This document shows positions 1-32,000 of a stretch of 32,000 nucleotides of DNA, in pieces (positions within the stretch are counted from its first letter, which is position 1; each line of letters starts with the position of its first letter). The notes under the pieces were generated by a model. It made no database searches. It was not told the origin of the DNA and saw only the letters and a program-made list of their open reading frames with translations. Source of the stretch: Fibrobacter succinogenes subsp. succinogenes S85 (lineage in GTDB: Bacteria; Fibrobacterota; Fibrobacteria; Fibrobacterales; Fibrobacteraceae); contig NC_017448.1 of NCBI RefSeq assembly GCF_000146505.1, positions 3,720,001 through 3,752,000 on the forward strand. Direction: 5' to 3'. Both the position numbers and the translations under genes were made by a program.

Positions 1-93
1 TTCCATCAGGCGTTCTTGATTGTGACGCACGATGAAAAGCTTGCTAGTTTTGCAAAACGCCGAGTCGTGATGCATAATGGAGTGATTCAATAG
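1..93 (+). CDS. ABC transporter ATP-binding protein, 3' end only (LolD/MacB/FtsE-like); the gene starts left of the window
   Basis: Frame 1 reads FHQAFLIVTHDEKLASFAKRRVVMHNGVIQ then stop. This is the H-loop (VTHD) and C-terminal tail typical of ABC ATPases. Confidence 0.6.
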   Translation, partial: FHQAFLIVTHDEKLASFAKRRVVMHNGVIQ

Positions 94-104
94 GGACTTG
101 AGCA

Positions 105-249
105 ATGAGGTCGCTCATTTCACTCGCTTTGAGGTCGCCTTGCAAGCAAGGCTTTGAGTGAAATAAAGGAGGCTACGCCTTGACAATTAAAACCTCAAAG
201 GCACGAAGTGCCGTGCTCATAGCCCAGAGCACCGTAGGTGCGACCTCAT
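105..249. other. Block of nested and competing inverted repeats in the ABC-clpC spacer (candidate structured RNA/leader or mosaic repeat)
   Basis: Perfect complementary pairs: 105-114/240-249 (10 bp), 117-125/156-164 (9 bp), 127-135/192-200 (9 bp), 137-142/147-152 (6 bp), 200-204/208-212 (5 bp), 213-218/227-232 (6 bp). CTTTGAG occurs twice (127-133 and 152-158), so CCTCAAAG (193-200) has two mutually exclusive partners. Confidence 0.3.
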
Positions 250-298
250 GCCTATGTTTAGTAACTATCTTTTGAGCGTGATAAGAGAATGAATAGGA

Positions 299-325
299 GA
301 TTCCCGCTCAGCGGCGGGAAAGACA
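299..325 (-). repeat. REP-like palindromic element, copy 1 (reverse orientation)
   Basis: GATTCCCGC-TCAGCG-GCGGGAAAGACA. The reverse complement is TGTCTTTCCCGC..GCGGGAATC. 7-bp stem 301-307/314-320. Same architecture as the copies at 3597, 3636, 6923 and 9217. Confidence 0.5.
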
Positions 326-334
326 AAAGCAAAT

Positions 335-2851
335 ATGGCAGATATCAACGGTATTTTTTCAGCTAAGGCAAAAGCAGCGCTGCAGGCGGCACGTATTGCG
401 GCCCGCAATTTAGGGAGCGACTGCGTAACGGTAGAACACCTTTTGTTTGGTCTTGTTCGCGAGGATTCTGGTGTTGCCTCGGAAACGCTCAAGGCTTTGA
501 AGGTCAACCTGACGGAACTCAGTGAGACCATCCAGCGTGCGCTGAGTACGAACGGCGGCCTCATGACGGTCGGTGGCGATTCTCACGGCGGTCTTTTGAC
601 ATTTACGGGACAGTGCAAGGCGGTGCTTTACAATGCCGCGAAGATTGCCAAGGAAGAAGGCGTCCAGTTCATTGGCCCCGAACACTTGATGCTTGCGATT
701 TTGCAGCAGACCGATTCTCCGGCGGCAGCAACGCTCTCGACGTACAACGTGACGTTTGAAAACTATCAGGAAATGCTGATGCAAATCAAGCGCCAGGCTG
801 ACGGACAGCCGATGGATGAAGGTCAGCCCGAAGATGAACCGCGTGAACGTTATACGCAAACTCGTCAGGCGAATCCGCAGTCCCGTTCCAAGACGCCGAT
901 TCTTGAACATTTCGGTCGTGACCTCACGGCGATGGCTCGCGCAGGCAAGCTCGATCCGATTATCGGCCGTGAAGCAGAAATTGAACGCTTGATCCAGATC
1001 CTTTGCCGTCGCAAAAAGAACAATCCGGCGCTCATTGGCGAACCGGGCGTGGGCAAGACTGCGATTATCGAAGGCCTTGCTCTCAAGATTGTGCAGCGCA
1101 AGATTCCGGACCTCTTGGCGAACAAGCGCGTGGTGACGCTTGACGTTGCCGCCATGGTGGCCGGTACAAAGTATCGTGGCCAGTTCGAAGAACGCGTGAA
1201 GGGCCTCATCATGGAACTCCAGCGCGTGGGCAATTCCGTGATTCTCTTTATCGATGAACTCCACACGATTGTGGGCGCAGGCGGCTCCGAAGGCAGCCTT
1301 GATGCATCAAACATCTTTAAGCCCGCTCTTGCACGTGGCGAACTCCAGTGCATTGGCGCTACGACTTTTGATGAATACCGCAAGTACATCGAGAAGGATC
1401 CGGCTCTTGAACGTCGCTTCCAGACGATTATTGTGAATCCGCCGACGGTCGAAGATTCTATCCAGATTCTCGAAGGTCTCCGCCCGAAGTATGAACAACA
1501 TCACAATGTTCATTACACGCCGGATGCCGTGCGTGCCGCTGTTGAACTTGGTGAACGCTACATCAGCGAACGCTTCTTGCCAGATAAGGCGATTGACGTG
1601 CTTGATGAAGCAGGTGCTCGCGTGCGCCTGAATTCCATCAAGATTCCGCAGGACTTGCAGAACATGGAAGACGAGCTTGGTGTCTGCCTCCAGAAAAAGG
1701 AAGAAGCGGTAGCCAACCAGGATTACACTTCGGCGGCCCAGCTCCGCGCCCGCGAAGAAGAATTGCAGAACAGCATTGCCGAACGCAAAAAGCAGCTGCA
1801 GAGCGAAGAATCCGAAACGCCGGTTGTCGATGACAACGTTATCCGTGACGTCATCAGTAAGATGACGGGAATCCCGGTCCGCAGACTCGGTGGCGAAGAA
1901 GCGCAAAAGCTCATCCACCTCGGCGATGAAATCAAGCAGCGCGTGATTGGCCAGGATCAGGCCGTTGATGCGATTGTGAAGTCTATCCGCCGTAGTCGTG
2001 CAGGCATTCGCAACAACAAGCGCCCTATGGGAAGCTTCCTCTTCTTGGGACCGACGGGTGTCGGCAAGACGGAACTCGCGAAGGTGCTTTGCAAGGAACT
2101 TTTCGGCAGCGAAGATTCGCTTGTGCGTATTGACATGAGCGAATACATGGAAAAGCATAGTGTGAGCCGCTTGATTGGCGCTCCTCCGGGATACGTGGGC
2201 TTTGAAGATGGCGGTGGCCAGCTGAGCGAAAAGGTGCGCAAGCATCCGTATTCTGTGGTGCTGCTTGACGAAATTGAAAAGGCTCATCCGGACATATACA
2301 ACTTGCTCCTCCAGATTTTGGACGATGGCATTTTGACGGATAGCTATGGCCGCAAGATCAACTTCAAGAATACGATTATCATCATGACGAGTAACGCTGG
2401 AGCCCGTGAAGTCCGCCATAGCAGTGGCATGGGCTTTACCAAGATGGGCGAGACGGACGATTACGAACGCATGGAAACCGCCATTCGTGAAGAAGTTAAG
2501 CGCGTGTTCTCGCCGGAATTTTTGAACCGCGTGGACGAACAGATTGTGTTCCGCGCCCTCTCGAAGAAGGACCTCGTTTCTGTCGTGGACATCCAGATGG
2601 GATTCTTGCAGAAGAACCTTTCCGACCGCGGTATCCTCTTGGAAATGAGCCAGGAAGCAAAGGAATTTGTCGTAAACCACAATTACGATGCTTCGCTGGG
2701 GGCACGCCCGATTCGCCGCTCCATCCAGAATCTGGTGGAAGACGAAATCGCCGAAGGGCTTTTGCTCGGGACGATGACGGACTTCTCCACGATTTACGTG
2801 GGCGTTGAAAACGGCAAACTCTCGTTCAAGTGCGAGAAGATAAAATCGTAG
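335..2851 (+). CDS. clpC: ATP-dependent Clp protease ATP-binding subunit ClpC (Hsp100 with two AAA+ modules)
   Basis: 838 aa. Duplicated Clp_N-type N-terminal repeats. Walker A GEPGVGKT (D1) and GPTGVGKT (D2). Short UVR-like middle region (DYTSAAQLRAREEELQ) rather than the long ClpB coiled coil. A GMGF tripeptide fits a ClpP-docking loop. Confidence 0.93.
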   Translation: MADINGIFSAKAKAALQAARIAARNLGSDCVTVEHLLFGLVREDSGVASETLKALKVNLTELSETIQRALSTNGGLMTVGGDSHGGLLTFTGQCKAVLYNAAKIAKEEGVQFIGPEHLMLAILQQTDSPAAATLSTYNVTFENYQEMLMQIKRQADGQPMDEGQPEDEPRERYTQTRQANPQSRSKTPILEHFGRDLTAMARAGKLDPIIGREAEIERLIQILCRRKKNNPALIGEPGVGKTAIIEGLALKIVQRKIPDLLANKRVVTLDVAAMVAGTKYRGQFEERVKGLIMELQRVGNSVILFIDELHTIVGAGGSEGSLDASNIFKPALARGELQCIGATTFDEYRKYIEKDPALERRFQTIIVNPPTVEDSIQILEGLRPKYEQHHNVHYTPDAVRAAVELGERYISERFLPDKAIDVLDEAGARVRLNSIKIPQDLQNMEDELGVCLQKKEEAVANQDYTSAAQLRAREEELQNSIAERKKQLQSEESETPVVDDNVIRDVISKMTGIPVRRLGGEEAQKLIHLGDEIKQRVIGQDQAVDAIVKSIRRSRAGIRNNKRPMGSFLFLGPTGVGKTELAKVLCKELFGSEDSLVRIDMSEYMEKHSVSRLIGAPPGYVGFEDGGGQLSEKVRKHPYSVVLLDEIEKAHPDIYNLLLQILDDGILTDSYGRKINFKNTIIIMTSNAGAREVRHSSGMGFTKMGETDDYERMETAIREEVKRVFSPEFLNRVDEQIVFRALSKKDLVSVVDIQMGFLQKNLSDRGILLEMSQEAKEFVVNHNYDASLGARPIRRSIQNLVEDEIAEGLLLGTMTDFSTIYVGVENGKLSFKCEKIKS

Positions 2852-2859
2852 CCTACTTC

Positions 2860-2887
2860 TTTCGTCTCTCGTCTTTCGTCTTTCGTC
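2860..2887 (+). repeat. Four tandem heptamers TYTCGTC directly abutting the adk promoter motif
   Basis: tttcgtc|tctcgtc|tttcgtc|tttcgtc read directly. A homologous array lies upstream of leuB on the other strand (8092-8119). Confidence 0.7.
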
Positions 2888-2903
2888 TAAATAGCTATAT
2901 TTG
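2888..2903 (+). promoter_or_regulatory. Putative FCB-type promoter, TAAATAGC-TATATTTG (-7 motif TAnnTTTG) for adk
   Basis: TATATTTG at 2896-2903 matches the Bacteroidota/FCB sigma-A -7 consensus TAnnTTTG, 35 nt before the adk ATG. The extended TAAATAG-NN-TAnATTTG motif recurs at 3767, 8075(-) and 9892(-). Confidence 0.45.
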
Positions 2904-2938
2904 TCGCGAAAATTAACAATCAACCTATGAGGTTATAA

Positions 2939-3535
2939 ATGTCTCAGATTTCTGCAGTTCTTATCTTCGGTGCACCGGGTTCTGGCAAGGGTACTGTGGG
3001 CGCAAAGCTCGCCGCTACGACCGCTCTCAAGCACCTCTCCACGGGCGACATCTTCCGTGGCATCGCTCCGTCTAGCGAATCCGGCAAGCTCCTTGCTTCT
3101 TACTCCAGCAAGGGCCTCCTCGTCCCGGACGAAGCTACCGTTGAAATCTTCGGCCGCTTTGTTGAAGGTCTCGTGAACACGAACAAGCTCAACCCGGAAA
3201 AGGACACCCTCCTCCTCGATGGTATTCCTCGCACGGTTGCCCAGGTCGATCTCATCAAGCCGATCGTTGACGTGAAGCACATCTTCGTTCTCGACATCAA
3301 GGACGAAGCTACTATCGTTGCCCGCCTCCTCAACCGCGCCAAGATCGAAGGCCGTAAGGACGACGCTGACGAAAACGTCATCAAGAACCGTCTCAAGGTT
3401 TACAAGGAATCCACCGCTAAGGTTCTCGAAAAGTACGATCCGAAGATCATCAGCCACATCGTTGGCGACAACACTCCGGACGAAGTCTTCCTCGACGTGC
3501 TCAAGGCATACGTGGACTTCACGAAGAACGCTTAA
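2939..3535 (+). CDS. adk: Adenylate kinase (short-LID type)
   Basis: 198 aa. P-loop GAPGSGKGT. NMP-binding STGDIFRG. Short LID segment without Zn-binding cysteines (RLLNRAKIEGRKDDADENVIKNRLKVY). Confidence 0.85.
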   Translation: MSQISAVLIFGAPGSGKGTVGAKLAATTALKHLSTGDIFRGIAPSSESGKLLASYSSKGLLVPDEATVEIFGRFVEGLVNTNKLNPEKDTLLLDGIPRTVAQVDLIKPIVDVKHIFVLDIKDEATIVARLLNRAKIEGRKDDADENVIKNRLKVYKESTAKVLEKYDPKIISHIVGDNTPDEVFLDVLKAYVDFTKNA

Positions 3536-3562
3536 TTCGTTCGCTGAACTTTATTCAGAATG

Positions 3563-3592
3563 CACCTTGCCTCGCGGCAGGGTGTTTTTTTT
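3563..3592 (+). terminator. Rho-independent terminator downstream of adk
   Basis: Stem CACCTTGCC / GGCAGGGTG (one G-U pair) with loop TCGC, followed by T8 (3585-3592). Confidence 0.75.
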
Positions 3593-3596
3593 GAAC

Positions 3597-3623
3597 TGTC
3601 ATGCCCGCCACCGAGCGGGCATC
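3597..3623 (+). repeat. REP-like palindromic element, copy 2
   Basis: TGTCATGCCCGC-CACCGA-GCGGGCATC, 8-bp perfect stem. Confidence 0.6.
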
Positions 3624-3635
3624 CCCTCTTTTGCT

Positions 3636-3661
3636 TGTCATCCCCGACTTGTTCGGGGATC
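3636..3661 (+). repeat. REP-like palindromic element, copy 3
   Basis: TGTCATCCCCGA-CTTGT-TCGGGGATC, 8-bp perfect stem, 12 nt after copy 2. Confidence 0.6.
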
Positions 3662-3766
3662 GGTTTCTTGTATTTCAAAAGCTTTATACTGTGTCATATA
3701 CGAAAAAATTTTATTTTTGACATTGATTTTTGACTAAAAACGCGTGTTTTGTGTCATAGAAACCTG

Positions 3767-3783
3767 TAAATAGGGTATATTTG
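3767..3783 (+). promoter_or_regulatory. Putative promoter TAAATAGGGTATATTTG for the TIGR02147 gene (near-leaderless spacing)
   Basis: TATATTTG at 3776-3783 lies only 5 nt before the ATG at 3789. Same extended motif as the adk, leuB and ruvA upstream regions. Confidence 0.4.
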
Positions 3784-3788
3784 GTAAC

Positions 3789-4622
3789 ATGAAACCGATA
3801 ATAGAATATAAAGATTACCATCCCTTGATCAAGGATTTCTACGAAGATCAAAAGCGGACTTCGTATTTCTCCTGGCGGGAATTTGCGAAACTCGCGGGGT
3901 TTTCTTCACCGACTTACTTGCGACTTGTGAGCGAAGGCAAGAGCAATTTGAGCCGAGTGTCGATGAACCGCATGATTTCGGCAATGGGGCTTGCGGGTTT
4001 TGAAGCAAACTACTTTATTGCTCTCGTCAATTTTTGCAATGCCAAGGACGATGAAGCTAAAAAGCCGTATTGGAAAGAAATGCGCCAAATTGCGCTTGAA
4101 TTTAAAGTACGCGTCGTCGATAAGGAGGCTGTTGAATATTTCGATGGCTGGAAAAATCAGGTCGTTCGCGAACTTGCACCGATGATGAGTGGGGCCACCC
4201 CAGGGCAGATGGCGAAAACGTGCTGCAACGAAATCTCCGCTGCCGAAGTCAGCAAGTCGCTAGAGTTCCTGACGAAAGCGGGATTCCTGAAAAAAAGTGC
4301 GGACGGCTCGTATCGACAGACCGAAAAGAACGTGACCGCGTCAAAGGAAGGCATGGCCTATGCCGTACACTCGATGCAACGCCAAATGTTGCGACTTGCC
4401 AGTGAATCTATCGAACGCTTTGAACCGCAAGAGCGTAGCGTGTCAAGCGTGACCCTTACGGTCAATCGCGAATGTTACGAACGTATTGCACAAGAAATCG
4501 ATGCGTTCCGCAAAAAGATTGCCGCAATGGCTTCGGAAACAGAAGATGCCGATCAAATCTATCATTTGAATATGCAACTGTTCCCGCTAACTTGGAAATT
4601 AAAAAAAGATGAGGTGGCTTAG
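3789..4622 (+). CDS. TIGR02147/DUF4423-family protein (putative HTH regulator; a family expanded in Fibrobacter)
   Basis: 277 aa. The N-terminus YKDYHPLIKDFYEDQKRTSYFSWREFAKLAGFSSPTYLRLVSEGKSNLS matches my recollection of the family signature (DYR.FLKDYY...FS.R.FA.KAGFSSP..L.LV..GKRNLS). Confidence 0.7.
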   Translation: MKPIIEYKDYHPLIKDFYEDQKRTSYFSWREFAKLAGFSSPTYLRLVSEGKSNLSRVSMNRMISAMGLAGFEANYFIALVNFCNAKDDEAKKPYWKEMRQIALEFKVRVVDKEAVEYFDGWKNQVVRELAPMMSGATPGQMAKTCCNEISAAEVSKSLEFLTKAGFLKKSADGSYRQTEKNVTASKEGMAYAVHSMQRQMLRLASESIERFEPQERSVSSVTLTVNRECYERIAQEIDAFRKKIAAMASETEDADQIYHLNMQLFPLTWKLKKDEVA

Positions 4623-4623
4623 T

Positions 4624-5934
4624 ATGAAAAAGCTTTATAGTTTGTTTGCTCTCGGTGCTCTTTTGTTTGCCGCATGCTCCGATAACGCTTCTCCAGTTTC
4701 GGGCTCGACGAGCGTTCCGAACATGGGAAATAATGTAATGCCAAACACGCCTGTGCTGTGCAGCGTGATGGGCGTGACGGATTCCTTGGAAGCCATTGAA
4801 AAAGGCTGCATATGGTCTCCTGAAATGTGGGGCCCGACAACGGGCTATCGCGTGCGTACTGGTTATGATAATGGGACGAATACTTCGGGTATTTGGACGG
4901 TGAAAACATATCCTGAAGATGCTCATATTGTTATGAAATGGCCTGGGAACGCAACTACAGAATATGATTCGATGGCGCTTGCCGACGTGATTGATAGTTG
5001 TGGCGGTAGTTTGTGCGGAACAGCGCTGTTTATGGGAACAAATGATATTCCTAATAGTGATTATTATCGTAAAAATCAACGTAGAGAACTTCATTTTGAA
5101 TTTTATCTTGCCGGTAAAGATGCATCCGGAAAGTTTGAAAGTGTTGATGCTCGCGATATGGGCGGCATTTGCATTTCGTATTCGGGTCACTTTTACTTGT
5201 TGCAACTTATCCCTGATGATTCGCTTGCTGCACTGATGGATGCCACTGTTTACGATGATTATATATGCGGTATGGGAACTGTTTCTAAGACAGATACAAG
5301 TGTTAGGGAACTATGCTTTTCATGGGACAATTTTACATTTAATGCAAGTCATGGCCGGGTTCCTGGAAAAATTTATCCATCGAATTATGATGTCGTTTCC
5401 CATTTAAAGGGTTTCCGTTTTGTGCTTGATGGATATTTTTATAAAGAAGGTTTTGAAAAGGATTTTAAGATTGCAGGGATAAGTCGCTATAATACGCCTA
5501 GAGTTCCTACAAACAACCTTCATCCAGTCAGAACGGATTGTGAACCCGTTTCTGTGATGAGTTCCGTCTGTGAATGTGATTATGCAGATGATAGAATAGA
5601 TGTTTTAAAAGGAGATAGTGTTTTCAGCAGTTATTATTACTTAATGCAAAATCTTGGCGATGGTGTTGATTCCCTTTCCGAACCAGCGAAGGCTTGTTTT
5701 GAAAGCACAACACAAGAATTGGTTGCTTTCTTTGACAAGAAAATGTCCATAAGGGAAAAGCCTTGCGACAACCCGATTCCTCATGAGGTTATGTGTACTG
5801 ACGGTACGACAAGTGAAACGCTTGAGTATACTGAATTCATGGCAGAATTCAATGATAGGCTTGCAATGTCCTACCAGGATGCTAGCGCAATCGCTGATTC
5901 TCTATATGCTCATTGCATGTCGTTAAATAATTGA
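4624..5934 (+). CDS. Lipoprotein, function unknown (Cys-rich)
   Basis: ATG at 4624 is 1 nt after the upstream stop, with GAGGTGG 7 nt upstream. Signal peptide plus lipobox MKKLYSLFALGALLFAAC. No recognisable catalytic motif. The track start at 4609 is less likely. Confidence 0.75.
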   Translation: MKKLYSLFALGALLFAACSDNASPVSGSTSVPNMGNNVMPNTPVLCSVMGVTDSLEAIEKGCIWSPEMWGPTTGYRVRTGYDNGTNTSGIWTVKTYPEDAHIVMKWPGNATTEYDSMALADVIDSCGGSLCGTALFMGTNDIPNSDYYRKNQRRELHFEFYLAGKDASGKFESVDARDMGGICISYSGHFYLLQLIPDDSLAALMDATVYDDYICGMGTVSKTDTSVRELCFSWDNFTFNASHGRVPGKIYPSNYDVVSHLKGFRFVLDGYFYKEGFEKDFKIAGISRYNTPRVPTNNLHPVRTDCEPVSVMSSVCECDYADDRIDVLKGDSVFSSYYYLMQNLGDGVDSLSEPAKACFESTTQELVAFFDKKMSIREKPCDNPIPHEVMCTDGTTSETLEYTEFMAEFNDRLAMSYQDASAIADSLYAHCMSLNN

Positions 5935-5971
5935 ATCGTAATTGAATCATAAAAACGAGTTGGGGTGAAAT

Positions 5972-6850
5972 ATGAAGGTTTCTAAAATTGCTTATGCCAT
6001 GTTGGTGGCTGTAACGTTGACTGCTTGCTCGGATGTCGGTGATTTGGTGACGGATCCTGCCCTGAGTGAACAAGATAATCGCGTAGCTCTTGACAATATC
6101 ACGGTCGAAGGCCATGCCTCGCATCTATCTGCATCGACCGCAACAAATTCAACGATGTTGCGACGTGTGGCGGATGCGGGTACCATGGTAAGGATGGCGG
6201 AACTGGATTCCGTTACCTTGGATACAACGGGAGTGGTGTTCTATAGTCGCTGCGATGGCTCTACGGGTGAGTTTGCGTTTGACCATGTCTCACTTCGTGG
6301 CCCGTATGTGAAAATTGAACTCGCTCCGTATGCGGAAAGCGAATCTTGGCAATGGAACGGTTCCTGGTCTTTTGATTTGTATGATCACGAAAGAGACCGC
6401 TTTGTAGCGACGTATAGCGTGATTGTTGATTTGAGAAAGTCAAGGACCGTTGATATAAACGCGATGACGTTTTTGGAAACTTTTCGTTTGCACCGTTTAG
6501 TCCGCTCGGGTCGCAGTTTGGCCGATGCCAAGGAACGTGCCGATAAAGAAATCATGAGTGCAGTTGGGCTTTCTGGCGAAACTTTTGATTTTGACAAAAG
6601 AGAATATGTTCGTAATCAAGACCACCAAATTGTCAATAACCTGCTAGAGAATTTGATTATTGAGTGGTCGTCCTATGCATCGCCATTGCAGGTTGCAAAT
6701 GCGTTTGGCAACAAGGGCACGCTTTCAACGGAGAATCCGATTAGGGAATTCTTTGTTGATGAACTAAACGTGTGGAAAGAACAATATCCTGATAGCGACA
6801 GCGCCATTGATTATATAAACAGGTTTATAGACGCTCTTCAAGTAAAGTAA
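5972..6850 (+). CDS. Lipoprotein, function unknown
   Basis: 292 aa. MKVSKIAYAMLVAVTLTAC lipobox. No recognisable domain. Confidence 0.75.
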   Translation: MKVSKIAYAMLVAVTLTACSDVGDLVTDPALSEQDNRVALDNITVEGHASHLSASTATNSTMLRRVADAGTMVRMAELDSVTLDTTGVVFYSRCDGSTGEFAFDHVSLRGPYVKIELAPYAESESWQWNGSWSFDLYDHERDRFVATYSVIVDLRKSRTVDINAMTFLETFRLHRLVRSGRSLADAKERADKEIMSAVGLSGETFDFDKREYVRNQDHQIVNNLLENLIIEWSSYASPLQVANAFGNKGTLSTENPIREFFVDELNVWKEQYPDSDSAIDYINRFIDALQVK

Positions 6851-6873
6851 AAAACGATAGGAATGTAAGGAGA

Positions 6874-6909
6874 GAAAAAAAGCGGCCGGAGAAATCCGGT
6901 CGCTTTTCC
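6874..6909. terminator. Bidirectional intrinsic terminator between the lipoprotein gene (+) and leuB (-)
   Basis: A-run, then AGCGGCCGGA-GAAA-TCCGGTCGCT (10-bp stem, one mismatch), then TTTT. Confidence 0.65.
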
Positions 6910-6922
6910 TTTAAAGAAGGGA

Positions 6923-6948
6923 GATTCCCGGTCAAGCCGGGAATGACA
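6923..6948 (-). repeat. REP-like palindromic element, copy 4 (reverse orientation)
   Basis: GATTCCCGG-TCAAG-CCGGGAATGACA. The reverse complement is TGTCATTCCCGG..CCGGGAATC, 8-bp stem. Confidence 0.6.
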
Positions 6949-6954
6949 ATGTCA

Positions 6955-8091
<1,137 letters not shown>

Positions 8092-8119
8092 GACTAGAGA
8101 GTAGAGACGAGAGACGAGA
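8092..8119 (-). repeat. Four tandem heptamers (TCTCGTC TCTCGTC TCTACTC TCTAGTC) abutting the leuB promoter motif
   Basis: Read on the minus strand. Same register and position relative to TAAATAGCTA as the adk array. Confidence 0.7.
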
Positions 8120-8165
8120 GATTTGTTGAAATTTTAGCAGTTGCTGATTGAATCTCGCTTAGTCT

Positions 8166-9203
8166 TTACAGCTCAAGTTCCGTCTGTTCGCTGAACAGAG
8201 ACTTAGGAAGCGGCTTGTGGAGCATCCTGTACGCATTCAGCGTGGCGATGCGGCCGCGCGGTGTGCGTGAAATAAGCCCCTTCTGGAGCAGGTACGGCTC
8301 GTAGACTTCTTCAAGCGTATCCGGTTCTTCGCCCATGGCGGCGCTGATGGTGCCAAGTCCCACAGGTCCGCCATTGAACTTGTCTATCATCATGGCGAGA
8401 ATCTTGCGGTCGGTCGGGTCGAGACCCTCGCTGTCGATGCCGAGCATTTCGAGCGTCTTGAGCGCTGCTCGTTCGTCGATGACTCCCGTTCCGCGCACCT
8501 GTGCCACGTCTCGGCATCGCCTGAGCACGCGGTTCGCCACTCGTGGCGTCCCGCGGCACCGCCCGCCAAGAATCTTGGCCGCTTCTTCCGAGAGTTCTAC
8601 ACCTAAAATGCGTGCGCTACGCATTAAAATCTTGACAATATCTTTTTCGTTGTACAGTTCCAGGCGGTACTGCAGCCCGAAACGGTCACGGAGCGGCCCG
8701 GTCAAAAGCCCGCTGCGGGTGGTGGCGCCTACGAGCGTAAAATGCTTGAGGGGGAGGTTCACGCTTCTTGCTGCTGGTCCGGAATCCAGCATGATGTCGA
8801 GGCGAAAATCTTCCATAGCGGGGTAGAGGTACTCTTCGACCACGCGGTTCAATCGGTGGATCTCGTCGATAAACAAGATGTCGTTCTCTTGTAGGCTTGT
8901 GAGGAGTCCTGCAAGGTCGCTTGCTTTTTCGAGCACGGGGCCGCTTGTGATATGGATGTTGACGCCCATCTCCTTGGCGATAATGCTCGAAAGCGTTGTC
9001 TTGCCGAGTCCCGGAGGGCCTGCAAACAAGCAATGGTCAAGCGCATCGCCGCGCTGTTTGGCCGCTTCAATGGCGATAGAAAGGCTTTCCTTGATGTCGT
9101 CTTGGCCTGTAAATTCGCTCAAACTAGGCGGTCGCAAGTTGCGGTCGGTATCGCCCTCGTCAAAAGAACACTTCTGCGGTGAAATTATACGCTGATCTTC
9201 CAT
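8166..9203 (-). CDS. ruvB: Holliday junction branch migration DNA helicase RuvB
   Basis: 345 aa. LRP..L.EF.GQ, Walker A GPPGLGKTT, Walker B DEIHRL and the RGTPR motif. Confidence 0.95.
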   Translation of the reverse strand: MEDQRIISPQKCSFDEGDTDRNLRPPSLSEFTGQDDIKESLSIAIEAAKQRGDALDHCLFAGPPGLGKTTLSSIIAKEMGVNIHITSGPVLEKASDLAGLLTSLQENDILFIDEIHRLNRVVEEYLYPAMEDFRLDIMLDSGPAARSVNLPLKHFTLVGATTRSGLLTGPLRDRFGLQYRLELYNEKDIVKILMRSARILGVELSEEAAKILGGRCRGTPRVANRVLRRCRDVAQVRGTGVIDERAALKTLEMLGIDSEGLDPTDRKILAMMIDKFNGGPVGLGTISAAMGEEPDTLEEVYEPYLLQKGLISRTPRGRIATLNAYRMLHKPLPKSLFSEQTELEL

Positions 9204-9216
9204 ATTATACCTGCGT

Positions 9217-9242
9217 TGTCACCCGGCCTTCGTGCCGGGGTC
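9217..9242 (+). repeat. REP-like palindromic element, copy 5, in the ruvA-ruvB spacer
   Basis: TGTCACCCGGC-CTTCGT-GCCGGGGTC, 6-bp stem. Confidence 0.5.
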
Positions 9243-9247
9243 GCCTT

Positions 9248-9856
9248 TTACAAATACTTGAGCGCCTCCGGTATGAGTGCGGCAGCATCCGCCCCGTCCC
9301 CAAGAACCTCAACCGCCTTCACGACAGCCTTTTCTGCCGCCGGATCCTTCACCCCGAGCGTATGCAGTGCCAATACCGCCTCGAGCTTTGCTCCCGTCAG
9401 CGCTCCGACACTCGTAATCCCGCTACCCTCAACATCGCCGAGCGCCTGCAGCATGTTCGAGGCCTTTTCCTTGAGCGTTAATGTCATCTGTTCGCAGGTC
9501 TTTTTGCCAAGTCCCTTGATTTTCCCGAGTGCGGACTTGTTGTCGCTTGCAATCATGTTCAAAAGGTCTGCCGGTGTGCTTCCGCTCAGAATCCGCTGTG
9601 CGAGCTTCGGCCCGACTCCGTTGACCTCCAAAAGCATCAGGAACAGGTTCTTTTCGGTCGTATCCGCAAATCCAAAAAGCGTCATGGAATCTTCGCGCAC
9701 CACGAGGTTCGTGTGCAAAATGACTTCGGCGCCCTCTTCGGGCAGCTTGCCTGCCGTAAAAGCCGAAATATTGACGCCGTAACCGACTCCCGCGCACTCC
9801 ACAACCACAAACGTGGGGGATTTCTGCACCAAAACGCCTCGAATTCGCTCAATCAT
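9248..9856 (-). CDS. ruvA: Holliday junction branch migration complex subunit RuvA
   Basis: 202 aa. MIERIRGVLV...VVECAGVGYGV N-terminal OB domain, then HhH motifs (LLEVNGVGPKLAQRIL; KIKGLGKKT). Confidence 0.9.
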   Translation of the reverse strand: MIERIRGVLVQKSPTFVVVECAGVGYGVNISAFTAGKLPEEGAEVILHTNLVVREDSMTLFGFADTTEKNLFLMLLEVNGVGPKLAQRILSGSTPADLLNMIASDNKSALGKIKGLGKKTCEQMTLTLKEKASNMLQALGDVEGSGITSVGALTGAKLEAVLALHTLGVKDPAAEKAVVKAVEVLGDGADAAALIPEALKYL

Positions 9857-9891
9857 AAAATCTCCAAAATATGCACTTTTGTGCTACTGCA

Positions 9892-9907
9892 CGAATATAC
9901 ACTATTT
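9892..9907 (-). promoter_or_regulatory. Putative promoter AAATAGTGTATATTCG for ruvAB
   Basis: Minus-strand motif about 35 nt upstream of the ruvA ATG. It matches the extended motif except TTCG in place of TTTG. Confidence 0.3.
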
Positions 9908-10140
9908 TCGCTTACGTGTCAAGAGAAAACTTTATAAAAGCTTTGGAAACTGATGGTTTGATGTTTTGCTCTAAACGAGGTCTATAATCCGCAGTTTTTA
10001 ACAAAAATGCGGATTGTATTCAGCAAAAATTGTGAAAAATTGTAGAATTTATTCCGCAAAGTTCCTGAATTTTACAAGCGGTACCGAAATTAAACCTGTT
10101 TCGCTTCAAGAAATTGTGACGCACGCACGCCGACGATAAG

Positions 10141-10452
10141 ATGGCGCTCCTTGAAAAAATAGACAAGATTTATCTTTCGAACCCGACTCTTTGTTGCTCT
10201 CAATCGGATGGCAAACCCGATATTGGGAACTTACGGGAAACTGCATTCCTTTCCTTGATGCGGGTAAACAACCGCGTGGCTTCTTCGCCTGTTTCTGATT
10301 TTTTGATAGACGGCATGACCTTCGAGGTTGGTGGCAAGAACAAGAAAAAAAGGCAAATAGAATCTGTAGAGAACGGCTTTGTCGTCAAGGACGATATTGA
10401 GCACGGGTTCCTCAACACGATTCCGTTATGGGCGTTTGGATTAAATTATTAG
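10141..10452 (+). pseudogene. C-terminal remnant (about 100 of about 400 aa) of an AAA+ superfamily ATPase
   Basis: KIYLSNPTL...NLRETAFLSLM...SDFLIDGMTFEVGGKNKKKRQI...VVKDDIEHGFLNTIPLWAFGLNY resembles the conserved C-terminal end of Bacteroidota-type AAA ATPases. No Walker-motif part is present. An in-frame stop sits at 10117. Confidence 0.5.
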
Positions 10453-10528
10453 TCCTCCCAACTCAAAAAAATAAGATTTCTGTCATTTAATGAGCAGTAA
10501 CCCTACAAAATTACAGAAATATTACTTA

Positions 10529-10536
10529 TATTTTTG
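10529..10536 (+). promoter_or_regulatory. Candidate -7 motif TATTTTTG upstream of the glycan locus
   Basis: Matches TAnnTTTG, about 90 nt before the aminotransferase ATG. It is the only such match in the 10453-10626 spacer. Confidence 0.3.
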
Positions 10537-10626
10537 CAACAATAGTTTAACATTCGACATAACTGGTCTGGGCGACGGTCGCCTTACCTTATATGTGTCG
10601 GAACTACCCCGAGGTTGCGGTAATCC

Positions 10627-11889
10627 ATGACGCGTTTCGAGAAGAAGGTCTGGCTCTCTAGCCCCACGATGCACGGCGACGAAATCAAGTACGTTACCGA
10701 GGCTTACGAAACCAACTGGATGAGCACCGTCGGCGCGAACATCAACGAGGTCGAAAGGCTCGCTGCCGAGAAGGTCGGCTGCAAGTACGCCGTCGCGCTC
10801 TCCGCAGGCACCGCCGCACTCCACCTCTGCACAAAGCTCGCTGGCGAAGCCCTTTACGGCATGCCCAAGGCGGGCGAAGGTTCGCTCCGCGGACACAAAG
10901 TGTTCTGCAGCGACATGACGTTCGACGCCACCGTGAACCCCATCGCCTACGAGAACGGCGAGGCCGTGTTCATCGACACCGAATACAAGACCTGGAACAT
11001 GGACCCGGTCGCCCTCGAAAAGGCTTTTGAAATTTACCCGGACGTGCGCCTGGTGGTACTCGTACACCTCTACGGAACCCCGGCCCGCGTTGACGAAATC
11101 CGCACCATCTGCCAAAAACACAACGCCCTCCTCATCGAAGACGCTGCCGAAAGCTTCGGTGCAAGCTACAAGGGCAAGCAGACCGGCAACTTCGGCGACT
11201 ACAGCGCCATCAGCTTCAACGGAAACAAGATTATCACAGGCAGTAGCGGCGGCATGTTCCTCACCGACAGCAAGGAAGACGCCGAAAAGGTGCGCAAGTG
11301 GAGCACACAGAGCCGCGAGGCCGCCCCGTGGTACCAGCACGAGGAAATCGGCTACAACTACCGAATGAGCAATGTGATTGCGGGCGTGGTACGCGGCCAG
11401 ATGCCCTACCTTGAAGAGCACATCGCTCAGAAAAAGGCCATCTACATGCGCTACAAGGAAGGCCTGAAAGGGCTCCCGGTGCAGATGAACCCCTACGACG
11501 CCGAGAACAGCGAACCGAACTTTTGGCTCAGCTGCCTGATCATCGACAAGGATGCCATGTGCAAGCAGGTGCGCGGCGAAACCGAGGCCCTTTACATCCA
11601 CGAAAAAGGCAAGAGCTGCCCGACGGAAATCCTCGAGCGCATCGCCGCCATGAACGCCGAAGGTCGCCCCATCTGGAAACCGATGCACATGCAGCCCATG
11701 TACATGAGCCACGCATTCATCACTGCCAACGGGAACGGTCGCGCCCGCACGAATGCCTACATCGCCGGAGGAATCCAAGATGTTGGTGCCGATATCTTTG
11801 CCCGCGGGCTCTGCCTCCCGAGCGACAACAAGATGACCCCCGAACAGCAGGACGCCATCATCCAGACCATCAAGGAATGCTTCGAGTAA
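10627..11889 (+). CDS. DegT/DnrJ/EryC1/StrS-family PLP-dependent sugar aminotransferase (EpsN/PglE/WcfR-like)
   Basis: 420 aa. SSPTMHGDE...Y, ALSAGTAALHL, EDAAESFGA and SFNGNKIIT (PLP lysine). GC-rich host-like codon usage. Confidence 0.85.
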   Translation: MTRFEKKVWLSSPTMHGDEIKYVTEAYETNWMSTVGANINEVERLAAEKVGCKYAVALSAGTAALHLCTKLAGEALYGMPKAGEGSLRGHKVFCSDMTFDATVNPIAYENGEAVFIDTEYKTWNMDPVALEKAFEIYPDVRLVVLVHLYGTPARVDEIRTICQKHNALLIEDAAESFGASYKGKQTGNFGDYSAISFNGNKIITGSSGGMFLTDSKEDAEKVRKWSTQSREAAPWYQHEEIGYNYRMSNVIAGVVRGQMPYLEEHIAQKKAIYMRYKEGLKGLPVQMNPYDAENSEPNFWLSCLIIDKDAMCKQVRGETEALYIHEKGKSCPTEILERIAAMNAEGRPIWKPMHMQPMYMSHAFITANGNGRARTNAYIAGGIQDVGADIFARGLCLPSDNKMTPEQQDAIIQTIKECFE

Positions 11890-11891
11890 GT

Positions 11892-12512
11892 ATGTACGCC
11901 CGTTTCTTCAAGCGCCCTCTCGACTTTTGCTGCGCTCTGGCAGCCATCATCTGCCTGAGCCCGATTCTCGTCGTACTCACGATTCTCGGCGCAATCAAGA
12001 TGAAGGGCAACCCGTTCTTTACGCAGCCGCGCCCGGGCCTCAACGAAAAAATCTTCAAGCTCATCAAGTTCCGCACAATGACGAACGAGAAGGATGCCAA
12101 CGGCAACCTGCTCCCTGACGACGTGCGGCTGAACGCCTACGGCAAGTTCCTACGCAGCACAAGTCTCGACGAACTTCCGGAACTGTTCAACATCCTCAAG
12201 GGCGACATGGCCGTAATCGGGCCTAGACCATTATTAGTGAAGTATTTACCATATTACACCGAACACGAAAGAATACGCCATAGTATAAGACCTGGGTTAA
12301 CAGGATATGCTCAAGCTCATGGTCGAAATGAAATTACGTGGGAAAGAAAGTTTGAATTAGATGTTTGGTATGTTGATCATCTTACGTTTCTCACGGATGT
12401 AGGAATAATTATTGATACAGTAAAAGTTGTTCTATCGCATGACGGAGTATCGCTAAACGCATTGGAGGACTTTGATGAGTACAGAAAGCGTACTTCAGAC
12501 TCCAATAGTTAA
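11892..12512 (+). CDS. Undecaprenyl-phosphate sugar phosphotransferase (small PglC/EpsL/WcfS-type initiating transferase); compositional mosaic
   Basis: ATG at 11892 follows the upstream stop by 2 nt. One N-terminal TM helix, then PFFTQPRPG, KFRTM and DELPELFNILKGDMAVIGPRP. The track ORF start at 11523 is a spurious upstream extension. Confidence 0.85.
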   Translation: MYARFFKRPLDFCCALAAIICLSPILVVLTILGAIKMKGNPFFTQPRPGLNEKIFKLIKFRTMTNEKDANGNLLPDDVRLNAYGKFLRSTSLDELPELFNILKGDMAVIGPRPLLVKYLPYYTEHERIRHSIRPGLTGYAQAHGRNEITWERKFELDVWYVDHLTFLTDVGIIIDTVKVVLSHDGVSLNALEDFDEYRKRTSDSNS

Positions 12513-13419
12513 CCTTGATAATTATGCAGGTAATCATCTATGGATTAAGCGAGATGATCTGATACCTTTTTCTTTTGGTGGAAATAAGGCTCGCAAGGCA
12601 TTCGGCTTTTTTAGGGAGTTTGATGCCGGAAATTACGATTGCATTGTGACTTATGGCAGTAGCAGCTCAAATCACTGTCGGGTTGTATCGAATATGGCGA
12701 GGCAAAGAAACATTCCCTGCTATATTATAGCACCTGAAGAGGCTTCCAAACCGACATTCAATAGTCAATTGATGGATTTATTCGGTGCTGAATTTAAGGT
12801 TTGTCCTGTAAAAGATGTTAGTAAGACAATTGATGAAATAATCCTCAATCTCCGTGCTGCGGGCAAAAAGCCCTACTTTATTGCTGGTGGTGGACATGGC
12901 AATATTGGAACGCAGGCGTATGTAGACTGCTATAACGAAATTTGTGATTTTGAAAAGAAGAACTCTGTTTTCTTTGATTACATCTTTTTTGCCTCAGGCA
13001 CAGGAACGACTCAGGCTGGACTTGTATGCGGGAAGATGATGAATGGCGATAATCGCCAAATTATTGGAATCAGTATTGCCCGAAAAAATCCAAGAGGCAG
13101 AAATGTCGTTGTTGATTCAGTCAAGGAATATCTGTCAGCTAAATCAATCTCGTTTACAGATAATCAAATTGAAGAAAATGTTGTTTTTGTCGATGATTAT
13201 ACCGTTGATGGCTATGGTTGTCAAAATCAATTAGTTCAGGAAACGATAAAAAACGCCTTGTTCAATTATGGGATTCCTATGGATTCTACATATGTGGCAA
13301 AAGCTTTTGCCGGAATGAATGATTATTTAGTGTTACGCAAAATTAAATCGAAAAATGTGCTGTTTATCCATACAGGCGGAACCCCTTTGTTTTTCGACAG
13401 TTTGAAGGATATGGAGTAG
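12475..13419 (+). CDS. Fold-type II PLP enzyme of the ACC deaminase / D-cysteine desulfhydrase family
   Basis: 314 aa from the ATG at 12475 (GGAGG 6 nt upstream). WIKRDDL...FGGNKARK (PLP lysine) and the glycine-rich GGGHGN / SGTGTT loops. Confidence 0.7.
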   Translation: MSTESVLQTPIVNLDNYAGNHLWIKRDDLIPFSFGGNKARKAFGFFREFDAGNYDCIVTYGSSSSNHCRVVSNMARQRNIPCYIIAPEEASKPTFNSQLMDLFGAEFKVCPVKDVSKTIDEIILNLRAAGKKPYFIAGGGHGNIGTQAYVDCYNEICDFEKKNSVFFDYIFFASGTGTTQAGLVCGKMMNGDNRQIIGISIARKNPRGRNVVVDSVKEYLSAKSISFTDNQIEENVVFVDDYTVDGYGCQNQLVQETIKNALFNYGIPMDSTYVAKAFAGMNDYLVLRKIKSKNVLFIHTGGTPLFFDSLKDME

Positions 13420-13422
13420 AAA

Positions 13423-14382
13423 ATGAATTTCTTGATTCTTAGTTGTGGTACCCGTAATAAGGTTGTCCAATATTTTAAGAGAACTTTTAAAGATGGTAGG
13501 ATTGTCGCTACAGATTGTAGTGAAATTGCTCCGGCGCTTTTTGATGCCGACAAGTATTACATCGTTCCGCGCATTACGGCTGATGGTTATCTTGATATTA
13601 TTCTTGACATTTGCAAGAAGGAACATATTGATGGAGTTCTCTCTCTGATTGATCCAGAACTGAATCTGCTTGCAAAGAATCACAAGCTGTTTGATGATGC
13701 TGGTGTCAAAATCATTGGTTCTAGTTTGGAGCTATGCGAGCGCAGCCTTGACAAATTCAAGATGTACAACTGGTTGAAAGACCATGGCTACAATTGCGCA
13801 AAATCCTATATGGATCGTGACGCATTTTATGCCGATTTGGCAAAAGGCGAAATTCAGTACCCTGTTTTTGTGAAGCCGGCTTGTGGAAGTGCTAGTATTG
13901 CGATATCTAAGGCTTTCGATAAGGAAACTGTTGATTTGCTATGCACACATTCCGAAGGAATGATGATTCAGGAATTCTTGAAAGGCCAGGAAATTGGCGC
14001 AGACGTGTATATTGACATGATTAGCAAAAAGGTTGTGTCAATCTTCACCAAGAAAAAGATTGTGATGCGCGCCGGTGAAACTGACAAGGCTGTATCTTTC
14101 AAAAATCCTGAATTGTTTGCGTTGGTAAAGAAGTTTGCAGAAGAAAGCGGCTTCACTGGACAGATTGATATTGACATCTTTGAAATTGATGGCAAATACT
14201 ATATCTCTGAGGTAAATCCGCGCTTTGGCGGGGGATATCCTCATGCCTTTGAATGCGGTTGCAATCACATGGCCCTGATTGAGAATAACCTCAAGGGTGT
14301 TGAAAATAAAGAGAATATAGGCTGCTATGAAGAAGGCGTCTATATGATGAAATACAATGAGATTGCGGTAAAGAAGGCATAG
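13423..14382 (+). CDS. ATP-grasp domain protein (carboxylate-amine ligase type)
   Basis: 319 aa. PVFVKPACGSASI, MIQEFLKGQEIGADVY and ISEVNPRFGGGYP (ATP-grasp Mg/ATP site). Confidence 0.8.
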   Translation: MNFLILSCGTRNKVVQYFKRTFKDGRIVATDCSEIAPALFDADKYYIVPRITADGYLDIILDICKKEHIDGVLSLIDPELNLLAKNHKLFDDAGVKIIGSSLELCERSLDKFKMYNWLKDHGYNCAKSYMDRDAFYADLAKGEIQYPVFVKPACGSASIAISKAFDKETVDLLCTHSEGMMIQEFLKGQEIGADVYIDMISKKVVSIFTKKKIVMRAGETDKAVSFKNPELFALVKKFAEESGFTGQIDIDIFEIDGKYYISEVNPRFGGGYPHAFECGCNHMALIENNLKGVENKENIGCYEEGVYMMKYNEIAVKKA

Positions 14383-15489
14383 ATGAAAATCCTTTATGTA
14401 ACAACTGTTTCTGGAACAATGGATTTTTTCCCTGAGCATATAAAAATGCTTTTGCAGGAAGGCCATTCTGTGGAAATTGCAACATCGTGTTCGGTAAAAC
14501 CGATTAATCCTTTGTATAATGAACTTGGTTGTAAAGTTTACGACATCCCTTTTTCTCGATCTCCATTCAGCGCGGACAATTTAAAAGCCTATAAGATGCT
14601 CAAACATCTTGTAGAAGCGGAATGCTACGATATTGTTCATACGCATACGCCGAATGCGTCAATGATCGCAAGACTTGCGTGTCGAAATGTTCGTAAAAAG
14701 GGTACGAAAGTCATTTATACTGCGCATGGATTCCATTTCTTTAAGGGTGCTCCACTTAAGAATTGGTTGATGTATTATCCCGTAGAAAAATTCTGTGCAA
14801 GATACACTGATGTGTTGATTACCATTAATAAAGAAGATTATGAATTGGCGCAAAAGAAGATACATGCCAAGAAAGTTTGCTATGTTCCTGGGGTTGGTAT
14901 TGACCTTGAGGCGATCAAGTCTGTTCAAGCAAACAGAAATGATATTCGTAAGGCAATTGGTGTACCGGAAGATTGCTTGTTACTACTTTCAATTGGTGAA
15001 CTAAATGTCAACAAGAATCATCAAGTTGTCTTGAAGGCTTTTGCAGAACTCAGCAATAAGAATACTCATTATGCAATTGCCGGGATTGGAGACCAAAAAG
15101 ACAATTTGCTGAATTTGGCAAAAGAACTTGGTGTGGAATCCCGATTCCATTTACTCGGGTATAGGGCAGATGCCTTGAATCTTTATCGAGTAGCTGATGT
15201 ATTTGTATTTCCGTCATTCCGAGAAGGACTTTCTGTGTCTATGATGGAAGCTATGGCGAGTGGTCTTCCTATTATTTGCTCTAAGATTCGCGGAAATGTA
15301 GATCTTGTTCAAAATGAAAAAGGCGGCTTATATTTTTCGCCTGGTGATGTTAAGACGCTTTTAGATCCGCTAGAAAAAATGATTGATGATGAAAAGAGTC
15401 GTAAGCAATTTGGATTATACAATATGATTGCTATTGAACGATTTGGGCTGCAGAAGATTCTTGGAAATATAAAGGAAATTTATAAATGA
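14383..15489 (+). CDS. Glycosyltransferase family 4 (GT-B)
   Basis: 368 aa. MKILYVTT start. FVFPSFREGLSVSMMEAMASGLPIICS (E-x7-E region). Confidence 0.85.
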   Translation: MKILYVTTVSGTMDFFPEHIKMLLQEGHSVEIATSCSVKPINPLYNELGCKVYDIPFSRSPFSADNLKAYKMLKHLVEAECYDIVHTHTPNASMIARLACRNVRKKGTKVIYTAHGFHFFKGAPLKNWLMYYPVEKFCARYTDVLITINKEDYELAQKKIHAKKVCYVPGVGIDLEAIKSVQANRNDIRKAIGVPEDCLLLLSIGELNVNKNHQVVLKAFAELSNKNTHYAIAGIGDQKDNLLNLAKELGVESRFHLLGYRADALNLYRVADVFVFPSFREGLSVSMMEAMASGLPIICSKIRGNVDLVQNEKGGLYFSPGDVKTLLDPLEKMIDDEKSRKQFGLYNMIAIERFGLQKILGNIKEIYK

Positions 15490-16526
15490 AAGTGCTGCAT
15501 GTTGTAAATACAAATTGTTTTTCTGGCGCAGAAAATGTGGTATGCCAAATTATTGATGTCTTTAGAAATGACATGAATATGGCGTACTGTGGCCTTGAGG
15601 GACCGATTAGACAGGCTTTGGAAAAAAGAAATATTAAGTTTTTTCCTATTAAGAAAATGTCTGTGAGCTGTTTAAAAAAAGTGATAAAAGAATTTAAACC
15701 TGATGTTGTTCATTCCCATGATATGCGAGCTTCTTTTTTTACCTCGCTTGCGTGTGGAACAATTCCTCTTGTTTGTCATATTCATAATAATGCTTTTGAT
15801 TCAAGGGCGATAAGTTTAAAAAGCGTGTTGTTTTTGCTGGCAGCTCTAAAGGCTAAGCATATTTTTTGGGTCTCTGATAGCTCATTTGCCGGCTATTTCT
15901 TTCATCAGTTGTTTAAAAACAAAAGCTCAATTTTGTTGAATGTTATAAATGTTGAGTCCTTGATAAAGAAAAAGAATGAAGATTCTTGTGAATACGACTA
16001 TGATGTTGTCTTTGTAGGCCGTTTGACGTACCAAAAAAATACAGAACGCCTTATAGAAGTTTTACATAGATTGGTAGAGAAATGTCCAAATGTGAAATGT
16101 GGTATTGTTGGCGGTGGTGAATTAGCGAATGATACTTCAGATCTTATTAGAGAAAAATTGCTTGATAAGAATGTGTTTATGTTGGGATTTAAAGCTAATC
16201 CTTTGAAAATATTAAGTGACAGTAAGGTGATGCTGATGACCTCCCGTTGGGAGGGGTTACCAATGTGTGCCTTGGAAGCTTTGGCCTTGGGTGTTCCCGT
16301 TGTTTCGACTCCTGTTGATGGCTTGCTTTCTATAATTAATCAAGGTGAGAATGGCTTTTTAAGCGATAATAATGAGGAGCTAGTTGCGTTTTTAACACAG
16401 ATTGTTAATGACGATTCTTTTCGTGAAAAAATGTCAAGAAAGTGTGTAGAACTTAGTGGCGAATACAATGATTTATGTGAGTATAGACGCAATTTGAAAA
16501 GTGTTTACGACAATGCTTGCTGTTGA
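15486..16526 (+). CDS. Glycosyltransferase family 4 (GT-B)
   Basis: 346 aa. ATGA start/stop overlap with the upstream gene. FVGRLTYQKN and SRWEGLPMCALEALALGVPVVSTPVDG. Confidence 0.85.
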   Translation: MKVLHVVNTNCFSGAENVVCQIIDVFRNDMNMAYCGLEGPIRQALEKRNIKFFPIKKMSVSCLKKVIKEFKPDVVHSHDMRASFFTSLACGTIPLVCHIHNNAFDSRAISLKSVLFLLAALKAKHIFWVSDSSFAGYFFHQLFKNKSSILLNVINVESLIKKKNEDSCEYDYDVVFVGRLTYQKNTERLIEVLHRLVEKCPNVKCGIVGGGELANDTSDLIREKLLDKNVFMLGFKANPLKILSDSKVMLMTSRWEGLPMCALEALALGVPVVSTPVDGLLSIINQGENGFLSDNNEELVAFLTQIVNDDSFREKMSRKCVELSGEYNDLCEYRRNLKSVYDNACC

Positions 16527-18870
16527 AACCTTTATGCAGAATTACCTTAGAATCCCGTTTTCTGCTACAATTGCAATTCTGCCAATTTTAGCAGTGTATA
16601 AGTTTTTGCCTGGTGTATCCCTAGCATTCTTTCTATTGTGGTTATGTTTGTTTCCATTACTTTTTTTCTCAAATGAAGAAAAAAAATTTTCTTGGGAAGA
16701 ATATGTTTTTCTACTAAATATTGTAATTATATCTGTATTTGGTGCGATAGTTCATCTTACAATTGATAATGCTTGGTTTGATATAAACTTGTTTTTTCAT
16801 AACATGTTTAGTATTGTTTTATGCGTTATCCCGTTATGCATTGTTGTTAATTTGATTGATGTAAAAGTATTTGTAAAAACAGTGCTTTTTTTTGGTGTGG
16901 TTGTTTCCTTAGTTTTAATTTGGCAATGGGTTTTCTTGTTTTTGACAGGATCTTTTCAAAATGATGTCTTTATTCCTGGACTAGAATTGAATCGACGTGT
17001 TGAAACATTTGTTGTATATAGACCATCGTCTTTTTTTACTGAACCAGCACATTTTTCTATTTATGTGCTTCCAGCTTTTCAAATCGCATTGTTGCAAAAA
17101 AAATATATTTTGACTTATCTTTTTGCGCTGTCAATTTTGTGCTCGAGTAGTAGTACTGGATTTCTTATGTTGGGGATATTGCTTGTGTATCATTTATGTA
17201 AAATAGGTATGTCAAAGTGGTACCTTGCTATTGGCGTTTTGTTTTTGATTGTCCTGAGTATTGTCATCTGTTATTTCCTTTTTTCTGATATATTTTTGGT
17301 CAATATGAATAAGTTGTCTAGGATAAGCAAAGGAAGCTCTGATGACAGATTGTTTGGTCCGCTGGCTTATTTGTCGGCATTCAATGCCTGGGAACATATG
17401 TTCGGAATAACGCTGAATCAATTAGGTAATTTCTCAATTGTTGAAAATGCATGTGGCCTTTCAAAAAATTATGCAAATGCATTGATATATATGTACATTT
17501 CTTTTGGGTTGTTTGGGGTTATAAATTTTATTTTTTATATAGTGAGGAAATGGAGGTCGATTAAGGGGCCGCATGTTTTTTTCTTAATTTTTTTTGGAAT
17601 CTTTTGTACTGACCAAATTTTGTTTAATGCCCATTTCTTTTATTTAATGTGTTTTATTTTGTTGTCTGATCAAATATGTGCCAAATGTGCCAAACAAAAA
17701 AGTAAAGTAGGAAAAATGAAAGTACTATATCTTACTGTACCGTCTTTTTTTGATTTAGATATTTCTCTTGTTCGAGAAATGTCTGCGCTTGTTGATGTTC
17801 ATGTGCTGTTGGTTGTATCTCCACAATCTTTAAAATCTTCAGCTTTTTCAATTGAAAAAATTGATTCAAGATGTGAGATCTTTTCTGCAAATGAATATAA
17901 TGCTATTCAAAAGTATAAAGATGTTATAGATTTAAAGAAATGGTTTGTTGCAAATAATCCAGATAATAGTTTTTTTTCTTGCATCAAATTGTCTAAAAAA
18001 ATAAAAAATTTTATACGTCGGAACCATTTTGATATACTTCATGTTACTTCGGCGTGTAAAACGATATTTTTTTTAACTCCATTTATCTATTCTTTTCCGT
18101 ATACTTTGCTGACTGTTCATGATCCAATTGACCATGGGAATATATCTTGGTTTGAAAATTTCTTTAGACGAAAGATGTTTTACAGAGCGAATAAAAACGT
18201 CCTTCTTTTAAGCACGGCTCTTCTAGATTCGTTTTGTAAAAAATACCATGTGAAAAAAAATAGAATCTATTTTTCCTCATTAAGTGTTTATGATATATTG
18301 ACAACATTCAAAACAATGCGAAACATGTATGGAAACTATATTTTATTTTTCGGTAGGATTGAACCTTATAAAGGTGTTGATGTGCTAGTGACGGCTTATG
18401 AAAAATCGGAACTGCCTTCGAAAGGAATAAAACTAGTTATTGCAGGAAAGGGAAACTTGTGCATTACAGATTCTGACTTGTCTAAGGATGTAATTTTTAT
18501 TAATCGTTTTATTGAAAATGATGAATTGGCGAATTTAATTCGTCATTGTAAGTATGTTGTTTTGCCATACTTGTCGGCGACGCAGAGTGGTTGTGTGATG
18601 TCCGCTTTTGCATTTAACAAACCTGTTTTGGCGACAGATGTAGGTGATTTTCCATTGACAATAGAAAATAGTAAAACGGGAATGATTTGCGAAGCAAATA
18701 ATATTGACAGTCTGTGTAGGGCGATTAATGAAATGAGTAAAATAAATCTGGATATTTTGAGTGCGTGTATAAAAGAACGTTTTTGTGAAAATGGCCCTTT
18801 TTCATGGAGTAGTATTGCGAAATCGTTGTTTAATGTTTATGAATCAATTGTGCTTAATTCGAGGAATTGA
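16513..18870 (+). CDS. Single ORF fusing a Wzy-like O-antigen polymerase/ligase membrane domain (to about 17715) with a GT4 glycosyltransferase (from the in-frame ATG at 17716)
   Basis: The N-terminal ~400 aa is almost entirely hydrophobic helices (>=10 TM by eye). The C-terminal 384 aa starts MKVLYLTVPS and carries GRIEPYKGVDVL and SATQSGCVMSAFAFNKPVLATDVGD. There is no stop between them. AGGA lies 4 nt before the ATG at 17716. Alternative 5' starts are the GTG at 16501 and the ATG at 16534. Confidence 0.7.
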   Translation: MLAVETFMQNYLRIPFSATIAILPILAVYKFLPGVSLAFFLLWLCLFPLLFFSNEEKKFSWEEYVFLLNIVIISVFGAIVHLTIDNAWFDINLFFHNMFSIVLCVIPLCIVVNLIDVKVFVKTVLFFGVVVSLVLIWQWVFLFLTGSFQNDVFIPGLELNRRVETFVVYRPSSFFTEPAHFSIYVLPAFQIALLQKKYILTYLFALSILCSSSSTGFLMLGILLVYHLCKIGMSKWYLAIGVLFLIVLSIVICYFLFSDIFLVNMNKLSRISKGSSDDRLFGPLAYLSAFNAWEHMFGITLNQLGNFSIVENACGLSKNYANALIYMYISFGLFGVINFIFYIVRKWRSIKGPHVFFLIFFGIFCTDQILFNAHFFYLMCFILLSDQICAKCAKQKSKVGKMKVLYLTVPSFFDLDISLVREMSALVDVHVLLVVSPQSLKSSAFSIEKIDSRCEIFSANEYNAIQKYKDVIDLKKWFVANNPDNSFFSCIKLSKKIKNFIRRNHFDILHVTSACKTIFFLTPFIYSFPYTLLTVHDPIDHGNISWFENFFRRKMFYRANKNVLLLSTALLDSFCKKYHVKKNRIYFSSLSVYDILTTFKTMRNMYGNYILFFGRIEPYKGVDVLVTAYEKSELPSKGIKLVIAGKGNLCITDSDLSKDVIFINRFIENDELANLIRHCKYVVLPYLSATQSGCVMSAFAFNKPVLATDVGDFPLTIENSKTGMICEANNIDSLCRAINEMSKINLDILSACIKERFCENGPFSWSSIAKSLFNVYESIVLNSRN

Positions 18871-18889
18871 TTAAATTAGGAGACTAAAT

Positions 18890-19852
18890 ATGTTAGTTAG
18901 TGTGATAATCCCAGTTTTTAATGTGCAGAATTATGTGGGACGCACTATCGAGTGCATTCAGAATCAGTCTTATAGAGATCTCGAAATTATTATAGTTGAT
19001 GACGGCTCAACGGATGACTCAGGAAAGATTTGTGATTCATTTGCTTCGCATGATCAAAGAATAAAGGTATTTCATAAACAAAATGGTGGTGTTTCAAAAG
19101 CGAGAAATTATGGTCTTGCAAAATCACAAGGTGATTGTTTTACATTTATAGATGCAGATGATTTGGTTGGACTCGATTATGTTCGTGACCTTGTTCACGT
19201 GATGAAACTATATGATGCCGGTGTGGTTCGCCCAATTTGGGAGAAATGTGGTGAAATATTTGATTACGGCTTGTCCTATGATGAAAATGGCGCCTTTTTG
19301 ATGGAAAAAAAAGATTTTGACAGCATGCGTTATTGTAATTCTATATGGGGATTATACGATAAAAAGTTCATATCGAATTTGTTCTTTAAGGAAGATATTC
19401 ATTTGTGTGAGGATACTCTTTTTAATTTTTCAGCCTTTTTAATGGCTGGAAAAATGGCGTTGACAAATCGTGCGTGTTACAACTATATTGTCAGAAATGA
19501 TTCTGTCTGCAATCAAAAAATAGGAAGAAAACAGCTTACTATTTGCAATGCTTATCATGAAATGTACAATCTAATAGAAGATGATGAAAAATTAAAAGAT
19601 GTTGTCGAGAAATTTGAATTTGGGACGTTGATTAATTTACACAGGAAAATAGTAATAAACAAAACGTATAAAGAATATGTTGATGAATTTAAAAGCATTC
19701 GAAAAAGAATCATTTTCCTTAAATCCAAATGGTTAAAGGAAGAAAAGATGTCTACGCAATTGTCGGAATATATTTTTTTGTATTGCCCTGCAATAATCGC
19801 AAACATGTGTTATAAAGTTAAAGGCTTACTTCCTTTTATTTTTAGGCGTTAA
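18890..19852 (+). CDS. Glycosyltransferase family 2 (GT-A)
   Basis: 320 aa. VSVIIPVFNV, IIVDDGSTDDS and IDADD. Confidence 0.85.
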   Translation: MLVSVIIPVFNVQNYVGRTIECIQNQSYRDLEIIIVDDGSTDDSGKICDSFASHDQRIKVFHKQNGGVSKARNYGLAKSQGDCFTFIDADDLVGLDYVRDLVHVMKLYDAGVVRPIWEKCGEIFDYGLSYDENGAFLMEKKDFDSMRYCNSIWGLYDKKFISNLFFKEDIHLCEDTLFNFSAFLMAGKMALTNRACYNYIVRNDSVCNQKIGRKQLTICNAYHEMYNLIEDDEKLKDVVEKFEFGTLINLHRKIVINKTYKEYVDEFKSIRKRIIFLKSKWLKEEKMSTQLSEYIFLYCPAIIANMCYKVKGLLPFIFRR

Positions 19853-19894
19853 TCCTCCTTTAGATAAGCTCTTCTAACAAAAAGGTCTGGTTTT

Positions 19895-20905
19895 ATGAAC
19901 GTAGTCATTGTAACGCAACGATTAGAGAATAATTATGGTGGTATTTTGCAAAATTACGCCTTGCAAAAAATATTAATAAGAAACAACCATTCTCCGATAA
20001 CGGTTGATGTGCTACCAAGGCAGACTCCATGGTGGATTTATTTGTGTTCTTGGATGAAAACATGTTTATTTCTATTCTTTAAGGCGAAACGAAGACATTT
20101 TGCTAAAATTGGAAAGATTCCCTTTAGAAATTCATTGTTTGGTTTATTTGTTTCTGAAAACATAAAGACAACGGGTTTATGTCGAAAACTTTCAAAAAAT
20201 GTTCTTGCTCAATATAAAGCAGATGCTGTTATAGTTGGCTCTGATCAGGTTTGGCGTCCTATGTATAATTGTCGAATTGAAGATATGTTTCTTAAATTTG
20301 CTAAAGATTTTCCGATGAAGCGTATTTCATATGCAGCATCATTTGGTGTTGATTTTTGGGAGTATACGCCACAAAAGACCAAAGTGTGTTCTGAGCTTGC
20401 TCAAAAATTCGATGCTATCAGTGTCCGCGAAGAATCTGGCGTAGAACTTTGCAAAGTGCATCTTGGTGTTGATGCAACATGGGTTTTGGATCCAACTCTG
20501 TTATTGACCAAAGAAGATTACTTGCCGATTTGCGAAGAAGTTCCTGTTTGTAACGAAAAATACCTTGCTGTGTATGTGTTGGATGAAAACGAAGAGGTAA
20601 TCACAACTTACAAAAAAAAGGCTACAGCTCGTGGGCTGATTGTCAAAAAATTCCATGCCGATTCCAAATCAACTTTGACAATTCCTGAATGGCTAGCCGT
20701 GTTCCGTGACGCTTCTTATGTGGTGACGGATTCCTTTCATGGAACTGTTTTCTCGATAATTTTTGGTAAGGAATTCAAGTGCATCTATAATGAAAAACGT
20801 GGATCAGCACGTTTTAAATCTCTCTTGAACTTGTATAATTCAGGAAAAATAGAAACTATGCGTGAATTTTCGTTGAATTGGCTTAAGAATGCTTTGGAAA
20901 AATAA
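19895..20905 (+). CDS. Polysaccharide pyruvyl transferase family protein (WcaK/CsaB-like)
   Basis: 336 aa. VGSDQVWRP and VVTDSFHGTVFSIIFGKEF motifs as I recall them for PS_pyruv_trans. Confidence 0.75.
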   Translation: MNVVIVTQRLENNYGGILQNYALQKILIRNNHSPITVDVLPRQTPWWIYLCSWMKTCLFLFFKAKRRHFAKIGKIPFRNSLFGLFVSENIKTTGLCRKLSKNVLAQYKADAVIVGSDQVWRPMYNCRIEDMFLKFAKDFPMKRISYAASFGVDFWEYTPQKTKVCSELAQKFDAISVREESGVELCKVHLGVDATWVLDPTLLLTKEDYLPICEEVPVCNEKYLAVYVLDENEEVITTYKKKATARGLIVKKFHADSKSTLTIPEWLAVFRDASYVVTDSFHGTVFSIIFGKEFKCIYNEKRGSARFKSLLNLYNSGKIETMREFSLNWLKNALEK

Positions 20906-21457
20906 ATGAAATTAGAAAGAGACTCAAACTGTTCTTCTTGCGCGGCCTGTGCGAACATTTGCGCTCGAAGCGCAATAACAATGCGATTGGATGATAAAGG
21001 TTTTTATCGTCCTGTTATTGATACTGATAAATGTATATTCTGCGGAACTTGTGAGCAAGTCTGCCCGTGGACGAATGTTGTTTCAAATCCTAATGAATGT
21101 TTTAATGAGCCAAGAACTGTTGCAGCCTTTGCTAAGAATGATTCTATCCGCCTTGAATCGTCTAGTGGAGGTATCTTTACGATGTATCATCCAGAAATGG
21201 ATGATAACAAGGGGACTTCAGTTGTTCTGCTGAATTCCAATCATGGCAAAACCCTATTCGACTCCATTGCTGATAAAATTGTTCAATGCGAATCGAAGTT
21301 GGAATACGCCATCGAAGGCAACCCCTGCATAGTCCGCTCTAGTAATCCACACCCCAAACGCGCCGAATTCTTTGCGAATTTGGACAAGTGCTCCATGGAC
21401 GATCTGATAAATAAATATAGTCCTTATCCTTCATTTCCAAAACGAATGTATCACTAG
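20906..21457 (+). CDS. 4Fe-4S / coenzyme F420 hydrogenase beta (FrhB)-like protein with a large internal in-frame deletion; probably non-functional
   Basis: 183 aa against my recollection of about 400+ for relatives. Two ferredoxin Cys clusters (CSSCAACANIC; CIFCGTCEQVCP) and the start of the FrhB N domain (SSSGGIFT) run directly into the extreme C-terminal segment (DDNKGTSVVLLNSNHGKTLF...PKRAEFF). Confidence 0.55.
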   Translation: MKLERDSNCSSCAACANICARSAITMRLDDKGFYRPVIDTDKCIFCGTCEQVCPWTNVVSNPNECFNEPRTVAAFAKNDSIRLESSSGGIFTMYHPEMDDNKGTSVVLLNSNHGKTLFDSIADKIVQCESKLEYAIEGNPCIVRSSNPHPKRAEFFANLDKCSMDDLINKYSPYPSFPKRMYH

Positions 21458-21507
21458 GCAAAAAGATCCGTGAAAAAGATCGTGAATTCAATAAAGGGAA
21501 ATTGAAA

Positions 21508-22539
21508 ATGCGTACTCAAGAAGAAATAATGAAAAAATGGCCTACGAATTGGACAACTCCAATGGTAAGCGTTCGGTGTATTACGTATAACCAAGAATCG
21601 TATATTGCAAAAGCTCTTGACGGTTTTTTAATGCAAGAGACCGATTTTCCTTTTGAAGTTATCGTTCATGATGATGCATCTACAGATCGAACAGCTGATA
21701 TCATAAGAGAATACGTGGCCAAGTTCCCGAAGATAATCAAGCCAATTTATGAAACTGAAAATCAATATTCGAAACGGGATGGCTCCATTGCACGAATTAT
21801 GTTGCCCTTTTTAAGGGGTAAATATGTTGCTTTTTGCGAAGGGGATGATTATTGGTGTGATGCAAACAAACTGCAACTCCAATATGAAGCCATGGAACAA
21901 CATCCAGAATGTTCAATTTGCCTACACAAGGTTCAAGTTATTTATGAAAATGGTGAGAAAACAAAAAGGATTATGCCTGCTGGGAAAAAATTTAAAACAG
22001 GATTCATAACTCAAGATGAATACGCTTATTGCATAATATCTCAAGCGGATGTATATTTTCATTTGTCCAGTTATTTTACAAAGACTGATTTCTTGATTCG
22101 TATTCAGAGGAATAAGCCAGATTACTACAAATACTCTACTGCTGGAGATGCTAAATTACAGCGTTTTTGTTTAAATGAAGGAAAACCATTCTTTATAGAC
22201 AGAATTATGTCTTGTTACCGCACTCAAAGTCGTGGCTCGTGGACATTGAGAGAACATTCGACAAAAGAGCAACGAAAAAAACACATGGAAAATATGATCA
22301 AGTTAGATGATTCTTTTGATAATTATTCAAATTATCGCTTTCATAATTTTATAGAATATGGTAAAAAATATCGTTTCTATCGTTATTTAGATCGTTTCAG
22401 CCAATATAAGGAACTGTTAAAAAAAGAAAATAAGGAAAAATTACCCCCAATCCCCATCGCTCGAAAGATTTATTACAGAATACTCTCTGTATTCCCTTGG
22501 GTGCGCAATGTGGTTATTTTCTTAAGAAAATATGTGTAA
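21508..22539 (+). CDS. Glycosyltransferase family 2 (GT-A)
   Basis: The ATG at 21508 is preferred over the TTG at 21502. VSVRCITYNQESYI, VIVHDDASTDRT and CEGDDYW. Confidence 0.8.
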   Translation: MRTQEEIMKKWPTNWTTPMVSVRCITYNQESYIAKALDGFLMQETDFPFEVIVHDDASTDRTADIIREYVAKFPKIIKPIYETENQYSKRDGSIARIMLPFLRGKYVAFCEGDDYWCDANKLQLQYEAMEQHPECSICLHKVQVIYENGEKTKRIMPAGKKFKTGFITQDEYAYCIISQADVYFHLSSYFTKTDFLIRIQRNKPDYYKYSTAGDAKLQRFCLNEGKPFFIDRIMSCYRTQSRGSWTLREHSTKEQRKKHMENMIKLDDSFDNYSNYRFHNFIEYGKKYRFYRYLDRFSQYKELLKKENKEKLPPIPIARKIYYRILSVFPWVRNVVIFLRKYV

Positions 22540-22766
22540 TAAGAGGTGTTCTCTAGCCCCTCTTACAGGCATTCCTCGTTGTATAGGGTTCTCTATGTAG
22601 TGGGGAGGAGTGATGACTTGCTGCGTATCCATGCTGGTCGCAATCGTGGTCAACGTCGAAGGCTAACGCGAAATTCAGGTAGCTGCAGAGGGGTGGATTG
22701 TGACTCAGTTTAGTTTACAGCCTCTTTGTGGTTGAATTATTAACGAAATGAGTAACCTTGATATAG

Positions 22767-23741
22767 TTAGATGACGAATTTCTTGTTTTTGATTCTATCC
22801 AATTCACCCCTATCAAAAGCGGCAATATTTTCGACAGCCCCTCTCATCATACCCTGGAAGGTTTCAAAGGAAAGCCCAGCAATATGCGGTGTAAGGATTA
22901 CATTATCAAGCGTCTTTAGGGGATCATCTGCTAGCATAGGTTCTTCATAGTGGACGTCGAGCCCAGCAGAGCGAATCTTGCCGGAAACAAGCGCCTTATA
23001 CAGAGCATCTTCGTCAATAAGCTTGCCTCGTGCCGTATTCACTACAATGGCTCCATCCTTCATCTTTTCAAGGGCCACCGCATTTAAAATCTTTTGATTG
23101 TCCGCAGTCAGTGGGCAATGGAAAGAGAGAATATCCGCATCAGGCAGCAGTTCGTCAAATGAAGCCCGGAAAGAGATTCCCAAAGTCTTTTCGACATCTT
23201 CATTTTGGCGGAATATATCCGTATAGATAATGTTGGCTCCAAAAGCATGGAGAATACCAGCCGTAATGCGGCCTATGTTCCCCATGCCAACCATGGCAAC
23301 CGTCTTGCCAAAGAGTTCGTTACAGGAGACTCCAGTTTCCTGCTTTTTCCAAACGCCCTTCTTGACATTCGATGAAATCAGCGGAATGTTCTTGAGACAA
23401 TTTAGAATCAAAGTTACGGTATGCTCAGCCACACTACGGGCATTTATACCAGCATTCACATAAACGGGAATCTTTCGAGCCTTGATAGCTGCTTTGTCAA
23501 GCATTTCCGTACCAACACCTGTACGCTGAATCATTTTCAAGTTTTTTGCGGCAGTCAACACTTCTTCATTTATGAGCAGACGTCCGCTCACAAGAAAATA
23601 GTCGGCATCAACAGCTTCCTTGATAAGCTGTTCTTGCGTCGGTTCATCAAGGGTTTTGATTTCAAAACCTGCAGGGACGACGCTCTTGAGAATTTCCCAG
23701 GGTTTACCCGTGTACCGGTATGTGTGTAGAATTTTTGGCAT
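22767..23741 (-). CDS. D-isomer-specific 2-hydroxyacid dehydrogenase (NAD-binding; PGDH/glyoxylate reductase-like)
   Basis: 324 aa. GMGNIGRITAGIL Rossmann loop, NTARG, and TPHIAG (catalytic His). Its start overlaps the upstream acyltransferase by 38 nt. Confidence 0.85.
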   Translation of the reverse strand: MPKILHTYRYTGKPWEILKSVVPAGFEIKTLDEPTQEQLIKEAVDADYFLVSGRLLINEEVLTAAKNLKMIQRTGVGTEMLDKAAIKARKIPVYVNAGINARSVAEHTVTLILNCLKNIPLISSNVKKGVWKKQETGVSCNELFGKTVAMVGMGNIGRITAGILHAFGANIIYTDIFRQNEDVEKTLGISFRASFDELLPDADILSFHCPLTADNQKILNAVALEKMKDGAIVVNTARGKLIDEDALYKALVSGKIRSAGLDVHYEEPMLADDPLKTLDNVILTPHIAGLSFETFQGMMRGAVENIAAFDRGELDRIKNKKFVI

Positions 23742-24702
23742 AATAGATAATGTGTGAAATAAGCAAGGTTATAAAAACAACAATTAAAGGCAAAACATAC
23801 AACGCAACTACATTAGACGCAACACCGCAAAGTTCATAAACATGCTCCATAGTATGCCAAACAATTGGATGAATAATATACACGAACATAGAGTATCGTT
23901 TTCCTATTATTTGAAGAACCCCAGCATGTTTATTTGGATTGTTTACAGCATAGAGAAATAGACAAAATACTTGGGGAAAAGTAACTATGTTCACACCAAA
24001 ATCTCGCCCCATCAAAAATCTCTCTAACAAGCATAATACAGTACATACAATGGCGATAGCCATTACCCCCCCCCGTGTAAATTTCAGTTTACTTTTATAA
24101 GCATGTATCCAGTTTCCCATCGTAAAGAAACACAAACCCTCAACAAAAAAATTTCTATAGTACATATTTGGAATTTTTATTCCTGCAAGATGCATGCCTT
24201 GAGCTAGAAGTATATAAACAAAAATCATAATCGTTGCAACAACATAGATACTCTTAATTTTATGTACTCTTAAAACAAGAGCGAATAAAACATAATCATA
24301 CAACAAAGCAAATAAAAACCAGTATTGTCCCGCAACGACAAACGGCTGATTAAAAAGGAGCAAGTTAAGTAAAGCGCCTTTGCTAAAATAAAACACAGAT
24401 TTGCCAAATACAAAATATTGAACAAAGTCAAATAAAACATAGGCAACACATGCATACAAGGTTATTTTGCCCACATGCTTTATTTTTCTCGCCATATTGC
24501 TATTTATTTTCTCAGGATTTGCTGAAATAAAATAGCAGAAATAACCAGAAACCATAAAAAATAGCGGAACACAAAAACGGCTTACAGCTTGGACTACCGT
24601 TCCCAACAATCCAGGGAACTCGCAATGCATAAAAACTACGCAAATACACGCAATTCCTTTTATAAAATCCAAACAGTAATTATATTGTTTTGTTTCCGAC
24701 AT
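23704..24702 (-). CDS. Acyltransferase family 3 membrane protein (O-acyl/acetyltransferase), carries a G9 tract
   Basis: 332 aa, polytopic. N-terminal FIKGIACICVVFMHC and VPLFFMVSGY motifs of Acyl_transf_3. Very AT-rich (23% GC in one 60-nt spot count). Confidence 0.8.
   Translation of the reverse strand: MSETKQYNYCLDFIKGIACICVVFMHCEFPGLLGTVVQAVSRFCVPLFFMVSGYFCYFISANPEKINSNMARKIKHVGKITLYACVAYVLFDFVQYFVFGKSVFYFSKGALLNLLLFNQPFVVAGQYWFLFALLYDYVLFALVLRVHKIKSIYVVATIMIFVYILLAQGMHLAGIKIPNMYYRNFFVEGLCFFTMGNWIHAYKSKLKFTRGGVMAIAIVCTVLCLLERFLMGRDFGVNIVTFPQVFCLFLYAVNNPNKHAGVLQIIGKRYSMFVYIIHPIVWHTMEHVYELCGVASNVVALYVLPLIVVFITLLISHIIYYAKNSTHIPVHG
24066..24074 (-). repeat. Homopolymeric G9 tract (coding strand) inside acyltransferase 1; frame intact (ON)
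   Basis: C9 on the plus strand, encoding ..T-R-G-G-V.. at about codon 210. Confidence 0.9.
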
Positions 24703-24708
24703 CTTTGT

Positions 24709-25554
24709 TTACAGCTCCACAGTTGCCCTTCGCGGTTCAAAACAACAGCAGGGACGTAAGGCAACAATCCTAACACCACTCGCACGCTGCGGGCCAACTT
24801 TTGCAAACGTTGCAAGCACGCTAGTCTTGCCACCAAGCCCTAAAGCACCTACATTGGATTCGTTCACCCTTTCCGTGATCGTCTTTTCAAATTCAGACTG
24901 GAAGTCGTAATTGCCCTTGGCCATTGCTTCCATCATCATAGACGTTGCTTCAAACTGCGATCGTCCAATACCAACAGCCAATGTACACGGAGAGCAGCCT
25001 AACTGCGATACAGCCGGAATCGCACGAGCGACAATTTCATCAATCACCACTTGCACGCTATGCTTGTGAAACACGCGCTGCGTAATCCCACGAATAGCTG
25101 GACCACCACCAAGCATCAAAATAGTCAAACGCAAAACATCTTCTTCGACCGGCTTGATCAGAATCGGAGACGGAGCCAAAGCGCCAGAATCAGGATTCAA
25201 ACCGCCTGATTGATCAATACGGTGATAATCGTCGCCCAAAATCGCCATGGGGCGTCCTGGCAACTTGCGAAGTCCAGCCTCAATACCAGCGTGAATCTGA
25301 GCCAAAACATCTCCAGTAACCTGACGATTCGGACCAACCTCAATAAAGATATGTGGAATGCCGGTATCGTCGCACAAAGGCCCACGATTCTTTTCGGCAA
25401 CCAAAGCATTATCTAAAACCTGCTGCATCACCCAACAGCTATTCGTTCCCGGCTCTTTAGCAATAGCCCTGCGATACGCTTCTTTCTGGTCTTCCCTAAA
25501 GGTAGATCCAGCTTGTATCAAACATTCACAAACTTTCTGTTCAATATCTGTCAT
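24709..25554 (-). CDS. Fe-S type hydro-lyase alpha subunit (class I fumarate hydratase N-terminal / tartrate dehydratase TtdA-like)
   Basis: 281 aa. CDDTGIPHIFIEVG corresponds to the C-Q-D-T-G motif of class I fumarase/TtdA. Additional Cys residues (CSPC, CCC) are available for the cluster. Confidence 0.75.
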   Translation of the reverse strand: MTDIEQKVCECLIQAGSTFREDQKEAYRRAIAKEPGTNSCWVMQQVLDNALVAEKNRGPLCDDTGIPHIFIEVGPNRQVTGDVLAQIHAGIEAGLRKLPGRPMAILGDDYHRIDQSGGLNPDSGALAPSPILIKPVEEDVLRLTILMLGGGPAIRGITQRVFHKHSVQVVIDEIVARAIPAVSQLGCSPCTLAVGIGRSQFEATSMMMEAMAKGNYDFQSEFEKTITERVNESNVGALGLGGKTSVLATFAKVGPQRASGVRIVALRPCCCFEPRRATVEL

Positions 25555-25571
25555 AATTCACCACCCAAATG

Positions 25572-26651
25572 TTATAGCACCTTTCCTGTATAAATTTGCT
25601 TATCCCCTAATTTTTTATCTAAAAAATTGAATAGCGGCTTTTCCAATACATAAATACGGCAAATATCAATTATACTACAGGTTAGGAATATAGCAAGAAT
25701 ACTACCTATAGCATATAATGCATAAGAGGGTGCGTCATAATGTCCAACAACGTCAATAAAATCATACCATAACCAATGTCGCATTTCATCACCACTAGTA
25801 TGAATCAGGAACACACCAAAAGTCGAGGCTCCAATTATATTGATTATTCTAGAATAGCCGATTCTCAAATTTTTAAAGAACATAAACAGGGAAACTGAAG
25901 TTATTATAGACATGAAAGCCAAGGATTCTCCTACAAACGCATACACTGGCAAATTCAGCCTTAGACACACAAAAACAGACCCTATAGACAGGATTATTGA
26001 CACAAACGCCCCCCCCCAGAACATTACGTTTTCGTTTCTAAACAGCCCGTAAATGCGAATATACGAGCCTAAAATGTATAGTATAATAAACCACGATAAA
26101 TAATTATAATGCAGATGCAATCCCGGAATTTGATAGAAACCAGAATAAATAGTAATGCAAAGAATCAATAATAAAAGATGCTTTGTTTTATCCATTCCCT
26201 TTATTAGTATGTTTAAGAACGGTATAAACAAGAAAAAAGCCATAAACGCATTTGTGAACGAATCTGTAATACTAGAAAAAGGAAGTAAGCGTTTTAACAA
26301 GGCCCCACCAGATATAGCAGTCATCCCAACGCATGCAAAGACAAACAATATTATATACCTGTAAAATTTTACCTCTAGATATAATTTCAAGTATTTTCTC
26401 AAAGATATATTTGAAAAGCACATAAAAAAGCCAGTTATTAACACAAAACAATTAATACCGGTTTTCCCCCACATACCAAGAATCAAATAAAAAATAGAAT
26501 TTGTACTAGTAGGATTTGCAAACAAGGGACCATCGGCATTCATCAAGCCTGAATTAACCACATAATGATGAGCCACGATTGATAGCATCACTAAAATGCG
26601 ATACAGTTCAATATTCGACGAACGAGGCTTTTTTTTTACGATTTCAGTCAT
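25572..26651 (-). CDS. Acyltransferase family 3 membrane protein, carries a G9 tract; sits between the beta and alpha hydro-lyase genes
   Basis: The ATG at 26651 is 1 nt after the beta-subunit stop (TAGTATG). The track start at 26684 would overlap by 32 nt. ELYRILVMLSIVAHHYVV and polytopic hydrophobic repeats typical of Acyl_transf_3. Confidence 0.8.
   Translation of the reverse strand: MTEIVKKKPRSSNIELYRILVMLSIVAHHYVVNSGLMNADGPLFANPTSTNSIFYLILGMWGKTGINCFVLITGFFMCFSNISLRKYLKLYLEVKFYRYIILFVFACVGMTAISGGALLKRLLPFSSITDSFTNAFMAFFLFIPFLNILIKGMDKTKHLLLLILCITIYSGFYQIPGLHLHYNYLSWFIILYILGSYIRIYGLFRNENVMFWGGAFVSIILSIGSVFVCLRLNLPVYAFVGESLAFMSIITSVSLFMFFKNLRIGYSRIINIIGASTFGVFLIHTSGDEMRHWLWYDFIDVVGHYDAPSYALYAIGSILAIFLTCSIIDICRIYVLEKPLFNFLDKKLGDKQIYTGKVL
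26009..26017 (-). repeat. Homopolymeric G9 tract inside acyltransferase 2; frame intact (ON)
   Basis: C9 on the plus strand, encoding ..F-W-G-G-A.. at about codon 212. This is the same relative position as the tract in acyltransferase 1. Confidence 0.9.
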
Positions 26652-26652
26652 A

Positions 26653-27156
26653 CTAGTAAATACTCTCACCCTTTGCAGCTGCAATGATTGCCTGATACTT
26701 GTTAACCTTTATTCGGTGAAGCGCTTCCATCCCAAGTTCGGGATAGCAGACAACTTCTCGTTCTTCTGTCTGGCTTTCCAGCAAAGCCGTAACCGGAGGA
26801 ATCACCGCAAAAACGGCATTATTTTCAGCCAAGGCCTTAACCGTCTCTGGCTTGATGGCGCCCTTACCTAAGTGCATCTTGATACCATGGCGAGAAAGAG
26901 GTTCAAAGCTGCTTTCAATTTCCAACTTGTTACTGGAGGTGGGACCCACGCCCGCTGGACTCACCGCCGTATGGAAAATCACCTGCCCTTGTAAATCAAC
27001 ACCAACTTCAGAAAGAGTCCCTTCTTCGGCATGTTTCACAATTTTAGGCAAAACGGCATCGCGCCCTGTATAAATGTAACCGGAAATAGAAACAACATCA
27101 CCAACTTTGAGCTTGGCAATATCTTCTTCGCTAAATGGAGTTGTCAGTTCTATCAT
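26653..27156 (-). CDS. Fe-S type hydro-lyase beta subunit (fumarate hydratase class I C-terminal / TtdB-like)
   Basis: 167 aa. GDVVSISGYIYTGRDAVLPKI and the following beta-rich segment match the Fumerase_C-type subunit. ATGA overlap with the upstream PrpD-family gene. Confidence 0.75.
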   Translation of the reverse strand: MIELTTPFSEEDIAKLKVGDVVSISGYIYTGRDAVLPKIVKHAEEGTLSEVGVDLQGQVIFHTAVSPAGVGPTSSNKLEIESSFEPLSRHGIKMHLGKGAIKPETVKALAENNAVFAVIPPVTALLESQTEEREVVCYPELGMEALHRIKVNKYQAIIAAAKGESIY

Positions 27157-28490
27157 AACAGATTTATAACCTCGTCAATAGTAAACTCAGGACGATAAAC
27201 AATATCAATCAGCTTCTCACAAACATCCTTGCTATATCCAGCAAAAGACATCAAGCCCTCGATTTTCTGCCGAAATTCTTCTGGGGTCAGCGGATTTTCC
27301 GGTTCGCCCTTGGGATAATCAATCCTTGCGGAAAACAGCCCCGTTTTCGTTTTTACATCAACTAAAGCAGCACGGCGTTGTGGGCAGAGCGCAGTAAACT
27401 CATCATCCGCCACAACATCTATTTTTTGGGCAATATCAAGAATCCGCTGATCCGCGACATTAGCCTTCGAAAACTCGTTAAGCCCAGCATTTCCCGTAAA
27501 CAGAGCTACTGCAACACTATATGGCATACTCATTTTTGCGGAATTTACGCCATCCACTAGTTTATGGTCATGCCCCGCGACCGCAAGCTTATATGTATGA
27601 ACACAAACAGATTCTACTTCATCCAATAAAAAACCTGGTTGCTGACGAATTTTCATTGCGGCTTCAATTGCCGGATGTGTATGTCGACAAGAGGCATAAG
27701 GCTTGTTGTAAATAGACATGATGCTGAAAGAATCATTTTCAAAGTCCTTCAAAAAAGATATCTTTGCTTCATCAGTCATCACAGCCAAAAAGCCACGCTT
27801 GCCACCAAGAGCATCATTGGGCGCTTTAAATCGAGCTTTACCAAGATATGCAGCAGAAACGGCATCCATCGCCGCTCTACCAACATTCAACGGTTTTAAG
27901 TCAGCATTATCCTCCTGCATTTCAAGCACCCCGGCAGCGGACGTTACCGCGGCAGAAAAAGCGGACTTCATCTGTTCAAAATCAAAATGAAGTGCCGCAG
28001 CAATGGCCATAGTTGCCCCAACCGTTCCACATGTGCCCGTGGCGTGATATCCACGTAATTTGTTTCCCGGTTGTACCGCACAAGCCAAGCGAATCGTCGT
28101 TTCATAACCAATAATGGCTCCATACAAGAAATCTTGCATGGATATTTTTTCTTTTTCAGCAACAGGAAGCAGGGCCGAGAAAATAGTTCCTCCAACATGC
28201 ACCGCCCCCTTGCGATGACCGTCATCTAATTCCATAACATGCGAGTTCATTCCGTTTATCAATGCCGCCGTCTGTAGGGAACATTTGGGAGGCAAACCAA
28301 TAACCGAAGAAGCTCCATTACCGAATTCCAAAGAATCTATATAAGCGAGATCTTTTTCGTAAAAAGCTTTCGCTCCAGCCAAAGTGCATGCAAGAAAATC
28401 GATAAAACAATTCTTCGCCTGAGTAAAAACCTTTCCTGGAATGGAATCCTTTGATTGTTTTATCAAATTTTTCAAGAAGTTATCAGTCAT
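27153..28490 (-). CDS. MmgE/PrpD family protein (2-methylcitrate dehydratase superfamily)
   Basis: About 445 aa from the ATG at 28490 (the track TTG at 28511 is the alternative). The length and the ...NCFIDFLACTLAGA..., ...MELDDGHRKGAVHVGG... and ...KPYASCRHTHPAIEA... segments are characteristic of MmgE/PrpD. Confidence 0.8.
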   Translation of the reverse strand: MTDNFLKNLIKQSKDSIPGKVFTQAKNCFIDFLACTLAGAKAFYEKDLAYIDSLEFGNGASSVIGLPPKCSLQTAALINGMNSHVMELDDGHRKGAVHVGGTIFSALLPVAEKEKISMQDFLYGAIIGYETTIRLACAVQPGNKLRGYHATGTCGTVGATMAIAAALHFDFEQMKSAFSAAVTSAAGVLEMQEDNADLKPLNVGRAAMDAVSAAYLGKARFKAPNDALGGKRGFLAVMTDEAKISFLKDFENDSFSIMSIYNKPYASCRHTHPAIEAAMKIRQQPGFLLDEVESVCVHTYKLAVAGHDHKLVDGVNSAKMSMPYSVAVALFTGNAGLNEFSKANVADQRILDIAQKIDVVADDEFTALCPQRRAALVDVKTKTGLFSARIDYPKGEPENPLTPEEFRQKIEGLMSFAGYSKDVCEKLIDIVYRPEFTIDEVINLL

Positions 28491-28582
28491 TTGATTCTCA
28501 CAAAATTTCAATCCGTAATTTTAAACTTTTAACAAATAACATGCATCGAGTTTAGAAAAAAATATAAGATCTTTGTGTCATA

Positions 28583-29682
28583 TCAAATATTTACAGGTAC
28601 ATTTAACGACATTTGCTTTATCATAAGGCGACGAATTACATTCATTCGATGATTATACAGCTTACGGATTACTCCATAAAAAGGAGCTTTAACTAAAAAT
28701 CCACAAAAAGACATATGCAGTTTAAGCAAAAAGGAATAATACAATCCAAGAATGTTGTTAGGCGATAAGCTTACAAAAGTGTATCTTGATTTAATCTTAT
28801 GATCAATCTGTATTTCTGCAATCATACCAATTCTATTAAAGCTTTTCCAAATAACAAGAGATTTATTTTCGACCTTTTTCGGATAAGCCCATATTTTCTC
28901 TAATCCATTTAGAGAAGCTGGATAAAACATTGGCCTTGGAACATCCATACAAATATCAGGAAAAAGGAAGTTTCCTAAACTGAAAAAAATATCTTTTCCT
29001 TTATATTTCGTGTGTGGATTAATAACATGCGGATGACTTCCTATTATCGCATCAGCCCCTGCATCAATCATTTTTTTTGCATATTCATAGCAGTATGAAG
29101 GAGGGATAAAAACATGTTCTTCCGCCCAATGAGGTAGAACAACCACTTTGTCATAACTTTTTTTTAGTTCTGAGATGTTTTGTTGAATTTCCTCAATGGT
29201 CGTCTGATAAATGCCAAATTCTGTATCTGTCGCAGGATGAAAAATCATAGGAGCAAAGCCATGGAAACAGCATCCTATAAATGCCACCACCTGTCCGTCT
29301 TTCTTAATTACAGCTGGCTTACGCGCTTCTGAAAAGTTTTTCCCAGCTCCGCAAAAAAGAATCCCCTTTTGAGACAAGAGTTCAATTGTATGAACCATCC
29401 CTTCCAAGCCTAAATCTGAAAAATGATTATTGGCTAAAGTGACAAGATTTATGTTCATTTCTTGTAATTTTGCAAGGTCTTCGTCTCGAGCGTAAACAAT
29501 CGCTTTTGTCTTCGCCATTTTTCGTTCATCATAAGCAAAATGATTGCCAATCGCACATTCTAAAGTTCCTATTCTAAAATCAAATGTAGACATATACTCC
29601 AATAATTCCTTGGTTATAAAGGAATCTTGATAGGAGAGCCCCCCCCCCCAGGAACAATATCTCCACAAAATAGTAAATTCAC
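28583..29682 (-). CDS. CapA/PGA_cap-family metallophosphoesterase; reading frame broken at a G11 tract (phase-OFF as sequenced)
   Basis: The body frame (28583-29638) shows CapA-like motifs (TLECAIG, ANNHFSDLG, GSHPHV). Upstream of the tract a different frame reads GTG-NLLFCGDIVPGGGG, starting at the GTG at 29682 that overlaps the upstream TGA (GTGA). G12 or G9 would join the two frames. Confidence 0.7.
29639..29649 (-). repeat. Homopolymeric G11 tract at codons ~12-15 of the CapA-like gene
   Basis: C11 on the plus strand, counted directly (29639-29649). Confidence 0.9.
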
Positions 29683-30782
29683 TTTAGTATCGCCTCTTTG
29701 AATTCATCATAAAAACCACGACCGAGAGAAATCTGAGGCATAATTATATCACCCCAATTTCCTTCGATTAGCACCCATCCCTGAGTAGACAAAGCAAAAT
29801 CAAAACCAATATATTTATGACATTCAGGCAATGACTTATGAACTTCTTGTGCAAATTTTTTTAAAGATTCCCATTCAGGAATTTTATATCCTTTAAATAC
29901 TTTATTACTTTCTGGGTGTTCCTTGAAAACTCGGCCTAATTCATCATGACCATCAGTTATGATGATACCAGTATTCGAATCTATCGCTGCAAAAACGCCA
30001 CCGCAACCAGCATTGTCAACGACACTTCCTTTTCGCCCTACTCGTAACACGGAAACCATTGTTGAAAAATCAGAGCCCTTTCGAAAAGAAAAATAACGAA
30101 TTGTATTGACACTGGATTCGTTCCACTCGGCCATTCTAGCATCTTGTTTGACAAGTTCTTCTACGATATATGAGCCATTAGAGCGCAAGTAGTCAAAAAC
30201 CTCATCAGCACTCTTTTCCAACAACGAGATAATTTCAACGCCTTTGCCACAAGCCCCCTTGCTTGGTTTTGCTATAAAACGATCAAGTCCTTGACAAAAA
30301 AGTTTAAAATTAGACCTATCATCCTCACTATCTACTTTACAAGCTTTCCGTTTAAAGAACTGACCTGCAATTGAATAGAAAATATTTTTGTCTTTTAATT
30401 GCGCTAAAGCATCCTTCCAATTTTTTCCAATTGCTTCCATGCAAAGTTTATCTTTTCGCATACGTGAAATATATTTATTTCGTTCATATGCATTTTTCTT
30501 TGGGAATCCATATGAAAAGTATTCATTAGCCGTCATTCCATACTTTCTATAAGACAGTATGATATCTCGAATAACAGATTTTCTATATGCAGAATCATCC
30601 AACTGCTCCTTACTCAAGAATATCTTACAGTTATCCTCTATATCGGAAAAACAATCTCGTTGGCCCCACCAAACAATCTTTTTTTTCTTAGCATTATTGT
30701 ATAAGCGATCTGCCATATAAGTAGGAAATATGTTCCACTTAGCTTTATTCATCAAATCTTTAATTCTACGAACAATTTTCAT
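29679..30782 (-). CDS. Sugar-transfer-associated ATP-grasp (ATPgrasp_ST / alpha-L-glutamate ligase-related) protein
   Basis: 367 aa. AKPSKGACGKGVEII, VEELVKQD...SVNTIRYFSF, VDNAGCGGVFAAIDSNTGII, IPEWESL and IGFDFALSTQGWVLIEGN. Confidence 0.8.
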   Translation of the reverse strand: MKIVRRIKDLMNKAKWNIFPTYMADRLYNNAKKKKIVWWGQRDCFSDIEDNCKIFLSKEQLDDSAYRKSVIRDIILSYRKYGMTANEYFSYGFPKKNAYERNKYISRMRKDKLCMEAIGKNWKDALAQLKDKNIFYSIAGQFFKRKACKVDSEDDRSNFKLFCQGLDRFIAKPSKGACGKGVEIISLLEKSADEVFDYLRSNGSYIVEELVKQDARMAEWNESSVNTIRYFSFRKGSDFSTMVSVLRVGRKGSVVDNAGCGGVFAAIDSNTGIIITDGHDELGRVFKEHPESNKVFKGYKIPEWESLKKFAQEVHKSLPECHKYIGFDFALSTQGWVLIEGNWGDIIMPQISLGRGFYDEFKEAILK

Positions 30783-30812
30783 CTTATGAATTCCAATTTT
30801 GCACTATAATGA

Positions 30813-31946
30813 TTATACACCGAATAATTCCAGATAACTCTTTTCAGACTCTATTACGCCATAGGCTTCGGCACGCATTGAAATCTTTGTCGCCCAGTTG
30901 GTATGAGGCTTGATTTCGTTCATGCCCTTGCTGCCCTTAATCACCCCACCGGAAGTATGCAAAATCTGGTAGGCGTCATTGTATTCATCTTGCGTAACAG
31001 CAAGCATGCCATTGATGAAGTTCAAGTGGGTCGGATGGATACATGTCTTGCCCATAAAACCATTCGCCTGGTCCAGAATAAGTTCGCGCATCAAGCCATC
31101 AACCGCATCATTTACCACCGGCGAACGTTTCAGCAACGTATCTTGGATGTCAACCTTCGGCAGATCGCAAAACTTCATACGCTTGTTTACACGGAAATAT
31201 TCCCACACCGGTCCAGAAACTGTATAATCGTTGTTACGGGTAAAGAAGTTCAAAATATCCATCAAGCAATCACGAACAGTCATCACATCGTAAATCGTAT
31301 AGTTGATTCCTCTACGGACACCAAAGCACGACGAGAAATCCGTACCGCCCACGCGAATATTCAAAATCAGGTCTTTATGTTTGTCGCATTCCTGTTTGAT
31401 AGCCATCAGTTCCTGAGCGCGGCTTTCCTTGAACGCGACTCGCGCATCTTCAATAATGGGCATGCCATATATAATCTCACCAAACTTGGCATTGAGTTCA
31501 ACAAGGTGTTCCATATAAGGAGCGGATGTCAAGCTATTGAATTTCGGAAAATTAAACCCGCAAAGATACCGAATGTGACGAGGCTCAAGCATCGCAGCAA
31601 AATGCTTAAACTGTTCAACGGAACGAACCCGGAAGAAAATTAGCGGAATATCTTCGTATTTCAGCGTTCCATTTTTTTCACATTCCGCAAGAGTGTCCAA
31701 CACATGGATAGAATTGATTTCCGCAGCAGGCACGTCTTCTTCTTTGCAGGCATCTTCGAAGCACATCACCATGGAGGTGAGACCAGGATACTTCTTATCG
31801 ATAATCGCCTGTGCAAAATCCTTGGTGCCAGGCATATACATAGTGGCCCCCAGGCAATATTGCAAAAGACTACGGTCCGTATACTTGTTGAAATCGACCG
31901 GTTCTTTTACAAACTTGAAATTCGGATTATACTGATGATGTTTCAT
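30813..31946 (-). CDS. HpcH/HpaI aldolase / citrate lyase beta (CitE)-like TIM-barrel C-C lyase
   Basis: 377 aa. MYMPGT, MCFEDA (metal-binding acidic pair) and GKTCIHPTH (compare CitE GK..IHP.Q). It is longer than canonical CitE, resembling the extended C-C bond lyase subgroup found next to ATP-grasp genes. Confidence 0.7.
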   Translation of the reverse strand: MKHHQYNPNFKFVKEPVDFNKYTDRSLLQYCLGATMYMPGTKDFAQAIIDKKYPGLTSMVMCFEDACKEEDVPAAEINSIHVLDTLAECEKNGTLKYEDIPLIFFRVRSVEQFKHFAAMLEPRHIRYLCGFNFPKFNSLTSAPYMEHLVELNAKFGEIIYGMPIIEDARVAFKESRAQELMAIKQECDKHKDLILNIRVGGTDFSSCFGVRRGINYTIYDVMTVRDCLMDILNFFTRNNDYTVSGPVWEYFRVNKRMKFCDLPKVDIQDTLLKRSPVVNDAVDGLMRELILDQANGFMGKTCIHPTHLNFINGMLAVTQDEYNDAYQILHTSGGVIKGSKGMNEIKPHTNWATKISMRAEAYGVIESEKSYLELFGV

Positions 31947-32000
31947 TATTAAACCGTTTATAGATTTGAATAAATTTCTCTATTAAGCAAGTCATTCCCT

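Follow-up and report, generated by a model that had tools for sequence, protein, structure and literature searches.

One precedent is in Campylobacter jejuni, in which Cj1438 amidates the glucuronic acid of the capsule (PMC11800379). No literature was found on the gene cassette described here, which lies in Fibrobacter succinogenes S85, a rumen bacterium, and was analysed in a 32 kb window (the whole stretch of DNA examined), with a second S85 assembly, CP001792.1 (locus L074), for comparison. A sequence-only reading had proposed a nine-gene operon on the minus strand in which organic-acid enzymes are joined to glycan modifiers. All nine ORFs are present where it placed them, and each matches the predicted family in Pfam above the gathering score. 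The features, in the direction of transcription, are:

31958..32000, minus strand: 3' end of a PurD/L-amino-acid-ligase-like ATP-grasp gene, cut by the window end (ORF tail ending GNDLLNREIYSNL and a stop at 31958)
30813-31946, minus strand: CitE/malyl-CoA-lyase-like TIM-barrel C-C lyase, the cassette anchor (C-C_Bond_Lyase PF15617, E = 3e-114)
29679-30782, minus strand: ATPgrasp_ST amide ligase (ATPgrasp_ST, E = 3.5e-44)
28583..29682 (PGA_cap ORF 28583-29668), minus strand: CapA/PGA_cap-like (MslH/PgsA-like) metallophosphoesterase-fold gene (PGA_cap, E = 1e-52)
29639..29649, minus strand: poly-G tract (coding-strand G11) within the 5' part of the CapA-like gene, which is out of frame here
27153-28511, minus strand: MmgE/PrpD-family protein (MmgE_PrpD N and C domains, E = 5e-51 / 7e-38)
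26653-27156, minus strand: Fe-S hydro-lyase beta subunit, class I fumarase / tartrate dehydratase family (Fumerase_C, E = 7e-22)
25572..26651 (ORF 25572-26684), minus strand: acyltransferase-3 membrane O-acyltransferase, first copy (Acyl_transf_3, E = 1e-13)
26009-26017, minus strand: homopolymeric G9 tract in the first acyltransferase-3 gene
24709-25554, minus strand: Fe-S hydro-lyase alpha subunit (Fumerase, E = 2e-47)
23704-24702, minus strand: acyltransferase-3 membrane O-acyltransferase, second copy (Acyl_transf_3, E = 4e-30)
24066-24074, minus strand: homopolymeric G9 tract in the second acyltransferase-3 gene
22767-23741, minus strand: D-isomer-specific 2-hydroxyacid dehydrogenase, last gene of the block (2-Hacid_dh_C, E = 9e-59)

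The four gene junctions that had been listed are all real: GTGA at 29679-29682, ATGA at 27153-27156, TAG-T-ATG at 26649-26655, which sets the true start of the first acyltransferase-3 gene at 26651, and the 38-nt overlap of the second acyltransferase-3 and dehydrogenase genes at 23704-23741. The genes are thus tightly packed or overlapping and co-directional, as claimed, but the count of nine reflects truncation by the window end, since the next ORF upstream, which ends at 31958, is on the same strand. In the source genome at least eight further minus-strand genes lie upstream, so that the block comprises 17 genes or more, with intergenic gaps of no more than 92 nt and no enrichment of terminator-like sites. 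The upstream genes include the PurD/L-amino-acid-ligase-like ATP-grasp, a 299-aa TIM-barrel protein, a DesI-like sugar 4-aminotransferase, a Wzx, glycosyltransferases and EpsG; RmlA and RmlB genes are absent from the window. The minus-strand block brings a Wzx, an EpsG and glycosyltransferases of its own, so the polymer that is decorated need not be the product of the facing plus-strand block, to which it had been attributed. The surface carbohydrates of S85 are reportedly the subject of a structural study by Vinogradov et al. in 2001.

The same gene set recurs co-directionally in 68 related non-redundant loci from several phyla (69 in the gene-membership counts), so that the arrangement of the nine genes is far beyond chance. 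The hosts comprise Fibrobacter, Bacteroidales, Clostridia, Adlercreutzia, Victivallales, Desulfatiglandales, Prolixibacteraceae and Myxococcales; bacteria of the gut and the rumen, from several phyla, have the cassette in nearly the same form. Its core, always on the strand of the CitE-like lyase, consists of that lyase, the 299-aa protein (63/69 loci), an ATP-grasp (62/69), a DegT-family aminotransferase (54/69), a PrpD-family protein (54/69), the two hydro-lyase subunits (beta 54/69, alpha 53/69) and the 2-hydroxyacid dehydrogenase (51/69). The lyase is followed by the hydro-lyase in 35/53 loci, and the dehydrogenase by the adjoining PrpD-like gene in 30 of the 46 loci with both. Wzx, glycosyltransferase, initiating-transferase, RmlA/B, UDP-glucose dehydrogenase or CapD-type genes occur within 10 kb in 60/68 loci (an iterative search, checked with Pfam, gives RmlB-like genes in 27 and RmlA in 18), and none of the 68 has a central-metabolic context. 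The organic-acid enzymes are, as had been suspected, genuine and conserved members of glycan loci. Eubacterium-type contigs carry the same cassette within differing sets of glycosyltransferases. Sequence identity is 68-97% for the 299-aa protein, 54-98% for the lyase (across phyla) and 49-99% for the hydro-lyase, compared with 23-67% for the core ATP-grasp and 33-46% for ATPgrasp_ST; highly conserved acid-side enzymes with diverging ligases fit one acid and varying acceptors. Complete loci L010, L018 and L033 lack the hydro-lyase and/or PrpD-like gene, and several others have no DegT gene within 10 kb (e.g. L023, L027, L038), which indicates that the chain of reactions proposed below is not obligatory as written.

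On the acid side, the C-C lyase has local matches to RipC and citE models, and its family profile matches the CitE-like PDB structures 3qll, 5ugr and 5vxc via the EDA and G-x-GK-x-x-IHP motifs, which are intact. Malyl-CoA lyase, citramalyl-CoA lyase and CLYBL are the top Foldseek matches of its low-confidence model (pLDDT 61). CitE-type lyases normally depend on a thioester of CoA or ACP, and the cassette has no conserved thioesterase or CoA-handling gene. The MmgE/PrpD-family protein (annotated start in the sister assembly at approximately 28490) keeps the Asp, His and Lys residues of the family and was correctly assigned to it, but is placed by sequence comparison in the IRG1 / IDS-epimerase / cis-aconitate-decarboxylase branch. 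The best PDB matches are to Bacillus subtilis IRG1 (3e-27), IDS epimerase (2e-25) and CAD (1e-13), as against 7e-4 for true PrpD. A true 2-methylcitrate dehydratase was rejected, as the PrpD equivalog models give only 34-44 bits, where their cut-offs are 458-950. The hydro-lyase alpha subunit has cysteines at three motif positions (C61; C187/C190; C270/C271), with conservation of 95% or more amongst 52 homologues; this subunit does not reach the fumarase and TtdA equivalog cut-offs, and the beta subunit reaches no NCBIfam equivalog cut-off. The conserved residues of the dehydrogenase include R238, E267, H286 and the nucleotide-binding-motif glycines; its best NCBIfam matches, phosphoglycerate dehydrogenase and glyoxylate reductase, are both under cut-off. 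Since all of the acid-side enzymes fall under the curated cut-off of every characterized equivalog, their substrates are not transferable by homology.

Amongst the core proteins encoded beyond the window, the ATP-grasp, whose GNDLLNREIYSNL tail is similar to the C-terminus of its L001 counterpart, is complete in CP001792.1 (413 aa, L074 8748-9989). It matches PurD, PurT, Ddl and L-amino-acid ligases best; PurD has an amino-sugar acceptor. The aminotransferase is nearest to DesI (PDB 2po3, 2.5e-69; TIGR04427, about 301 bits, the S85 copy included). The model of the 299-aa protein (pLDDT 64) gives generic TIM-barrel matches only, with a weak relation to Peptidase_U32. The earlier proposal that an ATP-grasp couples the acid to an amino sugar gains support from a DesI-like 4-aminotransferase and a PurD/L-amino-acid-ligase-like ATP-grasp in the core. 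It had, however, been pinned on ATPgrasp_ST, which is accessory (32/69 loci, often as tandem copies, up to four per locus) and has a weak RimK-related match; the near-universal ligase lies outside the window. The CapA-like and acyltransferase-3 genes are likewise accessory. The CapA-like protein matches the MslH epimerase model and PDB 8gq9, and its gene, found in 11/69 loci, adjoins ATPgrasp_ST in 8/10 of the loci having CapA-like.

Three of the accessory genes, the CapA-like gene and both acyltransferase-3 genes, carry unstable poly-G tracts. In this assembly the GTG-start frame of the CapA-like gene reaches a stop after 22 codons, as the 11-G tract at 29639-29649 shifts the frame and puts the PGA_cap-matching ORF in a different one; the tract is G9 and in frame in CP001792.1, where the gene is intact (365 aa), and in four independent Logan assemblies. 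In the first acyltransferase-3 gene the tract has 9 G in this assembly, 12 in CP001792.1 and 13 or more in another assembly, where it lies at a contig end, and public assemblies contain an allele encoding a 143-aa C-terminal fragment. Alleles of the second copy that differ in the tract only encode 332 aa, 333 aa, 213 aa (ending TRGGG) or 257/258 aa (with a frameshifted tail). In-frame and frameshifted acyltransferase alleles in public assemblies make phase variation likely, and the length variation supports the earlier suggestion that the acyltransferases add variable decoration. Homopolymer sequencing or assembly errors could also generate such differences: both S85 genomes date from an era in which length errors of this kind were common, assemblies break at the first acyltransferase-3 tract, and the out-of-frame CapA-like allele is in a single record. 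This is a distinctly unlikely account, however, as the two S85 assemblies differ over 11,190 bp solely at the three tracts (by 2, 3 and 3 bases), and at least five alleles of the second acyltransferase-3 gene occur across many independent short-read assemblies (333 aa in 35 contigs, 213 aa in 18 and 257 aa in 7). In addition, these are the only G/C runs of 7 or longer in the 32 kb window, the chance expectation of a 9-C run in the region is 0.014, and G8-G11 tracts recur in the same kinds of accessory genes in related loci of other phyla.

The acid-side enzymes might form a non-canonical route of 2-oxo-acid elongation or amination, the ATP-grasps attaching the resulting unusual amino acid or its short peptides to the carboxyl group of a glycan uronic acid and the DesI-like aminotransferase making an unrelated amino sugar. 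A synthase-like lyase, a dehydratase and hydratase pair and a dehydrogenase mirror citrate-to-2-oxoglutarate or leucine-type elongation. Likeness of the core ATP-grasp to L-amino-acid ligases, for which the carboxyl donor is an amino acid, an amino-acid permease gene that separates the 299-aa and lyase genes of L044, and the Cj1438 precedent all count for this reading, as does UDP-glucose dehydrogenase in 11-12 related loci, although these are a minority (12/68). We regard it as unlikely, given that the sole conserved aminotransferase is of the sugar (DegT/DesI) type, with no amino-acid type conserved, and that the cassette dehydrogenase is of the non-decarboxylating D-2-hydroxyacid type and lies outside the family of isocitrate/isopropylmalate dehydrogenase.

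It is very unlikely that the lyase and/or the 299-aa protein work on a sugar, for example by aldol-type C2/C3 addition to an NDP-4-keto sugar, to give a branched or higher-carbon acidic sugar tailored by the hydro-lyases and dehydrogenase. The cassette does have two TIM-barrel proteins with aldolase-like folds, and is associated with NDP-4-keto-6-deoxyhexose-forming RmlA/B and a 4-aminotransferase, but the lyase motifs (EDA; GK-x-x-IHP) are of the CitE type, as in acyl-CoA lyases and not sugar aldolases, and the ATP-grasp would be left with no obvious role. To our knowledge, class I fumarase-type and PrpD-family enzymes act only on small di- and tricarboxylates. The enzyme families here are all known chiefly from central or secondary metabolism, and the pantaphos (hvr) natural-product cluster has comparable acid assembly and ATP-grasp logic, which might suggest a small-molecule or central-metabolic operon adjoining glycan genes by accident, its product not bound to polysaccharide. 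Divergent L060, with no recognized glycan gene within 10 kb and an aldo-keto reductase and TPP enzyme in place of the ATP-grasp, would suit this. It is nonetheless highly improbable: most of the eight loci without glycan genes within 10 kb are on short contigs, the long contigs L019 and L026 prove to carry capsule genes, Wzx and acyltransferase-3 genes are interleaved with the cassette, and a sugar aminotransferase is a core member.

The cassette probably attaches a small carboxylic acid to a surface sugar, and the sequence-only reading is confirmed in its observation and partly supported in its interpretation. Taken as a whole, the preferred reading, to which we give a probability of roughly 0.45, is that the nine genes make up the downstream portion of a glycan-decoration cassette which is horizontally mobile, sits within a Wzx/Wzy-type polysaccharide locus and has an eight-step mechanism. 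We infer that the core makes a small di- or tricarboxylic acid, amide-linked to a 4-amino-4,6-dideoxyhexose; the substrates, order of reactions, amide link and acceptor would be as follows. The CitE-like lyase, in the synthase direction, would join an acyl-CoA and a 2-oxo acid. The product, a 2-substituted acid of the malate type (malate, citramalate or citrate class), would then be dehydrated or rehydrated by the two-subunit hydro-lyase. The IRG1/IDS-epimerase-like protein and the dehydrogenase, usually adjoining, may tailor the acid or provide the 2-oxo-acid precursor, and the 299-aa protein may participate at an undefined step. The DesI-like aminotransferase would form NDP-4-amino-4,6-dideoxyhexose, to the amino group of which the core ATP-grasp would couple the acid via an acyl-phosphate intermediate. 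Accessory ATPgrasp_ST ligases, at times with a CapA/MslH-like partner, could add one or more amino acids to the remaining free carboxyl group(s), and the two acyltransferase-3 proteins could O-acylate the glycan, slipped-strand mutation at the poly-G tracts of the CapA-like and both acyltransferase-3 genes turning these accessory steps on or off. The proposed ligation has a precedent in C. jejuni, in which an ATP-grasp enzyme forms amide bonds on the capsule (PMC11800379).

Each of the nine ORFs in the minus-strand run at 22767–31946 matches the Pfam family predicted for it above the gathering score (9/9), and the four tight or overlapping junctions described in the sequence-only reading are all real. 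That reading had taken the run for a nine-gene operon. The nine ORFs are as described, but the operon's full extent is not, since the same strand runs on upstream, with a further ORF ending at 31958, just upstream of the lyase gene. The lyase is encoded residue for residue in the other S85 assembly (CP001792.1), and comparison of the window with this assembly over 11,190 bp gave zero mismatches and three small gaps. As the strand continues upstream in the genome, the nine genes are only the downstream portion of a larger block, in which at least 17 genes run in the same direction.

Genes of the S85 minus-strand block
Upstream, minus strand: 413-aa PurD/L-amino-acid-ligase-like ATP-grasp (core ATP-grasp; gene mostly beyond the window)
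Upstream, minus strand: 299-aa protein with no Pfam family
Upstream, minus strand: 371-aa DegT aminotransferase
Upstream, minus strand: Wzx flippase
Upstream, minus strand: 620-aa GT2/GH88-like protein
Upstream, minus strand: pyruvyl transferase (2010–3020 of L074, the CP001792.1 segment covering the operon and upstream genes)
Upstream, minus strand: GT4
Upstream, minus strand: EpsG
22767–31946, minus strand, nine ORFs: lyase (C-C_Bond_Lyase, 3e-114); ATPgrasp_ST (29679–30782, 3.5e-44); CapA-like protein (PGA_cap, 1e-52); PrpD-like protein (MmgE_PrpD N and C domains); hydro-lyase beta (Fumerase_C); first acyltransferase-3 (Acyl_transf_3, 25572–26651); hydro-lyase alpha (Fumerase); second acyltransferase-3 (Acyl_transf_3, 23704–24702); dehydrogenase (2-Hacid_dh/2-Hacid_dh_C)

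Intergenic gaps in this block do not exceed 92 nt, and it contains its own flippase and polymerase-like genes. The sole sizeable gap within the nine-gene run lies at 28512–28582 (71 nt measured from the ORF start and 92 nt from the annotated one). A sigma-70-like match in this gap (28586–28559) makes an internal promoter ahead of the PrpD-like gene possible. Promoter and terminator scans revealed no enrichment.

The facing plus-strand block (10627–22539) is, by gene content, the glycan-assembly block that the first inspection had supposed.

Genes of the facing block
Plus strand: DegT aminotransferase and Bac_transf initiating transferase
12472–14382, plus strand: PLP enzyme (D-cysteine desulfhydrase/CuyA family) and PylC-like ATP-grasp
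Plus strand: two GT4 enzymes
16501–18870, plus strand: 789-aa protein, with about nine hydrophobic segments in its N-terminal half and a GT4 domain joined to that half
Plus strand, after the 789-aa protein: GT2
19895–21457, plus strand: polysaccharide pyruvyl transferase, then a small 4Fe–4S ferredoxin-like protein
Plus strand, last in the block: another GT2

The PylC-like ATP-grasp passes the NCBIfam model PRK12767.1-5 (547 bits, cut-off 271) and, with the PLP enzyme, forms a second candidate amide-forming pair. The N-terminal half of the 789-aa protein belongs to no Pfam family and is polymerase-like in appearance. Both blocks, plus-strand and upstream minus-strand, have one pyruvyl transferase. 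The glycan locus is AT-rich, with a G+C content of 31–43% (12001–32000) against flanks of 50–58%, or 48–58% in most of the housekeeping genes there (1–12000; ClpC-like protein, adenylate kinase, RuvA/B); this sharp drop is consistent with a foreign origin. A DUF4423 protein (3789–4622, plus strand), followed by three ORFs without a Pfam family (4609–8052), lies between adenylate kinase and RuvB. Long antisense ORFs opposite the lyase and its neighbours (e.g. 30903–31643, plus strand), also seen in many related loci, were rejected as genes; such 'shadow' ORFs cluster across loci as by-products of sense-gene conservation.

The lyase has 5114 homologues at E < 1e-10, the best 120 clusters of which are 83–98% identical, and the 299-aa protein has 4926. 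Scanning one genome per species for the lyase yielded 67 loci, from Bacteroidales, Fibrobacter, many Clostridia, Adlercreutzia, Victivallales, Desulfatiglandales, Prolixibacteraceae and Myxococcales; most of the host genomes are rumen or gut metagenome-assembled genomes. The ORFs of the related loci were searched with the window proteins and three upstream proteins. The gene neighbourhood is conserved, the cassette recurring co-directionally with the lyase.

Occurrence of cassette genes in related loci, all on the lyase strand
299-aa protein: 63/69
PurD-like ATP-grasp: 62/69
PrpD-like protein: 54/69
DegT aminotransferase (either type): 54/69
Hydro-lyase beta: 54/69
Hydro-lyase alpha: 53/69
2-Hydroxyacid dehydrogenase: 51/69
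Wzx: 33/69
ATPgrasp_ST: 32/69
Acyltransferase-3: about 22/69
CapA-like protein: 11/69

These counts define a conserved core of eight genes, three of them beyond the window. The genes for ATPgrasp_ST, the CapA-like protein and the acyltransferases count as accessory. The lyase and hydro-lyase genes adjoin in 35 of 53 loci, and the dehydrogenase and PrpD-like genes in 30 of 46. Identity is highest among the acid-side enzymes (299-aa protein 68–97%, lyase 54–98%, hydro-lyase 49–99%), whereas the ligases diverge (core ATP-grasp 23–67%, ATPgrasp_ST 33–46%). Unsupervised clustering of all ORFs identified dTDP-glucose 4,6-dehydratase and glucose-1-phosphate thymidylyltransferase as frequent neighbours.

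A central-metabolic operon was considered and rejected, as 60 of 68 loci contained one or more glycan-assembly genes in an iterative search. Among the eight loci with no such match are five short contigs and two loci whose capsule genes belong to other families; only L060, the most divergent locus, has no recognised glycan gene, and it carries an aldo-keto reductase, a TPP enzyme and a BspA-type surface protein. At 6894–9008 of L060 the aldo-keto reductase and the TPP enzyme occupy the ATP-grasp position beside the 299-aa gene and lyase; the size of the TPP enzyme (378 aa) is typical of phosphonopyruvate or sulfopyruvate decarboxylases. Eubacterium-type contigs encode an identical 299-aa protein and the same cassette amid different glycosyltransferases, so that the cassette behaves as a plug-in module. 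L044, a clostridial locus, has an amino-acid permease gene between the 299-aa gene and the lyase (1311–2732), lacks hydro-lyase and dehydrogenase, and carries three ATPgrasp_ST genes.

The lyase matches PF15617 at 382 bits (cut-off 28.4) over profile positions 2–320 of 320. A single-sequence search of the PDB gave no match. The family profile aligns the ...EDA... and G-x-GK-x-x-IHP motifs to 3qll, 5ugr and 5vxc with weak E values (0.006–0.8), and 17 diverse homologues all retain E63, D64, G298, H303 and P304. NCBIfam matches to citE and RipC are local, and neither equivalog assignment was accepted (21.5 bits against 443 for citE, 23.7 against 375 for RipC). The best Foldseek matches of the lyase model are malyl-CoA lyase, citramalyl-CoA lyase and CLYBL, with TM-scores of about 0.4. 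The 299-aa protein likewise had no match in a single-sequence PDB search, and PDB profile searches with both families gave weak matches at best. Its family comprises about 990 clusters at 50% identity, and a weak relation to Peptidase_U32 was seen for 20 of 25 diverse members (best E = 2e-6); no Cys or His residue is conserved throughout. The predicted fold is a TIM barrel, with only generic aldolase-like matches. Both AlphaFold models are of low confidence (pLDDT 64 for the 299-aa protein, 61 for the lyase) because the available homologues are too similar, and the fold matches are thus only indicative.

Both hydro-lyase subunits exceed the Pfam cut-offs (Fumerase 162 bits, Fumerase_C 78 bits). 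In the alpha subunit, C61 (LCDD-G), C187/C190 and C270/C271, which from family knowledge we take to be the [4Fe–4S] cluster ligand positions, are at least 95% conserved in 52 homologues. Identification as fumarase or tartrate dehydratase was rejected for alpha (101 bits against 276 for fumarase, 47.5 against 365 for TtdA) and for beta (97 against 238, and 75 against 264 for TtdB). The PrpD-family assignment holds at the level of the MmgE/PrpD superfamily, with both domains present (N 174, C 131 bits), but not for PrpD proper: 2-methylcitrate dehydratase was rejected at 34–44 bits against cut-offs of 458–950. The PDB matches are Bacillus subtilis IRG1 (3e-27) and iminodisuccinate (IDS) epimerase (2e-25), with true PrpD (5mux) only at 7e-4; the nearest solved relatives are B. 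subtilis IRG1, iminodisuccinate epimerase and cis-aconitate decarboxylase. D96, D97, H105, H156, K206, K270 and H277 are conserved; comparison with the cis-aconitate decarboxylase active site indicates that these residues are common to the whole superfamily and do not discriminate between functions.

The dehydrogenase has both D-isomer-specific 2-hydroxyacid dehydrogenase domains and retains the catalytic Arg-Glu-His set (R238, E267, H286) and the glycines for nucleotide binding (G152, G154). It resembles phosphoglycerate dehydrogenase and glyoxylate reductase and falls below every equivalog cut-off. The core aminotransferase, the S85 copy included, is closest to the dTDP-4-keto-6-deoxyglucose 4-aminotransferase DesI (2po3 at 2.5e-69, about 301 bits to TIGR04427). 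The core ATP-grasp resembles PurD, PurT, Ddl and L-amino-acid ligases. ATPgrasp_ST matches PF14397 at 151 bits (cut-off 31.4), and the linkage to sugar-transfer genes expected of its family is borne out by its position in a glycan locus. Matches to PGA_cap, the MslH epimerase model and MslH structures place the CapA-like protein in the MslH/PgsA group; it scores 88 bits to the MslH equivalog, against a cut-off of 700.

Three of the accessory genes contain poly-G tracts, which are the only G/C runs of seven or more in the 32-kb window, all on the coding strand.
29639–29649, minus strand: G11 in the CapA-like gene
26009–26017, minus strand: G9 in the first acyltransferase-3 gene
24066–24074, minus strand: G9 in the second acyltransferase-3 gene

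By chance, 0.014 runs of nine Cs would be expected in the region. The three tracts are the sole differences between the two S85 assemblies over 11 kb. The CapA-like gene is out of frame in the window, and intact with G9 in CP001792.1 and four other assemblies, while both acyltransferase tracts are G9 in the window and G12 in CP001792.1. Homopolymer sequencing error could produce such length differences, and would fit the out-of-frame CapA-like allele, which was seen only once. The second acyltransferase, for its part, is represented in public assemblies by alleles differing only at the tract: proteins of 333 aa (35 contigs) and 332 aa, a 213-aa form ending at the tract (18 contigs), and 257/258-aa forms with a frameshifted tail. 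Across the three genes the tracts range from 9 to 13 G. Differences between assemblies confined to the tracts, together with in-frame and frameshifted public alleles, make slipped-strand phase variation of the three genes likely, and sequencing error the weaker alternative. G8–G11 homopolymers, mostly on the coding strand, are also present in ATPgrasp_ST, acyltransferase-3 and Wzx genes of seven related Bacteroidales and Clostridia loci (L010, L012, L033, L042, L054, L056 and L061).

The simplest reading is that one small acid is joined to variable acceptors. The lyase would act as a synthase, as CLYBL-type relatives are known to do, and give a 2-substituted malate-type acid. The hydro-lyase, PrpD-like protein and dehydrogenase may tailor the acid or supply its precursor. 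The DesI-like enzyme would make an NDP-4-amino-4,6-dideoxyhexose, the 4-amino group of which would be amidated by the core ATP-grasp. ATPgrasp_ST ligases, of which there are none to four per locus, could then extend the remaining free carboxyl groups with amino acids, a role that their variable copy number would fit, and the CapA/MslH-like partner might epimerize the added residues. Since some loci have no hydro-lyase, no PrpD-like gene or no DegT gene nearby, this series of steps is not obligatory in the form given. Assignment to one particular acid was considered and dropped, as the evidence does not favour citramalate, mesaconate or itaconate over the others.

The glycan-decoration pathway proposed by the sequence-only reading therefore stands in outline, and was incomplete as to extent, core gene set and the nature of the PrpD-family protein. 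Its extended form is put forward tentatively, at a probability of about 0.3. The cassette would produce a novel glycan substituent, namely an acid with two or three carboxyl groups, possibly unsaturated and belonging to the citramalate, mesaconate, aconitate or itaconate class; this would be joined through an amide bond to a 4-amino-4,6-dideoxyhexose and extended with (D-)amino acids by ATPgrasp_ST and the CapA/MslH-like epimerase. It would be a plug-in cassette spread horizontally among rumen and gut anaerobes of several phyla, with the accessory steps in Fibrobacter under poly-G phase variation, a mechanism not hitherto linked to the phylum.

In gut and rumen bacteria, sensitivity to phages, recognition by the host immune system and adhesion are determined by surface glycans. 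Across Fibrobacter, Bacteroidales, Clostridia and Actinobacteria the cassette proteins are 55–98% identical, and the cassette is inserted into otherwise different glycan loci; this, with thousands of homologues, points to a widespread, selected and still uncharacterized surface modification. It offers several subfamilies for study: the CitE-like lyase, the predicted TIM-barrel 299-aa family, the divergent Fe–S hydro-lyase and the IRG1-like proteins. Contingency-type switching, as suggested by the poly-G tracts, may give this rumen commensal a new layer of surface variability. As S85 is a cultured model organism with chemically analysed surface carbohydrates, the genes can be linked to structure. 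PMC8942020, which cites the S85 surface-carbohydrate study, reports an exopolysaccharide with an N-hydroxyethyl derivative of aminoethylphosphonate.

Capsule amidation in Campylobacter jejuni HS:2 provides a precedent for the putative glycan ATP-grasp step: an ATP-grasp encoded in the polysaccharide locus, the TupA-like C-terminal domain of Cj1438, forms the amide bond, and neighbouring genes make the small partner molecule, as is proposed here (PMC11800379). There the partner is serinol or ethanolamine on glucuronic acid, the ATP-grasp is TupA-like rather than of the ATPgrasp_ST and PurD/L-amino-acid-ligase-like types, and, unlike the S85 cassette, lyase, hydro-lyase and PrpD-type enzymes are absent. 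In Campylobacter, homopolymeric G tracts within genes for capsule modification generate ON/OFF variants (PMC8355987, PMC3417653). The S85 tracts resemble these contingency genes in lying within putative glycan-modification genes with in-frame and frameshifted alleles; the candidate switches of S85 belong to a non-pathogenic rumen cellulolytic bacterium of a different phylum, the Fibrobacterota. A literature search found no paper tying Fibrobacter to phase variation.

CitE-type lyases, class I fumarase/mesaconase and PrpD/CAD enzymes catalyse consecutive steps on 2-substituted malates and aconitate-type acids. Compared with the citramalate/mesaconate, methylcitrate and itaconate pathways, the S85 members all fall below the curated cut-offs of the characterized enzymes, the PrpD-family protein lies on the IRG1/IDS-epimerase side, and the genes lie within glycan loci, accompanied by ligases and a sugar aminotransferase. 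The pantaphos (hvr) cluster, together with related phosphonate clusters, offers a precedent for acid assembly plus ATP-grasp: a synthase and dehydratase make a substituted maleate/malate-type acid to which ATP-grasp proteins are predicted to add amino acids (PMC7858074). Its enzymes are of the isopropylmalate synthase/dehydratase type, unlike the S85 families, and its product, a phosphonate toxin, is secreted instead of being attached to a glycan.

Anantharaman, Iyer and Aravind reportedly defined PF15617 and ATPgrasp_Ter in 2012 in a Ter-operon-associated biosynthetic module, in which, as here, the lyase occurs together with ATP-grasp ligases. The annotated genes of the loci examined included no Ter, phosphoribosyltransferase or HAD genes; instead, the S85-type lyase is accompanied by hydro-lyases, a dehydrogenase, a sugar aminotransferase and genes of glycan assembly. 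The CapA-like protein resembles the metallophosphoesterase-fold proteins MslH and PgsA(CapA), and its gene usually adjoins that of an amide ligase, but it is situated in a glycan locus rather than a lasso peptide or poly-gamma-glutamate system. Literature searches for the gene combination, for the two Pfam families by name, and for viosamine with ATP-grasp found no paper. The cassette would appear to work like known glycan N-acylation/amidation pathways, but with an enzyme set not described for them.

Follow-up and report, generated by a model that had tools for sequence, protein, structure and literature searches.

The window analysed here is a stretch of 32,000 nucleotides from Fibrobacter succinogenes subsp. 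succinogenes S85. On its minus strand it carries three surface-modification genes, each containing one poly-G tract. The genes and associated features are as follows.

23704-24702, minus strand: AT1, an Acyl_transf_3 membrane O-acyltransferase of 332 aa (ADL26314.1 by exact-sequence look-up; Fisuc_2661 in the second S85 genome).
24061-24065, minus strand: TAATG directly 3′ of tract 1; its TAA is the in-frame stop at G11 and overlaps the ATG of a 119-aa ORF.
24066-24074 (C9 on the plus strand), coding strand minus: tract 1, G9, AT1 codons 210-212 (CGG GGG GGG G), in frame, ON.
25572-26651, minus strand: AT2, a second Acyl_transf_3 acyltransferase, 359 aa from ATG 26651 (RefSeq form).
26009-26017 (C9 on the plus strand), coding strand minus: tract 2, G9, AT2 codons 212-214 (TGG GGG GGG G), in frame, ON.
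28583-29682, minus strand: CapA/PGA_cap gene, start GTG 29682, frameshifted in the window.
29639-29649 (C11 on the plus strand), coding strand minus: tract 3, G11, beginning at codon 12 of the CapA-like gene, out of frame, OFF.
29679-30782, minus strand: ATPgrasp_ST gene, whose TGA stop (29679-29681) overlaps the CapA GTG start (GTGA).

The first-pass annotation had read the tracts as C9, C9 and C11 on the plus strand, that is, G runs on the coding strand, and its coordinates match ours exactly. It had also confined G/C runs longer than 5 to these three sites, and our scan of the 32 kb agrees. A further ~20 kb of flanking DNA from the same genome (L052, L055) contained no G/C run longer than 5, so that in the 52 kb of S85 DNA scanned such runs occur only at the three tracts. 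Independent-base and Markov estimates give 0.001-0.05 expected runs of at least 9. In dinucleotide-preserving shuffles G9 matched 0.01 times on average, compared with five overlapping matches observed, which bears out the earlier statement that the tracts exceed chance. GGG is the rarest glycine codon in the locus (55 of 375). The GC contents previously given for the three genes (23%, 30% and 28%) were too low; over the whole genes they are 33.9% for AT1, 33.7% for AT2 and 35.2% for CapA. The claim that these are the lowest-GC genes of the operon holds for the minus-strand operon, where ATPgrasp_ST is next with 35.5%, but not when the plus-strand glycosyltransferase genes (31.6% and 32.8%) are counted.

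Both acyltransferases scored above the cut-off of 31 bits against Pfam PF01757: AT1 with 105.3 bits (E = 4.4e-30) over profile positions 1-320 of 326, and AT2 with 51.1 bits (E = 1.4e-13). Judged by these full-length matches above the gathering score, they are members of the Acyl_transf_3 (AT3) family, and JGI labels their homologues 'surface polysaccharide O-acyltransferase-like enzyme'. The mechanical ORF of AT2 reaches upstream to TTG 26684, and the gene is flanked by those for fumarase-like beta and alpha subunits. The tracts begin at codon 210 of AT1 and codon 212 of AT2 (from ATG 26651), as had been estimated. Inheritance of the tract by duplication, suggested in the first-pass annotation, is ruled out, as a pairwise comparison of AT1 and AT2 detected no similarity (BLASTP E = 4.6). 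The data favour its alternative, selection for the site: both tracts fall just past profile position ~207, and in the family profile the tracts of these unrelated enzymes occupy one and the same loop. Among homologues of AT1 the loop encoded by the tract varies in length and sequence, so the location appears permissive.

The CapA-like gene had been described simply as containing a tract, whereas the G11 run in fact shifts it out of frame. From GTG 29682 the frame reads 'VNLLFCGDIVPGGGGSPIKIPL*' (29614-29682) and stops after 22 codons; another frame (ORF 28583-29668) holds the other ~350 codons. In silico, G9 and G12 gave products of 365 and 366 aa, and G10, G11 and G13 only 22-34 aa. The G9 form matches Pfam PF09587 (PGA_cap) over profile positions 2-254 with 185.6 bits. 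In the annotated forms of the window the match begins no earlier than position 27 (361 aa) or 38 (336 aa), and the G11 form thus lacks positions 1-26. By the profile comparison, full-length membership in the CapA/PGA_cap family belongs to the in-frame G9 form alone. Among solved structures, the closest relatives are poly-gamma-glutamate synthesis proteins, e.g., 8gq9. The GTGA overlap with ATPgrasp_ST, which implies translational coupling, recurs in another Fibrobacter lineage (L023).

In AT1, G9 and G12 leave the gene ON, G10 and G13 lead to frameshifted products of 257/258 aa, and G11 leads to one of 213 aa. The products on record are of 332/333 aa (ON) and of 213, 257 and 258 aa (OFF). The 119-aa ORF after tract 1 encodes the C-terminal part of AT1, and in G11 assemblies the 213-aa and 119-aa products are annotated next to each other; re-initiation or a split protein is conceivable, and AT1 at G11 may be a two-piece enzyme instead of a null. 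AT2 is split into 219 + 143 aa at G11 and into 259 + 113 aa at G10. Thus, both in the in-silico series and in products on record or called, a change of tract length alters the reading frame, as is characteristic of contingency loci. Another hallmark of such loci, a G/C tract of unstable length (about 8 or more) within an ORF, is present as G9, G9 and G11 in three ORFs.

The window genome (3,843,004 bp) was compared with the second complete S85 genome, CP001792, and with about 20 single-run assemblies. The S85 loci showed 0 substitutions over 2-18 kb relative to the window and differed only by homopolymer indels. The AT1 tract ranged from G9 to G13, the AT2 tract from G9 to G12, and the CapA tract was G9 or G11. 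At least six combinations of lengths (phasotypes, tracts 1/2/3) were found among the genomes and assemblies.

9/9/11: window.
12/12/9: CP001792, SRR5185596, SRR2081160.
11/12/9: SRR6059866.
10/12/9: SRR32643343.
12/11/9: SRR5194756.
13/10/9: SRR5194749.

Most assemblies and the second genome have G12 at tract 2, whose length is G11 in SRR5194756 and SRR4240285 and G10 in SRR5194749. Tract 3 is G9 in CP001792 and in all other S85 assemblies covering it, and CapA OFF (G11) was met only in the genome of the window. Both gains and losses of G were seen across the assemblies (G9 to G13). A comparison of tract lengths among related isolates or metagenome bins had been proposed as a check; among these sequences, some of them probably from RNA-seq runs, the lengths already vary between copies of a single clonal strain.

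Long G runs are miscounted by Illumina and especially by 454 sequencing, and we considered whether each tract has one true length, the differences being miscounts of sequencing or assembly. The assembly of SRR018586 (L008) indeed contains extra homopolymer errors that split another gene, and the window shows a lone A6 versus A5 discrepancy, apparently an error. Some dozen of the single-run contigs terminate precisely at tract 1 or 2; this fits graph branching, as mixed lengths within a culture would give, and also poor poly-G coverage, and is possibly technical. Two contigs begin with a spurious poly-C run. No variants in these genes are listed in the published resequencing of S85 (~400x, compared with CP001792). 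Over 24 kb, however, the three tracts, with differences of 3, 3 and 2 bases, are the sole points at which the two independently finished genomes disagree. Runs of one series also agree in length: four SRR326433xx runs have G10, and of the SRR60598xx runs the two that span tract 1 (SRR6059866 and SRR6059848) have G11, three others of that series breaking inside it. In single assemblies one tract of ~G12 is shortened and its equally long partner is not, with the reciprocal pattern in other runs (L005, L015 versus L019), which argues against platform bias. The 365-aa CapA product (G9) is present on 85 contigs, and this constancy indicates that G9 is reliably read. We consider miscounting very unlikely as the source of the differences.

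Transcriptional slippage or ribosomal frameshifting might also restore the frame, in which case the G11 CapA of the window would still be expressed. Slippage is best documented on A/T runs, not G runs, which speaks against this explanation, as does the fact that the two DNA genomes themselves differ. A programmed frameshift should stay out of frame in relatives, yet all other S85 assemblies and L023 have an in-frame G9; the out-of-frame CapA is not conserved, as it should be at a programmed recoding site. In its favour, RNA polymerase can slip on long homopolymers (PMC3711429), and some of the varying assemblies are probably derived from RNA. At least the SRR326433xx series is probably RNA-seq, as the S85 co-culture study deposited RNA-seq only, and in those runs transcript slippage is inseparable from DNA alleles. 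Recoding is the least probable of the explanations considered, and we give it hardly any weight.

Tracts were also found in Fibrobacter lineages other than S85. In L058/L059 the same two sites carry G14 (AT1) and G9 (AT2), with third-codon-position identity to S85 of 55% and 51%, respectively. G9 is present in AT1 of L060 and of L021/L022, and in the CapA gene of L023, in frame, where the AT1 tract is absent. Rumen-metagenome homologues ~50% identical to AT1 have G7-G8 at another site, and occur both in frame and frameshifted (L039 versus L048; L047); these homologues are probably from Bacteroidales.

These data bear on whether the tracts are real but non-adaptive hotspots, where selection on dispensable glycan genes is relaxed, laboratory stocks accumulate frameshifts in them and no switching is selected. 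Laboratory cultures of S85 are the sole source of the within-strain variation seen, AT1 is often OFF (G10 and G11 in several series), and L023 is without the AT1 tract, all of which would fit such a view. Against it, the tracts stand unbroken at the same codon, and with the rarest glycine codon, where synonymous sites are largely randomised. Two unrelated acyltransferases share the tract loop; expansions, contractions and in-frame G9, G12 and G14 alleles were all seen; and homologues of other rumen bacteria repeat the pattern at a different site. The codon comparison indicates that selection has kept the tracts in related lineages, although third-position identity falls as low as 51-55%. Neutral hotspots are an unlikely explanation, if somewhat less so than miscounting.

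The best reading of the data, in which we have considerable confidence, is slipped-strand phase variation of surface-glycan modification by the three poly-G tracts. The first-pass annotation had proposed poly-G contingency switches in surface-modification genes, and this is now backed by length differences among S85 sequences at 0 substitutions and by the presence of the predicted shortened AT1 proteins and the N-terminally truncated CapA-like protein in the protein collection. The tracts would gain or lose G through slipped-strand mispairing at replication, and each would independently flip one gene of a Wzx/Wzy-type surface-polysaccharide locus between ON and OFF. AT1 and AT2 are predicted to be ON at G9 or G12 and OFF at G10, G11 and G13. 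The CapA/PGA_cap gene is likewise predicted to be ON at G9 or G12, with G10 and G11 as its OFF lengths, which would put the window in the state ON/ON/OFF (AT1/AT2/CapA). G14 is ON in the acyltransferase of another lineage because the flank there differs. With three independent switches, a clonal population could hold up to eight surface-glycan variants. Switching may be reversible and frequent, for which the gains and losses of G are indirect evidence, and the OFF forms would be non-functional. The pay-off may be bet-hedging against phages, protozoan grazing or shifting adhesion needs in the rumen.

Poly-G contingency genes are known from the capsule, LOS and flagellar-glycosylation loci of Campylobacter jejuni (PMC8437040, PMC6321876, PMC8355987), where phage resistance is a known pay-off of switching (PMC8224891). 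As in C. jejuni, intragenic G/C homopolymers of ~8-13 bases lie in low-GC glycan-modification genes, and several independent switches per polysaccharide locus would produce combinatorial surface variants by ON/OFF frameshifts. Unlike C. jejuni, S85 is a non-pathogenic, free-living rumen cellulose degrader from another phylum (Fibrobacterota), its switched genes are two AT3 acyltransferases and a CapA/PGA_cap protein, and its tracts number only three in the 52 kb scanned. Neisseria pglI, oatWY and lot3 are phase-variable poly-G genes for glycan O-acetyltransferases, and Haemophilus influenzae oafA has tetranucleotide repeats, unlike the homopolymer of S85. Neisseria has an SSR phasome that includes poly-G genes (PMC5084427), and oafA (PMC6479036) and NeuO of Escherichia coli K1 (PMC3046976) are likewise phase-variable glycan O-acetyltransferases of mucosal pathogens. 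In contrast to AT1 and AT2, NeuO is a hexapeptide-repeat enzyme, not AT3, and has heptanucleotide repeats in place of a homopolymer (PMC3046976). As in these systems, a repeat tract in an acyltransferase gene is predicted to gate surface-glycan O-acylation in S85, the variable part being the modification and not the glycan backbone. The S85 tract differs in its mid-gene position, in a loop preceding a transmembrane helix of two unrelated AT3 paralogues.

Bacteroides fragilis, like S85 a gut commensal diversifying its capsule, has a frameshift in a run of C of an acetyltransferase gene, for which slippage was suggested; unlike S85, it mainly uses invertible promoters, and the run is of only 4-5 C and was compared between strains, not within one (PMC3090145). 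Homopolymeric tracts have been described as general prokaryotic gene switches (PMC2831843), and phase variation is known in Bordetella and M. tuberculosis (PMC1891110, PMC10334774). There too, coding-region homopolymers serve as reversible frameshift sites, with evidence from assembly or isolate comparison; our literature search did not find Fibrobacter in these surveys. The mechanism itself is well known. The first-pass annotation was not aware of a description for Fibrobacter-like organisms, and full-text literature searches agree: no report of Fibrobacter poly-G phase variation was found, nor any mention of these genes.

A broader proposal, for and against which we see the chances as even, is that F. 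succinogenes varies the decoration of its surface polysaccharide through a combinatorial poly-G 'phasome', the tracts having arisen independently in the same permissive loop of two unrelated AT3s and in a different loop of the probable Bacteroidales homologues. If this is true, tract switching would be a hidden source of phenotype differences between laboratory stocks of S85, and SSR contingency switching would be a general strategy, hitherto unrecognised, by which rumen bacteria probably counter phages or protozoa.

The window covers a Wzx/Wzy-type surface-polysaccharide locus, which encodes an initiating sugar transferase, GT2 and GT4 glycosyltransferases, pyruvyl transferases and ATP-grasp ligases; a flippase and an EpsG-type polymerase are encoded downstream. 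Three minus-strand genes, namely two O-acyltransferase genes of the Acyl_transf_3 family (AT1 and AT2) and a CapA/PGA_cap-family gene (CapA), contain a poly-G tract on the coding strand:

23704-24702, minus strand: AT1, Acyl_transf_3 (105 bits)
24066-24074: tract 1, C9 on the plus strand, G run of AT1
25572-26651, minus strand: AT2, Acyl_transf_3 (51 bits)
26009-26017: tract 2, C9 on the plus strand, G run of AT2
28583-29682, minus strand: CapA-like gene
29639-29649: tract 3, C11 on the plus strand, G run of CapA

A sequence scan confirmed the positions and orientations reported in the first-pass annotation, and no other G or C run longer than 5 was found in the whole 32 kb window. The claim that the tracts are not due to chance was also upheld: 5 overlapping G9 matches were observed versus 0.01 expected from 100 dinucleotide-preserving shuffles, and independent-base and Markov estimates gave 0.001-0.05 expected runs of at least 9. 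The GC contents of 23-30% obtained earlier from spot counts were too low, as the whole-gene values are 33.9% (AT1), 33.7% (AT2) and 35.2% (CapA). These genes have the lowest GC in the minus-strand operon, as had been stated, but the plus-strand glycosyltransferase genes are even lower.

The operon (22767-31946) is a mosaic in which enzyme genes of 43-49% GC alternate with AT1, AT2, ATPgrasp_ST and CapA of 34-35% GC. In S85 and in the metagenome-derived locus L058, AT2 separates the fumarase-like beta gene from the alpha gene, and it is missing from the loci L021/L022, L023 and L060; the ATPgrasp_ST and CapA pair is missing from L021/L022. Because of this GC mosaic and the gene content that varies among lineages (compared with L021, L023, L058 and L060), the genes that carry tracts resemble accessory modules that were inserted. 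The operon also encodes a C-C_Bond_Lyase, an MmgE/PrpD-like dehydratase, a two-subunit class-I-fumarase-like enzyme and a D-2-hydroxyacid dehydrogenase, which adjoin ATP-grasp ligases and an aminotransferase. This enzyme set suggests the synthesis of an unusual organic-acid substituent of the glycan. On the plus strand, inside the ORF 16501-18870, the window has A6 at 17696-17701, and A5 stands there in each of the eight other S85 assemblies that reach this position. The extra A sits in the 25-nt overlap of a 398-aa gene (function unassigned) and a 394-aa GT4 gene and fuses both into a 789-aa ORF; it is more probably a mistake in this genome record, or a mutation private to it, than a switch.

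The effect of tract length on the reading frame was followed for CapA. The ATPgrasp_ST stop codon (TGA, 29679-29681) overlaps a GTG at 29680-29682 (GTGA). From the GTG at 29682 the window reads VNLLFCGDIVPGGGG, leaves the frame and meets a stop after 22 codons; the remainder of the protein is encoded in the frame of ORF 28583-29668. In silico, G9 gives a single ORF of 365 aa and G12 one of 366 aa, and with G10, G11 or G13 the product is 22-34 aa long. The match to the PGA_cap profile starts at position 2 for the G9 protein, and only at positions 27 and 38, respectively, for the two publicly annotated forms, ADL25895.1 (361 aa, TTG start) and WP_157747962.1 (336 aa, internal Met). Both annotated forms are by-products of the G11 frameshift, and the intact form is the 365-aa protein of the other S85 genome. 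Tract 3 thus lies inside the CapA-like gene, as noted at first pass, but the frameshift at G11 had been overlooked. As AT1 and AT2 are in frame and CapA is frameshifted, the window is AT1 ON, AT2 ON, CapA-like OFF, where ON denotes a tract length that keeps the gene in frame. The protein record P0026 was considered as an OFF CapA allele of another strain and rejected, since the corresponding locus (L023) has an in-frame G9 and the gene caller picked an internal Met.

There are two independent complete genomes of S85: the one that contains the window, of 3,843,004 bp (ADL protein accessions), and one of 3,842,635 bp (CP001792, Fisuc locus tags). Across the 24 kb compared, they differ only at the three tracts: G9 in the window and G12 in CP001792 at tracts 1 and 2, and G11 and G9 at tract 3. 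Further S85 assemblies were gathered by look-ups of neighbouring genes and variant proteins. Aligned to the window over 2 to 18 kb, CP001792 and ~20 single-run assemblies (Logan) had 0 substitutions, with homopolymer indels as the sole differences. The comparison of tract lengths among these assemblies revealed different lengths within the same strain, in six phasotypes.

Phasotypes of S85 (lengths of tract 1/tract 2/tract 3; all tracts fully traversed)
9/9/11: window
12/12/9: CP001792, SRR5185596, SRR2081160
11/12/9: SRR6059866
10/12/9: SRR32643343 (tract 1 G10 also in three sister runs)
12/11/9: SRR5194756
13/10/9: SRR5194749

The predicted AT1 product was 333 aa long in 35 contigs, 213 aa (ending in FTRGGG) in 18, 257 aa (G10) in 5, with a one-residue variant on 1 more, and 258 aa (G13) in 1. 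The AT2 product had 360 aa in 25 contigs and was split in three runs, and the CapA-like product had 365 aa in 85 contigs. Reading all 18 contigs with the 213-aa product as G11 alleles is only partly true, as some contigs end inside the tract. Among the ten such loci listed, five traverse G11 to a TAA stop (L005 and L006 cleanly, L009 with an error-laden contig start, L008/L010 from SRR018586/7 with other homopolymer or base errors) and the other five terminate within the tract. In the G11 allele this stop overlaps an ATG (TAATG) opening a 119-aa C-terminal ORF, so that a two-piece protein (213 aa and 119 aa) is conceivable. The metagenome contig L025, 98% identical to AT1, carries at 821-829 G9 followed by an extra T (GGGGGGGGGTTAATGG), which shifts the frame to the 257-aa form P0010; it may be either a tract-adjacent indel or G10 with a G-to-T change.

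Sequencing of long G runs is prone to error, and the length differences might be purely an artefact of sequencing or assembly. The early run SRR018586 has further homopolymer errors, many contigs terminate exactly at tracts 1 and 2, and among the variants published from a ~400x resequencing of S85 none falls at these sites. The S85 co-culture study deposited nothing but RNA-seq, so some of the runs are probably of this type; the papers identify their data by project number alone, and the phasotype runs may mix DNA and RNA libraries. However, each of the three tracts differs between the two finished DNA genomes, lengths agree within run series, and tract 3 was read as G9 in 85 contigs. Moreover, in single assemblies one ~G12 tract deviates and the other does not, with reciprocal patterns (L005 and L015 versus L019). 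We therefore regard a pure artefact as very improbable.

The contig breaks at tracts 1 and 2 (L007, L011-L014, L006, L009, L016-L018, L054, L003/L053) give ~1.95-kb contigs spanning tract 2 to tract 1, and in two contigs an artefactual poly-C stretch of ~28 bases at the start abuts tract 2. Such breaks could come from a mixture of tract lengths within the sample or from poor sequencing of poly-G.

The first-pass annotation placed the two acyltransferase tracts at nearly the same codon (about 210 and 212), just before a TM helix; codons 210 in AT1 and 212 in AT2 were confirmed. In both proteins the portion upstream of the tract ends at Acyl_transf_3 profile position ~206-207 and a hydrophobic helix follows, which puts the tracts in an equivalent loop. 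Their origin by duplication, offered as one explanation, was rejected since no similarity could be detected between AT1 and AT2 (E = 4.6). The equivalent loop instead implies that both converged on a permissive site. Among homologues, the loop encoded by the AT1 tract differs in length and sequence; extra glycines are therefore tolerated. Rumen-metagenome homologues of AT1 (46-56% identical), probably from Bacteroidales given their named database relatives, carry G7-G8 at ~codon 65-75, in a different loop (L039 215-222, L048 1474-1480, L047 289-295, L031 6221-6228, L033 2503-2510, L049 6195-6201). L039 (G8) is in frame, and its near-relative L048 (G7) and L047 (G7) are frameshifted. In 214 kb of homologue loci, 12 of 13 G/C runs of at least 7 are G on the acyltransferase coding strand, and 7 lie inside acyltransferase genes.

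The tracts were also found at the same sites in other metagenome-derived Fibrobacter lineages.

Tracts in other Fibrobacter lineages (AT1 nucleotide identity to S85)
L021/L022 (98.7%): AT1 G9
L060 (86%): AT1 G9
L023 (80%): CapA G9, same GTGA overlap; AT1 tract absent (TSGWV)
L058/L059 (73.6%): AT1 G14 and AT2 G9, both in frame

Third-codon identity of L058/L059 to S85 is 55% for AT1 and 51% for AT2, and GGG is the rarest Gly codon of the locus (55/375). The survival of an uninterrupted run through such divergence, written in the rarest Gly codon, argues for selective maintenance of the tracts across lineages. L058 also has G7 (3838-3844) at ~codons 9-11 of an ATP-grasp ligase gene (3812-5047), where S85 has no run; this is a possible additional switch in that diverged lineage. 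When species-representative genomes were scanned with the PrpD-like protein, the sole match was a Prevotella MAG, 55% identical and devoid of tracts.

Direct observation here covers the existence of the tracts, the frame set by their length, allele differences within one strain and retention across lineages. We consider it likely that the three tracts mediate phase variation. Such variation by simple sequence repeats is textbook knowledge for the host-adapted pathogens Campylobacter, Neisseria, Haemophilus and Helicobacter. Contingency loci are established in the first three of these genera (PMC8437040, PMC5084427, PMC11868660). By analogy with them, replication slippage would change tract length, switching would be reversible and frequent, OFF forms would be inactive, and a diversified surface may pay off against phages, protozoa or changing adhesion needs. 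In the literature searched, no description of this mechanism in Fibrobacter or rumen fibre degraders was found, in line with what the first-pass annotation said of Fibrobacter-like organisms, and nothing relevant on Fibrobacter homopolymeric or slipped-strand variation or on Fisuc locus tags; at the tracts, the S85 genome paper draws no comparison between its two assemblies. The mechanism is already well known; its probable occurrence in Fibrobacter has practical relevance for the model strain S85.

If the phase-variation reading is true, the current CapA-like annotations in this genome (361 aa and 336 aa) are frameshift artefacts. The reference strain S85 would not be one genotype, and laboratory stocks would differ in the ON/OFF state of glycan-modifying genes, which could confound work on cellulose adhesion, vesicles, phage susceptibility and genetics. 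Contingency-locus bet-hedging would then shape cell surfaces in a commensal, plant-fibre-attached niche too, where the likely selective agents would be phages and protozoa, not antibodies.

Follow-up and report, generated by a model that had tools for sequence, protein, structure and literature searches.

A poly-G tract sets the reading frame of a CapA-like gene in Fibrobacter succinogenes S85: a candidate slippage switch in a surface-polysaccharide locus

Results

The DNA analysed here, referred to as the window, is a stretch of 32,000 nucleotides from the 3,843,004-bp assembly of F. succinogenes S85; the other S85 assembly is CP001792. The window contains a locus of the surface-polysaccharide type (flippase, glycosyltransferases, Wzi), in which a CapA-like gene is read from the minus strand (Table 1). 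Its neighbours encode an ATPgrasp_ST protein, a C-C bond lyase, an MmgE/PrpD protein, fumarase subunits, a 2-hydroxyacid dehydrogenase, acyltransferases, glycosyltransferases and the flippase. Neither the window nor any related locus has a CapB/PgsB or CapC/PgsC gene; what is conserved next to the CapA-like gene is the ATPgrasp_ST gene that overlaps it. The GTG start shares bases with the TGA (29681-29679) of this upstream gene in the overlap GTGA, which is the coupled start proposed in a preliminary description of the same DNA, and the overlap recurs as ATGA in relatives (loci L018-L024).

Table 1. Positions in the window of the CapA-like gene, its G tract and related features.
Feature	Positions	Strand	Remarks
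ATPgrasp_ST (sugar-transfer associated ATP-grasp) gene	29679..30782	-	Upstream gene; Pfam PF14397, E 3.5e-44
GTG start codon of the full-length CapA-like gene	29680..29682	-	Direct read of the sequence
Putative OFF-state reading frame, MNLLFCGDIVPGGGGSPIKIPL	29614..29682	-	ORF of 22 codons plus TAA at 29616-29614; holds predicted strand beta1 and the G7-D8 motif
TTG, GenBank start	29666..29668	-	361-aa ADL25895.1, MWRYCSWGGGLSYQD...; product without the F-x-G-D block
G11 homopolymer (C11 on the plus strand), frameshifting tract	29639..29649	-	Codons 12-15
PGA_cap (CapA-like) gene body	28583..29638	-	Frame differs from the GTG frame; stop codon 28585-28583; ORF 28583-29668
Internal ATG, RefSeq start	29591..29593	-	336-aa WP_157747962.1; residues 1-29 missing; Pfam match begins at profile position 38
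G9 tract, first acyltransferase-3 gene (25572-26684)	26009..26017	-	Codon 223; in frame
G9 tract, second acyltransferase-3 gene (23704-24702)	24066..24074	-	Codon 210; in frame

Read directly from the window, the minus strand runs through aaaGTGAATTTACTATTTTGTGGAGATATTGTTCCT, 11 Gs and CTCTCCTATCAAGAT. The frame that opens at the GTG encodes M-N-L-L-F-C-G-D-I-V-P before entering the tract, so that the Gly-Asp (GD) motif lies upstream of the homopolymer and the gene body in another frame, exactly as had been described. The early TAA was also found, after 22 codons and not the approximately 23 first given. Use of the GTG is supported by orthologues of 84% identity, which have an ATG at the same position, and by the 365-aa product of CP001792, which begins there too. 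The body frame is open for 361 aa from the TTG at 29668 and for 336 aa from the ATG at 29593. Neither product has the GD motif. Contrary to the earlier statement, these are not the only body-frame starts: a third candidate, the TTG at 29602-29600 (GAA TTA TTG GAG TAT ATG), also lies downstream of the motif.

When the length of the tract was changed in silico, the full ORF was obtained with nine Gs (365 aa) and with 12 Gs (366 aa), which agrees with the earlier suggestion that either length would fuse the two parts of the gene. The other lengths led to an early stop, after 33 codons for G10, 22 for G11 and 34 for G13. The number of Gs thus sets whether a full-length or a truncated product is encoded, and the G11 tract exceeds the length of about 8 G or C residues, in the reading frame or the promoter, taken as the threshold for a gene that varies by a simple-sequence repeat (SSR).

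The protein of the repaired frame matches the Pfam family PGA_cap (PF09587) with 184.7 bits (cut-off 27; E 2.8e-54) and is a member of it. As anticipated in the preliminary description, profile positions 2-254 are covered in the repaired frame only; the product of the ATG at 29593 spans positions 38-254. The GD block, expected at the N-terminus of the family, was present (G7 and D8) in 61/61 homologues that have an N-terminus. In an AF2 model of the repaired protein (pLDDT 94.1, pTM 0.93), residues 2-9 form strand beta1 and the glycines encoded by the tract sit in a loop, where a block of 10 residues averages a pLDDT of 75. Foldseek returned MslH, YmdB and 5'-nucleotidases as the closest folds, and in the alignment with MslH, D8 pairs with Asp11 while the conserved residues E41, N85, H86, D89, H184 and H218 pair with Glu44, Asn87, His88, Asp91, His259 and His295, respectively. 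Model, fold comparison and alignment together assign the protein to the calcineurin-like metallophosphoesterase fold with conserved active-site residues. Mutation of Asp11 to alanine abolishes the activity of MslH (PMC10406935). A complete domain in one frame, with N-terminal strand and Gly-Asp, is absent from the window, whereas the strain's G9 allele has it; Pfam coverage and the structure model ruled out that a start at the ATG of 29593 would yield the entire domain. Products made from internal starts, which lack strand beta1 and Asp8, are predicted to be inactive, and function would be lost in the OFF state.

Given the base frequencies of the window, 0.003 G or C runs of at least 11 residues are expected, and about 0.06 of at least 9, of which three were observed. 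The G or C runs of the window reach lengths of up to 5, none has 6 to 8 residues, and the remaining ones are of 9, 9 and 11, all three on the coding strand of a single operon. At family position 14, 60/65 homologues have V or I and the S85 CapA-like protein alone has G; the G9 product keeps the family length (PGGVL vs PGGGL). The codon GGG is the rarest Gly codon of the window's genes (13.6%). Since relatives of 84% identity carry CCTGGGGGTGTG or CCTGGGGGCGTA at this site, the tract arose through T-to-G changes. When genome contigs were searched with the 365-aa protein, the sole hit was a Terriglobia locus of 35% identity and Fibrobacter genomes were absent, and two DNA patterns (both flanks with a variable gap; left flank plus GGG) had no match in JGI metagenome contigs.

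The intact G9 product is annotated in CP001792 (365 aa; ACX76249.1 / WP_015732373.1) and was present, exact, in 86 blocks of public assemblies, with flanking DNA otherwise identical, the neighbouring genes being found in 81 to 85 blocks. The public read-set assemblies (Logan) that have G9 and the intact protein number about 85, and the underlying runs may be DNA or RNA. At the DNA level, the tract is G9 both in the CP001792-type S85 assemblies (L001-L004, L009-L016) and in a strain of 97% identity represented by four metagenome contigs (L005-L008), and G11 occurred only in the window's assembly. Because every other S85 data set read and the four contigs of the related strain have G9, the CapA tract appears stable at length 9 on the scale sampled. 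A fixed pseudogene common to all relatives was rejected on the ground that none of them has G11. The only non-NCBI contig with the 336-aa product, from SRR29904083, was considered as a second OFF case and discarded, since in L005, where the tract is G9, gene calling had likewise placed the start at the internal ATG. The product expected from G12 had no record in the protein collection looked up; the claim that the gene is one nucleotide from ON is therefore formally true, although the ON allele actually observed, G9, is two bases away.

Over the 27.6 kb compared, the window differs from other S85 sequences by 0 substitutions and four indels. Three of these are the poly-G tracts of the CapA-like gene and of the two acyltransferase genes; the fourth, an extra A in an A5 run (A6, 17696-17701), is private to the window's assembly, in which indel errors are therefore possible. 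Assemblies L001-L004 and L009-L015 had 0 mismatches to the window and indels at G tracts only, and CP001792 showed 0 substitutions and two indels over positions 4383-25487. Length polymorphism is thus found in otherwise identical genomes (0 substitutions over overlaps of 13.4 kb and 21.1 kb), with G11 coming from one assembly. Noise at tract edges was seen in single Logan contigs (variants REGG, GGGGF or GGGRF), and two short contigs carried A8 and T7 frameshifts.

The acyltransferase tracts vary from one data set to another, with lengths of G9 to G13 that lie both in and out of frame. The first has 12 Gs in CP001792 (ACX76246.1), L009, L011, L012 and L013, 10 in L010 and 11 in L004; the second, in a 332-aa protein compared through cluster membership, has 12 in CP001792 (L025), L026, L027 and L009, 13 in L010 and 10 in L011. 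The combinations of lengths (CapA / first / second acyltransferase) are 11 / 9 / 9 in the window, 9 / 12 / 12 in CP001792, 9 / 10 / 13 in L010, 9 / 12 / 10 in L011 and 9 / 11 / not covered in L004. Both acyltransferases are in frame in the two finished genomes, the window's assembly having G9 and CP001792 having G12. As an indirect hint of switching within clonal populations, some contigs stop at the acyltransferase tracts or within them, 18 Logan contigs terminating within the second one, and the CapA tract interrupts none. In divergent strains the second tract recurs as G8 and G9.

Discussion

We consider it probable that the window has caught a hypermutable, slippage-prone G tract in its OFF state. 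The G tract, in the gene of a CapA-like (PGA_cap, calcineurin-fold) enzyme within a surface-polysaccharide locus, would act as a length switch. With nine Gs, as observed, or 12, as predicted, translation would start at the GTG coupled to the ATP-grasp stop and yield an enzyme of 365 (or 366) aa with the conserved Gly-Asp at the end of its first strand. A tract of 11 Gs would make the ribosome terminate after 22 codons and leave the rest of the gene reachable only from internal starts. The changes in length would be caused by replication slippage, and we infer the reversibility, rate and phenotype of the switch. The frame arrangement first described is confirmed and its interpretation supported, none of the observations that might have overturned it having been made: the GD block is present in the family, the domain from the ATG at 29593 is incomplete and G11 is unshared. 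The claim of direct, sequence-level support for a phase-variable switch holds in so far as OFF and ON alleles exist in one strain; reversible high-frequency switching goes beyond what the sequence shows. The locus behaves like a multi-gene contingency locus varying the decoration of surface polysaccharides, because two acyltransferase genes of the same operon have G tracts of their own. Whether the CapA-like enzyme and the two O-acyltransferases form an evolved poly-G "phasome" that randomly alters how the cell surface is decorated in the rumen is a further step, which we put forward tentatively as a reading nearly as likely as not.

The G11 tract might instead be a homopolymer miscount, the sequenced culture having had G9 and an intact gene, and the two additional bases being an error of base-calling or assembly. 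The G9 tracts of the other finished genome and of about 85 other S85 data sets speak for such an error, as do the second private indel of the window's assembly and an independent resequencing that found CP001792 nearly error-free, with just 8 genome-wide differences, none at these tracts (PMC5442110). However, miscounting would have to add two bases at the CapA tract and to remove three at both acyltransferase tracts, two tracts that each finished genome has in frame; the window's 35 A or T runs of 7-9 bases show no difference wherever compared loci cover them; and the acyltransferase tracts vary (10, 11, 12, 13) among independent assemblies of the Illumina type. We therefore hold a miscount to be unlikely. 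Neither do we expect a leaky G11, i.e. a tract that is not truly OFF because slippage of the RNA polymerase or ribosomal frameshifting restores the frame in some products, at a reduced level of full-length protein. Long homopolymers are prone to transcriptional slippage, and the tract is just 12 codons into the gene, the stop of the shifted frame coming after it. Yet no frameshift-stimulating signal was found, a promoter/terminator consensus scan of the region giving matches at background level only, and the in-frame G9 that dominates all data sets would be needless if decoding tolerated any length, which makes such leakiness very improbable.

A slippage event that was real but happened once, and became fixed in one laboratory stock, would have left a recent pseudogene rather than an evolved, reversible rumen switch. 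In laboratory culture, selection on surface polysaccharides falls away; moreover, G9 is invariant in the other S85 data sets and in the four natural contigs of the related strain, and the tract-bearing genes are all in frame in metagenome consensus sequences. Against this reading stand three long G tracts in one operon, in 32 kb that hold 0 runs of 6-8, and a CapA tract built from the least used Gly codon in place of a conserved Val or Ile. Divergent strains, in addition, keep the second acyltransferase tract, and the tracts of both acyltransferases show several lengths across data sets, in and out of frame. A one-off mutation thus seems to us an improbable origin of the G11 allele, and a slippage-prone switch remains the explanation that we prefer.

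Homopolymer frameshift switching is textbook knowledge in mucosal pathogens, and a full-text literature search returned no report of it for Fibrobacter. If real, the switching would mean that a major rumen cellulose degrader diversifies its surface by the bet-hedging device of pathogens, which would be relevant to fibre adhesion, to phage resistance and to reproducibility from one laboratory stock of the type strain to another. The phasome, if true, would be the first SSR contingency system described in Fibrobacterota, and in a fibre-degrading commensal, and might trade evasion of phages or protozoa against adhesion to cellulose. In both annotations of the window's assembly, a "CapA" cut short at its N-terminus (361 aa and 336 aa) passes for a normal gene, under product names that are silent on the frameshift. 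The two S85 reference genomes differ in which of their surface-modification genes are intact, which matters for transcriptomics, proteomics and modelling based on one reference.

The name CapA comes from Bacillus CapA/PgsA, involved in poly-gamma-glutamate synthesis. It shares the PGA_cap domain (PF09587) with the S85 protein, whose gene has no CapB/PgsB or CapC/PgsC gene nearby, unlike a CapA in the functional sense. The only solved protein of the PGA_cap family is MslH, a lasso-peptide C-terminal Trp epimerase (PDB 8GQ9, 8ITG; PMC10406935), which has the same calcineurin-like fold (Foldseek E 5e-18; query-normalised TM-score 0.65). However, the two share about 20% identity, His261 of MslH is without counterpart in the S85 protein, and the S85 context is polysaccharide synthesis and not a lasso-peptide cluster. 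The S85 protein scores 89.1 bits where the MslH equivalog (NCBIfam NF038314) has a cut-off of 700, so it is not an MslH orthologue.

Homopolymer slippage underlies capsule phase variation in Neisseria meningitidis, through the poly-C tract of siaD. In the O-antigen genes of Vibrio cholerae O1, frameshifts in poly-A tracts of the coding region likewise turn a surface-polysaccharide gene off, and revertants regain the frame (PMC3441752). These two systems differ from S85 in that they lose the entire polysaccharide, with a proven phenotype, whereas the S85 step is probably a side-chain modification. Another parallel is the poly-G phase variation of capsule and lipooligosaccharide modification genes in Campylobacter jejuni (reviewed in PMC8437040, PMC6321876, PMC8355987). 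C. jejuni is a pathogen of the Campylobacterota and S85 a rumen cellulose degrader of the Fibrobacterota; the S85 target is a PGA_cap enzyme, and the CapA tract of S85, at G9, looks stable over about 85 data sets. In both organisms, however, one surface-polysaccharide locus has several genes with internal G runs of at least 9, the length of the run decides whether the frame is ON or OFF, combinations of lengths differ between sibling cultures, and the targets are enzymes of decoration and not of backbone synthesis.

Results

The minus strand from 29685 to 29625 reads aaaGTGAATTTACTATTTTGTGGAGATATTGTTCCT, eleven Gs and CTCTCCTATCAAGAT. The preliminary description of this DNA considered the CapA-like gene, a PGA_cap gene ending at 28583, as phase-OFF through this G11 tract. 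As it stated, a GTG (29682-29680) forms a GTGA overlap with the TGA of the upstream ATP-grasp gene (ORF 29679-30782). The GTG frame encodes MNLLFCGDIVPGGGGSPIKIPL and indeed ends early, at a TAA (29616-29614), although after 22 codons and not about 23. The body ORF lies in another frame, being open from a TTG at 29668 (361 aa) and containing an ATG at 29593 (336 aa); both had been given as its sole starts, but direct reading reveals a further TTG at 29602-29600. Simulated replacement of the tract by 9 or 12 Gs fused both segments, as predicted, into a single ORF of 365 or 366 codons, respectively. With G10 a stop was reached after 33 codons, with G11 after 22, and G13 likewise gave no single ORF.

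Positions of the three long G tracts in the window
Tract	Position	Strand	Gene	Codon	Remark
G11	29639-29649	minus	CapA-like		direct sequence reading
G9	26009-26017	minus	first acyltransferase-3 (25572-26684)	223	in frame in window
G9	24066-24074	minus	second acyltransferase-3 (23704-24702)	210	in frame in window

From the base composition of the window, 0.003 runs of at least 11 Gs or Cs are expected and, by arithmetic on the same frequencies, about 0.06 of at least 9. The spectrum observed drops to ten runs of 5, is empty from 6 to 8, then has runs of 9, 9 and 11; given this gap and the expectation of 0.003, the G11 tract is beyond chance. Each of the three long runs is G on the coding strand, and all belong to one minus-strand operon.

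With the frame repaired, the protein covers Pfam PGA_cap (PF09587) profile positions 2-254 with an E value of 2.8e-54, versus positions 38-254 only for the product of ATG 29593, so that the N-terminal block aligns to the family only after frame repair, as had been anticipated. Homologues found by searching 5.8 billion proteins are 360-380 aa long and begin with M-x-[ILV]-L-F-x-G-D-I-M-P-G-G-V-L-P-Y-Q-D. In an alignment of 65 sequences, G12 and G13 are invariant and each of the 61 with an N-terminus carries G7 and D8, which establishes the GD block as part of the family N-terminus, in agreement with the earlier claim. Among relatives, a structure has been solved only for the lasso-peptide epimerase MslH (PDB 8GQ9 and related entries), to which D8, E41, N85, H86, D89, H184 and H218 align at Asp11, Glu44, Asn87, His88, Asp91, His259 and His295, respectively. 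Asp11 and His295 form one of the two catalytic dyads of MslH, the D11A mutant loses activity, and Asp11 is the counterpart of the metal-ligand Asp8 in the phosphodiesterase YmdB (PMC10406935). Modelled with confidence by AlphaFold2 (pLDDT 94.1, pTM 0.93), the G9 protein has residues 2-9 in strand β1 and the tract-encoded glycines 12-14 in a loop (mean pLDDT 75 for the 10-residue block). Foldseek matched the model to MslH (E 5e-18), YmdB and 5'-nucleotidases, which share a calcineurin-like fold. The N-terminal block is thus needed, and the ATG 29593 product, which begins at residue 30 without strand β1, Asp8 and the next loop, does not provide a complete domain; we therefore infer that it is inactive.

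Strain S85 has both ON (full-length) and OFF (truncated) alleles. In the window assembly (3,843,004 bp), the gene is annotated as 336 aa from ATG 29593 in RefSeq (WP_157747962.1) and as 361 aa from TTG 29668 in GenBank (ADL25895.1); both records show the shortened N-terminus as an ordinary CapA, under product names giving no hint of a frameshift. The exact 365-aa G9 product is ACX76249.1/WP_015732373.1 of the other S85 assembly, CP001792 (3,842,635 bp), and is recorded in 86 blocks of public assemblies, as many as the neighbouring genes (81 and 85). This is an in-frame allele that the preliminary description had predicted. Its view that the gene is one nucleotide from ON holds insofar as G12 restores the frame, but exact look-up of the G12 product in the protein collection returned none, and G9, rather than G12, is the ON allele encountered in both natural and laboratory sequences. 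The tract was G9 wherever else DNA was read, and at this length it is stable on the scale sampled. The OFF allele is backed by DNA in the window assembly only; a second 336-aa call, a protein record from one contig of SRR29904083, is ambiguous because a G9-bearing contig of the 97%-identical strain (L005) is also called from the internal ATG.

Logan contigs carrying G9 are identical to the window over 6.4-13.4 kb, with 0 mismatches and indels only at G tracts, and CP001792 shows 0 substitutions and two indels against positions 4383-25487. Over 4383-32000 (~27.6 kb), four places distinguish the window from the other S85 sequences: the three G tracts and, as the sole non-poly-G difference, a run at 17696-17701 (A6 in the window, A5 in CP001792 and Logan S85 contigs). 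This run lies within ORF 16501-18870 (plus strand), where two genes, one of 398 aa lacking a Pfam match and one for a GT1 glycosyltransferase (called as 384 or 394 aa), are joined by the extra A into a 789-aa ORF; it could be a real mutation in the stock or an assembly error.

G tract lengths in S85 sequences
Sequence	CapA-like	First acyltransferase	Second acyltransferase
Window	11	9	9
CP001792	9	12	12
SRR5185596	9	12	12
SRR5194749	9	10	13
SRR32643343	9	12	10
SRR5194756	9	11	not covered

Unlike the CapA-like tract, constant in the other S85 data, the acyltransferase tracts vary in length, and both genes are in frame in either finished S85 genome, with 9 Gs in one and 12 in the other. Eighteen Logan contigs break off inside the second acyltransferase tract (product end ...FTRGGG) and several more end ~15-45 bases from a tract, consistent with heterogeneous length or poor read quality at the longer tracts. 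Assembly noise was seen as tract-edge substitutions in single contigs and as frameshifts at A8 and T7 runs in two short contigs. In S85 the first acyltransferase gene stands between the Fumerase_C and Fumerase subunit genes, a place where neither the 97%-identical strain (L005-L007) nor the relatives at 84% protein identity (L018, L019, L022) have it; it thus has the appearance of a strain-specific insertion bringing its own G tract.

Relatives at 84% identity read CCT GGG GGT GTG TTG CCC or CCT GGG GGC GTA TTG CCC (P-G-G-V-L-P) at the CapA-like site, without a long G run, and S85 (G9) and the 97%-identical strain (four metagenome assemblies) read CCT GGG GGG GGG CTC TCC. At family position 14, 60 of 65 homologues have Val or Ile, with Gly confined to S85, and of the glycine codons GGG is used least in the window's genes (13.6%). 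Divergent strains carry the second acyltransferase tract too, as G8 or G9 at the same site, and it is broken (CGGGGTGGGTG) in the 97%-identical strain. Codon choice, position 14 and tract recurrence would suit, rather than prove, selection for a mutable tract.

Discussion

The CapA-like gene is probably a genuine slippage-prone switch, caught OFF in the window, as judged from sequence comparison. This supports the initial interpretation, with the qualifiers that ON corresponds to G9 and that OFF comes from one assembly. Replication slippage would alter the run length; with 9 Gs, or with 12 adding one loop glycine, translation from the GTG, presumably coupled to ATPgrasp_ST termination through an overlap kept as ATGA in relatives, would yield the complete enzyme. 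With 10 or 11 Gs, translation would end after 33 or 22 codons and active enzyme would be absent. Premature termination might also lower expression of the downstream genes encoding MmgE/PrpD, fumarase subunits, acyltransferases and 2-hydroxyacid dehydrogenase.

A miscount of G11 in the window assembly is conceivable, since this assembly has the private A6/A5 indel and a published S85 resequencing reported only 8 differences from CP001792 genome-wide (PMC5442110). It would however mean that three tracts were misread, by +2, -3 and -3, with the frame kept at two, and among the A or T runs of 7-9 bases none differs where the compared loci cover it. A real one-off inactivation fixed in one laboratory stock would agree with the stability of G9 elsewhere, but less well with tract clustering, codon usage and tract conservation. 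Transcriptional or ribosomal slippage, giving read-through of G11, has no specific support.

The constant partner of the CapA-like gene is an ATP-grasp amide ligase, and the locus also holds a flippase, glycosyltransferases, an aminotransferase and organic-acid enzymes. One may speculate that a surface polysaccharide bears an amide-linked side group which the enzyme makes or modifies. An unusual organic-acid enzyme set of the polysaccharide locus, found at 22767-31946 (minus strand) and in positions 1-10000 of the SRR5185596 locus, comprises a C-C bond lyase (CitE/RipC-like), MmgE/PrpD, class-I fumarase-type alpha and beta subunits and a D-2-hydroxyacid dehydrogenase, beside two ATP-grasp ligases, an aminotransferase, a flippase and pyruvyl transferases, which suggests synthesis of an acid side group. 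Gene order differs from S85 in two of the 84%-identical relatives (L018/L019), where fumarase, acyltransferase and dehydrogenase genes precede the ATP-grasp/CapA pair and a transposase pair (HTH_Tnp_1 and rve, 14298-15134) lies within the related polysaccharide locus. In the 97%-identical strain (L005-L008; e.g. L006 10001-10837), the CapA-like protein stops at 278 aa (...SLVIC), without the C-terminal 87 residues, which the S85 model folds into strands and helices, and the PrpD gene follows directly. Elsewhere in the window, two long antisense ORFs overlap almost completely at 10522-11889, a 420-aa DegT aminotransferase (plus) and a 418-aa ORF without Pfam match (minus). Gene callers differ here between assemblies of identical DNA (CP001792 versus two further S85 loci, L026/L027), with the next gene (Bac_transf) called at 101 instead of 206 aa; the differing calls are probably an annotation artefact.

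A poly-gamma-glutamate CapA in the functional sense was rejected, the gene having neither CapB nor CapC nearby, and so was an MslH orthologue, the protein scoring 89 bits against a cut-off of 700. Full-text literature searches returned no report of phase variation, homopolymeric tracts, slipped-strand mispairing or contingency loci in Fibrobacter, and the S85 genome paper mentions neither frameshifts nor homopolymers. The mechanism class itself is well known, as intragenic homopolymer phase variation of surface-polysaccharide genes in Campylobacter jejuni (PMC8437040, PMC6321876) and Vibrio cholerae O1 (PMC3441752), with which S85 shares the presence of an intragenic homopolymer in such genes.
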